A DNA stretch of 64,000 nt from Candidatus Bathyarchaeia archaeon. Lineage in GTDB: Archaea > Thermoproteota > Bathyarchaeia > Bathyarchaeales > Bathycorpusculaceae. Below are positions 1-64,000 of the stretch, piece by piece (position 1 is the stretch's first letter; every line of letters begins with the position of its first letter). The notes beneath the pieces were generated by a model that ran no database searches, was not told where the DNA came from, and was given only the letters and a program-made list of their open reading frames with translations. The translations under genes were made by a program, and so were the position numbers. The stretch spans positions 64,001-128,000 of the forward strand of contig JBEKBM010000001.1 of assembly GCA_050015395.1 (NCBI GenBank), written 5' to 3'.

Positions 1-92
1 GAGAAGGCTAAGAAAATGGTGAATCTATCGTTAAAATCATGATTGTAAGATGGAATGGTATATCTTAGTCCATGTTTGGATAAACTATTGGA

Positions 93-386
93 TTGAATCA
101 GAAGATGGGTTTGGGAAAGGAAGCGCGTAAGGTTCCTAACAGCCGTATTAAAATATTAACTAAAGACGCGAAGCAAATGGTGAATGGACCGTATTATTGC
201 CCAAAATGCCGGAAGGAATTGTTGCAGATTTTGGCGAATGTAAACAAGAAAGAAGTTTACGCCGTTTGCAAATGTGGTCTTGAATGGCAATTGACGTATG
301 CTCCTGTTTTTCAACCTATAGATTACTATAATAAGTTTAGGGATTTGTGGAAAAAGCAAAGCTACGGCGTAATCAAGCAAAAATAG
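93..386 (+). CDS. elf1: Transcription elongation factor Elf1-like zinc ribbon protein
   Basis: Basic N-terminus, YYCPKC...CKCG zinc ribbon and C-terminal QPIDYYNKFRD resembling the Elf1 EPIDVY..WID motif. The true start may be the downstream ATG (MGLGK). Confidence 0.7.
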   Translation: MNQKMGLGKEARKVPNSRIKILTKDAKQMVNGPYYCPKCRKELLQILANVNKKEVYAVCKCGLEWQLTYAPVFQPIDYYNKFRDLWKKQSYGVIKQK

Positions 387-519
387 GCTTTTGTCACTAC
401 TTACACCATTATTTTTGAGTTCCTGTTCTGCCCAACTAGCCCTACCTGAGCAAAAACTTTACCAAAACAAATTAGCTATAAGGCGGAACCATCCGTAAAT
501 AGAAAAAGGAGTCAAAACG

Positions 520-972
520 GTGACTGAAGAAAAACTTGAATTCACTCGCCCGCTTCTTGTTTTAGGAAATCTGGGGCTTCTTGCATGGGTTTTTCTAGCG
601 TTTTTCGGCATACTGTTTTACAATCAGATTTACGGTTGGTTATACCTGCTTTTAGAAGCCGTTGTAATCTACCTTATTCTGCGTAGGCTCGGTTGCAGCA
701 GCTGTTACAAATGCAAAACTTGCACAAGCGGCTTTGGAAGACTCGCAGGCGCATTCTTTGGAAAAGGATACGTCAAGAAAGAAAGCGTTGGAAACAGGCT
801 GGGGCTAATAGCTTTTATTTATTTTCTTCTTTTTCCGCTTCCAGCAACAATTCTATTTTTCTCGCTTTCGGAGGCTTTTTCATTTCTAAAATTGTTAGTG
901 CTGGTTTGCCTTTTGGCAATAGCTGCCTACAGCTTAACTACTTGGTCCAACCGTTCAACAGTTAACCATTAA
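520..972 (+). CDS. Hypothetical four-TM membrane protein with a CxxCxxCxxC loop
   Basis: Four hydrophobic segments, CSSCYKCKTC between TM2 and TM3, AGGAG upstream of the GTG start. Confidence 0.7.
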   Translation: MTEEKLEFTRPLLVLGNLGLLAWVFLAFFGILFYNQIYGWLYLLLEAVVIYLILRRLGCSSCYKCKTCTSGFGRLAGAFFGKGYVKKESVGNRLGLIAFIYFLLFPLPATILFFSLSEAFSFLKLLVLVCLLAIAAYSLTTWSNRSTVNH

Positions 973-1037
973 ATTATGATTTGGGAGAAGTTTTAAACGG
1001 TTGATTGATTCATGTTACCGTCGCTGAAGATGTTTGA

Positions 1038-2090
1038 ATGAGCAGGCCGCTGCTTAGCCGTAAACCAGTCAGACTATTAATTATCTTTACGTTAGCGTTT
1101 ATTGTTTCTTTACCAATAATTCGTCCTTTGGGAGCTGTTGCTGCTCAAAGCCCCGATCAAAGCCAGTATTACAACACAGAGTTTGCATGGGATTACGGCG
1201 GGAACCATTGGGATTGGAACCTGAGTATTCCAGTGACGCTTTATGATGCCTATATAGCAGTTCCCGATTCAGTCCGAATACAGTATGGACTTGCAGACTT
1301 TGGTTTTTTCACTACAACTCAGGATAATTACATGCAAACCTTAGCTGATAAACTCAATGAAACTGCAACGCAGCTTGGATACGGCTCATGTGATGAAGTA
1401 AATTTTGTTTTAGCTTTCGTACAGAGCATACCTTACAAGATGGACAATGCTAGCATAGGGTATCAAGATTATCCAAGGTTCCCCGTTGAAACTTTAGTGG
1501 ATGATGTTGGAGACTGCAAATCCCATTCCATACTTTTTGCGACATTAATGCTCATTATGGGTTACGGTACAGTTTTCATTAACCCTCCAGACCATTTAGC
1601 GGTTGGCGTACTGGGAAATAACCTTCAAGGCACCTGTTGTACCTGCAATAACCAAACTTACTATTACTGCGAAACCACAGGGGTCGGGTTTACAATTGGC
1701 GAGCTTCCCCAGCAATTCACAGGTCAAACCGTTAATGTCTACCCGATAGATGAGAGCGAACAATATGTTCCAAATTTACAGGCAACTTCATCAACTGAAC
1801 CCAATCCAACTATCCAACCAGTTCTACCAATTTCAGTTAATTTAATCTCTGGCGAACCTATTTTATTCATACTAATTATCCTTGCAATAGTAATTTCGAT
1901 AACTATTACCGTTAAAACAGCAAGCAAATCCAAGCAAAGATCACCCCTTAACCAAACAGTTTCTCCAGAACCAAGCAGCCCCAAGGTGGCAGATGCCAAT
2001 TTAGAGATCAACAAATTCTGCATCTATTGTGGCTCAAGCAACAAATCGTTCGCTTTATACTGCGAGAAATGCGGTAAAAAAATAGCTTAA
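1038..2090 (+). CDS. Secreted, membrane-anchored transglutaminase-like (Cys protease fold) protein with C-terminal zinc ribbon
   Basis: Signal peptide, FVQSIPY..D, YPRFPVETL, GDC (catalytic Cys), HLAVGV, YYCETT, a TM helix and CIYC...CEKCG. Confidence 0.75.
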   Translation: MSRPLLSRKPVRLLIIFTLAFIVSLPIIRPLGAVAAQSPDQSQYYNTEFAWDYGGNHWDWNLSIPVTLYDAYIAVPDSVRIQYGLADFGFFTTTQDNYMQTLADKLNETATQLGYGSCDEVNFVLAFVQSIPYKMDNASIGYQDYPRFPVETLVDDVGDCKSHSILFATLMLIMGYGTVFINPPDHLAVGVLGNNLQGTCCTCNNQTYYYCETTGVGFTIGELPQQFTGQTVNVYPIDESEQYVPNLQATSSTEPNPTIQPVLPISVNLISGEPILFILIILAIVISITITVKTASKSKQRSPLNQTVSPEPSSPKVADANLEINKFCIYCGSSNKSFALYCEKCGKKIA

Positions 2091-2100
2091 GCCGCAAATT

Positions 2101-2673
2101 CTACTTTTTAAGTGCGTTCCCAGCTGGTTCACGGCTCAACAGTGAATTGAGGGTTCCCTCTGCAAACCTGTCTATCCCAGCCTTCACATAAACGGCAATC
2201 ACAATTTCTAAAAGGATAATAACTGAAAGGAAGACGGCAAGAGCCTTTGTTAGATTCACAAAAGCTTGCCCTACTTGGAAATCCACGCTGCCATTAACGG
2301 TTGCCAGCCAACTCCAGAAACTAGGCTTCTGCGTAACCATAAATGCGTTTAAATCAAACGTTATCCACAGACATAAACCAACCAACACAGCAGCTAAGGC
2401 GCAGCCGACTATTGTGAGGTTTTTCCAGTCTGAACTCAAGCGGGAAGAGCAGGTTACTTGTGTTCCAGAATCAACTGGTGCAAAATTGATGTCTATTGTT
2501 TTCTTGGCTGTTCTTGGCGACATCCCCCATAGCGAGCCCTGCTTAACCGAAATTTGCTTTGGCGGCTCTTCCGAGATTATCTTGCAGCCTTTCTCTAAGA
2601 GAACAGCTTTCAAATCTGCATACGCTTTATCGATTCCTAAACTGACAGTTCGTTTAAGCAACCATGGCACCAC
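2101..2673 (-). CDS. Hypothetical membrane protein
   Basis: 190 aa ORF with a soluble N-terminal domain and two TM helices, in the same orientation as the upstream gene. Confidence 0.65.
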   Translation of the reverse strand: MVPWLLKRTVSLGIDKAYADLKAVLLEKGCKIISEEPPKQISVKQGSLWGMSPRTAKKTIDINFAPVDSGTQVTCSSRLSSDWKNLTIVGCALAAVLVGLCLWITFDLNAFMVTQKPSFWSWLATVNGSVDFQVGQAFVNLTKALAVFLSVIILLEIVIAVYVKAGIDRFAEGTLNSLLSREPAGNALKK

Positions 2674-2719
2674 TTAGACTTGAACATTTAGTTGCTACTT
2701 TGGACCTAAAAAGCTTCTT

Positions 2720-3340
2720 CTAATGCCGCGCCCTAGCCTTAAAACCTCTAATCTGCCTACGTGCCATGGCTCGCTGCCTTTCAAGATTCTTAATCCTAGC
2801 ATAAAGCTTCGAAACCTTGGTCTTAGACGGCACCTTAGACCTTGGCGCATGAACGGGCACAGGCGTGAATGACTTAGTAATTTCAAGTTTGCGCCGTCCA
2901 GACTTCTTGAATGGAACATTACGCACTTTCTTGAAGGTAACATAGCCTTCTTTGAGGTTTACTTCCTGCACTTCCCAGCCTGCATTCAACCAAGCCTTAG
3001 CGTGAGCGCTCGATGATGAGTTACTCCACCAAGCTTCATCTCTGAAAGCGCTTATTGGAAGGTTACTGCCAATTAAACCGTCTATTCTCGCAAAGGAAAG
3101 CTTTACCAACCCAGTGAAAGCAGCTCTAAACTTCAAATGACTCTCAAGCCCATCATACTTAGACGCTGACCGTGGCGAAACCACTCGCCTAGCACAATGC
3201 AAACACAACATTGCATTTGGATCGCCAGTGGCAACATCAGGCACCATACAGTCCCGGCAAAACAGTTTCTTGCAACGTTGACACTTACGCATGTAAGCTA
3301 CTCGGAGAACTCTTCCGCAGATCCCGCATTCATCTTTCAA
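2720..3340 (-). CDS. Zinc-finger protein with a DUF7662-like domain (putative nucleic-acid binding)
   Basis: Four CxxC pairs at the N-terminus, LSF..I..LIG..LP.SA....WWSN....AW..AGW.V motif and a basic tail. Confidence 0.65.
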   Translation of the reverse strand: MKDECGICGRVLRVAYMRKCQRCKKLFCRDCMVPDVATGDPNAMLCLHCARRVVSPRSASKYDGLESHLKFRAAFTGLVKLSFARIDGLIGSNLPISAFRDEAWWSNSSSSAHAKAWLNAGWEVQEVNLKEGYVTFKKVRNVPFKKSGRRKLEITKSFTPVPVHAPRSKVPSKTKVSKLYARIKNLERQRAMARRQIRGFKARARH

Positions 3341-3407
3341 CGATTCGTCAACCTTTTACTAAGCGATCTTAAAAGTCACTTTAAACATATTCCGCATTTT
3401 AGACATA

Positions 3408-4946
3408 TTAATTTTCACTTATTGCAAAACCGTTTTCACCCGAATTATTGCCTTTATGTGTTAACTGTCGTAGTGTACCCGTGATTTCTTCCCATATTAA
3501 TCTAATCAGCTCTCTCGCTTGCGCATCAATAGTCAGCAATAAGCCCACGTAAAGTGCAAAGCCCGCAACGGCTTTAGCTATTGTAAGAATCAATGTTGAT
3601 GTCGTGGGAAGTAGGAAAAGTACAACTCCCATAAAGATGGAAGCGAGAACGTATTTGGCTATGCTTTTCCAAGCAACAGGTAACCGAATTGAACGACGCC
3701 AAAACCAGTATAGTCCAATAAAGGTTGAAAGCTGAACGCCAGTAAGTATTGCTATAACGTCAACTGCCGCTTGCGGTGTTCCAGCCACCGGCAGATGCGT
3801 CAGAACGTAATACACCAAGGGTAAAGCAATTGCTGCCTGAATGTATCCAACACTGAAAACCATGAAGATTTTGCTTCCGACAAGTTTGCGAAGTGAAATT
3901 TTTCCTTCGGCGTCGAACCCTTCTCTGCCCATAATGAGTGAAGAGTAAAACGAAGTTATCACACCCACTAATGTATAAATAGTTAATGCAATGAGAACTG
4001 ACCAAGCAACACTGTAAGATACCTTTAAGACGGCTAAGAACGAGGTAGACATAACCATCGTTATGGTGGATAATGGAATCGCCAACATTAACACTGTTCT
4101 TAACGATATTCCCACTTGTTCGTCTGGGCAAGTTTTAGCCAGCAGTTTAGGATACATCGCGAATGCCAAAGAAGAAGAATAGCCCACTATTGTCGTAAAA
4201 CTTAAAGATGCTTGGTAGTAGGCTCTATCGGTTGATCCACCATAGAGGAAAAGCAAGATAAGGGCGAACGCGAGTAATTGCGCGCCAATAGCGTTATAGG
4301 CAAGTGCTGTTGAACCCTTAAGCCATTCTTTTAGGTAGCTCCAGTTTATTTTTTGCTTAAATTCGTCGGCTAAAAGTCGCACGTAATATAATATTTGAAC
4401 TAAGGCGGCAAGAACTAGGCTTAATATTGCGCCGAGGAATATCTGCCTTAAACCAAGGATCAAAACTAAAGCAACAATCACTTTCACTATTTCCTGAATC
4501 AAAAAACCATACCCAAGTGCCTGGGGCTTCATAGAAGTCAAAGCGCTTTCAAAAATTGCGATCATATAAGTGTTCAAAATATACAAGCCTGTAATCAAGT
4601 AAATTAGCAAGTAGACTTCGGTTCCAATTGCTCTTGAAATCAGAACAATTGCAGGAAGATAAATAACGACTGAAATGAGAGCTATTAACAATTGCGCTAA
4701 AGCGCCAGTTTTAACAGTTCCCTCCTTACCTCTTGCCATAAACCGAGTTGCCCAGAAAGGTAACAGGCCACTGAAAAGCAAAAAGTACCCAGTGTAATCA
4801 AAAATGTTTGTCCAAATACCAAATTGGCTTGTGGTCATGTTTCTGGTAAGCAAAAGCGTATACACAAGCCCAGTAATTATGCCTATTACTTGAGACGTAA
4901 AAATAATAAATCCGCTGTACTGAAGCCTTATTTGATTTTTACTCAA
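3408..4946 (-). CDS. MOP/Wzx-type flippase (polysaccharide biosynthesis transporter)
   Basis: 512 aa with about 14 TM segments and an N-terminal LLTR.M....FG.W pattern typical of Wzx-like exporters. Confidence 0.7.
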   Translation of the reverse strand: MSKNQIRLQYSGFIIFTSQVIGIITGLVYTLLLTRNMTTSQFGIWTNIFDYTGYFLLFSGLLPFWATRFMARGKEGTVKTGALAQLLIALISVVIYLPAIVLISRAIGTEVYLLIYLITGLYILNTYMIAIFESALTSMKPQALGYGFLIQEIVKVIVALVLILGLRQIFLGAILSLVLAALVQILYYVRLLADEFKQKINWSYLKEWLKGSTALAYNAIGAQLLAFALILLFLYGGSTDRAYYQASLSFTTIVGYSSSLAFAMYPKLLAKTCPDEQVGISLRTVLMLAIPLSTITMVMSTSFLAVLKVSYSVAWSVLIALTIYTLVGVITSFYSSLIMGREGFDAEGKISLRKLVGSKIFMVFSVGYIQAAIALPLVYYVLTHLPVAGTPQAAVDVIAILTGVQLSTFIGLYWFWRRSIRLPVAWKSIAKYVLASIFMGVVLFLLPTTSTLILTIAKAVAGFALYVGLLLTIDAQARELIRLIWEEITGTLRQLTHKGNNSGENGFAISEN

Positions 4947-5075
4947 GTGAGCTTTCCTGCTTTTATCGATTTAAGGTATAGTGCATTATTAAACTTCTAG
5001 ATATACGATTTCCCAAATCAACCTACAAAAAGCAAGATTTTACAAAAAAGAACTGAAAAAAGACGGATGGTTAAT

Positions 5076-6554
5076 TTACCCTTTTACTACTGCGAGTGGA
5101 ACAAGCCTTGCAACTTTAGTGGCAATTCCAATCTTGTCGCTGACGTCGGCAACCACATCCACATTCTTATACGCTGCGTCGGCTTCCTCAGCCAAAACAG
5201 AAATGCTTGCCGCACGAACAACAATGCCCCGCTTCTCCAAAGCCGCTTTTACGTCTCCACCCCAATACTGCCGTTTTGCCGCTGACCGGCTCATCATTCT
5301 GCCCGCGCCATGCGCGGTTGAACCAAAAGTTAAATCCATAGCTTTCTTCGAACCCACCAGAACCCATGAGCTTGTGCCCATGCTGCCTGGAATAAGCACT
5401 GGTTGCCCTTCACTACGGAAATCAGCTGGAACATCAGGGTGCCCTGCTGGAAAAGCGCGTGTTGCTCCTTTACGGTGAACCCAAACTTTCTTTTCTCCAC
5501 CATCAATCTTGTGAGTTTCTATCTTGGCAATGTTGTGCGCTACATCGTAAACGAGTTTTAAACCAAATTTTTCAGGCGGCTCATGGAAAACTTGCTGAAA
5601 ACTTTGCCTGACCCAATGCATGATTGCATGTCTATTAGAAAAAGCATAGTTAACAGCGCAAGCCATAGCTTGGAAGTAATCACCTGCTTCATTGCTGCTT
5701 CCAGGTGCACATGCTAATTCGCGGTCAGGTAACGTTATCCTATACTTTTGCACTGCATGCTCCATAACTCTCAGATAATCGGAGCAGACTTGGTGACCAT
5801 AGCCTCTTGAACCGCAATGAATCATGACTGTAACTTGGCCTTCTTGCGTAATTCCAAAAGCCTTAGCTGTCTTAGGATTATAGATTTTATCTACCTTTTG
5901 TATTTCTAAGAAGTGGTTTCCCGAACCCAAGGTGCCAATCTGAGTTAATCCTCTGCTCTTAGCCGTCGATGACACCTTATCTGGGTCTGCATTAGCCATG
6001 CAACCGCTTTCTTCACAGTGCTCAGCATCCTCAGGCCAACCAAACCCGCGTTTAATAAGCCACGGCACACCCTCAACTACCAAACGGTCTAAGTCAGCAG
6101 CGGAAACGGTTAAGTCTTTTCGTCGGCTTCCAAGCCCAGAAGGAACATTACGGAAAATGGTTTCAGCTAATGGTGCAAGTTTGGGTCGGATCTCTTTTTC
6201 TGTAAGCGTTGTTGCTAAGAGGCGGACACCACAGTTAATATCATAGCCTACGCCGCCAGGGCTGATAACGCCATTATCGTAGTCGGTTGCGGCAACGCCG
6301 CCTATGGGAAAACCGTAACCTTCATGCCCATCGGGCAATGTTACTGCATACTTGTAAATTCCGGGCAACTGCGTTACATTTGTGCATTGCCAAAGAGTCC
6401 GATCAGTCTTCATCTTTCCTAAAAGAGCTTCGTTTGCAAAAATCATACCTGGCACCCTCATGCCCGGTTTATATGTTGGGATACGCCAAGTGTACTCGTT
6501 TATTTTCTCGAGGGGAACTTCTTCTGGCGCTTTTCTGCTTTCACTTTCGCCCAA
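5076..6554 (-). CDS. rtcB: tRNA-splicing RNA ligase RtcB
   Basis: PDGHEGYGFPIGGV, GYDINCG, GTLGSGNHFLE, HRKGAT, PGSMG and STAHGAGR motifs. Confidence 0.97.
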   Translation of the reverse strand: MGESESRKAPEEVPLEKINEYTWRIPTYKPGMRVPGMIFANEALLGKMKTDRTLWQCTNVTQLPGIYKYAVTLPDGHEGYGFPIGGVAATDYDNGVISPGGVGYDINCGVRLLATTLTEKEIRPKLAPLAETIFRNVPSGLGSRRKDLTVSAADLDRLVVEGVPWLIKRGFGWPEDAEHCEESGCMANADPDKVSSTAKSRGLTQIGTLGSGNHFLEIQKVDKIYNPKTAKAFGITQEGQVTVMIHCGSRGYGHQVCSDYLRVMEHAVQKYRITLPDRELACAPGSSNEAGDYFQAMACAVNYAFSNRHAIMHWVRQSFQQVFHEPPEKFGLKLVYDVAHNIAKIETHKIDGGEKKVWVHRKGATRAFPAGHPDVPADFRSEGQPVLIPGSMGTSSWVLVGSKKAMDLTFGSTAHGAGRMMSRSAAKRQYWGGDVKAALEKRGIVVRAASISVLAEEADAAYKNVDVVADVSDKIGIATKVARLVPLAVVKG

Positions 6555-6598
6555 AACTTTTCACCTTAAAAACAAAGTGGAATGATACTATAAAACGT

Positions 6599-7519
6599 TT
6601 ATGAACCCTCATTAGCCTGAATTTGCTTGGCATAGTCGATAAAGCCTTGAACGCTGTTTCCAAGAGCGGTCTTAGAGTAAATTCGATGCGATTTTAAGTA
6701 ATCCGCCAGTTGATGCATAACCTTGTCCTCAGCAATTATTCTATCACGCACCTCCTCTAAACTTTGGTTTTTCCTGACGCCTTCTTCCGCGATTTTTGCC
6801 CATAATTGAAGCTGCACCTTGTAATCTTTCAGGCGTTGAACTCCATTTGAGACTTTTCCGAAATGGCTATAATACAAAACTGTCGGTTTAAGACTGATTA
6901 ATTTATCTAATGAAGCTAATGCCGCGCCGAAATGGAAGGGAGGCGGCGTAGTGGGCATTACCACGTCGAACTCTGGGAAATACGTGCCAGCAGCATCCCC
7001 TGGGAAAACTCCGCCGTTTAACGATTCGTGGAAGCTAAGGCTGTGTGAGGCGTGGCCAAGCGTTTCAATAACCGTCAGTTTTGCGCCATCATCCAAGTCA
7101 AAGGAGCCCTCAGTGACAGGAATTATTCGTTCTTTCGGAACAGGTTCAGGCTTACCGAAAATTTCGCTTACATACCCAAGAACCGCTTGAGCAGATGACC
7201 AAAGCCATTCAGGATTAATCAGATGCGGCATTCCCCTCGGGTGGACGATGACTTTTGCGTTAGGCAGAAACTTTAGCAATGTGCCGGCGCCGCCACCGTG
7301 ATCTAAATGAACATGCGTAATTGCAACGTATTCAACATCTTCAAATCTGATGTTGAGTTCTTTTAAGCCAGAAACAAGATTGGGTACTGAAGAAGTTGGA
7401 CCAGACTCCACAAGGATAGTTTTAGTGCATTTTATTATGTAGCTGCAAATGAGGTTTTTGAATCCTCCAGTTTCTAACTCGATTAGAAACAGGTTTTTCC
7501 CGATTTCTTTTGTGTGCAA
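6599..7519 (-). CDS. MBL-fold metallo-hydrolase
   Basis: THVHLDHGGG (HxHxDH), GHA.H, GDAAG and SHFG motifs. Confidence 0.9.
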   Translation of the reverse strand: MHTKEIGKNLFLIELETGGFKNLICSYIIKCTKTILVESGPTSSVPNLVSGLKELNIRFEDVEYVAITHVHLDHGGGAGTLLKFLPNAKVIVHPRGMPHLINPEWLWSSAQAVLGYVSEIFGKPEPVPKERIIPVTEGSFDLDDGAKLTVIETLGHASHSLSFHESLNGGVFPGDAAGTYFPEFDVVMPTTPPPFHFGAALASLDKLISLKPTVLYYSHFGKVSNGVQRLKDYKVQLQLWAKIAEEGVRKNQSLEEVRDRIIAEDKVMHQLADYLKSHRIYSKTALGNSVQGFIDYAKQIQANEGS

Positions 7520-7651
7520 AGCTTCACCTTTGGTTAGGTTTGATAAGTGCTGTTATGCCATAAACGTTTCCTTGAAACGTAAGATGGGACGCGTAAAACT
7601 TAATTATCCATTACTATTCTATGGGAGAGGCTAAAAGGTGACAGAAGTAAA

Positions 7652-8305
7652 TTGAAAGCAATTATCTTCGGAGCGCCAGGCGCTGGAAAAGGCACTTATG
7701 CTTCAAGGCTACAAGCAAAACTTGGCGTTGAAGTCATAGCGACCGGCGATATTTTCCGTGAATTAATGAAGGAAGATTCCGAGTTAGGCAGGAAAGTTAG
7801 GGGTTATGTGGAAAAGGGGCTTCTTGTTCCAGACGAAGTTGTTGTAGAAGTACTAAAGCAACGCTTAAGCAAAATTCCGAAAGGAAAAGGCTTTATTTTG
7901 GATGGCTACCCAAGAACGCTTGAACAAGCCAAAATCTTAGATTCTATTACTAAAATTGACGTCATACTACTGCTGAATGTTCCTGACTGGATTATTATTG
8001 AACGCCTATCTTCACGCCGAATATGCCGTAACTGCGGAACCGTTTACAATATTCGATTCTTAAAACCAAAAGTTGAAGGCATCTGTGACAAATGCACAGG
8101 ACCCTTATACCAACGGTCAGATGACAACCCTGAAGTTATAAAGAAACGACTGCAGGTCTATCAGGAACAGACAAGGCCGCTCTTAGAATACTTTAAGGAG
8201 AAAAAAGTGCCATTCGCCACTTCAAGCACTACAAGCCTTGACCAACCGCCAGAACCAATAGTTGACAAGATAGTGGCAGAAATAAAGAAACTAAAGCTAG
8301 CCTAA
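7652..8305 (+). CDS. adk: Adenylate kinase (bacterial-type, zinc lid)
   Basis: GAPGAGKGT P-loop, LDGYPRT, CxxC...CxxC lid and QRSDD. Confidence 0.95.
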   Translation: MKAIIFGAPGAGKGTYASRLQAKLGVEVIATGDIFRELMKEDSELGRKVRGYVEKGLLVPDEVVVEVLKQRLSKIPKGKGFILDGYPRTLEQAKILDSITKIDVILLLNVPDWIIIERLSSRRICRNCGTVYNIRFLKPKVEGICDKCTGPLYQRSDDNPEVIKKRLQVYQEQTRPLLEYFKEKKVPFATSSTTSLDQPPEPIVDKIVAEIKKLKLA

Positions 8306-8751
8306 ATATCCAAAATGAACTCTAACACCACTCGATCTCTTTCTCTTATTATTACCATTCTATGGTAAGTTACCGCTTTAACAGCGACCCTCTGCGGATG
8401 CTTTTGAGGGTCAAATTTTTCGCCCCAAATTTTCGCTTTGAATTTGAAGTTTTCATCTGTTTCTTCCCAGTTTGTTATCTGGAATTTTGAGTAAAGCATA
8501 TTTTCCGTTTCAAGTTTTACAAGCAACGCTTCAAGCCAATTATAAAGCAGCGCGTATTGGTCTTCAGCTTCAACCTCTAATGTTTCTTCTTGCATCTGGG
8601 TGATTTTATCCGTGTCTGTCATAACTTCAAACATTGCAAGCGCGGCGTTTTCGTAGGCTTCCTCCATTGTTCTGCCATGCGCCCGAATGTAAACGTCAGC
8701 AGTATGTTCTAAAAACTCGAATTTTCCAGCAAATTTCTCCGCCGTGCTCAT
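8302..8751 (-). CDS. Archease (RtcB cofactor)
   Basis: FLEHTADV, VKAVTYH and C-terminal LDI. Confidence 0.95.
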   Translation of the reverse strand: MSTAEKFAGKFEFLEHTADVYIRAHGRTMEEAYENAALAMFEVMTDTDKITQMQEETLEVEAEDQYALLYNWLEALLVKLETENMLYSKFQITNWEETDENFKFKAKIWGEKFDPQKHPQRVAVKAVTYHRMVIIRERDRVVLEFILDI

Positions 8752-8829
8752 AAGTTAAGCCACAATAGGATAAGAAGAATGTTTGTTTAAAAATGCTTTC
8801 GCTCATGCAGCATACCGCAAGGAGAAAGT

Positions 8830-9873
8830 TTAGAAGTATTTTGAAATTCTTTGTATTGCAGCAACAGTAAGTTTGGCCGAGTTCTCTATGTCTTTTAAGC
8901 ATAGCATGCCTACTGGGCTGTGAATGTACCGTGTTGGTATGGATATGTTGCCGCTTGGAATGCCCTGCCTGGTTATGGAAATCCGTGCAGCATCAGTTGA
9001 GCCGAGTAACCCTGTTTCAAGCTGGAAGGGAATTTTCTCTTCTTCCGCCGTGTCCAAAAGCCACCGCAAAACCTTCGGGTGAGTAATCAAGCCAGAATCG
9101 GAAATTGTGAGCGCTGGACCTCCACCCATCTTGACGGTTGTGTCAAATTCTCTTACGCCAGGAACGTCGCCCGCTATTGTTACGTCGAGTGCTATTGCTA
9201 AATCGGGGTCAACACCGAAAGCCGCTGTTGCTGCACCTCGTAAGCCTACTTCTTCCTGAACAGTGCCCACGGCACAAACTGTGCAATCAGTTTTTTCCAT
9301 TAATCTAAGAGCTTCAACCATTGTGACACAGCCAGCTCGGTTATCAAAAGCTTTGCCAATAACAACATCCCTGCCTAACGGAACATATTTTATGTCAAAG
9401 CCTACTGAATCGCCAACTGCAACGCCTAATGCCATAACGTCTTCCTTGCTTTCGGCTCCAATATCGATGAAAAGCTCATCGAAAGCTGTGACTTTTTTTC
9501 GCTCCTCTTCTTTCTGGATGTGAGGTGGTTTTGAACCGATTATTCCAGGGAAGGTACCTTTTCTTGAGAAAACTGTGACTTTTTGCGCGGGTAAGATGCG
9601 GTCGTCTATTCCGCCCATTTTAGTGAACTGCAAAAAGCCGTCTTTAGTGATAATTTTTACCATTAAGCCGACTTCATCCATATGAGCGGCAAGCATGATT
9701 TTAGGAGCATTCGATTTTCCTTTTTTGATGGCTATTACGTTTTCAAGTTTATCAACAACTATTTCGTCTGCGTAGGGCTTCATGAGTTGAATCATTAATT
9801 CTCTGACTTCGTTTTCTCTGCCTGTTACTCCGCAGGCGTTTGAGAGTTGTTCTAGAGTTTCGTTTAGCGTCAT
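8830..9873 (-). CDS. M42 family (TET) aminopeptidase
   Basis: AAHMDEVG, KAFDNRAG, QEEVGLRGA, TDA and RYIHSP motifs. Confidence 0.93.
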   Translation of the reverse strand: MTLNETLEQLSNACGVTGRENEVRELMIQLMKPYADEIVVDKLENVIAIKKGKSNAPKIMLAAHMDEVGLMVKIITKDGFLQFTKMGGIDDRILPAQKVTVFSRKGTFPGIIGSKPPHIQKEEERKKVTAFDELFIDIGAESKEDVMALGVAVGDSVGFDIKYVPLGRDVVIGKAFDNRAGCVTMVEALRLMEKTDCTVCAVGTVQEEVGLRGAATAAFGVDPDLAIALDVTIAGDVPGVREFDTTVKMGGGPALTISDSGLITHPKVLRWLLDTAEEEKIPFQLETGLLGSTDAARISITRQGIPSGNISIPTRYIHSPVGMLCLKDIENSAKLTVAAIQRISKYF

Positions 9874-9982
9874 TACCTTGCCTTCTTTAAGGTTGTTAAC
9901 TAAGACTAAGTTATTAAATAATTGTGGTCATTTAAACTGTTTTAGGCTTTGCAATGTACAATTTAGCTCGATGGATAAAAAA

Positions 9983-10221
9983 TTAAAAAAAGATTTGTTT
10001 ATTTACTGTCGGCGATGCTTCTTGTTGTTTCTTAACTTCCATGTAATCGGTCAGCAACAGTATGCCTTGTATTATTAAGAAAATGCCCCCTGCGATGGCC
10101 AGAACCTCTTCAAACACTATCACTATCACACCGAAGATAACACAACGCAAATAGCTGCTAAAACTTGTTTGGAAACGGTTATACCTATTTTTTTCAAGCT
10201 TTTTTCAACAACATCCGTCAA
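9983..10221 (-). pseudogene. Frameshifted small two-TM membrane protein (not in the ORF track)
   Basis: Manual translation gives TTG-start MTDVVEKSLKKIGITVSKQVLAAICV, a frame change near 10140, then IFGVIVIVFEEVLAIAGGIFLIIQGILLLTDYMEVKKQQ...*. Confidence 0.55.
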
Positions 10222-10327
10222 ATATTATTTCTCATATTAGAATTCTCTTAAAAATCACACTTTTAAAATCATTTGAAACGGTAATCTTAAAAATCCAACC
10301 GCATTATTAGCTATAGAGTGAACAAAA

Positions 10328-11206
10328 TTGGAACAGCAACAATTCAAAAAAATCGGAATTTTTAAGTGCGGCAACATTGGGACATCACCAAATCTTGAAC
10401 TTCTCCTCGATGAATTGGCTGACCGAAAAGACATCAAAGTTCGAACAGTCACTACAGGATCAAAAATGAACCTCGAAGACGTTGAAGAAGCATTCCCCAA
10501 AATCTTAGAATTCAACCCAGATATTTTGGTCATGATATCGCCTAATACGGCCTTGCCGGGACCGGCGAAGGCTAGAGAGCAGATTTCAAAAAGCGGTCGG
10601 CCGGGCATTGTGATCTCCGATTTTCCAGCAAAACGGGCAAAAGCAGAAATGGAAAGTCAAGGATTAGGCTACATAATCATCACCGGTGACCCTCTAATCG
10701 GAGCCAGAAAAGAATTCTTGGATCCCATTGAGATGGCGATATTCAACTCAAACGTCAACAAAATACTTGCGATCACTGGCGTTTACAGGATAGTTCAACA
10801 AGAAATTGATAAAGTGATTTATTCGCTTGAAACTGGCCAGACTCCAACTCTACCCAGATTGGTAATAGACATGAATGCCATACGAGACAATTCAACTTTC
10901 AACAATCCGTATGCAAAAGCGAAAGCAATGGCTGCCTATGGCATGGCGGAGAAAATTGCAGAGGTAGACACTCAAGCATGCTTCATGGAGAAAGAGAGTG
11001 AAAAGTACATTCCCCTAGTCGCCTGTGCGCATGAGATAGCTCAAGCATCTGCGAGATTAGCTGAAGAAGCTCGTGAAATTGAGAAATACAATGACACTTT
11101 GCTTAGGAAACCTCACGCGAAAGACGGCAGGCAGAAGGTCAAGACCAGACTGATGCTCGCGCCGACTTTTCCCGAAGAATTCTATGAAAAAAGCGGTTTA
11201 CAGTAG
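10328..11206 (+). CDS. mtd: F420-dependent methylene-H4MPT dehydrogenase
   Basis: KIGIFKCGNIGTS, LLDELADRKDI, GSKM, SPN..LPGP..ARE, D.LIGARKEFLDP.EMA.FN, NPYAKAKA and R.PH motifs. Confidence 0.93.
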   Translation: MEQQQFKKIGIFKCGNIGTSPNLELLLDELADRKDIKVRTVTTGSKMNLEDVEEAFPKILEFNPDILVMISPNTALPGPAKAREQISKSGRPGIVISDFPAKRAKAEMESQGLGYIIITGDPLIGARKEFLDPIEMAIFNSNVNKILAITGVYRIVQQEIDKVIYSLETGQTPTLPRLVIDMNAIRDNSTFNNPYAKAKAMAAYGMAEKIAEVDTQACFMEKESEKYIPLVACAHEIAQASARLAEEAREIEKYNDTLLRKPHAKDGRQKVKTRLMLAPTFPEEFYEKSGLQ

Positions 11207-11309
11207 TCAAACTGTATATACTGTATATACCCATATATAACGTATTTCGACTAAGTATATATTTTTCACTGCTATTCATGTATGACCAATAATAAAGAGG
11301 CAAAAAAAT

Positions 11310-13037
11310 ATGAAAGTACTTGAAGTAAAACCGTTGGAAAACAAGAACTTAACTGTAATGATACAGGAAAAAGAATACAATGAGCCTTTTCAGCTTTTCG
11401 AAAAATCATCATCCGCAAAACTAAATGTTCTCCAAGCGCTCCTAAAACCATCAATCGGCTTCTACAAATTTGTCGAGAATGTGGTTGCCAAAGTAAATAT
11501 AGACTTCGTCACGGAAGAGCTAGGCAATCGATCTCAAAAAGAATTCTTCGAAGATAACATCTTAGCCGACGTGTTCCAAAAAAGCAGCATTCCTTTCTTC
11601 CCCGTTGACATTGACAGCGACGCCAAAACCTATCTTGAATCTGCTTTTGACAAAAAAACAGCATTGAGAGACAACATAATCAAGAACATAGAAAACCTAA
11701 ACAAACAAAAAAGCAGCGATTCCACAGAGAGAGACTACCTCGTTGCATACGGACAGAGTTTACAATCCGAAATAGAGGAACAAGAACACGAAGTCAATTT
11801 CTCAATAAGAGAAAGCTGGATCGTCATGGATATCATGGAGCACGCAAGAGAAATCAAGAACAAAGACGAGATAACATGCCTGCACATTTGCAGCCCCGAA
11901 CACGTGACAGGAATTAAGCAACTGCTAGAATCGGTCAACGCCAACGTCGAAATCGCGAAACTCTCCAAAAAGATAATCTCAACTCAGGTTGAAACTCCCT
12001 CTTCACAGGAAATAGAAAACTGGCTCCAATCAATGCAGATCCAGGTTAAGCCCGTTATCGGAAAAGCAGTTGAAAACGCACCTTACCTGCTGTTCTACCT
12101 CGACACCGACGTTAAAGCAAGCCCATTTGACATCTGCATGGCCTACGATGCCGGATACAACGCTGTCATTCCTTACGAGAACATCATTCCAGAAGACGCC
12201 AAAACGATAGTGCTAGATGCTTTACTCTCCAGAGGACCAAAGGCCGTTAAGCACACGGTCTTTCTGATCGGAGGGAAAAACGCTGAAAGAGCCGAACAAG
12301 TCTTTGAAGCTGCGAAAGATTCGATGTTTCCCCCATTCAAAACAAGTATAATCGTGGACCCTGCTGGTGCATATACAACTGCCGCTGCAATGGTTGCAAA
12401 AGCTGAAAATGCACTCGAGGCAAGCAAGCTCGGCGAATTGAAAACCAAAACTGTCGCTATCCTCGGCACAGGTGCTGTAGGACAAATAGCTGCGGTTCTC
12501 TTGGCTAAAATAGGATGCAATGTAATGATTGCCAGCCTTAATCCGAAACGCGTTGACGGAAAAGAACACGCTGAGGGCATAGCTAAACTTCTAGCCAAGG
12601 ATCACGGCGTTCAAGTCGAAGGCATCTTCGCTCCAACCCCAGCTTCGAAAATTGAAATCATAAAGAAAGCCGATGTAGTGATGTGCGCAGGAGTAAGAGG
12701 CGTTCGCATCATAGACAAAGAAATGCTGAATGAAGTCAAAACCATGAAGGTCCTAATTGACATAAACGCAGTACCACCATTCGGAGTCGAAGGAATAGAA
12801 TTAAAAGATGACATGCGAGAAATGCTGCCTGGAATCTTCACAATCGGAGCACTCACAGTTGGAGATCTAAAACACAAACTTGAAAAAGAGATTCTACGCG
12901 ACGCACGATCCAACGGAAAAGAAGTATACAACTACAACGGTGATCTGCCACTTGCACGAAAACTGTTGCAGAAAGAGCTATTCCCCACCAAGTTGACGCT
13001 GACTTTGAGCTATCCCCCTTCAAAAAATCCTAAGTAG
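11310..13037 (+). CDS. Fusion of an N-terminal TraB/ChaN-like domain and an NAD(P)-dependent methylene-H4MPT dehydrogenase (MtdA/MtdB family)
   Basis: The C-terminal ~315 aa carry SPFD..MAYDAG, SRGP, FLIGG, DPAGAYTTAAAMVA, GTGAVG and DINAVPPFGVEG. The N-terminal ~215 aa carry FVTEEL, PVDI, RESWIV and HICSPEHVTGI..LL. Confidence 0.85.
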   Translation: MKVLEVKPLENKNLTVMIQEKEYNEPFQLFEKSSSAKLNVLQALLKPSIGFYKFVENVVAKVNIDFVTEELGNRSQKEFFEDNILADVFQKSSIPFFPVDIDSDAKTYLESAFDKKTALRDNIIKNIENLNKQKSSDSTERDYLVAYGQSLQSEIEEQEHEVNFSIRESWIVMDIMEHAREIKNKDEITCLHICSPEHVTGIKQLLESVNANVEIAKLSKKIISTQVETPSSQEIENWLQSMQIQVKPVIGKAVENAPYLLFYLDTDVKASPFDICMAYDAGYNAVIPYENIIPEDAKTIVLDALLSRGPKAVKHTVFLIGGKNAERAEQVFEAAKDSMFPPFKTSIIVDPAGAYTTAAAMVAKAENALEASKLGELKTKTVAILGTGAVGQIAAVLLAKIGCNVMIASLNPKRVDGKEHAEGIAKLLAKDHGVQVEGIFAPTPASKIEIIKKADVVMCAGVRGVRIIDKEMLNEVKTMKVLIDINAVPPFGVEGIELKDDMREMLPGIFTIGALTVGDLKHKLEKEILRDARSNGKEVYNYNGDLPLARKLLQKELFPTKLTLTLSYPPSKNPK

Positions 13038-14058
13038 ATACACTAAACGCGCGATTTATCGCGATCTTAGCTATGTTTGCGGCACAGTCCGCAATTCTTT
13101 TTATGTCATCTCTGACGGAGCAGATTGCACAAACCAATTGCTCATTTTTTTGTTTTTCTGCGAAGGCTTTAGCGGCTATTTCCTGATCCAACGTCGCTAT
13201 TTCTTCTCGTTGCCTAAGTATCTCAACTGATTTCGAGACATCCTTCGAAAAGAAAGTGTCCACCGCCTTTACGTATAAATTCACAGCTTCATTTCCTGCA
13301 ATGAACATTAGCTCCAATACGTTCTCCGGAATTTTCAGTTGACTCCCGTCTAGCATTATTACGTGCCGCGCTACGTCCGCTGAATTGTCTGCCACGTCCC
13401 GAATCATGTAAACCAGAGTCTGATAATCCATACATTCCAACGGGTCGATACGAAACTCATTCGCCAAAACGGAGTCTTGTGCAGCATTGCGGAGCACTCG
13501 GATAAGGAAATAGGCGAAATGGTACACATCATCGTCAAGAGAGAAAACAGCTTTTGCCAATGCTATGTCTTTGTTTTTCAGCGATTTAATCGCATCCTCC
13601 CCCATTGACTGAGAGATCAGATGCATCCTCTGTACAGTTTGCTTTAGATCCGCCTTAGTTTCGTCCATTAAGGTTTGAACGAAAACACCCCTAGAGCTAG
13701 CCTCCATAATTCTCATGTATAACATTCCCGCGGTCTTGCGGATTGCCTTTATCTGCGGGACGGAAAAAACTTTTTCTGAGATAAGGGTGATTCCGCTGTA
13801 TCCGTTTAAGTAGCACCCCACTATCTTCATCGTAATCAGCAGCTCGTCTTCATTCGGGTCAATGCGAAGCGTTGTCTCTTTTGTCTCTGTCTTTTTCTTC
13901 GCGCCAGGATAAATAACCAAAGAGCGGTCGCGTTGAATGGCAAATGAGACAACATCGCCTTTCTTCAATTCGTTTAGCTGCATCCAATTTTTGGGAAGAG
14001 AAATTACCAAAGAAGATCTGCCAAGCGACATAACCCTTCGTTCCATACTGTCCCTCAA
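13030..14058 (-). CDS. AbrB-PhoU family phosphate uptake/transcriptional regulator
   Basis: RRVMSLGRSSLVISLPKNW AbrB domain, YLNGY and two PhoU repeats (LDDDV, RIADCAANIA). Confidence 0.88.
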   Translation of the reverse strand: MRDSMERRVMSLGRSSLVISLPKNWMQLNELKKGDVVSFAIQRDRSLVIYPGAKKKTETKETTLRIDPNEDELLITMKIVGCYLNGYSGITLISEKVFSVPQIKAIRKTAGMLYMRIMEASSRGVFVQTLMDETKADLKQTVQRMHLISQSMGEDAIKSLKNKDIALAKAVFSLDDDVYHFAYFLIRVLRNAAQDSVLANEFRIDPLECMDYQTLVYMIRDVADNSADVARHVIMLDGSQLKIPENVLELMFIAGNEAVNLYVKAVDTFFSKDVSKSVEILRQREEIATLDQEIAAKAFAEKQKNEQLVCAICSVRDDIKRIADCAANIAKIAINRAFSVST

Positions 14059-14284
14059 CCTACATATGTACGCGCCTTAATTTATATAAACTAAGCACAT
14101 TTGAATACATACAGTATTAACCCTGGCTAACCGAGACCGTGTGAAAACTCGGGTCGATTTCAGAAAATTGCTTGTTTTATATGCAAAAAGCTGGGCCTAG
14201 ACGTGTTCTATACATATAAAGCGAAATTCTTGAAAAAATTTGACTTTTCACACAATCTCAACAAGCTGGCGCGCGTTTCAAGAG

Positions 14285-15448
14285 CTACTTGAAAACGCTT
14301 TCAATCCTGTCACAAGCTTCCTCTATCTTTTCCTTCGGTTGAGTCAGGGTAAATCGAACATGATTTTCTCCGCATTCACCAAAACCAACCCCTGGCGTAA
14401 CCACCACCCCAACATTCAGCAGTCTGGTCGTGAACTCCATCGAATCGGAGTTGCAGTTTAGCCAAAGGTAGAAGGTGGCTTTTGGTTTGTCGCATTTGAA
14501 GCCTAATGAGCACAATCTTTCAATGAGCACGTCCCGCCTCTCTCGGTAAACTTGGTTGTTTTTTTTCAAGAAATCCGGCGGTTCATTGTTCTTGTAGCTT
14601 TGAAGGGCCTTGACCGCTACTTTTTGAATGTAAACTGGCGGTCCGGAATCGATTTGTGACTTGACCTTGGTTAATCCAGTGACGAGTTGCTTGTTTCCAA
14701 CGGCGAAGGCAATGCGGTCGCCTGTCATGTTGAAAGTTTTTGATAGCGAGTGAAACTCGATGGCGACGTCCATGGCACCATCAACCTCCAGAATGCTGGG
14801 TGCGCGGTAGCCGTCGTAGGTGACTTCTGAATAGGCGTTGTCATAGCAAAGGATGATGTTGTTGTCTTTAGCGAAGTCGACTGCTTCTTTGAGGAATCCT
14901 TTGTCAACGGTGGCTGCCGTTGGGTTGTTGGGGTAATTGAGAAACATCATCTTCGCATTCTTGGCGTCTACCGCTTCAAAATCTGGCGTGAAGCCGTTTT
15001 CCTCAAGCAACGGTAACGGCACCGCTGTGCCATCGCAGAGGATTGTGCCACCGTTAGCGTACACTGGGTAAGCAGGGTCAGGAACTAACACTCGGTCGCC
15101 TGGGTTTATGAATGCTCGAGCAATGTTTGCTATGCCTTCCTTGGAGCCTAAAAGCGCAACCACTTGGTCTTGCTGCAGGTCAACGTTGAATCGTTTCTTG
15201 TACCAGCCTGAAACTGCGTCTCGGAAGTCGGGTTCACCCTGGCTGAAAGAGTAATTGTGATTCTTCGGGTTCGCGACTTCTTCCTTGAGCGCTTCAATGA
15301 CAAATCTTGGGGGCGGAAGGTCTGGATCACCTATGCTCAGTGAAATTAAATCTATGCCTTGCGATTTTTTTTCCTTAATAATTTTCTCAATTTCAGCAAA
15401 CAGATAAGGTGGTAACCGTTTTATTCTCTCGGCATTTTCAAACGTCAT
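14285..15448 (-). CDS. dapL: LL-diaminopimelate aminotransferase
   Basis: LPPYLFAEI, GSKEGI, NYPNNPT, SLSKTFNMTG.R, and position as last gene of the DAP operon. Confidence 0.88.
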   Translation of the reverse strand: MTFENAERIKRLPPYLFAEIEKIIKEKKSQGIDLISLSIGDPDLPPPRFVIEALKEEVANPKNHNYSFSQGEPDFRDAVSGWYKKRFNVDLQQDQVVALLGSKEGIANIARAFINPGDRVLVPDPAYPVYANGGTILCDGTAVPLPLLEENGFTPDFEAVDAKNAKMMFLNYPNNPTAATVDKGFLKEAVDFAKDNNIILCYDNAYSEVTYDGYRAPSILEVDGAMDVAIEFHSLSKTFNMTGDRIAFAVGNKQLVTGLTKVKSQIDSGPPVYIQKVAVKALQSYKNNEPPDFLKKNNQVYRERRDVLIERLCSLGFKCDKPKATFYLWLNCNSDSMEFTTRLLNVGVVVTPGVGFGECGENHVRFTLTQPKEKIEEACDRIESVFK

Positions 15449-15450
15449 GT

Positions 15451-16293
15451 TTATACCTCTTTGAATAGCGTTCCCTCAAAAACTTTTTCAGCTGCACCGC
15501 TCAAAAACAAGCTTTTAGCCACTTCAACCTGCAAATCACCACCCAGCACGTGAACAGTAACTTTGTTTCCAACTTTTCCAAGCTTGTTTGCAGCAGCCAC
15601 AGCAGCGCAGCTTCCTGTACCGCACGCTAAGGTTTCTCCGCAGCCCCTTTCCCAAACACGGACTTTCAACTCGCAGGGGTTTAGGACTTGAACGAAGCCG
15701 ACGTTGGTTCTTTTCGGAAAAGCCTTATGATTCTCCACTTTTGGACCGATTTGCTCTACTGGAAAATCGTCTGCTTTGTCAACGAATATTATGCAGTGCG
15801 GATTGCCCATTGAAAGGCATGTTACCTTGAAGACTTTGCCGTCAACCTCTAAGTTCTCGTTGATGCATGTGCCTTGTCCGACCATGGGAAGGGAGCTTCT
15901 TTCCCAGTTTGGCGAGCCCATGTCCACCTTGACAGCGCTAACTTCTTTGCCCTTGAAGGTTAACCAGACAAGCTTTAAGCCTGAAAGTGTTTCAACTGCG
16001 AACTCTTGCTTGGGAACGATTTTGTTTTCGTAGCAGTACTTGGCAAAGCACCGTATGCCATTGCCGCACATTTCTGCTTCGCTACCGTCAGCGTTGAAAA
16101 TCCGCATCTTAACATCAGCCGCTTTAGAGTTAGAAACCAGTAAGAGCCCGTCTGCTCCAACAGAAAGGCGCCGCTCACAAAGCCTCTTAGCTAATTCTGC
16201 AGCTTGCTTACCGCTAATTTTCTCTTCTCTGTTGTCGATCACTATGTAGTCGTTGCCTAAACCATGCATCTTCCAGAAACGCATCAAGGACAC
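15451..16293 (-). CDS. dapF: Diaminopimelate epimerase
   Basis: KMHGLGNDY, EMCGNG, SMGNPH and ERG.GETLACGTG. Confidence 0.96.
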   Translation of the reverse strand: MSLMRFWKMHGLGNDYIVIDNREEKISGKQAAELAKRLCERRLSVGADGLLLVSNSKAADVKMRIFNADGSEAEMCGNGIRCFAKYCYENKIVPKQEFAVETLSGLKLVWLTFKGKEVSAVKVDMGSPNWERSSLPMVGQGTCINENLEVDGKVFKVTCLSMGNPHCIIFVDKADDFPVEQIGPKVENHKAFPKRTNVGFVQVLNPCELKVRVWERGCGETLACGTGSCAAVAAANKLGKVGNKVTVHVLGGDLQVEVAKSLFLSGAAEKVFEGTLFKEV

Positions 16294-17573
16294 TCTGCCA
16301 TCCGCTGATTAGCGGTTAAATTGTCAAGCTGTTCTCGTTCCCTAATCACGACGGGCTTGCCTTGCCTAATCATGACTTCTGCAGCTCGCGGCCTTGAGTT
16401 GTACTGTGAGCTCATGCTGAAACCGTATGCTCCAGCGTTCAAAACCGCCAGCAAGTCACCCTCCTCGACCACAGGTAGCTCTCGGTCTTTGGCTAAGGCG
16501 TCGCCTGACTCGCAGATTGGACCTACCACATCATAGGTTTCCTTATCAGCCGCTGCAAGCTTATTGGCGACTAGTATTGGATGGTAGGAACCATACATCG
16601 TTGGTCGTACCAGCGTGTTGAAGCCTGCATCCACGCCGACGAATTTTTTTGTAGGCGTAATCTTGACAGTGTTAACGGCTGTTAAGAGGATACTTGCGTC
16701 ACAGACCAAGTATCTGCCTGGTTCAACGCACAAAAAGGGTTTACCGAGACCATATTCAGCAACCTTACCCTTGAACGGCGCCACCACTTTCGAGACGAAG
16801 GCTACTAAATCGAACTCTTGGTCCTCTGGCTTGTAAGGAACCCCAAAACCGCCGCCGATATCGATGAATTCAAACTCGATGCCTATTTCATCATGAACCC
16901 GCTTAGCTATGCTCAACAGTTTATCCACCGCCAAAACGTAAGGTTCTACGTCAAGAATACCCGAGCCAATGTGCATGTGAATACCAAATCGTTCGACCCT
17001 TGCCTTCTTAGCAGTCGCATAAGCCTTTAGAGCATCTTCTTCCGTTAAACCGAACTTTGAGTCTGGACCAGCAGTTATGCAATGGCTATGATGGCCTGCG
17101 CCGATTTCTGGGTTAACACGAACCGACAATGTCGGCGGCACAGCAATCTTTAGCAGCCTATCTAGCTCTGATTGAGAATCCACGTTTACTGTAATGTTGG
17201 CGTCTGCTAGAACTTTTAACTCGTCATTTCGGACGCTGGTTCCGGTGAACATTATGCGATCTTGTGTGTACCCGCTGATTAAGCCCATGAACACTTCGCC
17301 GGGGCTGACAGTGTCCAAGTATGCACCTTCTGACTGCAGAATCTTTAGAACCGTGAGGTTAGAGTTTGCTTTGGCAGCGTAATAGACGCGGACGTACTTG
17401 TAATTGCGGATTAAAGCGTCATGAAGCCGATTGTAATTATCTCTAATACGTTTCTCGCTTACGACGTACAAGGGAGTATCGTATTTTTCAGCCAACTCCT
17501 TAACCGAGAAGCCATCAAAGAACAAGCTGCCTTTTCGGTCCTCTAAGGGTTCACGAAGCTTTCTCTTTACCAT
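16284..17573 (-). CDS. lysA: Diaminopimelate decarboxylase
   Basis: YA.KAN, SKFG, HMHIGS, EPGRY, GPICESGD, GAYG and YNSRP. Start set to the ATG at 17573. Confidence 0.95.
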   Translation of the reverse strand: MVKRKLREPLEDRKGSLFFDGFSVKELAEKYDTPLYVVSEKRIRDNYNRLHDALIRNYKYVRVYYAAKANSNLTVLKILQSEGAYLDTVSPGEVFMGLISGYTQDRIMFTGTSVRNDELKVLADANITVNVDSQSELDRLLKIAVPPTLSVRVNPEIGAGHHSHCITAGPDSKFGLTEEDALKAYATAKKARVERFGIHMHIGSGILDVEPYVLAVDKLLSIAKRVHDEIGIEFEFIDIGGGFGVPYKPEDQEFDLVAFVSKVVAPFKGKVAEYGLGKPFLCVEPGRYLVCDASILLTAVNTVKITPTKKFVGVDAGFNTLVRPTMYGSYHPILVANKLAAADKETYDVVGPICESGDALAKDRELPVVEEGDLLAVLNAGAYGFSMSSQYNSRPRAAEVMIRQGKPVVIREREQLDNLTANQRMAECP

Positions 17574-17612
17574 GTTGTTTACACCAGTTGAATGCGTTAT
17601 TTTGAGCAATAG

Positions 17613-18671
17613 TTAAGCTAAGCCTTTAGCTACAAAGAGCTCAGCACTCAGAATGCCTGCGCCTGCACCACCACGAACCGTATTGTGCCCAAGACACATG
17701 TACTTGAAAGTCATAATTGGGTCCTTGCGGATTCTGCCAACTACAACGCTCATGCCGCAGCCTGTATCTCGGTCAAAACGTGGCTGAGGCCTGTTTTTCT
17801 CATGCCGAACCACGATTGGGTTCGCTGGGGCAGAGGGCAATTTGAGCTTTTGCGGTTCACCGCTAAAATTGGCAAAGGCAGCTTCTATTTCTTCTATCGA
17901 GGGGTCCTCTGCGAGCTTGATGAAGACTGATTCTAAATGCCCATCCTTTACATGGACTCTGTTGCAGCTTGCGCTAAGCTTGAAATCAGCGTTCTGGACA
18001 ACTTTGCCGTTGAAGGTGCCAAGTATCTTTAGGGCTTCCGCTTCCATTTTCTCTTCTTCGCCTGAGATAAAAGGAACAACGTTGTCGATTATGTCTAATG
18101 ATGCAACACCTGGGTATCCTGCTCCGCTAAGCGCCTGCATGGTGGAGACAATAATTTGCTTTAAGCCAAATTGCATCAAAGGCTTTAGCGTAATTGCAAG
18201 TTGGATGGTACTGCAGTTAGGATCCGTCGTTATGAAGCCTTTCCAACCTCGTGACTTCTGCTGAATCTTAATTAAATCAACATGATCAGGGTTAATCTCT
18301 GGAATGATTAAAGGAACATCTTTTTCCATGCGGTGCGCGCTTGCCTTACTGAAAACCGGATAAAGCGCCGCAAACTCAGACTCAACTGAACCCGCCAAGT
18401 CTCCTGGAAGAGACGAAAACACCAAATCCACGTCGCCTGACTTCTCCACTGACTCAACATCAGCGTTTGCTACGGGCATTTCAGCAATCTCTTTAGGCAA
18501 GTTTGACTCCATAACCCAATTGCAAGCATCCCCGTATTTTTTGCCTGCTGACCGCTCTGAAGCAGCAAGCACCTCAATTTGGAACCATGGGTGCCCCTGT
18601 AATAGTTGAATGAACCGTTGTCCAACGGCTCCGGTTGCGCCTAATATGGCTACTTTACGCTTAGACGACAT
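17613..18671 (-). CDS. asd: Aspartate-semialdehyde dehydrogenase
   Basis: GATGAVGQRF, PNCST, QALSGAG and HNTVRGGAG. Confidence 0.96.
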   Translation of the reverse strand: MSSKRKVAILGATGAVGQRFIQLLQGHPWFQIEVLAASERSAGKKYGDACNWVMESNLPKEIAEMPVANADVESVEKSGDVDLVFSSLPGDLAGSVESEFAALYPVFSKASAHRMEKDVPLIIPEINPDHVDLIKIQQKSRGWKGFITTDPNCSTIQLAITLKPLMQFGLKQIIVSTMQALSGAGYPGVASLDIIDNVVPFISGEEEKMEAEALKILGTFNGKVVQNADFKLSASCNRVHVKDGHLESVFIKLAEDPSIEEIEAAFANFSGEPQKLKLPSAPANPIVVRHEKNRPQPRFDRDTGCGMSVVVGRIRKDPIMTFKYMCLGHNTVRGGAGAGILSAELFVAKGLA

Positions 18672-19836
18672 TTTCTATTGCTTCCTTTGCTCTTTTGATT
18701 TGGCTTTCCTCGATAAAAACGTTAATGGTTGCCTTACTCGTTGTAACCTCAATGATATTAATTCCAGCTTGACTTAAAGCAGTGGAGATCTTTGCTATGC
18801 CACCAGGTGAATCAATGAAGATAGGATTGCTAATTTGGACCATGGCAACGTTTTCCCTATGAGTTATCGCCTTGGAGCCTTTTATGCCATGAAGTTTGTT
18901 TAGGACTTGAGTGACGTCGCCGTCTGCGGTGAAGATTGTTACTGATTTTCTTCCAGAGCTGACACCGTAAACTGGTTTTTTGCTAAGCACTGAGAAAATG
19001 TTTCTGATATTTTCTGCGTTAACGTTGCAAACTACGCTTATGGCAATCAAACCTTCTTGTGTTAAGATTTCAGCCGAATTCTGGTTGAAAGATCCTGTGA
19101 TTTCTGTGCCGCCACAAGCAAGGTTGCCTGAGGCAAAGTCTACTATTCTGAGGGCTTGATTTGGTAGTTTATATTTGAGGGCTTCAGCCTTGACGATTTT
19201 TGCCCCGCCTTGTGCCAAATCAAACATTTCGTGAATTTCCAACTTATTGAGTAGTCTTGCGTCTGAAACTACTTTTGGGTCTGCTGAGAGTACTCCGCTT
19301 GTCTCCTTCACCAGAATGATTTCGTCTGCGGATATACAGTTGGCTAGTAATAGCGCTGTTGTATCGCTTCCGCCTCTTCCCAGAGTAGTGACTCTACCCT
19401 GCGAGTCCTTTCCAAGGAAACCACACACAACAGGGATAACAGTACCTAGTAGGGGTTTGACGAATTGCTCGGTTAAAGATGCGGTTTTTTCCAAAATGGG
19501 TTTAGCGTGGAGAAAGTTTGAGTCGGTTATGATGGGCCAGTTCTCGTATGCTGGGTCGAATAGTTTAGCGTTTAAGCCTTGGGCTCTTAGTGCTGCGCAA
19601 AAGATTCGGGCACTTGTTCGTTCACCTATAGATATTATCTCTGCCCACTCAGCGTCGGGAACGCCTATTTGAGAAACCGTTTGGATTAGGCTATCAGTCA
19701 TTTTGCTCATAGCTGAAACTACAACAACAATTTCTTTGAAAGGCGCTTCTGCTATAAGCCGCGCTGCTTGTTGGATTTTCTCACCTGACGATAGGTCAGC
19801 GCCTCCGAACTTGATAACAACCCTGATAGCCAACAT
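18661..19836 (-). CDS. lysC: Aspartate kinase
   Basis: KFGG, VVSAM, TLGRGGSDTTA, ADP and C-terminal ACT domain. Confidence 0.93.
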   Translation of the reverse strand: MLAIRVVIKFGGADLSSGEKIQQAARLIAEAPFKEIVVVVSAMSKMTDSLIQTVSQIGVPDAEWAEIISIGERTSARIFCAALRAQGLNAKLFDPAYENWPIITDSNFLHAKPILEKTASLTEQFVKPLLGTVIPVVCGFLGKDSQGRVTTLGRGGSDTTALLLANCISADEIILVKETSGVLSADPKVVSDARLLNKLEIHEMFDLAQGGAKIVKAEALKYKLPNQALRIVDFASGNLACGGTEITGSFNQNSAEILTQEGLIAISVVCNVNAENIRNIFSVLSKKPVYGVSSGRKSVTIFTADGDVTQVLNKLHGIKGSKAITHRENVAMVQISNPIFIDSPGGIAKISTALSQAGINIIEVTTSKATINVFIEESQIKRAKEAIENVV

Positions 19837-19845
19837 GCTTCACTG

Positions 19846-20640
19846 CTAAGATAAGCCTAGAACGTCGGCCATGCTGAAGACTTTAGGCTGATTCTGCTTG
19901 TTTAACCATTCTGCTGCGTAAACTGCGCCTTGAGCAAAAACGTTACGGGAGAACGCTGTGTGCTCTATGCGTAGCATCTCGTATGGTCCTGCTACGATTA
20001 AGTCATGGATTCCTGGGACGCCTCCTGCTCTTAAAGCTGTGATTTCAAGTTCGCCAGGCTGCCTTGGGCTTATGCCTTCTCTTCCAGAAACGACTTTTGT
20101 GTAACCGCGAGTGTTAGCGATGATTTCGCCTAGTTTCTTTGCTGTTCCGCTTGGCGCGTCCTTCTTGCCTGTATGATGGATTTCGTTTATACTGAAATCG
20201 TATCCTGGCGGAAAAGCCTTCAAAGCTTCAGCTAGCTTGAACAGTATATTGACGCCTACTGAATAGTTTGGCGAGAACACGGCTGGAACTTTGCCTGACA
20301 TGGCGTTTACTACTTGGCGGTTTTGCTCTGGAGTGAAACCTGTGGTGCCAAGGATTATGCGTTTTCCAAGGTTAGCAACGATGGGTATGTTAACGACTTC
20401 AGCGGCGGGCATTGTGAAACTAACGTAAGTGTCTGCGTCGTATACAGCTTCATTTAGTCTGTCGGAACTAAGAATTTGGGTGTCCGAATTGGTGATGCCA
20501 AGTTCTCGCAAGGTTTTGCCTGTGCATGGATTATTTGGAGCCTCGATTGCACCAACTATTTGATGACCTTTTGAGGTAGCTTCATTGATAATAGCGTTGC
20601 CCATTCTGCCTGCGGCGCCTGCTACACATATTTTAAGCAT
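19846..20640 (-). CDS. dapB: 4-hydroxy-tetrahydrodipicolinate reductase
   Basis: GAAGRMG, GTTG and EIHH..KKDAPSGTA. Start set to the ATG at 20640. Confidence 0.95.
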   Translation of the reverse strand: MLKICVAGAAGRMGNAIINEATSKGHQIVGAIEAPNNPCTGKTLRELGITNSDTQILSSDRLNEAVYDADTYVSFTMPAAEVVNIPIVANLGKRIILGTTGFTPEQNRQVVNAMSGKVPAVFSPNYSVGVNILFKLAEALKAFPPGYDFSINEIHHTGKKDAPSGTAKKLGEIIANTRGYTKVVSGREGISPRQPGELEITALRAGGVPGIHDLIVAGPYEMLRIEHTAFSRNVFAQGAVYAAEWLNKQNQPKVFSMADVLGLS

Positions 20641-21670
20641 AGAAGAGTCCCTCCAGGTACCTCTCATTGTATAATCGCTCTTTCAAGTCTACGTTGAAGT
20701 AGTCTGCTATGGGCTGAAGGATTCCAGGATTATTCTCGTACACTTTTCTGGCGTTTGTGAGAACTACTTCTAAGCCGTTGCGGGTCATTTTACCCAGAGG
20801 TTGCCTGCATGGACCAGACGGCATGCCTAACATGTTCATTAACGTCTTGTAGGCTAAGGGGTTTCGGGCTTTGCATGCTACTGTGCCGTATGGTGTTTGC
20901 TCTTGTGTTTTCACGGTGACTATGCTAAAGAGTGGTTGGAGTGCTTGAGCGATTCTGGTGGCTTCTTCCTGATTACCGTCAAGAATGTAGTGTGTCATGT
21001 CAGCTACTGCGCGAGGTGTAACGTTTGATGTAACTGAGATTACGCCGCTTGCATTAATATCGGGTGAAGTCATCATTGCTAATGTTTTGTCGTCGTCTCC
21101 TGAGAGGATGTCGAAGTCTTCGCCGCAAAGTTTGCGCGTTAACTCCATGTTTTTCAAATCGCCGGTGGCTTCCTTTACGCAGCGGACGTTTGGGTATTGC
21201 TGGTGAAGTATTGCTAGGTCTTGTGGGTAAAGTTGGGTTCCTGTCCTGCCGGGAATAATGTATGGAATTACTTGGACTTCAGGGAACTGCCGTGCGATTG
21301 GTTCAACGTATTCCCTGCGTATTTCCAGTGAACTCGGCCCGTTATAGTATGGGTCTACGAGCAGAACGCATTTCACGCCTAAGTGCTGGGCGTGTTCCGT
21401 GCCTTCGATTGCTTCCTGCGTTGAGTTGCTTCCTGTTCCAGCTATAGTTAAGACTTTTGCACCTGCACATTCGTGGGTTTTTTCGATTACCTTGTTGTGT
21501 TCATTCCAGTCTAAGGTGGGACTTTCGCCGGTTGTGCCGACGGCGAGTATACCTTTTACACCTTCTTTTATTTGGAAATCTACCAGTTGACGTAAGCCTT
21601 CGTAATCGACTTGGCGATTACGAGTCATGGGGGTTATTAGCGCAGTGTAACAGCCACTTAATCTTACCAT
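20633..21670 (-). CDS. dapA: 4-hydroxy-tetrahydrodipicolinate synthase
   Basis: TALITP, GTTGES, PYYN, PGRTG, KEA and SGDD. Start set to the ATG at 21670. Confidence 0.93.
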   Translation of the reverse strand: MVRLSGCYTALITPMTRNRQVDYEGLRQLVDFQIKEGVKGILAVGTTGESPTLDWNEHNKVIEKTHECAGAKVLTIAGTGSNSTQEAIEGTEHAQHLGVKCVLLVDPYYNGPSSLEIRREYVEPIARQFPEVQVIPYIIPGRTGTQLYPQDLAILHQQYPNVRCVKEATGDLKNMELTRKLCGEDFDILSGDDDKTLAMMTSPDINASGVISVTSNVTPRAVADMTHYILDGNQEEATRIAQALQPLFSIVTVKTQEQTPYGTVACKARNPLAYKTLMNMLGMPSGPCRQPLGKMTRNGLEVVLTNARKVYENNPGILQPIADYFNVDLKERLYNERYLEGLFYA

Positions 21671-21831
21671 TTTTAATTCCTCGTTATAGGTAATGAACAA
21701 ATCATTAGCAGTATATTTAAGCGTTACGTTTTCCTTATTTTTTCTACTAAAAACGGAATATGTTCGTTATGATAATCCTAATTTGACACTTATTTCAACG
21801 TAATCGCAACCGTAAAATGGCTAAAAAATGC

Positions 21832-22149
21832 TTAACTCTCAAACGGCGTAATATAATAAGCGGTAAAAACGCCATCATAGCCATCGTAAAGCCTTCGCAG
21901 ATAAACAAGAGCATCATCAATAACCACAGCAGAAGGAATAACCAGTCTGTAATTATCCGACCGCACAACTTCCCTAAGCCTTCCCGTTTCCCTCTTAATA
22001 ATCCTCATCCGCAGAACCTTCCGCCCTGATAGATAAACAGCAACCTCGCCGCGGTGTGGATTCCCCTTTCTGACATCAATAGTTTTTTTGCTTGAGGTTA
22101 ACCATTCGAATGCTTCTTTCTTTGTACGAAAAAGGGGCAAGTTGGGCAC
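21832..22149 (-). CDS. ASCH/PUA-like domain protein
   Basis: F.W..S.KKTIDVR, matching the ASCH G.K..E.R motif in variant form. Confidence 0.6.
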   Translation of the reverse strand: MPNLPLFRTKKEAFEWLTSSKKTIDVRKGNPHRGEVAVYLSGRKVLRMRIIKRETGRLREVVRSDNYRLVIPSAVVIDDALVYLRRLYDGYDGVFTAYYITPFES

Positions 22150-22257
22150 CTAAATTTTAGATTAAAACGACCAAAAGATAAGCTTTCAGTAAAAAAGCGA
22201 ATAACAAAATTAATAAAATATGAAAAAATGGGTTGGAATTGAAAAGGACTTGTGGTT

Positions 22258-22455
22258 TTAACCTTTGCCTTTCTCTTCTTTACCGAAGTACTTGGTCCAC
22301 TTTAGTTTACGTGCGTCTCGTTTGAATTGCAGTGAGCTTTTCTTGCATTTGCCAGAATCATACCATAAAATTGATCCGTCGTTTTTAACGAACATCATGC
22401 CTGTACCAGCTGGGAAATCAGCACCGCAAAACGAACATTTTCTTGATTTTGGCAT
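22258..22455 (-). CDS. rpl24e: 50S ribosomal protein L24e
   Basis: CSFCG...GTG.MFVKNDG...KC...RKLKWT. Confidence 0.95.
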   Translation of the reverse strand: MPKSRKCSFCGADFPAGTGMMFVKNDGSILWYDSGKCKKSSLQFKRDARKLKWTKYFGKEEKGKG

Positions 22456-22475
22456 GACAATTTCTCCTTAATAGT

Positions 22476-22694
22476 TTATCTTGTAATTTTCTTTGCTTCT
22501 CTTTCTGTTTCCCGCAGCATAAGAATATCTTGAACGCGAACTGGTCCTTTAACGTTGCGTGTTATGATTCTGCCTTTATCTTTTCCTTCCATGATGCGGA
22601 CTCGAACCTGTGTGATTTCGCCAGTGACACCTGTACGGCCTATGACTTGGATAACTTCTGATGGAATAAGCTCTTCCGCTGCTTCTTTACTCAT
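22476..22694 (-). CDS. rps28e: 30S ribosomal protein S28e
   Basis: [14 protein letters not shown] and [19 protein letters not shown]. Confidence 0.96.
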
Positions 22695-23074
22695 TACTGA
22701 GATCCTCGTTTAACCTGGTCAATCCGAGTAACGATTTCTTTGATTAATCCTGCGGCTTCTCCTTCCTTGAGAATGCATGCTGCTGCGCATGGAACGTCTA
22801 TGCCTATTGCGTTGCCTAGTTTTTCTTTATTTGGAACGAACACGTAGGGGATTTTTCTTTCTTCGCAGAGAAGCGGTAAATGCGCCACCACTTCTGGCGG
22901 ATCAACATCTTCAGCTATTACGACAAGTTTTGCTTGAGATCGCTCAACAGCTTTTGTTGCCTCGTTTGTTCCTTTCCTAACTACTCCTGATTTAGAAGCA
23001 ATCGTTAGGGCTTCATAGGCTGCATCTACGATTTCTTTCGGTACTTCATATTTTACATAGAATGGTTTGGACAT
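22694..23074 (-). CDS. rpl7ae: 50S ribosomal protein L7Ae
   Basis: [12 protein letters not shown] and [18 protein letters not shown]. Confidence 0.97.
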
Positions 23075-23159
23075 ATTAGCCTCACCCTTTTAAGGCACAG
23101 TCTTATCCACACTTCTTATTTAAGAAGCTTTCGACTCTAAAATGTCAGTCTAATCTTTC

Positions 23160-23192
23160 AGCTTATAAAGCCTTTAGAAAGCTTTAAATAAA
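23160..23192. promoter_or_regulatory. Back-to-back TATA boxes of the divergent rpl7ae and gar1-tfb operons
   Basis: TTTATAAG on the minus strand (~23161-23169) and GAAAGCTTTAAATA (BRE plus TATA) on the plus strand (~23177-23190). Confidence 0.5.
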
Positions 23193-23209
23193 CTACTACG
23201 GTCTCCTAC

Positions 23210-23488
23210 ATGTTTTTCGAGAGGGGAATGGCGCGTTTGCAAAAATTGGGCAGAGTGCGGGCGTTAACTCCGTCAAAAAACATGATTGTAAAGACTGAAA
23301 AAGCTCCTAAAATTGGCTCAGAAGTTGTTGATGAAAACTTAAAGGTTATCGGTAAAGTTTTTGATATTATAGGTCCAGTGTCTGCTCCCTATGCAGTGGT
23401 TAAACCAACTGTCAGGGAACCCGCTAAACTAGTGAATAAACCGGTGTACTTGCTTCTCTCGAAAACGAAACGGAGCAAAAATGAATGA
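23210..23488 (+). CDS. gar1: H/ACA RNP protein Gar1/Naf1
   Basis: [19 protein letters not shown] and the conserved position upstream of tfb. The start may lie slightly downstream. Confidence 0.88.
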
Positions 23489-24450
23489 TTAGAGATAGCA
23501 AGTTACATGAAGAGACAGACCAATCTGCAAAAACAGAACCGGCCAAAATACAATCATGCCCTGAATGCGGCAGCACCCGACTTATGCGCGATTATGAATG
23601 CGCCGAAATAGTATGCATGGACTGCGGTTTCGTAGTAGCAGCCAAAATAGCTGACCGAGGACCAGAATGGAGAGCCTTCGACGACGAGCAAAGGTCAAAA
23701 AGAACCAGAGTTGGAGCACCTTTAACATACACAATCCACGATAAAGGTTTATCAACAACCATCGATTGGCACGACCGAGACATTTATGGTAAAAGTCTCT
23801 CGCCCGGGCAGAAAGCGCAGGTTTATCGTCTCAGGAAATGGCAAAGGCGCATCAGAGTTTCAGACGCCACAGAACGCAACTTGGCATTTGCCCTTTCTGA
23901 AATAACAAAGATTTCTAATAACTTGAACCTTCCAAAAAACATTCTGGAGACAGCCTCAGTAATTTACCGAAAAGCAGTAAAAGAGCGCCTAATCCGAGGC
24001 AGGTCAATTCAGGGTGTTACTTCAGCAGCGATTTACTTAGCATGCAGACAATGTGCCTTACCTCGAACTTTAGATGAAATCGCTCAGTCTTCAAGTGTAA
24101 ACAAGAAAGAAGTTGGCAGAAGCTACCGTTTCTTAATCAGAGAACTAAACTATTCAATTCCACCACTTAGGCCAAGCCAGTACATAACAAAGTTTTCTAA
24201 TCAACTGACGATGCAGGGAAAAGTTGAAGAAATCGCCCACAAAATCTTAGCCGGAGCAAAAGAACTTAAACTCACGTCAGGCAGAGGACCAACCGGAATT
24301 GCGGCGGCAGCAAGTTACGTCGCGTCTGTTTTGACGGGTGAGCGGAAGACTCAGAGGGAAATCGCCGAGATTGCGCAGGTAACTGAGGTTACTATTCGGA
24401 ACAGGTACAAGGAACTCGTTGAACGGTTAATGTTCGAAATAAGCATCTAA
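23485..24450 (+). CDS. tfb: Transcription initiation factor IIB
   Basis: CPECG...CMDCG zinc ribbon, GPEWRAF, two cyclin repeats and [13 protein letters not shown]. Confidence 0.97.
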
Positions 24451-24496
24451 TAGCCGCCTTTTCCTATTTTTCATTTCAAGCAAAGTGTTTAGACAG

Positions 24497-24772
24497 ATGA
24501 CTAAGTCCAACAAAAAATCTTCAGAAGCGCCAAAAATAAAAGAGCTAATTGGAAAACTTAAGGAAATACAGTTAGGGCTTAAACAAAATTTAGCCGATCT
24601 ACAGCAGAAACTAGAAACGCTTGATTCAGAGCCTGAATTGTTGATTAGCTTAGAGAACGCCAAGAAAGATGCAGAATCAAGAGCCAGCGACCTTGAAGCG
24701 GAAGTAAAGCGACTCCGAGAAGAGCTTAAAGCCATTAAAGATTTGTTAGGCTTGAACATGGAGAAGAAATAA
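24497..24772 (+). CDS. Hypothetical coiled-coil protein
   Basis: Heptad-rich ORF directly downstream of tfb. Start set to the ATG at 24497. Confidence 0.6.
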   Translation: MTKSNKKSSEAPKIKELIGKLKEIQLGLKQNLADLQQKLETLDSEPELLISLENAKKDAESRASDLEAEVKRLREELKAIKDLLGLNMEKK

Positions 24773-24777
24773 CCCTG

Positions 24778-24801
24778 TTAATTCTCACATTAATTCTCAC
24801 A
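24778..24801 (+). repeat. Perfect 12-bp tandem duplication (TTAATTCTCACA x2)
   Basis: Seen directly, just upstream of the TATA-like element of the first DUF116 gene. Confidence 0.8.
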
Positions 24802-24847
24802 CAGATACAGTTATTTTTTTAAGCATCATAGTAGCTTAACTAAACAT

Positions 24848-25462
24848 ATGCCCTATAAATTTACTTTCGATCTGTCAAAGGTCCCGCGTTTCTTCTTCAC
24901 TGAAATTGCGACGGTGAGTTACCAGAAGGGCATGCATAGAACATTAATTAAAAAATTACAAGAAATTATTTTAAGGTTTAGAATACAAGAAGCCACTGGA
25001 CTAAACCTTTCTGATTCCTTAGTTTTGCTTCAGGATCTAATTGATTTACAAGCAGTAAACATGATAGAGCGAGGCAAATTCTTGCAGACCAAGAAAAGAG
25101 CCCTTTTTCTTTCTCACTGCACAAGGAAGTACTTAGATAGCCGCTGTAAAGCAGTTTTTGACTCAAATATCCCGTCTTACTCGTGCTCCCACTGTTCAGA
25201 AGACTGCTTAGTTAATCAGTCTGACCGCTTAGCTCGAAAAAAGGGATATGACGTTTACGTGGTGCCAGGCGGTTCCTGCATTCCCAAGATTCTGAAGAAT
25301 ACACATTACGAAGGCGTGGTGGGAATTGCGTGTGGAGAAGAAATTAAAGTGTTGGGGCCACTTTTGAACAGTATGGATGTGGCTGGGCAAGCTATACCGT
25401 TGCTAAAGAATGGCTGTGCAAACACCATTTTTAATATGGAAACGCTCGTAAAAGTTCTCTAG
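24848..25462 (+). CDS. DUF116 family protein (copy A)
   Basis: RALFLSHC, C..C..C...C, VPGGS, GVVGIAC, PL...GC..T. Confidence 0.85.
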   Translation: MPYKFTFDLSKVPRFFFTEIATVSYQKGMHRTLIKKLQEIILRFRIQEATGLNLSDSLVLLQDLIDLQAVNMIERGKFLQTKKRALFLSHCTRKYLDSRCKAVFDSNIPSYSCSHCSEDCLVNQSDRLARKKGYDVYVVPGGSCIPKILKNTHYEGVVGIACGEEIKVLGPLLNSMDVAGQAIPLLKNGCANTIFNMETLVKVL

Positions 25463-25650
25463 TTCCAGAGTTTGCTTATTGCGGGGTTCGTGGTTGCTCT
25501 TTTACTTTTTAGAAGCCTCGTTTTTTGCCACAGGTGAACACTTTTAAAACTTAAAAGATAACGCGCCGCGGCGCTAAAACAAAACTGCGTTTCCATATGC
25601 AGTTGTAAAAGATATTCTTTTTAAGTTTGGCTCTTTATTCATCTTGAGTT

Positions 25651-26265
25651 ATGCCCTATAAGTTTACTTTCGACATTTCAAAGGCGCCCCAACACTTTTT
25701 CATAGAACTCGCCATTGTCGGCAACCAAATGGGCATGCAGAAGGTTTTTGAGAAAACCTTACAGGAATTAATCAGAAAATTCAGAATTCAAGAAGTTACA
25801 GAACTTAACATCCAAGATGCCGTGGTGCTAATTCAAGACCTCCTCAAGATGCAAACTTTGAATTTGACACAAAAACAGGAATTTCTGCAGACCAAAAAAA
25901 GGGCTCTGTTCCTTCCCCACTGCTGTAGGAAATACATGGATAGTCAATGCCACGCCGTTTTTGAGCCGAGCTTGACCTCTTACGTTTGTGCTCATTGCTC
26001 ACCCGACTGTTTTGTCAACAAGGCGGAACACATTGCCAGAGAGAAAGGGTACGACGTTTACGTTTTATCTGGGGGTTCTTGTATGCCTAATATTTTGAAG
26101 CAGAAGAAGTACGAGGGTGTTGTGGGCGTTGCATGCGGTCCAGAAGTGATTATGTCTGGCGAAAAGTTGAGCAGTATGGGCATGGCTTGGCAATCTGTTC
26201 CGTTGCTAAAGAACGGCTGTGCCAATACATTTTTCAACATTGAAACGCTGATAAAAACGCTGTAA
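25651..26265 (+). CDS. DUF116 family protein (copy B, tandem paralog)
   Basis: Same length (204 aa) and motifs as copy A, and both begin MPYKFTFD. Confidence 0.85.
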   Translation: MPYKFTFDISKAPQHFFIELAIVGNQMGMQKVFEKTLQELIRKFRIQEVTELNIQDAVVLIQDLLKMQTLNLTQKQEFLQTKKRALFLPHCCRKYMDSQCHAVFEPSLTSYVCAHCSPDCFVNKAEHIAREKGYDVYVLSGGSCMPNILKQKKYEGVVGVACGPEVIMSGEKLSSMGMAWQSVPLLKNGCANTFFNIETLIKTL

Positions 26266-26480
26266 AATAAGAGATTTATGAACCCAGCGTCAACGACTCG
26301 AACGGCGTATACTCGTTTCCGACTATACCTATACTCTCACCCTATAATGACTTGATTTTATTACTACCCTGTCTTTTCAATATGCATTCATAGACTATAT
26401 GACCTGAATCGAATATAATGTCCTGAGAAGTCCTTTCAGGAAGATAAAAGTAAAACAAAAATAAACTCTGTTACTTTACT

Positions 26481-26642
26481 TTACTTTACTATTTCTCGTT
26501 TCTTCCAGCGCAGGTTCTTGCCTTTGCATTTTCTGCATTTCAATGCAGTTGCAGCGTTGCGTGCGCCGCAGTCTCTGCAGATTTTCATGTACAACCTGTG
26601 CTTCTGCGCTATGGCCTTTTTAACTGGGTCTAATATTGGCAT
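26481..26642 (-). CDS. rpl40e: 50S ribosomal protein L40e (below the ORF-track size cutoff)
   Basis: Manual translation gives MPILDPVKKAIAQKHRLYMKICRDCGARNAATALKCRKCKGKNLRWKKREIVK*. Confidence 0.93.
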   Translation of the reverse strand: MPILDPVKKAIAQKHRLYMKICRDCGARNAATALKCRKCKGKNLRWKKREIVK

Positions 26643-26737
26643 TTTATTGTTAACCGTCCATTTTGGCTAAGTCTTTGATGGGTAAGTATCAAATATACCT
26701 TTTGTCTTAACTTTGCAATTACAGGAAAAGCTAATCC

Positions 26738-27613
26738 TTAAGGCAAAAGCTCCTTAGCCAACAATGCTGCGACATCACTAGGCTTCTCAGCCACCATCAC
26801 TCCAGCGTTTGTGAATGCTTCAATTTTGCTTTGAGCAGTCCCCTGCTTACCCATTATTATCGCTCCCGCGTGACCCATCCGCTTGCCAGATGGCGCAAAA
26901 CGTCCAGCCACATAAGCCACAATCGGCTTAGGGTAAAGCTTTTTGGCTATGTACTCTGCTGTTAATTCTTCCATGTTACCGCCAATTTCACCAATCAAAA
27001 CCACAGCTTTCGTCTTCGGGTCTTCTTTGAACAGTTCTAAGGCTTCAATAAAATTTAAGCCCACGATTGGGTCACCGCCGACACCAACACAGGTTGATTG
27101 TCCCAAACCCTTGGCTGTGAGCCCAGCGGCTATTTCATAGGTTAAAGTTCCGCTTCTTGAAACCACGCCAATTTCGCCTGGCTTGAAGATGTTGGCTGGC
27201 ATTATTCCAAGTTTGCATTGTCCAGGCGTTATTATTCCACTTGTGTTTGGACCAATAATGGTGACTTGCGACCGATCTGCGTACGCCATTACGCTTATCG
27301 CATCTTTTATCGGCAAATGCTCAGTAACCACAACGATTGTCTTGATTTTGTTAGCGATGGCTTCTAGAACTGCATCTTGGGCGAACGGAGCTGGCACAAA
27401 AATTATTGAAGCATTAGACGAATACGCCTCAACAGTTTCTTTTACGGTATCATAAACTGGGACTCCATTGGCTATTGTTCCGCCTTTGCCTGGAACCACT
27501 CCAGCCACTATTTTAGTTCCGTAATCAAGCATTAGTTTAGTGTGGTAACTGCCTTGTTTCCCAGTGATGCCCTGAACAATCGCCTTTGTGTCAGCATTAA
27601 TTATTATGCCCAT
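26738..27613 (-). CDS. sucD: Succinyl-CoA synthetase subunit alpha
   Basis: QGITG, SRSGTLTYE, GEIGG and MGHAGA (phospho-His). Confidence 0.94.
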   Translation of the reverse strand: MGIIINADTKAIVQGITGKQGSYHTKLMLDYGTKIVAGVVPGKGGTIANGVPVYDTVKETVEAYSSNASIIFVPAPFAQDAVLEAIANKIKTIVVVTEHLPIKDAISVMAYADRSQVTIIGPNTSGIITPGQCKLGIMPANIFKPGEIGVVSRSGTLTYEIAAGLTAKGLGQSTCVGVGGDPIVGLNFIEALELFKEDPKTKAVVLIGEIGGNMEELTAEYIAKKLYPKPIVAYVAGRFAPSGKRMGHAGAIIMGKQGTAQSKIEAFTNAGVMVAEKPSDVAALLAKELLP

Positions 27614-28752
27614 TACGGTTGCGCTCCCCTGGTAATTTCAACGGCTTGTTTTGCTGCTTCTTCCATGCTGTCAAAAACGCTTATGCCAGCATTAGCGAGA
27701 ATTTTTTGGCCTTCCTGCTGATTTGTGCCTACAAGTCTAACAACCAACGGTTTCTTAACTTTAGCCTCGTTTGCTGCCTCAACAATGCCGCGTGCAACAT
27801 CATCGCAGTGGGTTATTCCTCCAAGGACATTGACTAGTATAACTTTAGCGTCTGGTTCAGCAAAAACAATCTGCAAGGCTGCCGCTATGGCTTCAATGGT
27901 TGCTCCACCGCCTAAATCCAAAAAGTTTGCTGGTTTACCGCCGAAAAAATTCAGCAAATCAAGCGTAGCCATAACCAATCCAGCGCCATTGCCGACCACA
28001 CCTATGTCGCCATCAAGTTTAACGTAAGCCAGATTATTCTTTAAAGCCAAAACCTCTTGCGATGAAAGCGCTTCAACTTGCCTTTCAGCGTATTCTGGAT
28101 GCCTAAACAAGGCATTATCATCAATTACCATTCGAGCGTCTAGGGCAACGAAGTCTCCTGTTTCTGTCTCGGCTAACGGGTTAATCTCAACCAATTCAGC
28201 ATCGTTGTCAATGCAAACTTGGTATAGCTTCTGGATGATAGTTGATAATTTTACAAGTTGATTGCCACTGTAACCTAACTGTTTTGCTATTGCCACGGAG
28301 TCGAAAGAACGCACACCCGACTGCGCGTCAATGAAGGTTCGGATAATTGCCTTTGGTGTTTTACTAGCTATTTCCTCGATTTCTACTCCGCCTGTTGTAG
28401 AGGCTAAGGCAACGTAGCTTCGGTTAAAGCGATCAATCGCAATGCTCAAGTACAATTCCTTGCGGATTGGAAGTTTTTCTTCTATTAGCACCTGCTTAAC
28501 AAGCAAACCTCTTATCCGTGCCCCAAGAAGTTTAACCGCGGCTTCTTCTGCTTCTTTTTCCGATTTGGCAGCTATGATTCCGCCTGCTTTTCCTCTTCCG
28601 CCAACTAAAACTTGCGCTTTCACCATGTAAGGCGGCTTAAGTTTAGCAATTGCTTGGGCTGTTTGATTGAATTTAGCAATCAATGCGCCATTTGGAATAG
28701 AAATATTATGCTTTGAGAACTCTTGTTTTGCTTCATATTCAAATAAATTCAA
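27613..28752 (-). CDS. sucC: Succinyl-CoA synthetase subunit beta
   Basis: MNLFEYEAK, KAQVLVGGRGKAGG, EINPL, NGAGL.MATLD and ANFLDLGGG. Confidence 0.94.
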   Translation of the reverse strand: MNLFEYEAKQEFSKHNISIPNGALIAKFNQTAQAIAKLKPPYMVKAQVLVGGRGKAGGIIAAKSEKEAEEAAVKLLGARIRGLLVKQVLIEEKLPIRKELYLSIAIDRFNRSYVALASTTGGVEIEEIASKTPKAIIRTFIDAQSGVRSFDSVAIAKQLGYSGNQLVKLSTIIQKLYQVCIDNDAELVEINPLAETETGDFVALDARMVIDDNALFRHPEYAERQVEALSSQEVLALKNNLAYVKLDGDIGVVGNGAGLVMATLDLLNFFGGKPANFLDLGGGATIEAIAAALQIVFAEPDAKVILVNVLGGITHCDDVARGIVEAANEAKVKKPLVVRLVGTNQQEGQKILANAGISVFDSMEEAAKQAVEITRGAQP

Positions 28753-28760
28753 AACTGTCC

Positions 28761-29228
28761 CTATTTAATTTCCTCAATCGTGACATAAGAACGTGTATCT
28801 TCGATTCCCTCTATGCCATAGAGTTTCTTTAGAATTTCGTCTAGGTTATCTCGTTCAACAATTATTAATGCATCTACTTCGCCAGCTATGCGGAAGGCTC
28901 TAGAAACGGCAAGCTCACGAATTTGATCATAAACGTGTATTCGTTTAATTGGTGAAACCTTGAGCAGAATAAAGGCTGGAGTAGTGGATACGCCGAGAGC
29001 ATTCAATCCTTTATCAGTAACATCTATGAAGCCTCTGCCAGTTCGAATGTAGCCTCGGTTTTTTAGTTTGCGCAAGTGCACGTTTAACGCTTGCCTACTC
29101 ACTCCCAATTGGCTTGATAACTCGTCTTGCTTAATCCTCAGCGTATAGGTGTTTGTGGATTTCCCCTTCTCATATAGTGTTTTTAAGAGTTGAATTGAAC
29201 GTTTAGTTAATGGCTCCAAATTGGTCAC
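28761..29228 (-). CDS. Lrp/AsnC family transcriptional regulator
   Basis: N-terminal wHTH (QDELSSQLGVSRQALNVHLRKL) and C-terminal RAM-like domain (IAGEVD...GIEDTRSY). Confidence 0.85.
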   Translation of the reverse strand: MTNLEPLTKRSIQLLKTLYEKGKSTNTYTLRIKQDELSSQLGVSRQALNVHLRKLKNRGYIRTGRGFIDVTDKGLNALGVSTTPAFILLKVSPIKRIHVYDQIRELAVSRAFRIAGEVDALIIVERDNLDEILKKLYGIEGIEDTRSYVTIEEIK

Positions 29229-29598
29229 TTATGTGATGTTTTTTTAAGTTAAACTTTACAATAATGAAGGTTGCTTAAGAATTTGGTGTTACCAAACCCG
29301 TCAAAAACAGACGCTAATCTACCAAAAATGCAAACGCTCTATAACACTTTAGGGCTTCTTATTTGCAAGATTCTTAATTTGGCTTCTTAAATAGGGTTAT
29401 TAATTTTTTACAAGCACCAAAGAAGAGCTTGTATATTTTGAAATAAACTGTGACACTAGATAACCAAAAAACAGCAACCAGCGGCAACCAATCTGCAAGC
29501 GCCCAGACAGAACATTAAACCTACACCACAACGTATTTATTTTTAAAAAAAGCTTTACTGAAGCCACTTAAAAAGTAAACTAGGAGTGAAGCGAAGAC

Positions 29599-29877
29599 GT
29601 GACTGATACCAACGCTGTCTTAATCGGAAAAAAACCAATAATGAACTATGTACTCGCATGCATCACTTTCTTTCATGGCGGAGCAAAAGAAGTAAGCATA
29701 AAAGCACGGGGAAGAGCCATCAGCCGAGCAATAGACGTAGCCGAAGTTGTTAGGCACAGATTCCTCCCAGACGTAAAAATCAAAAACATAGGCATCGGAA
29801 CAGACAAACTATTACCACAAGAAGAAAGCGACTCACCAATTAACGTTAGCACGATAGAAATAACGTTAACGAGATGA
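29599..29877 (+). CDS. albA: DNA/RNA-binding protein Alba
   Basis: [28 protein letters not shown] and VSTIEI. Confidence 0.95.
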
Positions 29878-29923
29878 ATCATGCAATAGCCAAACTCCTA
29901 TTTGCAGGAAAAACGAAGCACAA

Positions 29924-30433
29924 ATGAAAACGGAACTATGCAGTTTCTGCTTAAAAAGCGGCATTCTATGCCAAAAATGCTCAGCTAAGGTAAAATCTGG
30001 CGAAATCAGTCAGATAGACCTGAAAATAGCCCGTTTACTGCTCTCTTTAGAAGAGAAATATCCTTCCCTGCAAAACGTCTGTTTCTACAAAGCAATTGAA
30101 GTAGAAAAAACCTTAGCCATCATCGTTGGACACGGAGACGTGCCAAGACTTTTAGGTTACAGTGGCAAGATCATCAAAGCCTTAAGCGATGAAACTGGCA
30201 AGAATGTTCGCGTATTAGAGTATGGTGTTGATGACCGCAAATTCCTAGAAGACCTATTCATACCCTTCAGCATACTAACAATCAACACGATTTGGCTTCC
30301 AGATGGAACAACCGAAACCAGAGTTATCCTGAAGCGGAAACGTGGCGCACAGTTGCCTTTTGACCTTAAGGCTTTAAAGGAAATCGCCAGTAAAGTACGT
30401 AAAATGTCCTTACGCGTAGAAATCGCAGATTAA
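29924..30433 (+). CDS. NusA-like KH-domain protein with N-terminal zinc motif
   Basis: C.FC.KSGILC..C N-terminus, KH-like G..GKIIKAL and INTIWLPDG. Confidence 0.75.
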   Translation: MKTELCSFCLKSGILCQKCSAKVKSGEISQIDLKIARLLLSLEEKYPSLQNVCFYKAIEVEKTLAIIVGHGDVPRLLGYSGKIIKALSDETGKNVRVLEYGVDDRKFLEDLFIPFSILTINTIWLPDGTTETRVILKRKRGAQLPFDLKALKEIASKVRKMSLRVEIAD

Positions 30434-30449
30434 GGATTGGCGAACAAAC

Positions 30450-31769
30450 ATGAACTTGGACTTGATTGATGGATGGATTAGAACCCATTATACCTGTAAC
30501 GTGACACCACAAACAGACGGTCAAGAAGTTACTCTTTTCGGTTGGGTTCAAGAAATCCGCGACCTAGGAGGAATCCGCTTTATTATACTTCAAGACCGAG
30601 AAGGAACAATCCAAATAACCATTCCTAAAAAAAGAATAGCGCCTGAAGTTTTAGGCAAGTCAGACCTTGCACAGAAAAGATTCAGTTTAGCAGTTAGGGG
30701 AACGGTTAAAAAAACAAACATGACGCCAAGAGGCGTCGAAGTAATACCTGTGGAAATCAAAATCTTAAGCGAAGCCACACCTCAACTTCCCATCGATATT
30801 ACAGGGAAAACGCCAGCCAACATAGAAGCACGCTTAGACGCAAGACCGCTGGATCTTTGCCAAGAAAAAAACTTTGCCGTCTTCAAAATCCAGCACATCG
30901 CCCTTGAAGCAATACGAAGCTTCCTATTCCAGAAAGGTTTTTTGGAAGTTCACACTCCACGAATTATTGCTTCTGCAACTGAAGGCGGTGCAGAGCTTTT
31001 CACTGTTGATTATTTTGGTCAAAAAGCGTACCTCGCGCAAAGCCCACAACTCTACAAAGAAGAATTAACGCTAAGCTTTGAGAAAGTCTTTGAGGTTGGA
31101 CCTTTCTTTAGGGCAGAAGAATCGCACACTCGCAGGCACTTAAGCGAGTTCGTTTCCGTTGACATTGAAGAGGCTTTTGCAAACGCTCAAGACGTCATGC
31201 AACTTCTTGAACAAGTCATACATCACGCTTGCACTACAGTAAGGGAGAAGTGTACCAACGAGCTGTCTGCGCTCAAATACAAGTTTGAAATCCCAGAGAT
31301 TCCGTTCAAACGTTTAACCTACGACCAAGTTCTCGGTGACCTCAAAAAGCAAGGAGTAACGATTCCTTGGGGCGAAGACATACCCACGGAAGCCTTCAGA
31401 GAACTAGGCAAACTCTACCCATTCTTCTACTTCATAACAGACTGGCCAACACATGCAAAGGCATTCTACATTAAACCGCGGGGTGACAAGCCTGAACTTT
31501 GCGAAGGTTTCGATTTAATGTGGCGGTACATAGAACTGGTGTCGGGCGGAACGAGAATTTCCCAAAAAGACCAGCTCATCCAAAGGCTGAAAGAGAAAGG
31601 GTTGAACCCTGAATCGTTCAAGTATCACTTGCAAGCGTTCGATTATGGGATGCCGCCTCACGCCGGATGGGCTATTGGGCTTGAGCGGTTAACAATGATT
31701 TTGACTGGGAAAAAGAATATCCGAGAAGTAACGCTTTACCCGCGTGACAGGGTTAGGTTAACGCCATAA
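30450..31769 (+). CDS. aspS: Aspartate-tRNA ligase, archaeal type (probably non-discriminating)
   Basis: GWVQEIRDLGG, ATEGGAELF, LAQSPQLYK, FRAEESHT.RHL.EF and GMPPHAGW.IGLERL. Confidence 0.95.
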   Translation: MNLDLIDGWIRTHYTCNVTPQTDGQEVTLFGWVQEIRDLGGIRFIILQDREGTIQITIPKKRIAPEVLGKSDLAQKRFSLAVRGTVKKTNMTPRGVEVIPVEIKILSEATPQLPIDITGKTPANIEARLDARPLDLCQEKNFAVFKIQHIALEAIRSFLFQKGFLEVHTPRIIASATEGGAELFTVDYFGQKAYLAQSPQLYKEELTLSFEKVFEVGPFFRAEESHTRRHLSEFVSVDIEEAFANAQDVMQLLEQVIHHACTTVREKCTNELSALKYKFEIPEIPFKRLTYDQVLGDLKKQGVTIPWGEDIPTEAFRELGKLYPFFYFITDWPTHAKAFYIKPRGDKPELCEGFDLMWRYIELVSGGTRISQKDQLIQRLKEKGLNPESFKYHLQAFDYGMPPHAGWAIGLERLTMILTGKKNIREVTLYPRDRVRLTP

Positions 31770-31792
31770 GCCTGTTTGCTTTTGGTTACATT

Positions 31793-31816
31793 TTTGTGGT
31801 TGTTTTTTGCCACAAA
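31793..31816 (+). terminator. Hairpin with T-rich flanks downstream of aspS
   Basis: TTTGTGG...CCACAAA inverted repeat about 25 nt after the stop codon. Confidence 0.4.
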
Positions 31817-31992
31817 TAGCAGGGTAGGTCTATCGGTAGGCGGCTTTGGTTAGGGTTTGTTTTGGGTTGCTTTTTTGGTTTAGGGCTTATTTTGGGTTTA
31901 GGTTGAAATGTGAAAAAGGCGAAAAGTTAGAAAATTATGAAGTCTTTTTGGGGCATAGTTGAGTTTTCGCATTTCATCTGGGGCTGTAGATG

Positions 31993-33153
31993 CTACTTGA
32001 AAGTCGCTGTTTGACATGAACACATGTTTGCTCTTATCCACTCTCTGAAAAGCACATCTTCTATGAAGTAAACACCGTCCGAATGCTCCACAAGAGACCC
32101 CTTTTCTAGAGAATGAAGCGACTTCATGATGTGTGAAGCAGAAATCAAAGCATGCTTAGCCACAAAATCCACCGAAGAAATATTTTTAACCTGTACCTCT
32201 TTCGCAATAGCCAACAGCAATCTTTTCTGGCCTGAAGATAAAGAATCCCAAATACCTGAGAAATAATCCCCATGTTGCGAGAGAATTGTATTCAGCGCCA
32301 CCGCAATGTCTTCCTGAGCCACCTTTTTCCTTTCGGTACTCATGCTCCATAGCTCATGGCATAGTTGTTGTGTCAGATAGGGATGACCTTCAGTAAAGTC
32401 GAGAATGGACTGTACAATTTCTGGCCTTATGGAAATATTGGTTGCTTTGAATTTGCTAGATATAAACGCGGAAAATTCTGGCAAAGGGATTCTTTCAAGA
32501 GGAAAGGGCTTGGCAAATTTATAGAAGGGTCGTCTCTCTTGACCGAACATTTCAGTCATAATATGCTGCTTGCTTCCAGCGAAGAGATACGTAACATCTT
32601 TATGCCTCTGAAAACTGCTCCTCACGGTTTTCTCTAAACTTAACCCATCCATAGTTGTTATCTCCTGAAACTCATCAAAGGCGACAACCAGCCGCTTCTT
32701 TTTAGCTTCTGCTAACTTCTGTGGCGCATCAATTATTTTGGCTAGAACTTTTTCGGTTCCTTGAGCTATTGCCTCTTTTTTGAAGCTAACGCTTATGCTG
32801 CCATCGCTGTTTAGCGTAACTTCAGGGCTAAGACCCGAAATTTGTTCCCTCAAGAAATCGCCAATTCTTTGCAAAGACCCTTGTGAAGGTACAACCGTTT
32901 CCTGAATTATTTTATCTATAAAATCGGGTACGGTCAAACAGCCGTAAACATCAATATAGGCAGTGACGAGTCCATCTTTTTTTAATTGATCAAGTACTCT
33001 AAAAATCAGCGATGTTTTACCATAGCGCCGTGGAGAATACAACAGTACATTTTGTCCACTTTTTAGATCTTCAAAAAGTTGCTTAGTTTCCCTCTCTCTA
33101 TCTGCAAAATTATCACCTGAAACAATCTTTCCGTACGTGAAAGGATTTATCAA
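31993..33153 (-). CDS. Archaeal AAA+/STAND-like ATPase with C-terminal wHTH
   Basis: NPF.YG, FADRERE, Walker A SPRRYGKTS, Walker B DEFQ, AGS and GHPY.TQ.LC. Confidence 0.88.
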   Translation of the reverse strand: MINPFTYGKIVSGDNFADRERETKQLFEDLKSGQNVLLYSPRRYGKTSLIFRVLDQLKKDGLVTAYIDVYGCLTVPDFIDKIIQETVVPSQGSLQRIGDFLREQISGLSPEVTLNSDGSISVSFKKEAIAQGTEKVLAKIIDAPQKLAEAKKKRLVVAFDEFQEITTMDGLSLEKTVRSSFQRHKDVTYLFAGSKQHIMTEMFGQERRPFYKFAKPFPLERIPLPEFSAFISSKFKATNISIRPEIVQSILDFTEGHPYLTQQLCHELWSMSTERKKVAQEDIAVALNTILSQHGDYFSGIWDSLSSGQKRLLLAIAKEVQVKNISSVDFVAKHALISASHIMKSLHSLEKGSLVEHSDGVYFIEDVLFREWIRANMCSCQTATFK

Positions 33154-33173
33154 TGTTGTTACCCAGATTTTAA

Positions 33174-33213
33174 ATTATACCTCTGGGTATAATACCTTAC
33201 GGTATAATACCGT
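33174..33213. promoter_or_regulatory. Phased palindromic operator-like array upstream of the ATPase gene
   Basis: GGTATAATACC at 33186 and 33201 (15-bp period), plus ATTATACC/GGTATAAT inverted repeat at 33174-33193. Confidence 0.6.
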
Positions 33214-33291
33214 TAAGTAACATTTTTTCGAACTAAACAGGGACAACAGGCCAATTAATATTGTGGTTACCTACAGAATAAACCAAAGAGC

Positions 33292-34737
33292 TCAGCGTTT
33301 TGATTCCTGAAAAAGCTCACCTATGTACTCGTTGACTGCTTTGCCGTGTTTTTTGGCTACCCGCTTTATAGCGTCATTTATGCCTGTTGAGTACTGCACC
33401 GCTTTTTTGGGTTTATCCACCATTGAATTTGGCATGCCAACATTCAAAGCAACCTTCCTCAAAACGAGCTTTCGCAGCGTGTCTGGTTTCTGCTCAATTT
33501 TACATTCCAGTGGCAAGCTTAAAGCAAACTCGGCAAGCTCAAACGATGCAAACGGCAAACGCAGCTCCACATCATGAAAACCCGTGATTTTGAGGTCGCG
33601 TTCAAGATTGCTCTCATGAATCCTAACCACGTCATTAAACATTGTTTTTCGAACTTTTTCGCTTCCCTCTTTGCAATACTCGTTGACGTAGCGTTGGTAG
33701 CCTCCGAACAGTTCATCCGCACCCTGCCCAGCCAACATCACCCGGAAGCCTGCTTCAGCCGCTTTTTCTGCTGCCCAATAAAACGGCAATCCAACGCTGG
33801 CTTTAATCGGGTCAGGCTCCTCAATTAGCTCTACTGCTTTGGGCAAAGTCTTTTCCACGTCAGAATCCTTGAACAAATGCACTTGAAGGGGCAGATTCAA
33901 TCCGTCTGATGCTTTGATTGCCTCTTCAGTTTCTGCTTGGTTTTCCATGCTTACATGGAGCAGGTTAACTTTCACTCCAAGCTTACTTGCCAAAAAAGCA
34001 ACTAAGCTGCTGTCTAATCCTCCTGAAAACGCGACCGCAACCTCCTTCACGTCATATGTGCGCCTTCGGATTGATTCTTCAAGAAGAGCTTGAAGCCTCT
34101 TTGCCGCCTCATCCAACGTTATCGGCGTAGGTTCTGCGTAAGTTAGCGTTTTGACGGGTTTGAACTGGAAGCCTTCACAATTCACAAAGGCTATGTTTCC
34201 AGGCGGAAAAGACGTTGGTTTTTCTATTCCCAGTTTCCACAGTGCTTTTCGGTTTGTAGCAACGGCGGCAACGCTTTGGTTTTCGCCGTAATAGAGCGGC
34301 TGAACTCCTACTGGGTCTCTTCCCGCCGCAATCCAACCATCCTTGAGCATTAGAAACGAATAATCCCCATCCGCATTCGCGATTAGTGTTTGCAGGAGGG
34401 CTTCGCAGTGGAGCGGTTCCTTAGCAACCTGTTCCAAGACGGCGGCTTTCGGTATAGGCGAGTAGACTCTTCCTTCGAAAACAAGCGCTGAGTCCTCCAA
34501 CTGCAAAAACTCATAACCGCCCGCCGACTTAGGTTTCGAGGAAACATAGCCAACCATAGCTGATGAAACTAAACCTTGCCTGCTCATGATGTCAAGGTTT
34601 TTGTCTAAAAGACTCTTCGTCGGGGAAACTAACCCAAAATGGCAAGTCCGCACATCACCGAGCGCTTGAAGTAATTCAAGAACCCGCTCAACTACGTTAT
34701 TGCGCTGCTTATCTAATACTGCAACAGTTACCTTCAT
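33292..34737 (-). CDS. Asparagine synthetase B-like protein lacking the N-terminal Cys
   Basis: RDPVGVQPLYY, FSGGLDSS, GQGADELFGGY and KKAVQYSTG. The protein starts MKVTV, with no Cys nucleophile. Confidence 0.85.
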   Translation of the reverse strand: MKVTVAVLDKQRNNVVERVLELLQALGDVRTCHFGLVSPTKSLLDKNLDIMSRQGLVSSAMVGYVSSKPKSAGGYEFLQLEDSALVFEGRVYSPIPKAAVLEQVAKEPLHCEALLQTLIANADGDYSFLMLKDGWIAAGRDPVGVQPLYYGENQSVAAVATNRKALWKLGIEKPTSFPPGNIAFVNCEGFQFKPVKTLTYAEPTPITLDEAAKRLQALLEESIRRRTYDVKEVAVAFSGGLDSSLVAFLASKLGVKVNLLHVSMENQAETEEAIKASDGLNLPLQVHLFKDSDVEKTLPKAVELIEEPDPIKASVGLPFYWAAEKAAEAGFRVMLAGQGADELFGGYQRYVNEYCKEGSEKVRKTMFNDVVRIHESNLERDLKITGFHDVELRLPFASFELAEFALSLPLECKIEQKPDTLRKLVLRKVALNVGMPNSMVDKPKKAVQYSTGINDAIKRVAKKHGKAVNEYIGELFQESKR

Positions 34738-34892
34738 ACTTTCATACCCTCACACACTCAAGTACTACGTACATTCTGCAATAGGTATTGGTAAAACATT
34801 AATCTTTAACGATTTTAACGTATTTTTTTGCCTTACCGTTTTAATTATGAATGAGACATTTATTATAACCGGCATTTCTAGCAACTTGTAAG

Positions 34893-34985
34893 CGAAGAAC
34901 AATTGGAAACTTTTAACTCAAGGTTGGCATGTCGCGGCTGTGTCTGCCGAGCGGAAAAATTGTTGTCAGCAACGAGCATAGTTAA
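34893..34985 (+). pseudogene. Frameshifted remnant resembling the C-terminal tail of archaeal tyrosine integrases
   Basis: With two frameshifts it reads EEQLETF/TQGWHVAAV/LPSGKIVVSNEHS*. The resemblance is recalled from memory and not searched. Confidence 0.4.
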
Positions 34986-35178
34986 GAAAAAGACTTATAC
35001 GTAATGAGAGAGAAGTTAGAGGTAGATATTTGCCCGCAGAAAAAGAGTTTGAGCCTCATTCGTATCGCTTGGAACGGCAATGACTTTGCCAAGGACTACC
35101 CAAAGTCACTGTCGCCGTCCATGTTTGTCGGCTGTCGGCTCTCCTTTCTACTTTAGGCTATCTGCCCTCAAACTTCAT

Positions 35179-35466
35179 CTATTGTTTCTTCTTATCACTT
35201 GGATTTAATATGTACAGCTTTTTGATACCGTTAGGCTCATTCGTTGGTCTCAGAACAATGTTTTTGAATTCTCCTCTCCGTTGCAATCGCCTAATTCCGC
35301 CTCTGACAGACTCCAAATTGACATCTTCAGAAGAAAGAACTACAGCATAACCCTTTTTTATGCTACCAAGTATTTCTCGGTAAGGCGTATATCTTTTCGT
35401 CTCTGGAACAACTTCTTCTGGTACAACAGTTAGATTAGCTATATCAAGTGCTGATTTCTTTGCCAT
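35179..35466 (-). CDS. Hypothetical basic protein, possibly from a mobile element
   Basis: 95 aa ORF with ATG start and an upstream TATA-like TATAAATA. Confidence 0.6.
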   Translation of the reverse strand: MAKKSALDIANLTVVPEEVVPETKRYTPYREILGSIKKGYAVVLSSEDVNLESVRGGIRRLQRRGEFKNIVLRPTNEPNGIKKLYILNPSDKKKQ

Positions 35467-35547
35467 TAGTCATCGCTCTTCTATATGCCTTGCACTGGTA
35501 TTTATAGTTAGTGTCTGCGATGCTTTGGCTGTCTGGTTAGTAACGGC

Positions 35548-35810
35548 TATTACAGGTTACTATAGGTTACTATAGCAACAGATACTTTTTTGTACCTTTT
35601 TAGTACTTTGCAGTAACTGAATTGGTACCGCTGAAATACTCACTCACTATAAAGCACTCTAACGCACTGCGAAGCACCTATGCTGCACCTATGCGCACGC
35701 TATGGGCACGCTATGCGCTTGCATGTACATAAATATGAAAAGATACGGAAAAGTAGGATAGTTCACAGATTGTACAGCTTAGTGCATTGAGTGCATTGAA
35801 TGCATTTTTT
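35548..35810. repeat. Cluster of short degenerate tandem repeats (9-11 bp period)
   Basis: TATTACAGGT/TACTATAGGT/TACTATAGCA, GCACCTATGCT/GCACCTATGC/GCACGCTATGG/GCACGCTATGC and AGTGCATTG x2 plus AATGCATT. Confidence 0.7.
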
Positions 35811-35954
35811 GTACACATTTGACACAGACACAAACGGTAAATTAATTAGCTCATTTTTGTAAAAAGTTAAAACAAAACATACGTATTGTGAGTTTTTTAC
35901 GGACAAAACATTAATCTTTAATCTGCATATCCTTCACTCTGAGGAAACACTAAC

Positions 35955-37289
35955 TTGCCTATCCTACCTATAGATACTGGTCGTTACGGAACACCAGAAA
36001 TGCTAAAAATCTTCGAAGAGGAAACTCGAGTTCAAAAATTGCTTGATGTTGAAGCTGCTTTAGCTTTAGCACACGCTGAAGTGGGCAATATTCCAAAGAA
36101 AGACGCGGAAAAAATCGCCGCCATGGCTTCAACCAAGTACGTAAAAGTTGAACGAGTTAAAGCTATTGAAAAAGAGATAAAGCATGATATTGCCTCGCTG
36201 GTTCGTGCGCTCTCCGAAGCTTGCGGTCCAAGCGGCGCCTACGTACATTTGGGCGCAACAAGCTACGACATCGTAGACACTGCTAACGCCTTGCAACTAA
36301 AGGATGCTTTAGGGCTTATCGAGAAAAAGCTATCCGATTTGAAGGAAATATTGAAAAAGCAAGCGGCTCAGCATAAAGGAACGGTGATGATTGGCAGAAC
36401 CCATGGGCAACACGCCTTGCCGATTACTTTGGGCTTTAAGTTTGCGGTTTGGGGCTACGAGGTTAACAGGCACATTGAACGGTTAAACGAGTGCAAAAAA
36501 CGCGTCTTAGTGGGAAAAATAAGCGGCGCAGTGGGTACGCAGGCTGGTTTAGGTGAGCATGCCACGGTGATTCAGGAGCTTGTAATGGAAAGGCTTGGTC
36601 TGCGTGCAGCCGAGATTTCAACACAGATTGTTCAGAGAGACCGTTACGCTGAACTTGTTTGCGCTTACGCGATGGTTGCTTCTTCGCTGGAGAATTTTGC
36701 AACCGAGATACGGGAGCTCCAAAGACCTGAAATCGGCGAGCTCTCTGAGGCGTTTGAAGCGGACAAGCAGGTCGGCAGCTCCACGATGCCGCATAAACAG
36801 AACCCTGAAACATGCGAGAGAGTTTGCGGTTTAGCCCGAATCGTCCGAAGCCTCAGCACTCCCGCATTGGAAGACATGATTACGTGGCATGAACGAGATT
36901 TAACGCAGTCATCAGCTGAACGCTTCATTCTGCCAGAATCAAACATTCTGCTTGACTACATGCTCAACTTAATGTGCAATATTATCGCTAACCTGCGGGT
37001 CGATAGCCAGCGGATGCTGCAGAATCTATCGTTGACTCAGGGACGCGCCATGTCTGAAGCGGTAATGATGGCGTTGACAAAGAAAGGCGTGAACAGGCAG
37101 GAAGCACACGAGTTACTGAGGAAACTGACAATTCAAAGTGCGCTGGAAAAGCGGGACTTCAAGCAAGTTCTCCTCCAAGACAAATTCGTAAGCAGCAAAA
37201 TGAGCGAAAAAGAGATAGATGAAGCATTAAACCCGAAGAACTATTTGGGCACGGCAATCAAACAGGCTGAAAAATTTGCTAAAAGCTAA
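35955..37289 (+). CDS. purB: Adenylosuccinate lyase
   Basis: HLGATSYD, GRTHGQHA.P, GSSTMPHKQNP and WHERDL. Confidence 0.96.
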   Translation: MPILPIDTGRYGTPEMLKIFEEETRVQKLLDVEAALALAHAEVGNIPKKDAEKIAAMASTKYVKVERVKAIEKEIKHDIASLVRALSEACGPSGAYVHLGATSYDIVDTANALQLKDALGLIEKKLSDLKEILKKQAAQHKGTVMIGRTHGQHALPITLGFKFAVWGYEVNRHIERLNECKKRVLVGKISGAVGTQAGLGEHATVIQELVMERLGLRAAEISTQIVQRDRYAELVCAYAMVASSLENFATEIRELQRPEIGELSEAFEADKQVGSSTMPHKQNPETCERVCGLARIVRSLSTPALEDMITWHERDLTQSSAERFILPESNILLDYMLNLMCNIIANLRVDSQRMLQNLSLTQGRAMSEAVMMALTKKGVNRQEAHELLRKLTIQSALEKRDFKQVLLQDKFVSSKMSEKEIDEALNPKNYLGTAIKQAEKFAKS

Positions 37290-37292
37290 GAA

Positions 37293-39539
37293 CTAAAAAT
37301 CTGAAAGCGCTCTCTGCTTAAATTCTTGCTCTCTATCGAGTTTTTCCCATGTGTCCTTTTTTACGAATCCGCCGACTTGTTCCTTAATTTTCTTAGCTAA
37401 CCTTGGCCCCACAAGCGGCAAATTAGTCAAGTCCTCGACTGACGCGTGCTTTATGTCTTCTATGGTTTTGTATCCTGCGTTATACATTATGCGTCCGCGG
37501 ACTCTGCCTACCCCTTCCAGCCGGACAATGGGCAGTAGCTCTTTCTTTATGCCTTTAGAAACCCTCTCCACCAACTCGTTGGTGAGTGGCAAAACCTCTT
37601 TTTCTCCGAAAAGCGAAGCTAACTCGTCGGTAGCGTGAAGCAGCCACTTTGCATTCTCAATGGTTCGATACAGGTCGCCGGGCTGCACGTTGAACTGCTC
37701 GATGAGTTTTTCTTCGCTGACTTCCTCAATCCAACTCTTCATCACCAAGGCAGTTTTGATTTCGCCAAGAAACTCCTCGTATGAAAAGTGGTCGCCCCAC
37801 TCGTTTGGAACATCAGTGAAAAGTTCATCTTTGTGCTCTTCCAGCTGAACCGCCAGCGCATCACACTCTCGCGTGTAGGGTCTCATTACTGGCCCCATGT
37901 CGGGCGTGTGAGAAATCAAATGAAGCAAACCAAAATCTGTTAGAGAAGCAGGTTTGTTTCTTAGGGCGTCGCGGATTACAACTGCTGAGAGTGGGTCAAT
38001 GTAGAGTTCGCTTACTCGTTTCCCGAACTTTGTTGCGTAGATGTTGTCTCCGCTGAAATCAATCATTTGCTCGTCATAGAGGTACTTTAGGATTTTACCA
38101 ATGATGCTCTTAATGGCTTTCACGTCGTATTGGTAAGCGTAGAAGGTTTTGCCGAAGAACTCGTAAATACCATTCTCTGAATGAGCAAAATCTGACGCGA
38201 CAGTTGCCAACACATGTCCTCGGATTATTTTTTCAACCCCCAGCCTAGACCAAATCCGCTCAGGCTTAGCCAAAACGTAGCCTTCCATCAAATAGTCCGC
38301 TTCACCCGAGGTTTTGGCGATAAGGATTGATTCACCCACCTTATCGTATTTTGGTCTTCCAGCCCTGCCCGCCATCTGCTTATACTCCAACACGCTAATC
38401 GGGTAGTTCCCATAGCCTGGCTCAAAACGCCTGTAATCCTGAATAATAACCGTTCGCGCCGGAAGATTAACACCAAACGCTAACGTAGGCGTGGCAGTCA
38501 ACACTTTGATTTTTCCCTCCTTAAAGGAATCCTCAATCAGCTTACGATGCACACCCGCCAAGCCGGCATGGTGAAAAGCTGTGCCGCACCGAACAAGCTC
38601 AGCGAGAGTTTCGCTGATTTGGGTTCGCTCGCCGGCAGCGAGGATTTTTTGTGCTTCATGTTCCAGCGTTCGCTTCATAGGCTTAGATAAGACTTCGCCT
38701 GTATGTTGGGCAATGGTTTTTGCCGCTGAAACCGAGTTTTTCCTTGTTGAAGCAAAAACTAACGCTTGCCCACCAGTCTTCAGAGTGTTCAAAACCAGGT
38801 TTACTGTGGGGTAGCGTGTTTTCTTTTCGATTTTTCTTGCGTCTCCATCCTTGTACTGGATTTCCTCATTCAAAATCACGCCTTCCTTAAGCGAGACTGG
38901 ACGCCACTCAGTCACAACGTAGCTGGCTTTTAGCCACGATGCGATTTCGTCAACATTGTTTATGGTGGCGCTTAACGCTAAAACCTGAATGTCAGGATTA
39001 ACCTGCAACAGCCTTGCAAGCACCACTTCAAGGGTTGGACCGCGCCCCGCATCGTTTAAAAGGTGAACCTCATCCGCAACCACCAGGGAGATGTCGTCCA
39101 TCCATTTGGCACGGTGCCGCAAAAGCGAATCGGCTTTCTCGTTCGTTGAAATTATGACATCATAGCGCTCGAGCCATGTGTCGGCGGTGTCAAAGTCGCC
39201 TGTGCTGATGCCCACGCTGACTTTTCTGCCATCCGCCTTTCTGATGGACGAGTATTTTCTGAATTCTTCAAACTTTTCACTTGCCAACGCTCGGAGTGGC
39301 GAGAGGTAAATTACTTTGCCGTTCTTCTCCAGCACATGTTTGAGACCGCAGAGTTCAGCAATCAACGTTTTACCTGAAGCGGTTGGGCTAGCCAAAACGA
39401 TGTTTTTGCCGTCTAGCACTCCTGCCCGTATGGTTTCTTCTTGAGGAGGAAACAACTCTGTAATCCCCAAGTTAAGCAGTATTTCCTTGACTTGTTCTGG
39501 AACGGGCAACTCTGCAATCTTCAACTTTAAACTCGCCAT
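37293..39539 (-). CDS. hel308: Ski2-like DNA helicase Hel308/Hjm
   Basis: PTASGKT, DEVH, SAT, FHHAGL, GVNLPA, QMAGRAGRP and C-terminal HhH. Confidence 0.93.
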   Translation of the reverse strand: MASLKLKIAELPVPEQVKEILLNLGITELFPPQEETIRAGVLDGKNIVLASPTASGKTLIAELCGLKHVLEKNGKVIYLSPLRALASEKFEEFRKYSSIRKADGRKVSVGISTGDFDTADTWLERYDVIISTNEKADSLLRHRAKWMDDISLVVADEVHLLNDAGRGPTLEVVLARLLQVNPDIQVLALSATINNVDEIASWLKASYVVTEWRPVSLKEGVILNEEIQYKDGDARKIEKKTRYPTVNLVLNTLKTGGQALVFASTRKNSVSAAKTIAQHTGEVLSKPMKRTLEHEAQKILAAGERTQISETLAELVRCGTAFHHAGLAGVHRKLIEDSFKEGKIKVLTATPTLAFGVNLPARTVIIQDYRRFEPGYGNYPISVLEYKQMAGRAGRPKYDKVGESILIAKTSGEADYLMEGYVLAKPERIWSRLGVEKIIRGHVLATVASDFAHSENGIYEFFGKTFYAYQYDVKAIKSIIGKILKYLYDEQMIDFSGDNIYATKFGKRVSELYIDPLSAVVIRDALRNKPASLTDFGLLHLISHTPDMGPVMRPYTRECDALAVQLEEHKDELFTDVPNEWGDHFSYEEFLGEIKTALVMKSWIEEVSEEKLIEQFNVQPGDLYRTIENAKWLLHATDELASLFGEKEVLPLTNELVERVSKGIKKELLPIVRLEGVGRVRGRIMYNAGYKTIEDIKHASVEDLTNLPLVGPRLAKKIKEQVGGFVKKDTWEKLDREQEFKQRALSDF

Positions 39540-39686
39540 TAATTAGTTAATTTATCACTTATTTGAACGAGCTAATTAATAGAATTAGCCGTAGCGAAAA
39601 CTGTTTTTTCAGCTACATTTTTCTATTTGAACTAGATAATAGCAAGGTGACGAGTTATCTTATCCCTCAAAACAGGAGGATACTGT

Positions 39687-40910
39687 ATGGTTGAAAACGT
39701 GAAAGAACTCCTTAAACTGCATGAAGGTATAACACACGAGGTTTACCTTGACAACGAGAACTCCAGCATAGTTCCCCAAGAAATAGTGGACGCTATGCTG
39801 CCCTACTTTAACCAGAAAGCTTACGGCAACCCCACATTAACCCACAAACCCGGCTGGGAAGCCTTCGAAGTAATAATGAACAGTTTCCAGAAAATCAGCA
39901 AGTTCATGGGCGCAAAAATCCTGGAGGAAATCACTTTCACTCCTAGCGAAACAGAAGCCAACAACCTAGCCATCATGGGCTCAGCGTTCGCCCAAAAAAG
40001 CAAAGGCAAAAAAATCATCATATCCGAAATTGAACCAATTAACGTGTTGCAGGTTGCTGAGATGATGCAGAAGTTCGGTTTCACAACCACAAAAATCCCA
40101 GTAAACCAAGAAGGCTTCATCAACCTTGAAAAACTCAAAGAAGCAGTTGACAACGAAACCATACTGGTCAGCGTTTCAGCTGTGAACAATGAGATTGGGA
40201 CAGTGCAGCCGATTAAAGAAGCTGTTGACATTGTTAAAGCCAAAAACCCCCAAGCACTTTTTCACACAGACGCGTCAGACGCTTATGGCAGAATTCCCTT
40301 TAACGTGCAAAACCTAAAGGTAGACTTAGCCACAATCAGCAGTTACAAGATTCAAGGTCCACGCGGCATGGGAGCAATGTACCTGCGTGACGGCGTAAAC
40401 ATGGAACGCATTCTTGAAGGGCAAATTGGAACACAGAAACTTTGGCCAGGAATCGAAAACACACCCCTAATCGTCGGTTTTACTAAGGCTTCGGAGCTTG
40501 CATTCCAAAACTTCGAAGCAAACACCGCTAAAATGCGAATGTTACGCGATAAGCTTGTTGACGGCATATTTAGCGAACTGGATGACCTGCGTTTTAATGG
40601 TCCAAAAGGTGAGAAACGATCACCAGACAACGCTAACGTTAGCATTTTACGAGCTGAAGGCGAAGCCTTAACCATAGAGTTAAGCCTCAAGGGCGTTTAC
40701 GTTTCCAGCGGCAGCGCATGCAGCCGAAGACTGCTTCAGCCAAGCCACGTTCTTGTCGCAATTGGCCGCAGATTCAGTGAAGCACACGGCAGTATACTCA
40801 TGAAAACTACGCGTTATCTTACAGAAGAGGATATAGCTTACGTTTTGAAAGTGTTACCTCCGTCTGTGAACCGTATAAGAGGGATAGTTGGCTCAACAGG
40901 AGTTGATTAA
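39687..40910 (+). CDS. IscS/NifS-like protein, degenerate (group I cysteine desulfurase fold)
   Basis: YLDN, TEANNLAI, NNEIGT, K.QGP.G.G and SSGSACS. Several PLP and substrate contacts are substituted. Confidence 0.85.
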   Translation: MVENVKELLKLHEGITHEVYLDNENSSIVPQEIVDAMLPYFNQKAYGNPTLTHKPGWEAFEVIMNSFQKISKFMGAKILEEITFTPSETEANNLAIMGSAFAQKSKGKKIIISEIEPINVLQVAEMMQKFGFTTTKIPVNQEGFINLEKLKEAVDNETILVSVSAVNNEIGTVQPIKEAVDIVKAKNPQALFHTDASDAYGRIPFNVQNLKVDLATISSYKIQGPRGMGAMYLRDGVNMERILEGQIGTQKLWPGIENTPLIVGFTKASELAFQNFEANTAKMRMLRDKLVDGIFSELDDLRFNGPKGEKRSPDNANVSILRAEGEALTIELSLKGVYVSSGSACSRRLLQPSHVLVAIGRRFSEAHGSILMKTTRYLTEEDIAYVLKVLPPSVNRIRGIVGSTGVD

Positions 40911-40912
40911 AA

Positions 40913-41419
40913 ATGTCGCGTATACCACTACCTTACAATCCGAAAGTGATGGATTTATTCAGGAACCCCAAGAATCTGGGAAAAATGGAAGACGCCACTG
41001 TCGTAGCAGTCGCTGGAAACCCAGCCTGCGGAGACATGATAACCTTCTACCTAAAAATAACCAGTCAAGAAATTATTGAAAGAGCAAGTTTCGAAAGTTA
41101 CGGTTGCGCAGCAAACATCGCCACATCCAGCATAGTTACAGAAATGGTTAAGGGCTTAAGCCTTGAAGCTGCATGGAGAGACATAACTTGGAAGAAAGTC
41201 ACTGAGGAAATCGGTGGATTACCAAGCGTCAAATTCCACTGCGGAGTACTCGCTGTAGGCGCACTAAAACGTGCAATAAGGCAATACTACAAAGAAAAAG
41301 GTGTTGCCGTGCCCAGTTGGTTGCCAGCAGAACACACTTTTGAAGAAAAACAGGCGCTGGAAGAAGAAGAGCTAGCAAAGATGCTGTCCAAGAGGCTAAA
41401 GACAGAGGCAGAGAAGTAA
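40913..41419 (+). CDS. iscU: Fe-S cluster scaffold IscU
   Basis: F.NPKN.G, GNPACGD, GCAANIA and KFHC. Confidence 0.92.
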   Translation: MSRIPLPYNPKVMDLFRNPKNLGKMEDATVVAVAGNPACGDMITFYLKITSQEIIERASFESYGCAANIATSSIVTEMVKGLSLEAAWRDITWKKVTEEIGGLPSVKFHCGVLAVGALKRAIRQYYKEKGVAVPSWLPAEHTFEEKQALEEEELAKMLSKRLKTEAEK

Positions 41420-41421
41420 TC

Positions 41422-42654
41422 GTGGACATCCAAGCGGTTCGTCAAGATTTCCCAATATTAAAACGCCAAGTAAACAACTATCCCCTAATTTATTTTGATA
41501 ATGCTGCAACTACCCAGAAGCCCCGCCAAGTAATTGACGCCGTAAGCGATTTTTATGAAAACCACAATGGGAACGTGCATAGAGCAGTACATACGCTCTC
41601 TTTGGAGGCAACGGATTTTTATGAGAAGTCAAGGGAAAAAATCGCAAAATTCATCCACGCCAAAGAGTCTTCAGAACTTGTTTTTGTTAGAGGCACAACG
41701 GAAGCCATCAACTTAGTTGCGTACTCTTGGGGACTAAACAGCCTAAACAGGGGCGACGAGGTTTTAGTTTCCCTAATGGAGCATCACAGCAATATTGTTC
41801 CTTGGGAAATCATCTCTAAAATAAAAGGTTTCACAATAAAATATGCCAATGTAAATGCCGACGGCACGTTAGATTATGATGATTTTGAAAGCAAATTTTC
41901 AAGCAAAACAAAAATTGCCTGCTTAAGCCATGTTTCAAACGTTACAGGCGTAATTAACGACGTCAAACGAACTGCTAAGGTTGCACATGATAATGGCGCT
42001 TTAATGCTTGTTGATGGCGCTCAGTCTGTGCCGCATTTGACTGTTGATGTTCAGGATTTGGATATGGATTTTCTGGCTTTTTCAGGACATAAAATGCTTG
42101 GACCCACAGGCATCGGAGTGCTTTACGGCAAAAAGGAACTGCTTGAAAAGATGCCGCCATTCCAAGGTGGGGGAGAAATGATAAAGGAAGTAGCTTATAG
42201 CCAAGGCAAAGGCTGCAGCATAAGTTGGAATGACCCGCCGTGGAAGTTTGAAGCGGGCACGCCTAACATTGGCGGCGCCGTTGGCTTAGCAGAAGCCGTA
42301 AAGTATCTTGAAGCTGTAGGCATGGACGAGGTGCTAAGCCACGAGAAAGCGTTAACTAAGTATGCAGTTGAACGCATGCAAGAATGCAATAAAGTTACGA
42401 TTCATGGCTCCAGTGACCTTTCTAAGAAATGCGGCATAATACCCTTCAGCGTTAAAGGATTATCGTCACATGATGTTGCACTCATCTGTGACAACTACGG
42501 AATAATGATACGAAGCGGTTACCATTGTGCACAACCGCTGCATCAGCAAGTTTTAAAGCTTCACTCCTCTGACCGGGCAAGCTTTTACATTTACAACACA
42601 CGCGAGGAAGTTGACCGTTTCGTTGAAGTTTTAAAGGAGATCGAGCAGCTCTAA
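41422..42654 (+). CDS. sufS: SufS-type (group II) cysteine desulfurase
   Basis: DNAATTQKP, EHHSN, DGAQ, SGHKMLGPTGIG, FEAGTP and RSGYHCAQP. Confidence 0.93.
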   Translation: MDIQAVRQDFPILKRQVNNYPLIYFDNAATTQKPRQVIDAVSDFYENHNGNVHRAVHTLSLEATDFYEKSREKIAKFIHAKESSELVFVRGTTEAINLVAYSWGLNSLNRGDEVLVSLMEHHSNIVPWEIISKIKGFTIKYANVNADGTLDYDDFESKFSSKTKIACLSHVSNVTGVINDVKRTAKVAHDNGALMLVDGAQSVPHLTVDVQDLDMDFLAFSGHKMLGPTGIGVLYGKKELLEKMPPFQGGGEMIKEVAYSQGKGCSISWNDPPWKFEAGTPNIGGAVGLAEAVKYLEAVGMDEVLSHEKALTKYAVERMQECNKVTIHGSSDLSKKCGIIPFSVKGLSSHDVALICDNYGIMIRSGYHCAQPLHQQVLKLHSSDRASFYIYNTREEVDRFVEVLKEIEQL

Positions 42655-42923
42655 TGGCAACCGTTGAAGATTACGTGTCGCGAATTGAAGGAACATGCGG
42701 TGAAGAAAAAGACGTCATAGTAGTTTTCAAGTACGACAAGAAAGATGAAGCAATCGCACGTATTTTAAAGAAAGCCACATTGAAAAATACCATAGCTGGA
42801 ATAATTTTTGAATTAACTTTTCAAGACACATCTTTCCGCCTCTACACAAGTGGAAAAGCTATTTTTAGAAGCATCAAGAATAAGCAAGAACTGAATGACC
42901 TCCTTGCCAATCTTCTACTTTAA
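42654..42923 (+). CDS. Hypothetical protein, translationally coupled to sufS
   Basis: TAATG overlap, 89 aa, single Cys (GTCG) and FRLYTSGKAIF. Confidence 0.7.
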   Translation: MATVEDYVSRIEGTCGEEKDVIVVFKYDKKDEAIARILKKATLKNTIAGIIFELTFQDTSFRLYTSGKAIFRSIKNKQELNDLLANLLL

Positions 42924-42937
42924 GCGCCAACGCAAGT

Positions 42938-44443
42938 TCAGCTTTTTACTTGTTTGGCTAAGCGATGTCTGAATCGCATCTTATTTCTGCTCGCCCAGTT
43001 CAAAACTGGAATAAGCGGACCCTTAAGCGACTGCGGCAAGGCATCTTTAAACTCCCTATGCAATCCCAAGCGTATAGCAACTCTGCCTTTCCATGTTACA
43101 GGCACGTAGTAACGTGTTATCGGAAACTTGACAAACCCATTGCTTTCTTTAAACTTATCAAGTGACGGGTGATTTCCTATTCTTCCGTACATAAGCCACC
43201 GCGTGCCGTTGGATGCGCAGACTTCAACCGCTTTAGCAAGGAGCGCGTTGTTTACGGCTTTATCCCAATGCTTCTGCATCGAAAGTATCTGGGAAATGAC
43301 AGCTATGTTCTCGCCATGGATTATTTGGATGAATCCCACAAGCTCTTCTTGCAAAAATGCGCCGATGAATGTGGAGTTTTGGGCTGCAAACATGTTTCCA
43401 GTAACTGTTTGAAGAGGCTCGCCATAATGTGGGAAAGCTCTCTCTTGCCTTATTGCGGTTTCATTGTAAATTTTCCACATACCTTCAGCGAATTTCTCGC
43501 TTGGCTGGGCAACAGTTACCTTTATGCCGCTTTTTTCTGCTCGTCGAACCATGTTGCGCGTTTTCTTTCCAACGTTGCTCCACCAACTTTCATAGTCTTT
43601 TATTTCAAGCAAACCAACGTTATCTTCAGTTTTTATCCATGTGCTTGGCGGATTAGGAATTGGGCAACACCATTTTCTCTCCAAAAAAGTGAAAATATCT
43701 ATGCTTCTTTCGCTTAGCTTCTCAATGAACTCATCCGTGGGAACAATATTTTTTTCGTACTCTTTGATGTCATGGGCTATTTTGACGAAAGCTTTCTTTC
43801 TTATCCGTAAAGTTTCAAGCTCTTTATCCACTTCTAAAATACTCTTTAATACATCATAAAATGGTCCTCTACAGTTATTTTCTCCCTTTTTAAAGAGCCA
43901 TTCAGGATGAATAGACAACACATAATTTTGATTAATCCATTTTTCTGCTTCTTTTTTAGCGTCGTCTAAACCAAATTTATAACGTCTAGTGTCTAAACTT
44001 TTAATGGTATTAATGGTAAAATCGTGGAAGGGTGTTAACGGGAAGTCGCTGGGAACCTTAGCTTGCCTGTCTCCAGGTTTTCGTCTCCACAATAGCTGGG
44101 CAAGTAATCGTGAGGTTCCATGAATGGTATAGTACTTTACTGTTCGGTTGGTTTCATTTTCTAAGATTTTCCATTCTCGATAGGGGTTGTTTGCAACGTG
44201 CAGAGCTACCTCATGCCTGTCCAGATTTAGCAAATCGAGCAGTTTTTTGTCTGGGATTGTGTATGGTGTAAAGAACCAGTAAGCCATAACTTGTTTTGGC
44301 GACTCATTAACCATTTTAGCAATGACTCGAGCATTTTTCAAGTAATCTTTGCCTTTTCTTTTTTTGATTCCTAAAGCTATGTATAGAAAGCTTTTAGCCC
44401 TTGATGGGTAAGGGTAATCCACATCCAATCTTAGCTTTATCAT
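42938..44443 (-). CDS. Fusion of a polysaccharide-deacetylase-like domain and a GNAT/FemAB-like domain
   Basis: N-terminal LRLDVD, HEVALH, TIHG and IHP.W. C-terminal KTRNMVRRAEKSG.KV and L.KFKE..GF. Confidence 0.7.
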   Translation of the reverse strand: MIKLRLDVDYPYPSRAKSFLYIALGIKKRKGKDYLKNARVIAKMVNESPKQVMAYWFFTPYTIPDKKLLDLLNLDRHEVALHVANNPYREWKILENETNRTVKYYTIHGTSRLLAQLLWRRKPGDRQAKVPSDFPLTPFHDFTINTIKSLDTRRYKFGLDDAKKEAEKWINQNYVLSIHPEWLFKKGENNCRGPFYDVLKSILEVDKELETLRIRKKAFVKIAHDIKEYEKNIVPTDEFIEKLSERSIDIFTFLERKWCCPIPNPPSTWIKTEDNVGLLEIKDYESWWSNVGKKTRNMVRRAEKSGIKVTVAQPSEKFAEGMWKIYNETAIRQERAFPHYGEPLQTVTGNMFAAQNSTFIGAFLQEELVGFIQIIHGENIAVISQILSMQKHWDKAVNNALLAKAVEVCASNGTRWLMYGRIGNHPSLDKFKESNGFVKFPITRYYVPVTWKGRVAIRLGLHREFKDALPQSLKGPLIPVLNWASRNKMRFRHRLAKQVKS

Positions 44444-44447
44444 TGCT

Positions 44448-45299
44448 TCATGAATCTCCCAAACTTTTGCCTTTCAGATAACCCATAAGCGAGTAGAAAC
44501 TGACGGCTGGATAAGCAACTAGCAACCGGACATCATGCATTTTCAAGCTCATCTTGAAACTTGTTGCAGGCGACTTCATAAACTTCAAGAAATAGTATAA
44601 CCGACCCTGATTCTGGTAAGCACTACTGAATATAGATAATCGCTTATTAGATTCTGGAAGGCTTAAACCGTAAAAATACCAATGCTTAAGCTCGCCAAAC
44701 AAGCTAGGACGCAAGTGCAAGCTTTGAACATCATAATCAACCAGCCACCTGTAACCTTTAGCATCAATTAAATTCCACAAGTAAGTGTCGATGCTACCGT
44801 ATTTAAGCTTCGGAAACCCTCCTAAACCACGCAAAACATCTGTATTCCAAATGGTGTTATCTAAGGTTTTACCGAAACCGCCAAGATAGTCAACATGACG
44901 CCTAGTCAACCGGTAAGGTACAACGTTAAAGAACAAATTGTTTTTAGGAAGAAACCTTAGACCACAAGCAGCAGCCACATCGTCTTTGCCTAAAATTAAC
45001 CGTGAAATCCTATTCCACCAAAAAGGTGAAAGCAAAATATCCTGCTCAAAACTGCAAAAGTATTCAGTTTCCACATGCTTTAAAGCTGTGTTGGCGCCAT
45101 CGCCAATCCCTTTTCCTTCGTTACTAAATACATGCCAACCAAAACTTTCAGCAATCCTAACCGTGTCATCAACGCTGCAATCATCAACAAGAAGCCTCTG
45201 ATTAACAACCTTACCTGGCACAACATGATTAATCCTGTTTAAAACAGACCCTAAAGTTTCAGCGCCATTCTTAGTCCACATAACCAAGTCAAGCTTCAA
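44448..45299 (-). CDS. Glycosyltransferase family 2
   Basis: TKNGAETL, VDDCSVDDT, G.G.G.N.AL, EQD and GGFP. Confidence 0.88.
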   Translation of the reverse strand: MKLDLVMWTKNGAETLGSVLNRINHVVPGKVVNQRLLVDDCSVDDTVRIAESFGWHVFSNEGKGIGDGANTALKHVETEYFCSFEQDILLSPFWWNRISRLILGKDDVAAACGLRFLPKNNLFFNVVPYRLTRRHVDYLGGFGKTLDNTIWNTDVLRGLGGFPKLKYGSIDTYLWNLIDAKGYRWLVDYDVQSLHLRPSLFGELKHWYFYGLSLPESNKRLSIFSSAYQNQGRLYYFLKFMKSPATSFKMSLKMHDVRLLVAYPAVSFYSLMGYLKGKSLGDS

Positions 45300-45864
45300 C
45301 CGAAACAGTCCTCCTCACCTGAAACATGCATGTGATCTACACCTACAAAACTGTAATCCACAGACTTAGTCTTTTGAGAGTTTTTTTCTTTATGTTTTAC
45401 GTCCTCCCACATGCCAAATTTCGCCAGCGGGATTAGTCGCGGTCTGTGCAGGAAGCAGTCAAACTTTCACTTTTAGCGCTTTAACTGGCTGAAGAATATA
45501 TTGTTAACCAATTATTTAACATTAGACCTCACCGACGCATAGTTCTAGCACTTTCTTTTCGTTTTCAGCTAAAATCGGGTTTTGCAAGTTTTCTTCAGTC
45601 TTCAGCTTCTTCAATAAATTGTAGATGTCTTCAGCATTGTTGCGTTGAATCTTCCGTGAGTTTCTGTTCTTTTACATCCTCAACTTAGAAACTCTCGCTT
45701 TGATTTTAACGCTAGATACATTAGTTTTGAAGAAGCAAAACAAATCTTAGAGTTTCAGGCTGTAACTAAGGCCCTAGAGAATGCTAAGAACTTTGAGCCT
45801 TACAAAGTTGGCAAATTCATTTTCTATCGCAGAGGCACAGGGGGCCTATGGTTATATGTAGTAC

Positions 45865-46249
45865 TCACTCCTTACAGCGTGGACAACTCATTTTTTTTGC
45901 TCCTTGTTTAACTGCTAAACTTACTGCAAAAGGAATTTTTGCTCTCTTACTTGGCGGTCTGGGCATTGTAGCATTTGAACTAAGCCAGTGTTGTTTTGAA
46001 TTTTGAGCTTTCACCATTGGCAGAAATATAGTTCCCCAGAAATCAGTATTTTTCTGGAAAAGAAGTTCAAAATCATAATCAGAATGCCGGTTGTAGATTT
46101 TCCTTCAAAGGCAAATGGCGGACATCAGCGCAGATAGTAGGCCTAAACTTCTTTTCGACATCTACCGTAACAACTTCATAATCTTCTTTGAATGCCTGGC
46201 TGAAACCTTCTTCACCGCTACAGAGGTCTACACAAAGAGGTTTAACCAT
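45865..46249 (-). pseudogene. Decayed phage-type DNA (cytosine-5) methyltransferase-like gene
   Basis: Manual translation gives MVKPLCVDLCSGEEGFSQAF...VVTVDVEKKFRPTICADV...* (46249-46079), then in another frame KNTDFWG...RAKIPFAVS. The central catalytic PC region is absent. Confidence 0.6.
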
Positions 46250-46558
46250 TATTCTTTGCCTCTTATGCTATTTGCCGTTAAAGAATTAACTGAGTTATCC
46301 CACTTATTCCTTGTGCAAATTTTATAATCACCAGAAACACAAATCCAGCTGCCTTCATCGCATTCGTGCGCGGTGGAGCGAATGAAAGTCTCGTCACTGT
46401 CGTCATCTCTTCAGGACATTGTGGCAATCAAATAAGCGGGCGCACAAACTATAAAACGCTTATATAGACAGTTTATACGTAAGAAGAGGGACCTTGCGAT
46501 AACTAAAAAACAGAACTTCGAAGAGCTTCTGGAAGAAGAATCCAAGTATTGGGGCTAT

Positions 46559-47500
46559 ATGGCACACAAGGGACTCGAAGAAGGGAAACTTCCAGATCTG
46601 CAGGTCCATTTCAGAAAACAAAATGCTCAAGCTCTTTCGGATGATAGTGAAGTTAACTTTTTTGTTAGAGGCAAATATATCTCGAAGATATTGAATGCCT
46701 GTTGCGCTAAAAATGCTGCAAAGTGTTTAGAGTTATGCTGCGGCACAGGTTCATTAGCCCTTGAAGCAGCACGTAGAGGCGCAGATGTTACTGGTATTGA
46801 TATCTCATCTGAAGCTATCCAGATTGGGCAACAATATCAAGGGAAGATTTTAAAACATCTCACTTCGGGAAAGGTCAATTTATTTGTTGGCGACCTCAAT
46901 AGAATTAAACTTCCACAAAGAGAATATGATTCCGTCTTCGTTTGGGACGGTCTTCATCACATCAATAATATAGATCATTTAGTTTCTGAGGTCTACAAAA
47001 CATTAAAAGATAATGCCGTTTTCGCAGTCCACGATCACGTTTCCCCTTCAACTTCAAAGTGGAAGATCATTTTTGCAACTGTAACTTCTGAATTCCTTCT
47101 CCTCATCTTACCAACAAGCGATGACTTCTCTACAAAAATCAAACCGGCTTTGTCATTTATAATAAAAAAACTAAAAAGACAAAGTACCAAAAGAAAGAGA
47201 ACTAAAGAAGTTTTGACTTCGCCATTTGAGGATGTTTCTGGAGAGAACATAATCAACACCATAATGGGTACGTTCAAAATTACAGAGCTAAAAAGATATT
47301 CTGGCGGCATATCCCATCGTGTTGCTGCTAGGCTCAGACCGGATTGTAGATGTAAATTTGGCCTAATACGTTTTGTCTGCACCTTAGATACTCTCTTAAT
47401 ATCATTAAGAATTCTAAAACCCGAGTATTTCTTTCTTATAGCACATAAAAAAGAAGAAATCCATAATTCCAGGCTACTGCAAGCTACTTCAAGAGCCTGA
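46559..47500 (+). CDS. Class I SAM-dependent methyltransferase
   Basis: LELCCGTG, GIDIS, GDL and LHH. The frame is open upstream, so the true start may be earlier. Confidence 0.85.
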   Translation: MAHKGLEEGKLPDLQVHFRKQNAQALSDDSEVNFFVRGKYISKILNACCAKNAAKCLELCCGTGSLALEAARRGADVTGIDISSEAIQIGQQYQGKILKHLTSGKVNLFVGDLNRIKLPQREYDSVFVWDGLHHINNIDHLVSEVYKTLKDNAVFAVHDHVSPSTSKWKIIFATVTSEFLLLILPTSDDFSTKIKPALSFIIKKLKRQSTKRKRTKEVLTSPFEDVSGENIINTIMGTFKITELKRYSGGISHRVAARLRPDCRCKFGLIRFVCTLDTLLISLRILKPEYFFLIAHKKEEIHNSRLLQATSRA

Positions 47501-47719
47501 TTCTTTAGGTCAGCACGAACGACTAGCGCGCTTGTTTTTACAAAAAGATTCTCCGTTCGAGAAAAACATTAAGTTTAAAATAATGGTATAGAGGTGTGTA
47601 GCGCGCTGCCTTGTCCCGATATTATAAATTGAAGAATGTTGGGTGAGACTTCGGCCAAAACGTGTTCATCAACGAAGCCCGTTAGTGCTCAAACAAGCAA
47701 AAACGGACTTATAACCATT

Positions 47720-48000
47720 TTTAACCATTTATTTAATTCCCCTGCGCGCGCTTGCGCAGTACTCCGTCTCAACTAAGGAAAAAGCATAGCATGGGCATTA
47801 TTCAGTCCTCTCTTCTTGTTGTTAAAAACTTGCCAGCCTAAACTTTTCGCGACCGCTTTTGTACCGTCACTTGAAAAATCGTCAACGATGAACTTTCTGT
47901 TAATGGGTGGAATTACTCGACTAATCTGAGGTAGAACTATGGGTGACACTTCTTCACTATTATGAGTACACATCCACACATCAAACGGTTTTAAAGGCAT
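47720..48000 (-). pseudogene. Truncated, frameshifted GT2 glycosyltransferase
   Basis: MPLKPFDV.MCT.NS...IVDDFSSDGT..VAKSLGW.V is homologous to the N-terminus of 44448-45299. After the stop, VETEYCAS continues in another frame. Confidence 0.65.
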
Positions 48001-48097
48001 TTCTCTATCACCACATAGACATCTTCTTCCGACACCGCCTTTTATGATGAAATAATATCTTTCCTTGTAAAGACATGGAATGTTCATACGTTCCATT

Positions 48098-49105
48098 TTA
48101 GCATCCCTCATTTTTAATCCCCGCATTTTGTTTTTCAAATACCACACTTGGATAAGCCAATCTTGAGTTATTTTCCACCAGTTTTTTAAACTCTTGCAGA
48201 GAGATATTCGAAGCAATGATCGGTAGCTTATTTCCAGCTTTCTTCAAAAGGAATCTAACAATTTCGTTTTCTTCAACCTTATCTTCAAAAACCGCAAATC
48301 GAACTCTGAAGTTATTTTCCTCCAGAATATGAAATATCTCATTCACTTTTCCAGGTTCAAGATATGGAATCTCGGGATGCAGCTCCATAAGAATTTTTAT
48401 GTCCCTATTAAGAGTCTTAACCATTCCCTTAATTATCTCGTATTCAGAGCCTTCTACATCCATGCGAATAAAGTTCGGAGGAGTTTTGTCTTTGAAGAAA
48501 GTATCCACCGTCGCCACAGGTACTTCTTCTTCACTAACGATTTTGCCAATTTTGCCACTAACAGCAGCGTTTCTGTTCATAGTGCATAAATTAGTCTTGT
48601 CTGAAACGTACATAGTCCCCGATTTTGCATCTTCATCGCCAAATGCAAACTGGAACGTAGAAACATTCTTCAGATTATTTAGTTGCACATTCCTTTTCAG
48701 TAACTCAAAATTGCTGCGAACTGGTTCGACAGCATAGACTTTTCCGCTTTTCCCTACAAGTTGTGATTCAATCAGCACGTAATAACCGATGTTGGCTCCA
48801 ATATCTAAGACAATATCACCATCTTTGAGGGCACCTGAGTGCATCAAGTAGTCCGTACAGTTTGGTTCTCTTTTTTTGTACAAAAATAGGTCGAAGTGAA
48901 TACAGTTAATGCCACCTTTTCTTGGAAACAAAAGCATCTTGGATTTGTTCACCTCTACAATAGCGCTTTCAGGGATGTGTTTTAGATACGGAAGAATACT
49001 TCTCTTCGATAGCGATAACGCCAAAAGCATAAAAACTGTCTTAACAAAGCCTTTCTCTTTAGCTTGTTTGATGGTTTTATGGAATGGTAGTTTCATTTTC
49101 CCCAT
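48098..49105 (-). CDS. FkbM family methyltransferase
   Basis: LDIGANIGYY, AVEP, RMDVEGSE and ELHP. Confidence 0.9.
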   Translation of the reverse strand: MGKMKLPFHKTIKQAKEKGFVKTVFMLLALSLSKRSILPYLKHIPESAIVEVNKSKMLLFPRKGGINCIHFDLFLYKKREPNCTDYLMHSGALKDGDIVLDIGANIGYYVLIESQLVGKSGKVYAVEPVRSNFELLKRNVQLNNLKNVSTFQFAFGDEDAKSGTMYVSDKTNLCTMNRNAAVSGKIGKIVSEEEVPVATVDTFFKDKTPPNFIRMDVEGSEYEIIKGMVKTLNRDIKILMELHPEIPYLEPGKVNEIFHILEENNFRVRFAVFEDKVEENEIVRFLLKKAGNKLPIIASNISLQEFKKLVENNSRLAYPSVVFEKQNAGIKNEGC

Positions 49106-49179
49106 CTCTTTAGAATGGACAATCTTGTTTTTCTCCTTTTCAAGTCTCCTATGACTTTCAGCCTGCAGACTATCCTTTC

Positions 49180-49380
49180 CTAATTAGTGATTCTCCAAGC
49201 GTCTATATCTCTACCAAAGAAAATAGATTGAGAGACAGCATATTTCTCTACTTTCCCTTCCGAAAGAAGTTCAAACAAATATACCTTACAAGTCATACGC
49301 GCAACTCCCATTTCTTCGGATATGTTGGACGTTGTATCGCCTTCTTTCATGTGAACCCCATTATTCTCCATATCTACCAT
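49180..49380 (-). CDS. Small winged-HTH-like protein, possibly a remnant
   Basis: TTSNISEEMGVARMTCKVYLFELLSEGKV resembles a wHTH, with GGAGAG upstream. Confidence 0.4.
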   Translation of the reverse strand: MVDMENNGVHMKEGDTTSNISEEMGVARMTCKVYLFELLSEGKVEKYAVSQSIFFGRDIDAWRITN

Positions 49381-49574
49381 AATTCTCTCCTTTTCTTTCT
49401 ACTTTATCTTCGTGTTTTCCCAAATTTATCACTTCTTAGTTTTTAACTAGTTTGCTTGCTAATATATCTTCAAAAAAATCGTTGATTTTAACTGATTAAG
49501 GTTCAGAGGCTTGTCACACCAAAAAGCATCCAAATTCACAGGTGGGTAAACAACAATTGGGTCTTTATTGTGTT

Positions 49575-50645
49575 TTAGAGTTGGTAAATAAAGCGTTTTC
49601 CATGAGCCATGTCTTCGAGTTTTTGTCTTCCCTGAAGATGGAATTTTCTTATTAAAATTCTTCGATGGAGTCGTGCCTGCCTAACACGTTCAATAAACAG
49701 CTTATTCATGGTGAACAAATCTTTAATTGCACTTGCATAGGTAGCTTTTCTTTGTCTTGTTCGAGCCAGCTCGTATCTGAGTAAACTCCGTTGGAAGTGA
49801 GCAAAAAATATATAAAGCCAAAAAGAATATGGGGCGATCTTTAAATACATGGCGTGGAGGTTAAGCATCTCAAGCCTCAGATTTCTGTCGCTTATCAGAT
49901 TGCTGGCAGCTCGGCTACCTTTATGCTTGGCTTTTACATGGGGAATAAAAAGTAGCTTATAACCTGCACATGTCATCCGCCATCCAAGATCAACATCCTC
50001 ATAGTTGAAGATGAAGGTGCTGTCAAATCCGCCGACCCCTAAAAACGCGTCTTTTTTGACGAGCATAAATGCGCTCCTTAAGGATGGAACTTCATCTGTT
50101 TGCAGATTGCTTAGAATTTTGAGCGGCACTCCAGCGTTCCTACAATATGCAGTGTATCGGGTTCTATCCACCTTTTTTATGAAGTCTCCAGCCGAATCAA
50201 CAATTTCTGGTGCAAATCTAATAAGTAGAGGCTGAAGGCCTTGACACTTATCGGTTTGCAAATACTGCAGTAAAGGGTTTATGTCATCCACAACCATCGT
50301 GTCATCATCAGCGAAGAGAAGGATTGAAGAATCAGCCAATAGTGCTCCAAGGTTTCTTCCAAATGCAGGTTCTTTATCGTTTTCAGTGTTAATCAATACA
50401 AGTCTTACTTTTGTTAGATTCGGCTTGCCTTTTGACATGTCAAGCAAACTTTGCTCGGCGTCTTTCTCCGATTCGATTAAGTCTGTTACCAAAATAACTT
50501 CATATTTTATTGATAACCTACTTGTTGAATCCAATAAAAGGGTGACATATTTGTTGGGAAACTTTGGGAAAACTACAATAATACTTACAGTGGGTTCCCC
50601 TGTATTATTGGCGATACTTATTGTTTTCGAAATTACTCCTCCCAC
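49575..50645 (-). CDS. Glycosyltransferase family 2
   Basis: GRNLGA, FADDD, GGFD..F...YEDVDLGWR. Confidence 0.88.
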   Translation of the reverse strand: MGGVISKTISIANNTGEPTVSIIVVFPKFPNKYVTLLLDSTSRLSIKYEVILVTDLIESEKDAEQSLLDMSKGKPNLTKVRLVLINTENDKEPAFGRNLGALLADSSILLFADDDTMVVDDINPLLQYLQTDKCQGLQPLLIRFAPEIVDSAGDFIKKVDRTRYTAYCRNAGVPLKILSNLQTDEVPSLRSAFMLVKKDAFLGVGGFDSTFIFNYEDVDLGWRMTCAGYKLLFIPHVKAKHKGSRAASNLISDRNLRLEMLNLHAMYLKIAPYSFWLYIFFAHFQRSLLRYELARTRQRKATYASAIKDLFTMNKLFIERVRQARLHRRILIRKFHLQGRQKLEDMAHGKRFIYQL

Positions 50646-50715
50646 TGAAGTTTGCTTTGGCTAAGGCTAACGCTTAATGCATAGTGCCATGAAAGGTCTC
50701 TATTAATCTTTTGGA

Positions 50716-51864
50716 TTAACCTAGCTGAGTTCCTGTTAGTAAAGTTTGAACGTGAGACCATATTTTGCTTTGAAATGTTTCAGGAGTTAGAACGGAAATT
50801 TTACTCCATAATTGTTTGCGTTTATTTTCCCAACTTGCGCTTTCATTCTCCGATTCCATGTACTTAACAATTTTTTCTTTCAAATCATCATAGCTTTCCC
50901 ATCTGAACTCTTCAGGGATAAACTCTTTTATTCCTCCGCTATTATGAACCAGCGTGACGCAGCCGCTTGCTAAACCCTCAACGGGAGCTATGCCAAAGTG
51001 TTCTCCTTCCATCAAATGCACGTAAACCCTTGAGTCATGCAGAATTTTAAGCAGGTCTGTCCCTGGCAAGTTAGTTTTCAAAGTATAATTTTGGGCAAGG
51101 TTCTCGGAAAATTTGTTGAACCAATCTTTTTCTGCTTCAATTAATCCGCCGACGCTTACAAACTCGTATGATGGCAAGTCAACGGCTAACTTTTTCATTA
51201 TTTCGTGTCTTTTCACTGGAATAAAACGCGCCACATAGGTTACTCTTTTGCGCCTCTCCGATAGCGGCTTATCACACCAAAAATTATCCAAGTTCACAGG
51301 TGGGTAAACAACAATTGGGTCTTTTACGCCGTGTGTTTTCCAGTAGCGTTCAATCATTTCTCTGGTGTAGTTGCTGTTGCAGAAAACCAAATCAAGTTTA
51401 CTTGCTCCTTGTTCAACCCACTTCTTAAATAGCCAGAGGTAAACTTTTCTTTTCAGCTTAGCCCTGTCATAGTCAAAGTGTATTTCTGGAAAGTGAACGT
51501 ACGCAATGTTCTTCTTAGCCTTATTTAAGAAAACAGGTTCAAACGGGGAGGATGATTGTGTGGAAAACAAGTAATCATATTCCAAGCGGTCTCTATACCT
51601 TTTTAGTAATTTTGCAAAGTTTTGGCGTCTTTTGTAAATGGTGAAGGGTGGTTTAACCTCAATTCTTTTTCCCAAAGAATGAATAGTGACATTTTTAGGA
51701 AATTCTTCGCCTACAATCTCTCTATACCTGTTAGCGTCAAAATCGAAAGTCAGCAACTCTACTTTTTGTCTGTGGACAACTAAGGTTTTGATTACGTTGT
51801 GACATACTCTTTCGCCCCCGCCGTAAATATCCAAGTACGGGTGAATCACGAGAAACGTTGCCAA
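50716..51864 (-). CDS. Glycosyltransferase family 4, ALG11-like
   Basis: HPY....GGGERV, YVHFP, NSNYT, VYPP, EHFGI..VE..ASG and HNSGG. Confidence 0.88.
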   Translation of the reverse strand: MATFLVIHPYLDIYGGGERVCHNVIKTLVVHRQKVELLTFDFDANRYREIVGEEFPKNVTIHSLGKRIEVKPPFTIYKRRQNFAKLLKRYRDRLEYDYLFSTQSSSPFEPVFLNKAKKNIAYVHFPEIHFDYDRAKLKRKVYLWLFKKWVEQGASKLDLVFCNSNYTREMIERYWKTHGVKDPIVVYPPVNLDNFWCDKPLSERRKRVTYVARFIPVKRHEIMKKLAVDLPSYEFVSVGGLIEAEKDWFNKFSENLAQNYTLKTNLPGTDLLKILHDSRVYVHLMEGEHFGIAPVEGLASGCVTLVHNSGGIKEFIPEEFRWESYDDLKEKIVKYMESENESASWENKRKQLWSKISVLTPETFQSKIWSHVQTLLTGTQLG

Positions 51865-52188
51865 GTCATTCCAGCCTGATGTCTTACTCTCTTGATTATT
51901 TGATAAGCGTATTTAAATGGCACCTAATGAAGTTTTACTCAAAAGCTACCTATGCGGTAAGCCCTCTAGAATGCCTCAAACTAAAATATGACAAGGCTTA
52001 CATATAGCACGCTTGGCAATAACGCTATACCGAACCATCTTCCAAAGCAGGTGAAGCCTCTGGAAAAGCAAAAATCCGTCGCAATAATAGCCGTTAACTG
52101 GAACCAAAAGAAAACTTTAGCTGCCTGCCTTAAGCTCTTTGAAAAATAAAAGAAAAGGGGGAAATTAGTTTTTTTTCCTTGCGTGTGT

Positions 52189-54987
52189 TTATGGTTTTTT
52201 CCTGAGCATCAATAGAGCTAGTACAATAGCTACTACGATGATTACAACGAATAAGCCGGCGATTGCGGGAACAAAGTACATGTTAGCGACAGATGTCGGA
52301 GTAGCTGTTGGTGCGGTAGTAGCTGCAGGTGCCGGGTTAACTACGAAGTTGGATTCTGAGTATGATGGCCAGTAAGCGTTAGTTCCGTGGAATGTAGCGA
52401 TGACCATGTACGTTCCTGGTACATTTACAGTAGCAGTGTTATAATCGAAGCTGTAGTGGCCGCTCGCATCGCTTGTGACAGTGCCGAGGTCATGGTAGTT
52501 GCCGTTAGGGTCAATAATGGTGATGTCAACTGGTACGCCAGTAGTGTTTGACGGAATAGGATTCTGCATATACACGTATTCCATGTATGGAGTCATGCTT
52601 GCGTCAGAAACAGCTGCAACACCGTTTGGAAAGCGCGCCGCTATTGAAGACTGCGTAGTGCCAGCAGAAATGTCCAGTTCTGAGCCTTGTATCATTAAGC
52701 TTTGTCCCAAGGTGACACCTGATAATGGTGTTTCTACTGTTGTGGCTGTTGGTCCCATGCCGAAGGAGTAGATTTGGTTGTCGTAACCGTTTTCAGCTAT
52801 AAGGTAGCCGTCTGCCAGTGCGGTGCCACCAAGCATTCCAGCTGCATCCCAGAAGGTGATGTTCCAGATTGGTGCTCCGTTTGTTGCGTTCATGTCGCCT
52901 AGCATGAATCCGGCTTCAAGGTTTGGTCCTGGGCTGTGTTCCATTCCGTACCAGTACGCATTGCCTGATGCGAAAGCTCCGATGGTTGTGGGGAGGTTGT
53001 CCCAGTAGCCAGTATAGCCCATAGAAGGCGCTTTGTAGCTCCACAATAGCGCTCCAGTCGTAGTGTTGTAGGCGTATACGGTTCCGCCTTCGCCAATTGA
53101 GTCGCTGCTGTATAGCACGCCGTTATAGATGTTTGCTGAGGCGCCGTACATGTGGTTACTAACTTCAGATGCTGCTGATGTCCAGAGTAGTGCTCCTGTG
53201 GTTGCGCTATAGCCCATCCAAAGTGTTGTTTCTTTCTGGAATAATGTAAATACGCCGTTGCCTAGGGCTCCACCTTCGAGGGTTATGTTACCTGTTGGCC
53301 ATGGGTATGCTTGAGACCACACCACTTGGCCCATGGTAGCGGGGTTGGTGCTGATGGCAAATTGTGTGTAGCTAGCGGGTGTAGGATAACTTGTTTCACC
53401 GAGTATCGCTGCGGCTGTGCTGTATATGGCGAGTTGGTCTGCCTTGTCAAGGTATAAAAGTGATGCTGCAGATCCAGGCCCAAACATAGTCATAACAGTG
53501 GCAGTTGCAGCTGCAGGTAGAGTACCAGTGATATTATAAACAGTTGTGCCGACTGATGCGTCTACTTGTCCACCCAGTGGAGGTCTCCACATCCAGTAAC
53601 CGTTGGCAGCTACTGTTACGCTGTTTGAAGGATACGTGTCTTGGAGTGTTTTGGTGCTGTTCCATACGCTGAAGGTTTTGGCGAGGAGGTTGGCGGTGTA
53701 GATTATGAAACTACCGCTTGGGTCAGTAATCAGGCTTGAGGCCCCGAACATTGCTGAAGAGGCTGGCACATTCCAGAGATTGCATATCCAATTGCCGGTG
53801 AATGCGTCAAACATTGACCAGACGCTCGATCCGTTAGCGGCTGTCCAAATGCTCCAGAGATAGTCGATAGTACCGTGTTGATTGGGTGATTCGTAGTCAA
53901 GTTCCTGCCCCATGCTAAGTTGCGGATAACTCTGTCCGGCGAAGCCAAATCCTAATTGGAATGGACCTGTACTGTTTTGATACCAGACTTGTTGTCCAGT
54001 TTGTAAATTGACGTCAACGAAGCCGTACTCTGGTGGAGTAAGAATGTTATAGTAGAGTTGCCCACCCATGATTATTGGAGGCGCGAATTTTCCCTCATAT
54101 GAAAGACCTGTGTAGTAGTTGTCACCACCAGTAGCAATAGCACCTGTGTTACCTGCAACGCCTCCGAAGGTTATGGGTTTAGTCCATGCGATATGGGCGG
54201 TTGTTGGCGATTGTGTGTAGTCATTGAAGTTTGAGCCTATCTGGTTGATAGCTAGCCAGTCGCCTGTGATATAATCCCAGCTCGTGTGTCCACTTTGACT
54301 GACTGGATTACTCCAGTATTGAGTTGGTAACGGATAAGCGGGTGCGGATGGAATAGCCGTCGATTGCACGTTGACTGTAACTGCGCTGGATGTGTCAGGC
54401 TCGTAATAGTTGCCTATGCTACTGTAGCCTGTTACAAAAACGGACTCCCAAAAAGCCAATACCACAGAAGCCGGTGTGCCTGGGGGCATTCCTGCAGCGG
54501 CAGGGCCATATGCGGCATATTGCTGGGCTTCGGCGAGTTGTGCTGGGTTCAGATTATTGCCTGCGAGAAGTTGTCCAGGATAGACAAATTTGAATGTATA
54601 ATTACCTGTTGTTGCTGGAATGACGGTTTTGAAAATCGTGCCAACGGGGTCTGACGTGTAGGGTCCCAATGTTACTGTGGTGCCGTCTGGCTTCGTTTCG
54701 ATTATAGTTAGATTATACCATCGGTCACCGTATTCTCCGGTCGCGGTTGGTGGATAGTTGCTCATCCAAGCAAAGAGGCTGATTGTTTGACCGACGCCAG
54801 CGGGACTTGGGAAAGCATTAATGTAGGCATGTGATGGAATATCAACTTTGCCTGCAGCTGCTTGTGCGCCAACGAGTGGTACTAGAACTGCGAAAGAACT
54901 AGCAGCTAATATCAAAATTAAAGTAATTGCGCAAATTAATTTGTTTCCGCGGATTGTCAGTTTATTCATAGTGAAAGATTCAGACAT
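52189..54987 (-). CDS. Cell-surface PQQ-binding-like beta-propeller protein
   Basis: Signal peptide, repeated A.TG..LW/VW blade motifs, Ig-like C-terminal domain, Thr/Pro linker, TM anchor and basic tail. Confidence 0.85.
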   Translation of the reverse strand: MSESFTMNKLTIRGNKLICAITLILILAASSFAVLVPLVGAQAAAGKVDIPSHAYINAFPSPAGVGQTISLFAWMSNYPPTATGEYGDRWYNLTIIETKPDGTTVTLGPYTSDPVGTIFKTVIPATTGNYTFKFVYPGQLLAGNNLNPAQLAEAQQYAAYGPAAAGMPPGTPASVVLAFWESVFVTGYSSIGNYYEPDTSSAVTVNVQSTAIPSAPAYPLPTQYWSNPVSQSGHTSWDYITGDWLAINQIGSNFNDYTQSPTTAHIAWTKPITFGGVAGNTGAIATGGDNYYTGLSYEGKFAPPIIMGGQLYYNILTPPEYGFVDVNLQTGQQVWYQNSTGPFQLGFGFAGQSYPQLSMGQELDYESPNQHGTIDYLWSIWTAANGSSVWSMFDAFTGNWICNLWNVPASSAMFGASSLITDPSGSFIIYTANLLAKTFSVWNSTKTLQDTYPSNSVTVAANGYWMWRPPLGGQVDASVGTTVYNITGTLPAAATATVMTMFGPGSAASLLYLDKADQLAIYSTAAAILGETSYPTPASYTQFAISTNPATMGQVVWSQAYPWPTGNITLEGGALGNGVFTLFQKETTLWMGYSATTGALLWTSAASEVSNHMYGASANIYNGVLYSSDSIGEGGTVYAYNTTTGALLWSYKAPSMGYTGYWDNLPTTIGAFASGNAYWYGMEHSPGPNLEAGFMLGDMNATNGAPIWNITFWDAAGMLGGTALADGYLIAENGYDNQIYSFGMGPTATTVETPLSGVTLGQSLMIQGSELDISAGTTQSSIAARFPNGVAAVSDASMTPYMEYVYMQNPIPSNTTGVPVDITIIDPNGNYHDLGTVTSDASGHYSFDYNTATVNVPGTYMVIATFHGTNAYWPSYSESNFVVNPAPAATTAPTATPTSVANMYFVPAIAGLFVVIIVVAIVLALLMLRKKP

Positions 54988-55211
54988 TTTTCTTTTTCTC
55001 CTATATTTTATGGTAATAAAATAATACCAGTACTTAATTGGCGCTTTTGGTACTTAACGCTTTGCTGATCGGACGCCGAGCGACAGAAAACATGTGCATG
55101 CGCAACAAGCTGGCAGAAAGTAAACAGGCTAATAAAGCCTACAAAAAATGAAAACGCAGCCAAAAAGTGGCACCGAAACATCCATATTAAAGAATTGGGT
55201 TGCTACTGATT

Positions 55212-56057
55212 TTACTCCAGCTGCTTCCACAGAGAGCTGAAGTACACTTGAGAGAGAGCTACTACATTAGGGCTATTTGACCACAGGTGCAGTCCAGACG
55301 TTAAGCTTGCTGTGTTGTTGAAGGCGATGGCAACTTCCACGTTGTCAAAGATGGCCATCACTGCTGAAGGTGGGGATGGAATGGTTCTTAGTTTAAAGTT
55401 CAGATTTTTTGTTAATGCTTTAGTTACCCAGTTTGGGAGAGAGTCAGGTTGCGGTTTTTCCGTCACTACTCTAAAGGCTACGCCTTGTCCGAGGACACTT
55501 CCTATTTGATCCTCGAATAGGATGCTTGCTTGTTTGAACCGTTTCCAAGTGGTGACGACTTCCACGCCATGAAGAACGTTTTCCAGTGCATATCGATATT
55601 TTTTACCACGATCGCCCTCCGAAACAACACCCAAACAAGGACTCCCCACAAACATATCCGTATGCAAGGGAATTTGGCTAAATTTTTCCACAAGATGCTT
55701 TGTTTTTGCACGGATACTTTTGAGCTCATGGGCTTTCCGTTGAATTAGAGTTTCTAGGGCTTCGCCTATAGGAGTTGCAGTGAAAGTAGTTGGCGCGGTT
55801 AATTTTCTTTGTATTAAGCCCATGTCTTGGAGACTAGAAATTATCAAGTATATGTCTTGTCGGTTGACAAGGGAAACCTCGGCGATTGTTTTTGCCTTCG
55901 AGCTTCCTATCATGAGAAGCGCAAGGTATACCCTAGCTTGGCGAGCAGTGAGACCTAAACTGACCAAGGCATCGACATCTTCCTCTTCAATCTCCACCGC
56001 CGTATTTGACAAATTACTGAGCGTGTTGGTATGCGGTGGTTTCGATAAATACGACAT
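55212..56057 (-). CDS. TrmB family transcriptional regulator
   Basis: LGLT..QARVYLALL, I...S.VNRQDIY....L...GL, and a C-terminal effector domain (IFDN.EV, LWSN). Confidence 0.88.
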   Translation of the reverse strand: MSYLSKPPHTNTLSNLSNTAVEIEEEDVDALVSLGLTARQARVYLALLMIGSSKAKTIAEVSLVNRQDIYLIISSLQDMGLIQRKLTAPTTFTATPIGEALETLIQRKAHELKSIRAKTKHLVEKFSQIPLHTDMFVGSPCLGVVSEGDRGKKYRYALENVLHGVEVVTTWKRFKQASILFEDQIGSVLGQGVAFRVVTEKPQPDSLPNWVTKALTKNLNFKLRTIPSPPSAVMAIFDNVEVAIAFNNTASLTSGLHLWSNSPNVVALSQVYFSSLWKQLE

Positions 56058-56527
56058 CTTTCACTACCCCCGATTTTACAGCCTATCCTCAACCGTTGGT
56101 ATCAGACAAGCATCGATTTGCTTAAGCGAGGACGAAAATAGCGAAACGCTGTGATATTCGAAGTTTTCCATGATGATTTCATCTAATTGGATCATGTAAA
56201 CCTTTAAAGCCATATTCTCTCTTTCTAACCATATTAGACTTTCTGTTTTTGGCTGGAAATTTCTATGCGTTGCCAACAGGCGAAGGGTGGCGACGGCTGC
56301 TGGCGGCTTTGCATCGGTAGTGGTCTTAACGTTTTTAATGAGATCTTGGTCTTCAAAAAAGTGTGTTGTTCGGTAAAGGCTATATCCTTTCTTAACAAAG
56401 CTGCCGCTCTCTTGTCTAATTAGTCGTAAAAGAGGTCGTTTACATAGATTCAGTAAGTTGGAGCTTCTTAACGTAAGCTTTATGTGTTATCGAACCGTTT
56501 AAATGCACAATAAAAAGGGATTCATTA

Positions 56528-57829
56528 ATGAAAAAAGCCTCCGAGCTTGAAAAAGGCAAGCTAGAAGTTTACGGCTCGCGTGAAAATTGGCCGCCTTACA
56601 CGTATAGGGATTACCCAGACATAAAACCAGAAACATACCAAGTCTTCATTGAGTTCCTAAATACGGAAAATACGTCAGGCAGATTAATGGAGCTTCAACC
56701 GTGGATTTCTGTTTGCGATTCAAAATGCGCTTTTTGCTATTTTCCAACAACTCCCACAAGCAAGGTCAAAATGGAGTCCTATCTTGAACTGCTCAAGAAA
56801 GAACTCGAAATGTACGCTAAAACCAAGTATGTTAAGACAAGCGTGTTCGACGAAATAGTTTTAGGAGGCGGAACCCCCAGTGTCTTGACTGCTGAGCAGA
56901 TGATCGACCTAATAGATTTTTGCAAGGCAAAATTCAACATTAACAAGGAGTACTTTATCAAAGTAACTGGTTCCTCAAAGACACTTGCGCTCAAGAAAAT
57001 TGACAAACTCGCCGAGTACGGCGTGTACCAAGTGGACATGGGTGCACAAACATTTGACGATAAACTAAGGAAAAAGCTTTGCTTGCCCGACAGCGCGGCG
57101 GACGTTGAAAAAGCCGTTCGACACGCACGAAAACTGAATTTATGTGTATGCGTGGACCTCATGTACAATCTTCCTGGGCAGACAATGGAAAGCTGGATCA
57201 GTACGCTAAAGAAGGCGATTGAACTGGATGTGGAGATTGACACTTACTCGTTACATGTGGATCCAGGCACTATACTTAAAAAAATGATTGAGACAGGAGT
57301 TTCTCCGCCACAAGGAGATGCAGAGTATGAGAAGCAAATGTACCTTACCGCCTACAAAATGCTGACTGATGCAGGCTATAAGGCAGTAGGTCACGACCGC
57401 TTTAGCCGAGTCGAATGGCACATGCGAGAGAACTGTCTCAACGGATGGCCATGGGGAGGCATTCTCACAACAGGAGCCGGATGCTTCATGGGATACCTCC
57501 AGAAATTCTCTTACTCGAACATTGAAAACATAAACGATTACATGGCAACTGTAAAAGCAGGGAAACTACCAATAAGTAGACTTTCAGAGTCAACGACTGA
57601 AGATATGATGAGACGGACAATGACCCGATTATATCTACGGTTGCCAGTAAACAAAAAAGAATTTATGCAAAAATTTGGCACCACACCAGAGAAAGTCTTT
57701 CCAAAGCAACTTCAAAAGCTAAAAGATAAGGGATTAATTGAAATTGACGACAAAGAGGTTAGAATAACAAAGTTAGGTGAGATTTGGAAAGGAAATATTG
57801 CTTGGGAATTCGCACCTAACCAAACTTAA
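56528..57829 (+). CDS. HemN-like radical SAM protein, divergent
   Basis: CDSKCAFC, GGGTPS, GAQTF, DLMYNLPGQT and HemN-type C-terminus. Confidence 0.85.
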   Translation: MKKASELEKGKLEVYGSRENWPPYTYRDYPDIKPETYQVFIEFLNTENTSGRLMELQPWISVCDSKCAFCYFPTTPTSKVKMESYLELLKKELEMYAKTKYVKTSVFDEIVLGGGTPSVLTAEQMIDLIDFCKAKFNINKEYFIKVTGSSKTLALKKIDKLAEYGVYQVDMGAQTFDDKLRKKLCLPDSAADVEKAVRHARKLNLCVCVDLMYNLPGQTMESWISTLKKAIELDVEIDTYSLHVDPGTILKKMIETGVSPPQGDAEYEKQMYLTAYKMLTDAGYKAVGHDRFSRVEWHMRENCLNGWPWGGILTTGAGCFMGYLQKFSYSNIENINDYMATVKAGKLPISRLSESTTEDMMRRTMTRLYLRLPVNKKEFMQKFGTTPEKVFPKQLQKLKDKGLIEIDDKEVRITKLGEIWKGNIAWEFAPNQT

Positions 57830-58332
57830 TTTTTTTTCCTTGGTGCCATTAACGTCATAATAAACGCTTGTTTGCGAAGCCGGCTTATCCAAAAAGACAT
57901 CCTCATTTGTATGTGATTAACTTAGCTGCAATTTTATCGCAAATAAATTAGTGTGTTTTAGCCTCAGTTCGGTCTCCCGTTTTGTAATTTGGTTTTTAAC
58001 CCTGCAGGTTCACTAACGAAAATGCCTTTTTTAGACTTTTCTGGACTTTTTTCAGACGTTTAGCGACGCAACTTGCAAACAGTTCAAGCCCTGAACCAAA
58101 AAAGCAATCTGAAAAGGCTTTCAGAAAACAGGGAGAAAGCCATCATTTTTGCAATATTTTTCCTACACATTAATGCAGCGCTATGAGAACATCGCCTAAT
58201 CATAACTAGTTCTTGGTCAAAAAGCGGGTAGCTAAATACACTCGTACCTTTTAATTTAAAACTGGATTATTGCAATCGCAACTAAAAAATTAAACGCTTT
58301 TGGGTTAAAAAAGAAAAGGAATTGGGATTTTA

Positions 58333-59007
58333 TTAATGCCTCATCGGCTGAAGCCCATACCAGGTCATCACTTTAGCAATAATAGGTACTATTACGCCTA
58401 AAGCAATGCTAGGAACGAATTCCAACACGAAGCCATACAATCCAGCTACCCCTAGAATAGATGTGTCTGCCCAAAGTCCATGATTCATGGACAGCGCCGG
58501 TGCGAGTGCAACAGTGGAGTTGAGATAAGCTTGGATTATTGCAGTTATCACCGCAGCTGTTAAGCCTGCACCTAGCATGCGTTTGAAATTCGTTGATTTA
58601 TTGCACAATGCTCCAGCCATATAACCGATGATAACAGCGTTAACGAGGTATCCTAGCATGCTCATGTCGCCGAAAAAGTTGTAATGCCCAGAGGAAGCTT
58701 CATAGTACCCTGTATAAAGCCCTGCGCTGGCTACGTAATACATGCCGCCCGTGATAAATCCTGCTGCGCCGCCAGCCCATTTGTTCCAGAGCAAGCCTAG
58801 CACTAGTGGGATGCCGAGAACGATCATTTGAGCAAAGCCAGAGGTTATAATGACACCAATGGTAGCGATTGTACCAGTAGTTCCGAGTATATGATGGGTT
58901 CCGCTGACGTTGACATAGATTGCTAGAAAGAAGATTAGTAGCACTAGAATGAGGGGTATGATTATGGCGTAGAATATGTCAGCCAGTTTAAATTTTTCTG
59001 TTTCCAA
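58333..59007 (-). CDS. Membrane protein, ECF S-component-like
   Basis: Five to six TM segments in 224 aa with a GLLW..WAG..AG pattern. Confidence 0.55.
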   Translation of the reverse strand: METEKFKLADIFYAIIIPLILVLLIFFLAIYVNVSGTHHILGTTGTIATIGVIITSGFAQMIVLGIPLVLGLLWNKWAGGAAGFITGGMYYVASAGLYTGYYEASSGHYNFFGDMSMLGYLVNAVIIGYMAGALCNKSTNFKRMLGAGLTAAVITAIIQAYLNSTVALAPALSMNHGLWADTSILGVAGLYGFVLEFVPSIALGVIVPIIAKVMTWYGLQPMRH

Positions 59008-59297
59008 TTTTTATCCCTTGACTTATTTTACGTGGTGGCATGTTTATAAGCTTAATGCTTGCAAGCTTGGCATACAAGTGTTTCTGAAGCTAAAAATACA
59101 GCGCTGAACAAACGTGAGTATTTAGCTCTTGTTTTTTCTTATTTTCGTTTTAGTGATTTCTTGCTTAAATCAATCATGATAACGCTTCGCGGTACCCTTT
59201 TTACCTATGAAGACTGAAAAATATTTGGAGCAGATTTGAACATCTGACAGTAAAGTCTATGTTAATTGTGCCAAAAAAGTACATGGATAAAACACGT

Positions 59298-59380
59298 TTC
59301 TATGTTGAAAGTGCGGGCATTAATTCTATGTTGAACTATGTTGAATCATATTTGAAGCATATTAGAAGCATCTAGTAGAC
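59298..59380. repeat. Drifting 10-11 bp repeat array
   Basis: CTATGTTGAA x3, followed by CATATTTGAA, GCATATTAGAA and GCATCTAGTAG. Confidence 0.7.
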
Positions 59381-59543
59381 CGGGGGGTAGGCTTGAGCAC
59401 ACACACAAATACCCTAAGACAAAAGCCAGGAGCCAAATACATACGAACAAACAATAAAAGTACAAAGCTTTAAAAAAACGTCAATTTAAAGAAGCTTTTT
59501 ATTAAATGGCATAAAATAAAAGAAAAGAGAAAGGAAATGAAGT

Positions 59544-60908
59544 TTATTCTTGCTGTCGCAGCATAGCTTTTGATCGGAGCACAGCACCTTTCAGGTCAAT
59601 TCTTGCGGGGCAAACGTAACTACAGTGTCCACAGCCAGTGCAATAATCCGCATTTAGCTTGCTCATGGCATCGATGTTCATTTTATCAAACGCTTGCTTA
59701 ATCAGTATCGGGCTGAGATTGTGGCAGCATACACGCATGCAAGCACCGCATCTCATGCATTGGTATTCTTTGACTTTTTCAGGGGCGAATGCTTTGGCTT
59801 TAGGCAGTTTGGGCTCTTTCGATTCGGTGGTGGGTTTGAGCTTGCCAACTCTATCAAGTGCTGGTACAGTTAAGTTCATAATGACTAGCGCTACAAAGGA
59901 GGCGCCGAAGAACTGCATGTAGGTTATCATGAGCACGGTCAATATTGCCACGCCGACTCCGAAAATTACCTGTCCAGTATATGTTAACGGTGTAGTCGCA
60001 GGATCTGTTGCCATGAAGAAGGCCAGGAATATTGAACTTCCGATGAACAGCAAGAACAAAAGTCGTACAGTAACACCTGCATCACCATAAGCAAAAGACA
60101 AGAGCAATGACATTATGGCAACGGTCACAAAGTAAGCTCCAGTTATTCTCCATTTCACGTATTTGCGCGCTACGATAAAGAAGCCTATGCCAACGATGAT
60201 GACTGCAACGGTACAGGCTCCTCCAGGCCAAGCGTGGAACTTATCTAGAAACATTATTTGAAGCAAGTTGTTAGTTGTTGCTGCTGGAGCCTTGAGGTTG
60301 GCGTTAGAAAAACAGGCGATCATATAGCTACCAAATCCGGCTAGGCCATTGCCTTTTACTGCGCTGGCTAAGCCAATTGGACCCGCCAATGAAGGTACGC
60401 CAAGCAAAGAGCTTTTTAGATGATCTATTGCTATTAGCAACGTGTTAATGAAGGGTATCATAACGACTAGTTTTGCAGCTGCCGCAGGATTCACGTATTT
60501 TCTGCCTGTAAGACCGACGATTTTTTTGAAAACGACCAAACCTATGGCAGACATTAGGGCAACAAAGGCGAAACATTGAGGTGCCTCCAGAGGAAACAGG
60601 TCGACTGTGGCCATACTGGGGATGCCGAGTACGTAGATGTCAGTGACGATTAAGCCAAAAACGGCGGCGGACATGAGGTTAAGTGGGCTGTCAACTGTGA
60701 CTTTGTGCAGTAGAGCGTCAAGTCCTACGGCGATACCGACAGCGATTATGGCGTTGATAGCTAATGTAAGCCCTAGGTTCCAGCCATCTGGGCTTTTCTC
60801 AGCGGACCAGAGAACTGCTGATATGACGGTAATTATAACGAGTGAGACGAAGGTGTAAGTCATCAGTTTATCTTTAGTCATCGATGAATATTCTTTTGGT
60901 TTAGACAT
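59544..60908 (-). CDS. RnfD/NqrB-family membrane protein fused to an RnfC-like 2x[4Fe-4S] domain
   Basis: SAAV.GL, K...G..G....NPA, WRI, FFMATDPATTP, G..IFG and N..VP.LD, then CMRCGACMRVC...LSP and CTGCGHCSYVCPARI. Confidence 0.85.
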   Translation of the reverse strand: MSKPKEYSSMTKDKLMTYTFVSLVIITVISAVLWSAEKSPDGWNLGLTLAINAIIAVGIAVGLDALLHKVTVDSPLNLMSAAVFGLIVTDIYVLGIPSMATVDLFPLEAPQCFAFVALMSAIGLVVFKKIVGLTGRKYVNPAAAAKLVVMIPFINTLLIAIDHLKSSLLGVPSLAGPIGLASAVKGNGLAGFGSYMIACFSNANLKAPAATTNNLLQIMFLDKFHAWPGGACTVAVIIVGIGFFIVARKYVKWRITGAYFVTVAIMSLLLSFAYGDAGVTVRLLFLLFIGSSIFLAFFMATDPATTPLTYTGQVIFGVGVAILTVLMITYMQFFGASFVALVIMNLTVPALDRVGKLKPTTESKEPKLPKAKAFAPEKVKEYQCMRCGACMRVCCHNLSPILIKQAFDKMNIDAMSKLNADYCTGCGHCSYVCPARIDLKGAVLRSKAMLRQQE

Positions 60909-61159
60909 TATTTCTTAATCTCCTTGATTTCTCCTTTCAATTTAGCGCTGGTTGGTTTTATAAGACTTTCCCAAAGCCTATGCATGTTCTATATCTAAGA
61001 AGGAAAAATAAGAAAGCAAAAGCCAACGGGTTTTCTTTTGAAGATCAAAATTGCCTCACTTGATTGATTTCTGCAACCTTTGCAGAGAAATAGAAAGCTG
61101 GTTTCTAGGAGTAAGTTTTATATCGCATTAACTAATCTTATTTTCAACCGTGATATTAC

Positions 61160-62239
61160 ATGGCTCCAAATAAGTCACCATTGTACATGGTGGTTTGGCG
61201 GTGTACAAGGAACTGTGTTGGCAATTGCATGTACTGCAGTTATACCAAAGACTATGCTAAAGACACCGAGCTGGACACCAAAGGTGCCAAAAAGATGGTT
61301 GACGAAATCCATGACTTCGGTTCGCCATGGTTTGGCATTAGCGGCGGAGAACCCTTGATTCGAGAGGACATCTTTGAAGTTATTGCTTATGCTGAAGAAA
61401 AGTATGACATGGAAATTAGTCTTATCACAAGTGGGTTTGCGTTTGATGAGGAACGGTTTGATAAGCTTAGAAAGTATAATGTTCACACGGCAATCAGCAT
61501 TGATGGAAACAGGGAATCAAATGAAATTATTCGACGCAAAGGTAGCTATGACAAAGCAGTATATGCTATGAAGAAGCTCTCCGAGGTTGGATTACTAGAC
61601 TGCTTAGTCACAACCATGACCAAGTATAACATCAAGCACATGGCGCACCCTGCAGCACTTGCAGAGGAATACAAAGCCCGTATGCTTGTCTACCATAACC
61701 TAGTTCCAGTTGGCAGAGCAGGAAGCAATATGCCTGACTTAGCACCGACACCTGAACAATATGAGGAAACTTTTAACGAAATATACGACATCCAAAGAAA
61801 ACTTATGGGCAAAGTTAAAGTCAACGTTTACTCGCCTTTCTACGCCAGAATCGTACGTCAGAAAAACCCAGTTGACTTCTGGGACTGGTATCATGAGGGC
61901 TATCTCGGCAGATGCACCATCGGCGGCAACTACGTTGGCATAACTGAAAACGGAGACTACCGTAGCTGCGGTTTCCATGAAGGCTACCGTTTAGGAAACG
62001 TCAAAGACAAGAAATTGACTAAGGTTTGGGATGATCTGCAACACAGCGAACTGCACCTGAAGTTGCGTGACAAGAGCAACATTAAGGGCAAATGCGGAGT
62101 TTGTGAGTACCGAGAAATCTGTGGTGGATGCAGAACCCGCGCCGAATACTACACGGGCGACCTGTTCGAGTCAGACCCAGCCTGCAACTACATACCAAAG
62201 CTGCTTCAGGAAGACCCAAAAGCCCTTAAAAAACAATAA
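61160..62239 (+). CDS. Radical SAM/SPASM protein (NirJ/AhbC-D/PqqE-like)
   Basis: CVGNCMYC, SGGEPL, SIDG, VPVGR and SPASM CGVC.Y..ICGGCR.RA...DPAC. Confidence 0.9.
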   Translation: MAPNKSPLYMVVWRCTRNCVGNCMYCSYTKDYAKDTELDTKGAKKMVDEIHDFGSPWFGISGGEPLIREDIFEVIAYAEEKYDMEISLITSGFAFDEERFDKLRKYNVHTAISIDGNRESNEIIRRKGSYDKAVYAMKKLSEVGLLDCLVTTMTKYNIKHMAHPAALAEEYKARMLVYHNLVPVGRAGSNMPDLAPTPEQYEETFNEIYDIQRKLMGKVKVNVYSPFYARIVRQKNPVDFWDWYHEGYLGRCTIGGNYVGITENGDYRSCGFHEGYRLGNVKDKKLTKVWDDLQHSELHLKLRDKSNIKGKCGVCEYREICGGCRTRAEYYTGDLFESDPACNYIPKLLQEDPKALKKQ

Positions 62240-62271
62240 ACACACCATTCTTTTCTTTCTGTCATTCCTGT

Positions 62272-62405
62272 GAACAAATGCTCAAGAACTATCCGCAACT
62301 AAAGAAAGAAGATGCGATCGCTGTTTTGAAATATGCCGCCTAGATTCTTACCGAAGAGAAGGTTTACCCGCTACCTTGACCCGTTTATAGCTAGATGAAA
62401 ACCCA
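62272..62405 (+). pseudogene. Remnant of a DUF433 antitoxin and possible start of a DUF5615 PIN toxin
   Basis: EQMLKNYPQLKKEDAIAVLKYAA*ILTEEKVYPLP* with an internal TAG at 62341, followed by an LDENP fragment. Confidence 0.6.
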
Positions 62406-62499
62406 AAGAACCCGTTAGTGACACTGCACATACATACAAAGACGCTACGTGAAAAAAACGCTTATTCTGGGCTTTAGGAAAAAACATTCTTCTTTATTT

Positions 62500-64000
62500 T
62501 CAAGTTTGCGTTTGATTGTAATTGCTTAAGATTTTGAAGATGTCGTACCTATCGTTTGAATAAATTAGTTCTAAAAATGAGCAGCTGGCCATATTACTAT
62601 TAAGTTGGTTTTTGTCATAAACGATGAATTCTATGTTATTTTCTGCGATGTAGTCCTTAAAGTCTAAGGTGGATACTGTAAATTGGCCGGGTTTGAAATT
62701 GAAGAGGTTTTCCAGTTCGTTTGGCTGCAATGTTGGAAAACTGTTTTTTGAAAGGGTGAGAACTTGATACTGCCGTGTAACTGTCTGGTTGATGTTGAGT
62801 TCGTTGAATTGGTATTGGAATCTCACAGCATCTATTTGTCTACTTGCCAAGGCACCGATGTTTCCCCAATTGGGCAAATCAGTAAAGTTAAAAGCGAAAG
62901 CAATCTGGTCTTTGTCATCATAGAGGCCTATGTAGTTATCTTTTAAGTCTAAGTTTGAAAAATTAACAACTGCCCATTGTGTTCCATCAGTAGTTTTTGA
63001 AGGCACATCCCATGGGTTAACCCAGTTCATAAGTTGAGGTATCTGCGCTTCATCAAAGTTAAATTGAAGGTCAAAATAAGTGCTTAAGTATAATGTTACA
63101 TTAGAAATATCGTTATTTAAGGGAGTGACAGCCCAAGAGACATTAATTGGGTAACTATCATTCTGAACAAGCATCGTATCCGTTAATTCCACATAGTCAT
63201 TGGAGTACAGGAACTCTACCTTTGCGGGGTAACTTTGTTCATCAAAAGATACCTCCCTGCTTAAGTCAGAGAGAGCAAAATTGTAATTTGTGCCATTTTG
63301 GGTGAATGATATGAAATCTCCAGCTGTAGAAGAGTAGGAAACTCGATACCAGACCTGATTTATGGGTACGTAATTTTCGTCGGTAATATCACCGTTCGCC
63401 TCGTAAGCCTTCACCAAAGTTTGTGAACCCTGAATTTCGTAAGACAGACTCAAAACGGACTGGGCAATTTCATTTGTTCCCTCGGCAGCGTTGGTTTGCG
63501 CAATTACGGTTTTGCCAGAAAAGATTGAAAACCAAAAGCCGGGAATTTGGGTAACAACTACAGTTGCGTCACCAGGATAGTTTTGATTAAGCCAAACTCC
63601 AGCATCATACGCTTTTATGTCAGATGTCGAGTAGAAAACGCTGGCTTCCATTATTTTCCCGTACACAGTGTCTGAACGAAAAACAATTAGCAGACACATT
63701 AATACAATTAAAGAGACAGTAGCTATCTTTAACCAATTTTTGCGCAATCCTTGTTTGTTTTTGGCGTAGTAGGCTGAGAACTTTTCCACTATAAAGACAA
63801 CGGAAACAGCCGCGAAAATTGCCATCGGGGGCGTCAAATAGTAAATGAACCATTGAAAAGGCATGTACAAACCAAAAAGGTAAGACTCAGCGAAAAAAAG
63901 AGGAACAAAGAAACTAAGAAGCAATATCAAGTAAAAAAGCGGCTTCTTATTTACCCTCAACAACAGGTAATATGCAATGAAAATGCCACTTAAAGCCAAG
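62500..64000 (-). CDS. Partial large membrane protein (possibly GT-C-like), 5-prime end outside the window
   Basis: The frame is open to the window edge. Several TM helices are followed by a large Asn-rich extracellular domain (A..WL..N, I.FIV.D, IF.I). Confidence 0.7.
   Translation of the reverse strand, partial: LALSGIFIAYYLLLRVNKKPLFYLILLLSFFVPLFFAESYLFGLYMPFQWFIYYLTPPMAIFAAVSVVFIVEKFSAYYAKNKQGLRKNWLKIATVSLIVLMCLLIVFRSDTVYGKIMEASVFYSTSDIKAYDAGVWLNQNYPGDATVVVTQIPGFWFSIFSGKTVIAQTNAAEGTNEIAQSVLSLSYEIQGSQTLVKAYEANGDITDENYVPINQVWYRVSYSSTAGDFISFTQNGTNYNFALSDLSREVSFDEQSYPAKVEFLYSNDYVELTDTMLVQNDSYPINVSWAVTPLNNDISNVTLYLSTYFDLQFNFDEAQIPQLMNWVNPWDVPSKTTDGTQWAVVNFSNLDLKDNYIGLYDDKDQIAFAFNFTDLPNWGNIGALASRQIDAVRFQYQFNELNINQTVTRQYQVLTLSKNSFPTLQPNELENLFNFKPGQFTVSTLDFKDYIAENNIEFIVYDKNQLNSNMASCSFLELIYSNDRYDIFKILSNYNQTQT

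Follow-up and report, generated by a model that had tools for sequence, protein, structure and literature searches.

The window analyzed here, a 64,000-nucleotide stretch of one Bathyarchaeia contig, contains two neighboring genes on the same strand, mtd (ORF A) and ORF B, with a gap of 103 bases between them (Table 1). The initial annotation described them as two unrelated enzyme families for one methenyl/methylene-H4MPT step, adjacent and co-oriented, and this was confirmed: the products belong to separate Pfam families (PF01993 and PF09176) and have no sequence relation. Each gene is present in one copy in the source genome, which is 98.9% complete, and both appear intact. The spacer between them may be read as a promoter. 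A gene for a PhoU/AbrB-type protein is convergent to ORF B and overlaps its 3' end by 8 bases. The Rfam scan of the window gave 0 matches. The source organism is a peat archaeon. In peat RNA libraries (four runs), the whole ORF B gene was found on single contigs (X19 at 11303-13043 and X20 at 11319-13030); positions 10909-11302 had no contig, and none joined mtd and ORF B, where contigs cannot show transcript ends.

Table 1. Features of the mtd/ORF B locus (positions are those of the window)
Feature	Position	Strand	Basis
mtd (ORF A), predicted F420-dependent methylene-H4MPT dehydrogenase, 292 aa, TTG start	10328..11206	+	PF01993, NF002162
Spacer, 103 bases, AT-rich, several TATA-like runs, AAGAGG 8-13 bases 5' of ATG	11207..11309	+	direct sequence reading
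N-domain, residues 1-258 of the 575-aa protein (ORF B)	11310..12083	+	conserved, no described family
MtdA-like domain, predicted NAD(P)-type methylene-H4MPT dehydrogenase, residues 259-575 of ORF B; Mpt_N + Rossmann domain with GTGAVG	12084..13037	+	PF09176, solved MtdA structures
PhoU + AbrB/MazE-type DNA-binding protein	13030..14058	-	PF01895 and PF04014

ORF A matched the Pfam family MTD (PF01993) at residues 8-279 with an E-value of 1.1e-118 (396 bits, cut-off 25). It also gave a full-length match to NF002162, the NCBIfam equivalog model for 'F420-dependent methylenetetrahydromethanopterin dehydrogenase' (390 bits, cut-off 297), which places it in the Mtd family; judged by these models, ORF A is a canonical F420-dependent Mtd. 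The source genome has Ftr, Mch, CdhC, CofE (F420 ligase), and FrhB-like genes, and therefore H4MPT and F420 chemistry is present; the F420-dependent activity of this Mtd is predicted.

ORF B (11310-13037, plus strand, ATG start) encodes 575 amino acids, twice the length of MtdA or MtdB. Residues 272-352 matched Mpt_N (PF09176; E-value 1.2e-25, 89.9 bits, cut-off 27), and residues 259-552 aligned to the solved MtdA structures 6tlk, 6tge, and 1lu9 with E-values of about 1e-35. This part has the arrangement of MtdA, with Mpt_N ahead of a Rossmann NAD(P) domain, and is homologous over the full MtdA length; ORF B as a whole is not a stand-alone protein of about 290 aa, as MtdA and MtdB are. The assignment of the second gene to the MtdA/B type in the initial annotation thus holds for residues 259-552, but residues 1-258, a conserved extra domain (hereafter the N-domain), had been overlooked. 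Among the best 120 clusters listed, 119 hold the full-length form of 572-611 aa with 76-97% identity, and the remaining one is a 488-aa piece. The Pfam scan found no THF_DHG_CYH domains in ORF B, which is not of the FolD type, and the only Fno-type signal was a weak one (PF03807, 18.9 bits, under the cut-off). A shallow alignment gave a poor AlphaFold2 model of the whole protein (pLDDT 54.7), which served only to confirm the MtdA match. MtdA is specific for NADP, whereas MtdB takes NAD or NADP; the nucleotide site of NAD enzymes typically includes an acidic residue. Because ORF B reads IASLNPKR after the second Rossmann strand, lacking an acidic residue and having K413 and R414, its nicotinamide cofactor is probably NADP. 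Most Asgard versions have an acidic residue at this site (VETWE), and thus the nicotinamide cofactor would not be uniform among the members.

The novel part of this locus is the 258-aa N-domain. Neither Pfam nor NCBIfam gave a hit for it at E <= 0.01, and a search of 1.84 billion proteins gave 75 representative homologues at E <= 1e-3; it is a domain family without any model, annotated today as 'methylene-tetrahydromethanopterin dehydrogenase'. Its AlphaFold2 model (pLDDT 90.4) predicts an alpha/beta core with a long helical hairpin at about residues 103-181. Foldseek of this model against the PDB found nothing at E <= 1e-3, and the N-domain profile found nothing usable among solved structures (best E-value 0.094, a ClpB coiled coil). 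In whole-domain alignments, the model matched ChaN (2g5g, Z 8.2 over 149 residues), the C-terminal region of the Pasteurella toxin (2ebf, Z 6.9 over 140 residues), and EreC (Z 6.3-6.6; 6xcs, Z 6.3 over 159 residues), all by VIA-align, in which numerous unrelated entries scored about as high; the hairpin dominates these match lists, and the tool rates Z values of this size as common. The nearest named Atlas cluster (0.82) includes TraB/GumN. Folds of the ChaN, erythromycin esterase, and TraB-GumN types are grouped as one 'Tiki' superfamily. The model weakly suggests a ChaN/Ere-like fold. The N-domain has no sequence match to PF01963 (TraB/PrgY/GumN) or any other family; PF01963 was found neither in ORF B (Pfam, E <= 0.01) nor in a six-frame search of its own genome and 12 relatives. 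We also considered that the N-domain is a diverged Mtd and rejected this (hhalign probability 0.6%, A3 for the N-domain against A6 for Mtd). Complex prediction of Mtd (A6) with the N-domain (A3) gave scores of 0.23 and 0.09, compared with a mark of 0.32, a result that counts on neither side of the question of binding. The N-domain is probably not a redox site.

Asgard modules have an additional, paralogous N-domain copy (paired N1/N2), and a search for a second, stand-alone N-domain paralog in the source genome found none. The conserved residues of the fused/N2 group include E20, E22, E69, D100, R167, E168, W170, and H198; the carboxylates, R167, and H198 of this set were each counted in at least 93% of 80 sequences. 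Since carboxylates, an arginine, and a histidine are retained in this way, the N-domain could be catalytic with a hydrolase-type site, and ORF B could be a bifunctional enzyme resembling FolD, for example, a dehydrogenase combined with a new methenyl cyclohydrolase or formyl hydrolase. The model puts the conserved residues after strand ends, where the site of an alpha/beta protein is usually located, the whole-domain matches include an esterase (EreC) as well as ChaN, and the genome search gave no FolD. However, those matches are of the commonplace range noted above, no sequence match to hydrolase families was seen, the N-domain family as a whole has no invariant residue, the stand-alone paralog N1 lacks the candidate site residues conserved in the fused/N2 group, and Mch is already present in the genome. 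We consider a catalytic N-domain quite improbable.

We surveyed samples of 151 Bathyarchaeia and 151 Asgard genomes and found the N-domain in 13 and 41 of them, respectively. Since it is fused to the MtdA-like part in Bathyarchaeia, is fused or neighboring to it in Asgard archaea, and is joined to it in reversed order within one protein (P0152), the two parts appear to form one functional unit, which is widespread in both groups and so spans two archaeal phyla. In Asgard archaea, the MtdA-like part is located immediately downstream on the same strand at 63 of 66 loci, either fused to an N-domain or in an arrangement of three separate genes. In Bathyarchaeia, Mtd was found in 11/11 genomes with both the N-domain and Mpt_N and in 0/21 with Mpt_N and no N-domain, and in Asgard archaea in 38/40 compared with 2/6, with a further 25/28 among extra Asgard genomes carrying the module, all as raw counts of phylogenetically non-independent genomes. 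Because the module is kept almost only alongside Mtd, the two-domain enzyme appears to be a complement to Mtd and not its replacement. Most Mtd-bearing Bathyarchaeia (85/98) are without the module.

The pair of genes is conserved to a limited extent. Its occurrence in the same order and on the same strand in G038, G145, and G130 shows that the adjacency is not peculiar to the source genome; nevertheless, Mtd lies immediately upstream on the same strand in only 4 of the 11 Bathyarchaeia having both genes (G000, G038, G145, and G130), and at 5 of 66 Asgard loci Mtd is at most 6 kb away. A PhoU/AbrB-type gene adjoins the N-domain gene also in G020, G053, G097, G130, G145, and G005, and this recurrent neighbor is a candidate regulator. 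Immediately downstream of the N-domain gene in G029 and G053, on the same strand, are NfnAB-like genes, which point to a possible role in NADP-linked redox balancing.

In the initial annotation, it was also suggested that the MtdA-type enzyme bridges the H4F and H4MPT pools. A passage in PMC9012536 describes MtdA of methylotrophic bacteria as acting on both pterins, which would favor such a bridge. Our results gave no support to it: searches of the source genome, 98.9% complete, gave neither FolD (PF02882) nor MTHFR (PF02219), and the related MtdA-like gene of G063 forms a fusion with a genuine Mer (TIGR03555, 446.9 bits, cut-off 348.7), which ties the archaeal MtdA-like family to H4MPT. The bridge is thus very improbable.

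The explanation that we prefer, tentatively and at somewhat less than even probability, is that the two enzymes work on one H4MPT-bound C1 couple and carry hydride between F420 and NAD(P). For the methenyl/methylene-H4MPT step, the locus encodes both an ordinary F420-dependent Mtd and a predicted nicotinamide-dependent (probably NADP-dependent) dehydrogenase of the MtdA type with the N-domain in front. If both are reversible on the shared couple, methenyl/methylene-H4MPT in catalytic amounts could shuttle hydride between F420H2 and NAD(P)+, and the net result would be a Fno-like reaction that forms NADPH from F420H2 or runs the other way. The N-domain may have an accessory role in assembly, in the binding of a partner, or in regulation, and be required only alongside Mtd. 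Because the N-domain form occurs almost only with Mtd, the cell would have two dehydrogenases of differing cofactor for a single C1 couple, which is what a coupled reaction like that of Hmd and Mtd requires. The co-occurrence of the N-domain and Mtd is consistent with hydride exchange through methenyl/methylene-H4MPT. The lack of Fno in the source genome also favors the cycle. Several points count against it. In its simple form, the cycle leaves the extra domain of 258 aa unaccounted for, and Asgard archaea have a second paralogous copy as well. Further points are the limited adjacency of the two genes, the Fno of G038, the general scarcity of Fno in Bathyarchaeia, the sub-threshold Fno-like genes of Asgard archaea, the many Mtd-bearing Bathyarchaeia without the module, and the acidic nucleotide site of most Asgard versions.

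Another possible explanation is that the enzymes have separate jobs and no cycle operates. Mtd would then serve the main F420-linked C1 route, and the two-domain enzyme, kept apart by regulation, would be NAD(P)-linked, for example, in an anabolic branch or in producing NADPH from serine- or formate-derived C1 units. Methylotrophic bacteria hold several methylene-H4MPT dehydrogenases with differing cofactors, which favors this division. The source genome has SHMT together with Ftr and Mch, and neither Mer nor MTHFR was found in it; thus, the H4MPT branch may span only the formyl to methylene levels. Furthermore, the dedicated PhoU/AbrB-type neighbor suggests that the gene has its own control. 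However, reversible enzymes that share soluble substrates in one cytoplasm would exchange hydride unless they were kept apart, and why the N-domain is found almost without exception alongside Mtd is left unaccounted for. We regard separate jobs as unlikely.

As for Fno itself (TIGR01915), it was not found in the source genome, where the best match, at another locus, had 24.1 bits (cut-off 149.8). G038, from the same genus, has the mtd/ORF B pair together with Fno (170 bits), and therefore the pair is not a simple substitute for Fno. Among Bathyarchaeia, Fno was above the cut-off in 1 of 13 genomes with the N-domain and in 37 of 138 others; we rejected an anticorrelation of Fno and the module in this group, as the difference is too weak and G038 has both. 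Regardless of other genes, Fno was not found in 113 of 151 Bathyarchaeia. None of 28 module-bearing Asgard genomes had Fno above the cut-off, and 18 of the 28 had sub-threshold Fno-like genes (67-109 bits).

In a further reading, the module would belong to a larger electron-bifurcating complex of the Hdr/Mvh or Nfn type as its arm for the substrate or cofactor, with the N-domains as docking adaptors. In Asgard archaea, a HdrA-like gene is present at 51 of 66 loci (43 of 51 among loci with at least 3 kb upstream), and the 66 loci also include MvhD at 38, [NiFe]-hydrogenase subunits at 25-27, HdrBC-like genes at 21, and FrhB-like genes at 18; the NfnAB-like genes of G029 and G053 are in agreement with this. 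However, no Hdr, hydrogenase, or Nfn genes were found in the 64-kb window, the neighbors in Bathyarchaeia are PhoU and Mtd, and gene neighborhood by itself is no proof of binding. This complex seems improbable. Rather doubtful, too, is a combined form in which the N-domain is an adaptor physically joining the nicotinamide dehydrogenase to Mtd, and in Asgard archaea maybe also to Hdr, to build a dedicated H4MPT-mediated F420H2:NAD(P)+ transhydrogenase complex that replaces Fno in Asgard archaea and in some Bathyarchaeia. The Asgard basis for such an adaptor is the location of the paired N1/N2 copies next to Hdr/Mvh. If true, the adaptor complex would represent a new type of machinery that couples cofactors by way of a bound C1 carrier.

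Every metabolic reconstruction of uncultured Bathyarchaeia and Asgard archaea faces the question of how their F420, NAD(P), and ferredoxin pools are linked. In a search of the openly accessible literature on the fusion, the N-domain, the pairing with Mtd, and MtdA-type enzymes in Bathyarchaeia or Asgard archaea, we found only a remark in PMC7886697. A passage of this paper on Bathyarchaeia also states that the F420H2 source 'remains unclear'. A conserved second dehydrogenase for the methenyl/methylene-H4MPT step that rarely occurs apart from Mtd offers a specific candidate for the link between cofactor pools, and one that can be tested.

Our results also separate two kinds of archaeal MtdA-like proteins that are lumped in pathway surveys. 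The short proteins of Bathyarchaeia (about 300 aa) belong to the same family and the same class of organisms as ORF B, with about 40% identity to it, and form a separate clade with 100% SH-aLRT in a quick tree made without bacterial MtdA, MtdB, or MtdC sequences. They lack the N-domain and appear to replace Mtd, since Mtd was not found in their genomes, whereas the form with the N-domain, as in ORF B, accompanies Mtd. Short forms in the source's own family were considered as N-domain losses, and this was rejected, as they belong to the separate short clade; the only members of the N-associated clade without the N-domain are G137 and one copy in G148.

Compared with MtdA of Methylorubrum/Methylobacterium extorquens (1lu9, 6tlk, and 6tge), residues 259-552 of ORF B cover the whole 288-aa enzyme with 34% identity (Foldseek) and share the Mpt_N domain, the GxGxxG Rossmann domain, and basic residues past the second strand. 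However, the bacterial enzyme lacks the 258-aa N-terminal domain, and ORF B is archaeal, is found together with an F420-dependent Mtd, and has a cofactor and pterin use that is predicted only. The proposed cycle most resembles that of Hmd and Mtd in methanogens, in which, as a passage in PMC12350162 describes, two dehydrogenases share methenyl/methylene-H4MPT and achieve the net transfer from H2 to F420 that neither carries out alone. In both cases, dehydrogenases with differing hydride partners would use one methenyl/methylene-H4MPT couple, but the partner is H2 in the methanogens and would be NAD(P) in the proposed pair. The net reaction proposed for the pair is that of Fno, although Fno is one small enzyme with direct hydride transfer and has no homology to the pair.

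The window gene directly 3' of mtd (ORF A), ORF B, contains Mpt_N (PF09176; residues 272-352, E 1.2e-25) and matches the whole length of the solved MtdA of Methylorubrum/Methylobacterium extorquens (6tlk, 6tge, 1lu9; E about 1e-35). By its profile matches, ORF A is a canonical F420-dependent methylene-H4MPT dehydrogenase. Thus, both identities in the adjacent Mtd and MtdA-type pair of the initial annotation were confirmed, but the second gene encodes a two-domain protein: only residues 259-552 are MtdA-like, and residues 1-258 (the N-domain) have no Pfam or NCBIfam match. Among the best 120 clusters found with full-length ORF B, 119 have 76-97% identity from end to end at a length of 572-611 aa, the exception being a 488-aa piece; close homologs are named Candidatus Bathyarchaeota or Bathyarchaeia. 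Each gene is single-copy in the genome (2.59 Mb, 42 contigs, completeness 98.9%, contamination 3.3%), which also has Mch, two Ftr genes, CdhC, CofE, two FrhB-like genes and SHMT. FolD, MTHFR, true Mer (top match 72 bits; cut-off 348.7) and Fno (24 bits; cut-off 149.8) were not found in the genome; its best Mer-like protein scores highest with TIGR03560 (221.7 bits; cut-off 231.4). A partial Mch frame adjoins mch. The 64-kb window has no Hdr, hydrogenase or Nfn genes; it encodes TFIIB, RtcB, archease, L7Ae and two DUF116 paralogs, and the rest is housekeeping (lysine/DAP operon, succinyl-CoA ligase, tRNA ligases, Fe-S assembly, glycosyltransferases).

Coordinates of the genes and open frames discussed (G, sampled genomes, G000 being that of the window; L, loci with their own coordinates)
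Feature	Location	Strand	Remarks
ORF A, mtd	window 10328-11206	+	292 aa; PF01993 E 1.1e-118; NF002162 390 bits vs cut-off 297
ORF B	window 11310-13037	+	575 aa; starts 103 bases 3' of ORF A
PhoU-domain neighbour	window 13030-14058	-	
PhoU-domain neighbours	L012:7738-8745; L015:3745-4818; L017:6224-7237; L018:4572-5591; L019:111-1127; L102:4825-5901		
DUF116 paralogs	window 24848-25462; 25651-26265	+	tandem, 204 aa
Full-length mch	G000:C27:36191-37150	-	
Partial Mch frame	G000:C27:37310-37522	+	98 aa; only last 70 positions of Mch model, 85 bits; divergent from adjoining mch
Stand-alone N-domain gene (G005)	L102:6004-6693		229 aa; adjoins PhoU gene
MtdA-like/Mer fusions	L016:5233-7152 (G063); L020:4520-6451 (G107)		639-643 aa; Mpt_N at residues 20-100
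Back-to-back MtdA-like genes (G148)	L099:5214-6218; 6255-7241	-; +	
NfnA-like + NfnB-like genes	L014:1212-3444 (G029); L015:7429-9658 (G053)	as fusion	directly after fusion
N1-N2-MtdA-like module beside HdrA/MvhD genes	L022-L087 (e.g. L061:904-5494, L034:108-5028)		
Hairpin-like small ORFs	L042-L044, L047, L050, L051, L053, L056, L058, L059		about 10.7-11.2 kb
Hairpin-like small ORFs	L065:313-558; L066:4229-4450		

A search of 1.84 billion representative proteins with residues 1-258 gave 75 matches at E <= 1e-3, including 15 at E <= 1e-30. Among the 38 matches covered by a Pfam scan, ten have Mpt_N above the cut-off, and no Pfam family was above cut-off on the N-domain itself. The N-domain precedes the dehydrogenase in nine of these ten and follows it in the other, P0152. 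Modelled alone (41 sequences; pLDDT 90.4, pTM 0.87), it is confidently predicted to be a parallel-sheet alpha/beta core with an inserted helical hairpin of about 80 residues, for which Foldseek found no match in the PDB at E <= 1e-3. The hairpin dominates the VIA-align lists; the whole-domain matches, among them CbiL (Z 8.7, 121 residues), ChaN 2g5g (Z 8.2, 149 residues), complex IV subunit of Tetrahymena (Z 9.2, 143 residues), erythromycin esterase EreC (Z 6.3-6.6) and the Pasteurella toxin C-terminal region (Z 6.9), serve as leads to the fold only, because the tool rates Z values in this range common. TraB/GumN is among the nearest named Atlas clusters (0.82), and its family model, PF01963, had no match to the N-domain. 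A reading of the N-domain as a diverged Mtd was rejected (hhalign probability 0.6%).

Our data show that the two-domain dehydrogenase accompanies Mtd and does not replace it. Among 151 Bathyarchaeia genomes, including that of the window, Mtd was found in 98, Mpt_N in 32 and the N-domain in 13. All 11 genomes with both N-domain and Mpt_N (G000, G038, G145, G020, G067, G110, G130, G015, G029, G053, G097) have Mtd, as do the two with an N-domain and no detected Mpt_N, G062 (a fragment at a contig end) and G005. The G005 genome is 100% complete; its N-domain gene stands alone. Mtd was found in none of the 21 genomes with Mpt_N but without the N-domain. MtdA-like open frames of 296-350 aa occur in 19 of these. 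The remaining two, G063 and G107, encode a fusion of the MtdA-like part with true Mer (TIGR03555, 446.9 bits; cut-off 348.7), and an FrhB-like gene follows. Such a polypeptide would combine two consecutive H4MPT steps.

Both states are seen within the family and genus to which the window belongs: G094, G102, G127 and G133 have a short form but lack Mtd. A tree built by a quick method groups the short forms, including those of the window's family, with the Mer fusions in a single clade (100% SH-aLRT), opposite the N-associated forms, among which a few N-less proteins are nested. Its 75 rows comprise eight Bathyarchaeia loci, ten representatives, P0152, two Mer fusions and random picks of 28 short proteins and of Asgard ORFs (16 fused, 10 split). 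G148, which has neither Mtd nor the N-domain, carries two back-to-back MtdA-like genes, one from the short clade and one, without the N-domain, from the N-associated clade; the second has the acidic nucleotide-site motif VAEPNP.

Conservation of the gene pair itself is partial: Mtd is the co-oriented gene immediately upstream in G038, G145 and G130 too, but overall in only four of the 11 Bathyarchaeia genomes. In G097, it is 1 kb away on the opposite strand with a PhoU gene between, and the remaining six genomes have it on a different contig. A PhoU + AbrB/MazE-type gene adjoins the N-domain gene in G000, G020, G053, G097, G130, G145 and G005; this PhoU-domain neighbour, present in seven of the ten Bathyarchaeia N-domain loci inspected and mostly with an AbrB/MazE-type DNA-binding N-terminus, may regulate the N-domain genes. 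G029 and G053 have a stand-alone N-domain paralog before the fusion gene, as in Asgard archaea, and after it NfnA-like (FAD_binding_6/NAD_binding_1/DHODB Fe-S) and NfnB-like (Fer4_20 + Pyr_redox_2) genes.

Five stand-alone N-domain proteins, used to scan species-representative genomes, located 66 loci. Ten titles say just "uncultured archaeon", and those that name a taxon are all Asgard (Promethearchaeota/-ia or Thor-, Hermod-, Hod-, Odin-, Hel- or Jordarchaea). A downstream MtdA-like ORF on the same strand is present in 63 loci, and the other three stop at a contig edge. The gene order is a stand-alone N-domain copy, N1 (about 205-220 aa), followed by a second, N2. N2 and the dehydrogenase after it form one protein of about 560 aa or two, of about 245 aa and about 335 aa; five loci (L061, L062, L064, L067, L071) have two tandem modules. 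An HdrA-like gene occurs in 51 of the 66 loci (and in 43 when the count is confined to the 51 loci that extend 3 kb or more upstream), MvhD in 38, [NiFe]-hydrogenase subunits in 25-27, HdrBC-like genes in 21 and FrhB-like genes in 18. The HdrA/MvhD genes near the module are accompanied by [NiFe]-hydrogenase subunits or by HdrBC-like genes. Small ORFs (74-95 aa) near the modules have weak similarity (18-34 bits) to the hairpin part of the N-domain profile. Among 151 Asgard genomes, whose completeness is not given and of which related ones are not independent, the N-domain was found in 41, Mtd in 98 and Mpt_N in 46. Mtd occurs in 38 of the 40 genomes with N-domain and Mpt_N (exceptions, G195 and G166), in two of the six with Mpt_N and no N-domain (G218, G234), and in 59 of the 110 without the N-domain. 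The two-domain dehydrogenase is part of a module conserved in two archaeal phyla.

An acidic residue after the second Rossmann strand is the usual mark of NAD enzymes. At this position, the ORF B protein reads IASLNPKR, without an acidic residue and with K413 and R414; NADP is therefore a reasonable candidate for its cofactor. The short Mtd-replacing clade reads TSRK, resembling CGRK of MtdA, most Asgard members read VETWE (acidic), and a second Asgard paralog reads TSRRE. Since these motifs differ, members of the family probably use different nicotinamide cofactors. In tandem loci L061, L064, L067 and L071, one dehydrogenase has VETW(E/D) and the other SRRE, which suggests an NAD-type and an NADP-type copy side by side. 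Fno was above the cut-off in 38 of the 151 Bathyarchaeia genomes and in one of the 13 with the N-domain, G038, which belongs to the window's genus and has the same gene pair. None of 28 module-bearing Asgard genomes has Fno above the cut-off; weaker full-length relatives (67-109 bits) occur in 18. This distribution leans towards a view of the N-domain module as a possible stand-in for Fno.

Among peat and wetland runs, 18 of DNA and six of RNA libraries contain the stretch. In the four RNA runs in which contig coverage was read (X19-X22), ORF B is whole on single contigs of about 97.5% identity to the window in X19 (11303-13043) and X20 (11319-13030) and piecewise in X21 and X22, and mtd is partly covered in X19 and X20; such contigs prove neither transcription nor transcript ends. 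Contigs end at 10327 (X19, X20), one base 5' of the mtd TTG, and around the ORF B ATG at 11303/11304 (X19, X22) and 11319 (X20, X21), running on into about 21 adapter-like letters at all of these except the two X20 ends. Separate, nearly leaderless transcripts for mtd and ORF B are weakly hinted at.

We found neither the N-domain nor the fusion described in the literature searched (subscription journals excluded), and no mention of a pairing with Mtd. Across 80 sequences of N2 and Bathyarchaeia fusions, E20, E22, E69, D100, R167, E168, W170 and H198 are kept; most of these are absent from N1 (72 sequences), in which a different, lysine-rich set is conserved. The N-domain may have a catalytic role. 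The strict association with Mtd, the paired Asgard copies and the Hdr/Nfn neighbours point to a role in assembly or regulation. As for the enzymes, the simplest mechanism would be that first proposed in the initial annotation, in which Mtd and the two-domain enzyme, both reversible, work on one C1 couple and through it pass hydride between F420 and NAD(P). We put this forward tentatively, as somewhat less than an even prospect, because adjacency is partial, Fno is also present in one close relative, and the cycle leaves the N-domain unexplained. Hmd and Mtd of methanogens do likewise for H2 and F420 (PMC12350162).

Follow-up and report, generated by a model that had tools for sequence, protein, structure and literature searches.

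The window, the whole stretch of 64,000 nucleotides of Candidatus Bathyarchaeia DNA analysed here, carries on its reverse strand an open reading frame that begins with ATG and encodes 454 amino acids; the ORF list gives it the same limits as the first-pass annotation did. The gene, its parts and its main neighbours are located as follows.

59544..60908, reverse strand: whole gene, 454 aa, an RnfD-like membrane domain joined to a 2x[4Fe-4S] domain; stop codon at 59544-59546
59847..60884, reverse strand: RnfD/NqrB-type membrane domain, residues 9-354 (PF03116, Foldseek, ten predicted transmembrane helices)
60471..60491, reverse strand: NPAAAAK, residues 140-146 (pairwise alignment to C. tetanomorphum RnfD)
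60213..60437, reverse strand: remodelled outer "five-helix linker", residues 158-232, whose Rnf counterpart bears the flavinylated Thr (alignment, translation)
59988..60014, reverse strand: MATDPATTP, residues 299-307 (translation, alignment)
59775..59846, reverse strand: Lys-rich cytoplasmic linker from TM10 to the Fe-S domain, residues 355-378 (translation, K+R count)
59547..59774, reverse strand: RnfC-type 2x[4Fe-4S] ferredoxin domain, residues 379-454 (Pfam, NCBIfam, PDB, Foldseek)
59724-59759, reverse strand: first cluster motif CMRCGACMRVCC, residues 384-395 (C384..C395; translation)
59607-59642, reverse strand: second cluster motif CTGCGHCSYVCP, residues 423-434 (C423..P434; translation)
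58333..59007, reverse strand: 224-aa polytopic membrane protein, downstream, a conserved neighbour and candidate partner subunit
61160..62239, forward strand: radical SAM/SPASM enzyme of the AhbD/NirJ-like group, divergent (Pfam Radical_SAM and SPASM)
56528..57829, forward strand: HemN-family radical SAM enzyme, convergent (Pfam Radical_SAM and HemN_C)

No Rfam match was found at 57000-62000. Protein databases contain one entry that is 100% identical to the 454-aa protein, further homologues reach 85-87% identity, and several of these entries bear the name RnfD of Candidatus Bathyarchaeia; a cluster look-up returned generic RnfD names for 3 of 10 homologue-cluster representatives.

The membrane domain belongs to the RnfD/NqrB fold. 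The Pfam model NQR2_RnfD_RnfE (PF03116) covers residues 9-354 with 106.6 bits against a gathering cut-off of 27.7, and a PDB sequence search matches RnfD 8ahx_D (E 8.5e-15). The curated NCBIfam models are matched below their cut-offs, rnfD TIGR01946 with 72.8 bits against 207.05 and nqrB TIGR01937 with 41.6 against 349.9. An AlphaFold2 model of the 454-aa protein built on a 113-sequence alignment reached a pLDDT of 91.0 and a pTM of 0.91, and was used in place of an earlier AlphaFold model from a 12-sequence alignment (pLDDT 64.5), which was set aside. At the level of the overall fold, the superposition on RnfD that the first-pass annotation had proposed as a check was obtained with Foldseek on the larger model: RnfD 9eri_D matches with an E-value of 4.2e-10 and a TM-score on target of 0.76, RnfD 7zc6_D with a TM-score on target of 0.77, and NqrB 7xk3_B was also matched. 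Helix prediction and counts of Lys and Arg place the N-terminus, the C-terminus and the Lys-rich linker on the K/R-rich, cytoplasmic side. The linker region counts eight Lys and Arg within residues 352-378, where pLDDT falls to 67-74. This topology agrees with the description, in the available part of PMC9588780, of the N- and C-terminal arms of RnfD as cytoplasmic and holding RnfC.

The C-terminal part is a ferredoxin domain of the RnfC type. Pfam models of the 4Fe-4S dicluster match residues 379-436; the best NCBIfam match of residues 378-453 is rnfC TIGR01945, at profile positions 359-434 of 435, and the best PDB match of the ferredoxin domain is RnfC 7zc6_C (E 7.3e-9). In the model the domain superposes on RnfC 9eri_C at 1.0 A over 75 columns (Foldseek). 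All eight ligand cysteines of its two CxxCxxCxxxC motifs are present in 81 of 83 family sequences, the other two being rows that lack the entire Fe-S domain. Pfam found no match to RnfC_N, to the NADH/FMN domain Complex1_51K or to SLBB in the 454-aa protein, and the same type of scan did detect them in the true RnfC-RnfD fusions P0189 and P0253. The NAD-binding domain PF00175 is likewise without a match, the C-terminal domain being a 4Fe-4S dicluster. These matches, together with that of PF03116, uphold the initial description of an RnfD fused to an RnfC-type dicluster domain.

Conservation was counted in the alignment of 113 rows, over 83 rows of the family and 26 rows of RnfD/NqrB-like proteins outside it. 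The residues of the inner, cytoplasmic-side site are kept. In a pairwise alignment N140 and K146 correspond to Asn124 and Arg130 of C. tetanomorphum RnfD, and D302 to its Asp248. N140 is found in 83/83 family rows and 25/26 of the others, D302 in all 83 and all 26. Asn124 and Asp248 sit at the Na+/riboflavin site of C. tetanomorphum RnfD according to the available part of PMC9588780, which also puts the riboflavin 11.7 A from [4Fe-4S]RnfC-2; a review describes RnfC as receiving electrons from the RnfD riboflavin (PMC12174285, seen in part). The Asn/Asp pair of the inner riboflavin/Na+ site is thus retained, and we infer flavin binding from these two conserved residues and homology. Along the cation path known from Rnf, D64, N140, D302 and N345 are the polar residues, and they are conserved as well.

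The outer site differs. The [S/T]GAT-PL-type flavinylation motif is absent at the aligned place, where 'dgmTGATal' of A. vinelandii RnfD stands over 'ngLAGFGsy' of the query. A pattern xxA[TS]P[LI] occupies one aligned column in 12 of the 26 non-family rows and in none of the 83 family rows, and a looser flavinylation pattern occurs in 7/83 family rows, scattered at non-conserved positions; the covalent-FMN motif reported missing at the outset is therefore missing from the family at that column. Translation places PAATT at 208-212, GGAC at 229-232 and FFGA at 333-336, where Rnf has YPEG, and agrees with the motifs first listed, including the retained MATDPATTP and the two cysteine motifs. G230, in GGAC in place of GETS, aligns with the pocket Glu185 of 7zc6_D and is invariant in the family (83/83), whereas Glu stands at this position in 19 of the 26 other rows; the Glu of YPEG is replaced by G335, again in 83/83. 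Alignment to C. tetanomorphum RnfD assigns the flavinylation motif, the GETS Glu and YPEG together to the outer FMN pocket of the solved Rnf structures. The first-pass annotation had presented three separate losses: the absences hold, their independence does not. With the inner residues invariant, the protein corresponds to one definite half of the electron path of RnfD and not to a generally degenerate RnfD. The outer linker has conserved residues of its own, namely H163 (83/83), C199 (82/83), H225 (83/83), W227 (83/83) and the family-invariant F192. On the evidence of the alignment, the outer FMN pocket is rebuilt around His163, Cys199, His225 and Trp227, and is conserved, not decayed.

A relative is encoded in 244 species-level genomes. 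The best 80 of these, nearly all labelled Bathyarchaeia or Bathyarchaeota, share 53-85% identity in the best tblastn segment, which argues that the feature is no chance occurrence. The family is monophyletic in the tree. Some relatives continue after the dicluster domain into a C-terminal FrhB module of the F420-binding kind: 10 such fusions occur among the 120 homologue clusters listed and 3 among 80 loci, and fused forms appear at no fewer than, that is at least, three places in the family tree. FrhB_FdhB domains are carried by P0121, P0127, L017, L019 and L057; in P0121 Pfam scores 120.7 bits for FrhB_FdhB_C and 54.5 for FrhB_FdhB_N, and L017 matches NCBIfam PRK09325 at 191 bits. The module remains under the curated cut-offs for FpoF (146.9 against 475) and FrhB (157.7 against 331.5). 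Stand-alone FrhB homologues with 57-65% identity to the fused module lie on contigs of 84-198 kb. Other RnfD-like proteins bear cytosolic input modules of the Mo-pterin/Fdh-like or NuoF-like kind, as in the 1131-aa Mo-pterin fusion P0163 and the 1013-aa NuoF-like fusion P0209. A dedicated search for longer fused forms of 796-2270 aa found none, which is weak evidence.

The protein of the window has neither FrhB_FdhB_N nor FrhB_FdhB_C (Pfam), and tblastn at E 1e-3 detected no FrhB-like sequence in the 64 kb. A separate FrhB gene beside unfused members was considered and rejected, as tblastn matches within 10 kb were confined to the three fused loci. The short "FrhB" entries P0277, P0301 and P0303 were likewise rejected as split forms; they start inside TM10 or the Fe-S domain, which we take as a sign of fused genes that are broken or have a wrongly placed start. 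Literature searches found no paper joining RnfD and FrhB, and none on RnfD in Bathyarchaeota that describes the 454-aa protein.

Genes for Rnf partners are absent from the surroundings. Profiles of Rnf-Nqr, FMN_bind, RnfC_N, Complex1_51K and ApbE gave no match among the window's 56 ORFs of 80 aa or longer (7 ORFs scanned at E<=0.01, 49 at E<=1e-5). FMN_bind, ApbE and Rnf-Nqr were found in 0 of 148 and 0 of 11 neighbour-cluster representatives; with the window's own neighbours added, these representatives cover 676 of 716 ORFs located up to five genes from the target in 81 loci. Neither they nor the window ORFs contained a match to the extracytosolic FMN_bind subunit (PF04205) or to ApbE (PF02424). 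The gene had been called an orphan. It does lack flanking rnf genes, and it is not an isolated oddity, being one of a monophyletic family that occurs in 244 genomes and has a conserved neighbourhood. The available excerpts of two genome surveys of Bathyarchaeia report no complete Rnf and no clear source or sink of F420H2 (PMC7886697, PMC9534799), the former having seen no complete Rnf in Bathy-6 genomes, for which it leaves the source of F420H2 unresolved.

Among systems already described, the bacterial two-subunit NQR/RNF-like complexes come closest. As far as the consulted parts of Meheust et al. 2021 (PMC8238504) and Huang et al. 2024 (PMC11334425) describe them, these combine an RnfD/NqrB-like domain devoid of the flavinylated Thr with a fused cytosolic input domain, outside a six-subunit complex, as the bathyarchaeial protein does. 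Fusions of this design having already been described in bacteria, the novelty of the present one is reduced. The differences lie in the input, which is NAD-binding PF00175 in the bacterial systems and an RnfC-type dicluster with or without FrhB here, and in the adjacent FMN_bind (NqrC/RnfG-like) subunit and ApbE that define those systems in the same sources, neither of which occurs in the scanned bathyarchaeial neighbourhoods. They were, moreover, described in bacteria, and our literature search on "RnfD-like" proteins found one work, on bacteria, whereas the present family is archaeal (Bathyarchaeia). With RnfD (7ZC6_D, 8AHX_D, 9ERI_D) and NqrB the protein shares the ten-helix fold of PF03116, cytoplasmic termini, and the NPA..K and (F)MATD..T(S/T)P motifs with the riboflavin/Na+ Asn/Asp pair; it differs in having no Thr motif, Gly in place of both the GETS and the YPEG Glu, an outer linker rebuilt around invariant His, Cys, His and Trp, no rnfA/B/E/G or apbE nearby, and an Fe-S domain on its C-terminus. 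RnfC (7ZC6_C, 9ERI_C) is the best match of residues 378-453 in both sequence and structure, and the topology suggests that the Fe-S domain sits on the side of the membrane domain that corresponds to the RnfC-bearing side of RnfD. Unlike RnfC, the dicluster is fused covalently to the membrane protein and lacks RnfC_N, Complex1_51K and SLBB, and in some relatives it is joined to FrhB, not to an NADH module. Those fused relatives resemble FpoF/FrhB, which bring F420H2 electrons into the archaeal membrane complexes Fpo and Fqo, in linking an FrhB-family F420/FAD/Fe-S module through Fe-S clusters to a membrane protein, but the membrane partner is RnfD-like, not complex-I-like, and the protein of the window has no FrhB.

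The Rnf electron route leads from the covalently bound outer FMN of RnfD to its cytoplasmic-side riboflavin, and from there through the two [4Fe-4S] clusters of RnfC and the RnfC FMN to NAD+. Independently of an Rnf complex, the bathyarchaeial protein probably carries electrons between the cytoplasm and the membrane. It does not belong to a canonical Rnf operon, and we keep its description as a redox protein of the membrane in a non-Rnf system. The explanation we prefer, at about even confidence, has it as a membrane redox module that stands alone and derives from the junction of RnfD and RnfC in Rnf. We observed directly its domain architecture and fold, the motifs that are kept and those that are lost, the spread of the family, the neighbourhood and the FrhB fusions. 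We infer its cofactor content, the direction in which electrons run, their acceptor and any coupling to ions along the following lines. The protein would retain the inner path only, as an RnfD-fold domain with the Asn/Asp riboflavin/cation site and a tethered cytoplasmic RnfC-type dicluster, in surroundings that appear not to encode the Rnf feeders of the outer pocket (RnfG, RnfA/E, RnfB and ApbE). In fused relatives FrhB would occupy the slot of the NADH/FMN part of RnfC; these relatives point to F420H2 as one electron input, which in fused forms would reach the two [4Fe-4S] clusters directly from the FrhB module. In the unfused form of the window, a separately encoded FrhB homologue or a ferredoxin would feed the clusters; both proposals derive from the position of FrhB in place of the NADH/FMN part. 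From the clusters electrons would reach a flavin that the membrane domain binds non-covalently, and then an acceptor, for which the rebuilt outer pocket, the 224-aa membrane neighbour and a lipid-soluble or extracellular carrier are candidates; flow might also run in reverse.

Several observations weigh against this explanation. FrhB is absent from the protein of the window, from the window, and from within 10 kb of unfused relatives. The score far under the rnfD cut-off also means that function may have drifted beyond what the explanation assumes.

The neighbourhood is another such observation and raises a further possibility. Counted over 81 loci, which come mostly from one archaeal class so that shared synteny partly reflects shared ancestry, the SPASM enzyme lies near the target in 64 (with a second paralogue in 31), the HemN-family enzyme in 60 and a B12-binding BchE-like radical-SAM enzyme in 42. 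These are radical-SAM and not respiratory neighbours, and they suit a biosynthetic role no less than a respiratory one. The protein might be a membrane-bound reductase or cofactor carrier dedicated to these enzymes (one HemN-family, two AhbD/NirJ-like SPASM and one BchE-like), either supplying low-potential electrons for the modification of a membrane-associated tetrapyrrole or lipid, or taking up what they make as a cofactor, for instance a haem or another tetrapyrrole that His163 and His225 would bind where the FMN pocket used to be. We regard this as rather unlikely. The neighbourhood is the strongest of the conserved signals, for each of the four enzymes the best-matching named relatives work on tetrapyrroles (AhbD/NirJ, ChuW/HemW/HemN, BchE), an AsnC/AhbA-like regulator or decarboxylase-like gene is nearby in five loci, and two invariant His and one Cys lie at the former FMN pocket. 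The matches are nevertheless far under their cut-offs. The HemN-family enzyme scores 188 bits against 400 for NCBIfam TIGR04107 and matches ChuW/HutW, HemW and HemN best, all under cut-offs, with HemN 1olt as best PDB match (E 1.1e-19); the best NCBIfam match of the SPASM enzyme is AhbD at 199.5 bits (199-222 for the SPASM group, against 500), below every curated cut-off, and the remaining comparison is 255 against 481. These superfamilies have many non-tetrapyrrole substrates, no haem-binding family was detected, and the FrhB fusions suit a general redox input better than a biosynthetic aid. The radical-SAM genes also lie on the opposite strand, divergent or convergent, and therefore share no operon with the target. 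A test of whether these neighbours might be known lipid enzymes gave PDB matches of HemN/NocN, PqqE and AprD4/TokK type.

The 224-aa membrane protein is near the target in 55 of the 81 loci, and in 49 directly downstream on the same strand; the spacer between the two genes has a median of 197 bp across loci and is 536 bp in the window. It has no Pfam, NCBIfam or PDB match and falls into no known family. A weak lead to ECF S-components was noted for it, with an Atlas score of 0.87 and a match of one of 56 members to PF12822 (E 0.0012).

The conserved outer pocket is also compatible with one-way electron export, of the kind proposed for the bacterial NQR/RNF-like systems. A cytoplasmic reductant would feed the Fe-S clusters, and electrons would cross by way of the inner flavin and the rebuilt pocket to an acceptor outside the cell, such as humic quinones or Fe(III) in peat. 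The architecture parallels that of the bacterial NQR/RNF-like subunit with its cytosolic input domain and no flavinylated Thr, as portrayed in the consulted parts of PMC8238504 and PMC11334425. Some of the loci lie on contigs whose names include "palsa", "bog" or "fen", in 27/81 loci the surroundings encode large surface proteins that carry beta-propellers of the PQQ type, and multihaem cytochromes are absent from Bathyarchaeota in the available part of PMC9534799. The FMN_bind partner and ApbE that define the bacterial systems are, however, absent from all scanned neighbourhoods, no outer cofactor was identified, and the surface proteins are common archaeal neighbours without a redox domain. 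Export of this kind seems unlikely.

It is improbable that the protein is a channel for solutes or ions with the urea/ammonium-transporter fold, in which the Fe-S domain would merely sense redox state. Foldseek does match 3me1_A and AmtB (E 4e-4 to 1e-2), the fold of RnfD is likened to urea and Amt transporters in PMC12174285 (partial text), and the polar residues of the cation path are kept, but the TM-score on target is 0.76 for RnfD/NqrB against 0.43 for the transporters, and the fused domain is the electron-wire part of RnfC, extended in relatives by an F420 oxidoreductase module. An ordinary RnfD subunit with partner genes elsewhere in the genome, as the database name and the reading of 64 kb of genome would allow, is very hard to credit given the absent flavinylation site, the two pocket acidic residues lost in 83/83 family rows, the score under the rnfD cut-off, the RnfC-type domain fused without its NADH/FMN part, the lack of rnf genes within 10 kb in 80 relatives (neighbour-cluster representatives) and the lack of a complete Rnf in the seen parts of the Bathyarchaeia surveys (PMC7886697, PMC9534799).

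The stand-alone redox module derived from the RnfD-RnfC junction can be drawn out into a fuller and quite doubtful form: a cytochrome-free and covalent-flavin-free membrane redox module of one or two genes in Bathyarchaeia, in which F420H2 or ferredoxin would feed the RnfC-type Fe-S clusters, then the RnfD-type riboflavin site, then a newly evolved His163/Cys199/His225 site holding a tetrapyrrole or metal supplied by the flanking radical-SAM enzymes, and finally an extracellular or membrane acceptor, possibly with ion coupling through the retained cation path.

Bathyarchaeia are among the most abundant archaea of sediments, soils and peat. A conserved protein that links Fe-S clusters, an RnfD-type domain and sometimes an F420 module is a candidate for the missing link in their energy conservation and redox-carrier balance. 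The label "RnfABCDGE subunit D" on these genes is no proof of an Rnf complex and should not be taken as such in metabolic reconstructions. The idea of NQR/RNF-like systems comes to include archaea besides bacteria, and inputs by F420 and Fe-S besides NAD(P)H. The RnfD-RnfC junction can act as a separable evolutionary module, to which FrhB, NuoF-like or molybdopterin inputs are attached by lineage.

The window encodes a protein in which an RnfD-type membrane domain is joined to a C-terminal iron-sulfur domain.

59544..60908, minus strand: intact open reading frame with an ATG start, 454 aa
Residues 9-354 of the product: NQR2_RnfD_RnfE (PF03116), Pfam 106.6 bits against a gathering score of 27.7
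Residues 379-436 of the product: 4Fe-4S dicluster, matched by several Pfam models

The N-terminus MSKPKEYS is common to this protein, five inspected homologues and the family consensus. The top-ranking NCBIfam model is rnfD (TIGR01946), at 72.8 bits and below its curated cut-off of 207, and residues 378-453 best match rnfC (TIGR01945) at profile positions 359-434/435, the extreme C-terminus of RnfC. Sequence comparison with the PDB places RnfD of A. vinelandii first (8ahx_D, E 8.5e-15), followed by A. woodii, C. tetanomorphum and NqrB; for the C-terminal domain RnfC 7zc6_C (E 7.3e-9) stands above all other ferredoxin domains. An AlphaFold model built from a 113-sequence alignment reached pLDDT 91.0 and pTM 0.91, against pLDDT 64.5 from an earlier 12-sequence alignment. 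Foldseek matches this model to RnfD 9eri_D (E 4.2e-10, TM-score on target 0.76), 7zc6_D (0.77) and NqrB chains of the PDB, and its C-terminal 75-85 residues to RnfC 9eri_C (1.0 A rmsd, 32% identity) and 7zc6_C. Basic residues concentrate at the N-terminus, in two short loops (135-140 and 247-252) and in the linker 352-378, which has 8 K+R; the 75-residue linker 158-232 and the loop 332-336 lie on the opposite face. Both termini of RnfD in Rnf are cytoplasmic arms gripping RnfC (PMC9588780), and the topology of the window protein agrees with a cytoplasmic position of its RnfC-type dicluster domain.

Translation of the gene confirmed every sequence statement of the first-pass annotation, which had described an RnfD devoid of the covalent-FMN motif. 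The sequence nearest to that motif is PAATT (residues 208-212), GGAC (229-232) replaces GETS, YPEG is absent with FFGA in its place, MATDPATTP is kept (299-307), and the C-terminal domain has both cluster motifs, CMRCGACMRVCC and CTGCGHCSYVCP. Motif positions were mapped by pairwise alignment to C. tetanomorphum RnfD and the description of that protein, in which the flavinylated Thr153 falls within the 'five-helix linker', Glu185 is part of the isoalloxazine pocket lining, and the YPEG stretch comes before Ser284, a contact to N5 of FMN (PMC9588780). Window residue G230 aligns with Glu185, and G335 with the Glu of YPEG. Judged from the alignment, every lost element is part of the FMN pocket on the outer, extracellular side. 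Retained are N140 (in NPAAAAK) and D302 (in MATDP), equivalent by alignment to Asn124 and Asp248, two residues placed at the Na+ and riboflavin site; the distance from riboflavin is 7.7 A to FMN and 11.7 A to [4Fe-4S]RnfC-2 (PMC9588780). A review draws the Rnf path from FMN of RnfD through riboflavin of RnfD and the RnfC clusters to FMN and NAD+ (PMC12174285). With the outer-site motifs gone and the inner-site ones preserved, the window protein retains the half of RnfD's electron path that is nearer the cytoplasm, and fused to its C-terminus is the dicluster domain of RnfC type, the carrier that comes next in Rnf.

The protein had been called an orphan, a description that does not hold: a relative is encoded by 244 stretches in a GTDB-based set of one genome per species. 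The best 80 of these 244 loci show 53-85% identity to the window protein in the best tblastn segment, and all but six carry a Bathyarchaeia or Bathyarchaeota title; the six are bins labelled Nanoarchaeia (one), 'uncultured bacterium' (one) or with other bacterial names (four). Loci L006, L050, L051 and L077, labelled Limnocylindrales, Sulfotelmatobacter, Acidoferrum and 'uncultured bacterium', carry the family at 55-79% identity; L006 and L051 also have neighbour genes typical of Bathyarchaeia loci, and all four are probably mis-binned contigs. A word-indexed search returned 1521 homologues at E<=0.001 among 8000 scored candidates; where the best 120 carry a name, it is nearly always 'Candidatus Bathyarchaeia archaeon', with one Nanoarchaeia label and identity of up to 87%. 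The family is narrow, since just 31 of the 3200 matches found at E<=1e-3 by an exhaustive phmmer search of 1.84 billion cluster representatives reach E<=1e-30.

Conservation was read from an alignment (A3) of 113 sequences: 83 family rows (the window protein, 77 locus-derived proteins and 5 representatives), four intermediate rows (P0150, P0151, P0173 and P0177), and 26 other RnfD/NqrB-like rows taken from phmmer matches by similarity to the query and biased to divergent forms. In a midpoint-rooted FastTree tree of the membrane domain the family rows form one clade (support 0.985), which with the intermediate rows forms another (0.842). All 83 family rows have N140, D302, H163, H225, W227, G230 and G335; C199 occurs in 82 of them and the full set of eight cluster cysteines in 81, the exceptions P0125 and P0129 being devoid of the whole domain. 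The other, divergent-biased rows have Glu at position 230 in 19/26 cases, Glu or Asp at position 335 in 23/26, and the flavinylation motif xxA[TS]P[LI] at one aligned place in 12/26. None of the family rows carries the motif at that place, which bears out its reported absence; a looser pattern of this type occurs at scattered positions in 7 of the 83. The outer linker is well predicted (pLDDT 83-95, residues 161-230) and holds family-specific invariant His, Cys, His and Trp, which argues against its decay and suggests that the old FMN pocket may serve a new function.

The cytosolic input modules of the relatives are diverse. FrhB-fused forms of 715-732 aa make up 10 of the 120 homologue clusters listed and are encoded at three of the 80 loci (L017, L019, L057); their dicluster domain is followed by FrhB_FdhB_N and FrhB_FdhB_C (54.5 and 120.7 Pfam bits in representative P0121). 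The L017 protein matches the NCBIfam 'coenzyme F420-reducing hydrogenase subunit beta' at 191 bits, below the cut-off of 269, and FpoF at 146.9 bits. In F420 hydrogenase and F420H2 dehydrogenase, the F420/FAD/Fe-S input subunit is a member of the FrhB family. Fused forms occur at no fewer than three separate places of the membrane-domain tree (FastTree), beside unfused relatives. Stand-alone FrhB homologues (P0307, P0375 and P0383; 284-297 aa, on contigs of 84-198 kb) are 57-65% identical to the fused module and begin exactly at the post-dicluster linker motif. Three further candidates for separate short FrhB proteins, P0277, P0301 and P0303, were rejected: their starts fall within the fused gene, which suggests broken or mis-started copies. 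The window protein itself belongs to the unfused forms, and tblastn (E 1e-3) detected no FrhB-like sequence in the 64-kb window or within 10 kb of 77 unfused loci. More distant RnfD-like proteins devoid of the flavinylation motif bear other modules: Nqo3-type ferredoxin and molybdopterin oxidoreductase (formate-dehydrogenase-like) domains in P0163 (1131 aa), and fused NuoF-like NADH domains in P0209 (1013 aa). P0189 and P0253 are ordinary RnfC-RnfD fusions.

We give an even chance to the reading that the window protein is a membrane redox protein operating between its Fe-S clusters and a non-covalent flavin, with a link to F420H2 or ferredoxin. The clusters would exchange electrons with a riboflavin-type, non-covalent flavin in the membrane domain, much as RnfC does with RnfD. 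The donor would be F420H2 via FrhB in the fused forms, and a separately encoded FrhB homologue or ferredoxin in the window form; electrons would then move on to a candidate acceptor, be it the rebuilt outer pocket, a 224-aa membrane protein encoded next to it, or a lipid-soluble or extracellular carrier. We infer this exchange, the donor and the onward acceptor from the fold, the kept and lost residues, the FrhB fusions and the lack of Rnf partner genes nearby. Coupling to ions is possible, since D64, N140, D302 and N345, polar residues of the Rnf cation path, are kept.

For a comparison of neighbourhoods, ORFs of 70 aa or more were called in the 80 loci and the window and clustered by BLASTP. 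The counts refer to genes no more than five away from the RnfD-like gene and are lower bounds, because some of the 81 loci are short contigs, and the synteny is partly inherited from common ancestry.

At least 64/81 loci, mostly divergent, -1 or -2: AhbD/NirJ-like radical SAM/SPASM enzyme
At least 60/81 loci, convergent, +2: HemN-family radical SAM enzyme
At least 55/81 loci, +1, same strand in 49: 224-aa membrane protein (58333..59007, minus strand, in the window)
At least 42/81 loci: B12-binding radical SAM enzyme, best match BchE (255 bits against a cut-off of 481)
At least 39/81 loci, upstream, same strand: tandem membrane proteins of ~770 aa, no Pfam match
At least 27/81 loci: PQQ-type beta-propeller surface proteins
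At least 24/81 loci: 153-aa protein, no Pfam match; by eye a helix-turn-helix and two transmembrane helices
At least 12-15/81 loci: MtrH and corrinoid protein

The main rival explanation ties the window protein to the flanking radical-SAM enzymes, as their reductase or as recipient of their product. These enzymes recur in most loci, and at least 31 of the 81 have a second SPASM paralogue with 48% identity to the first group; the NCBIfam matches of the enzymes all fall far below curated cut-offs, and in the PDB they find solely HemN/NocN, PqqE and AprD4/TokK-type relatives. We consider this association unlikely to be the explanation. The best named relatives of all four radical-SAM neighbours act on tetrapyrroles, which is a lead and no more. 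An MtrH-like methyltransferase and a small B12-binding corrinoid protein lie 4-5 genes upstream in L002, L015, L017, L021, L047, L063 and other loci, and a few loci hold the cobamide genes CobS, CobD and MobA-like; with the B12-radical-SAM neighbour they lend the region a corrinoid flavour. Proteins of the ~770-aa type are encoded at 62500-63999 (minus strand, open at the window end) and at L017:3402-5714, with no Pfam or NCBIfam match. For the 224-aa neighbour no known family was found; the hints are an Atlas ECF S-component look-alike (0.87) and PF12822 in 1 of 56 members (E 0.0012). The spacer separating it from the RnfD-like gene (59008-59543) measures 536 bp, the median over 50 loci being 197 bp, and contains no notable ORF, FrhB remnant or Rfam match.

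Among described systems, the nearest counterparts are two-subunit 'NQR/RNF-like' complexes of bacteria. In these, an NqrB/RnfD-like membrane domain without the flavinylated Thr has an NAD-binding PF00175 domain fused to it on the cytosolic side and works with an FMN-binding subunit that is extracytosolic; the complexes are proposed to send electrons outward from NAD(P)H (PMC8238504; PMC11334425). The archaeal family shares the principle but departs from it in two of three defining features: its input domain differs from PF00175, and the scanned neighbourhoods have no FMN_bind partner or ApbE. One-way electron export of this bacterial kind, which overlaps with the redox reading preferred here, appears improbable. 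A redox-sensing channel is harder still to credit; urea and ammonium transporters give much weaker Foldseek matches (TM-score on target <=0.43). We think it very improbable that the protein is a normal RnfD with distant partners: Pfam scans of 11 + 148 cluster representatives and the window's own neighbours, standing for 676 of the 716 neighbour ORFs, found no FMN_bind, ApbE, Rnf-Nqr (RnfA/E), RnfC_N or Complex1_51K, and none of the 56 window ORFs matched these families, in keeping with the earlier remark that no rnf genes flank it.

Other parts of the window deserve mention. The gene next after an F420-type methylene-H4MPT dehydrogenase (10328-11206, plus strand; PF01993 MTD, 396 bits) encodes a 575-aa protein (11310-13037, plus strand) in which the Mpt_N domain known from NAD(P)-type methylene-H4MPT dehydrogenase lies behind an unassigned N-terminal stretch of ~270 aa, so that two dehydrogenase types for one C1 step adjoin. 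Tandem DUF116 paralogues of 204 aa each are encoded at 24848-25462 and 25651-26265 (plus strand). A low-GC (0.38-0.40) stretch of glycosyltransferase and methyltransferase genes within 44000-56000 adjoins a segment of GC 0.49, where 52189-54987 codes for a surface protein of 932 aa bearing PQQ-type propeller and MG2 domains; the region may be a cell-envelope island.

Our literature search found no work pairing RnfD with FrhB, and on 'RnfD-like' proteins bacterial work alone. Of the work retrieved on RnfD in Bathyarchaeota, none describes this protein, and one study lists RnfD BLAST matches in 3 of 19 MAGs (PMC9534799). For Bathy-6, Loh et al. report that there is no Rnf complex, that FrhB homologues occur unaccompanied by hydrogenase subunits, and that the origin of F420H2 is unresolved (PMC7886697). 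Widespread in a major uncultured archaeal group and mis-labelled in databases, this putative membrane redox protein is mechanistically suggestive, though it has a known bacterial analogue.
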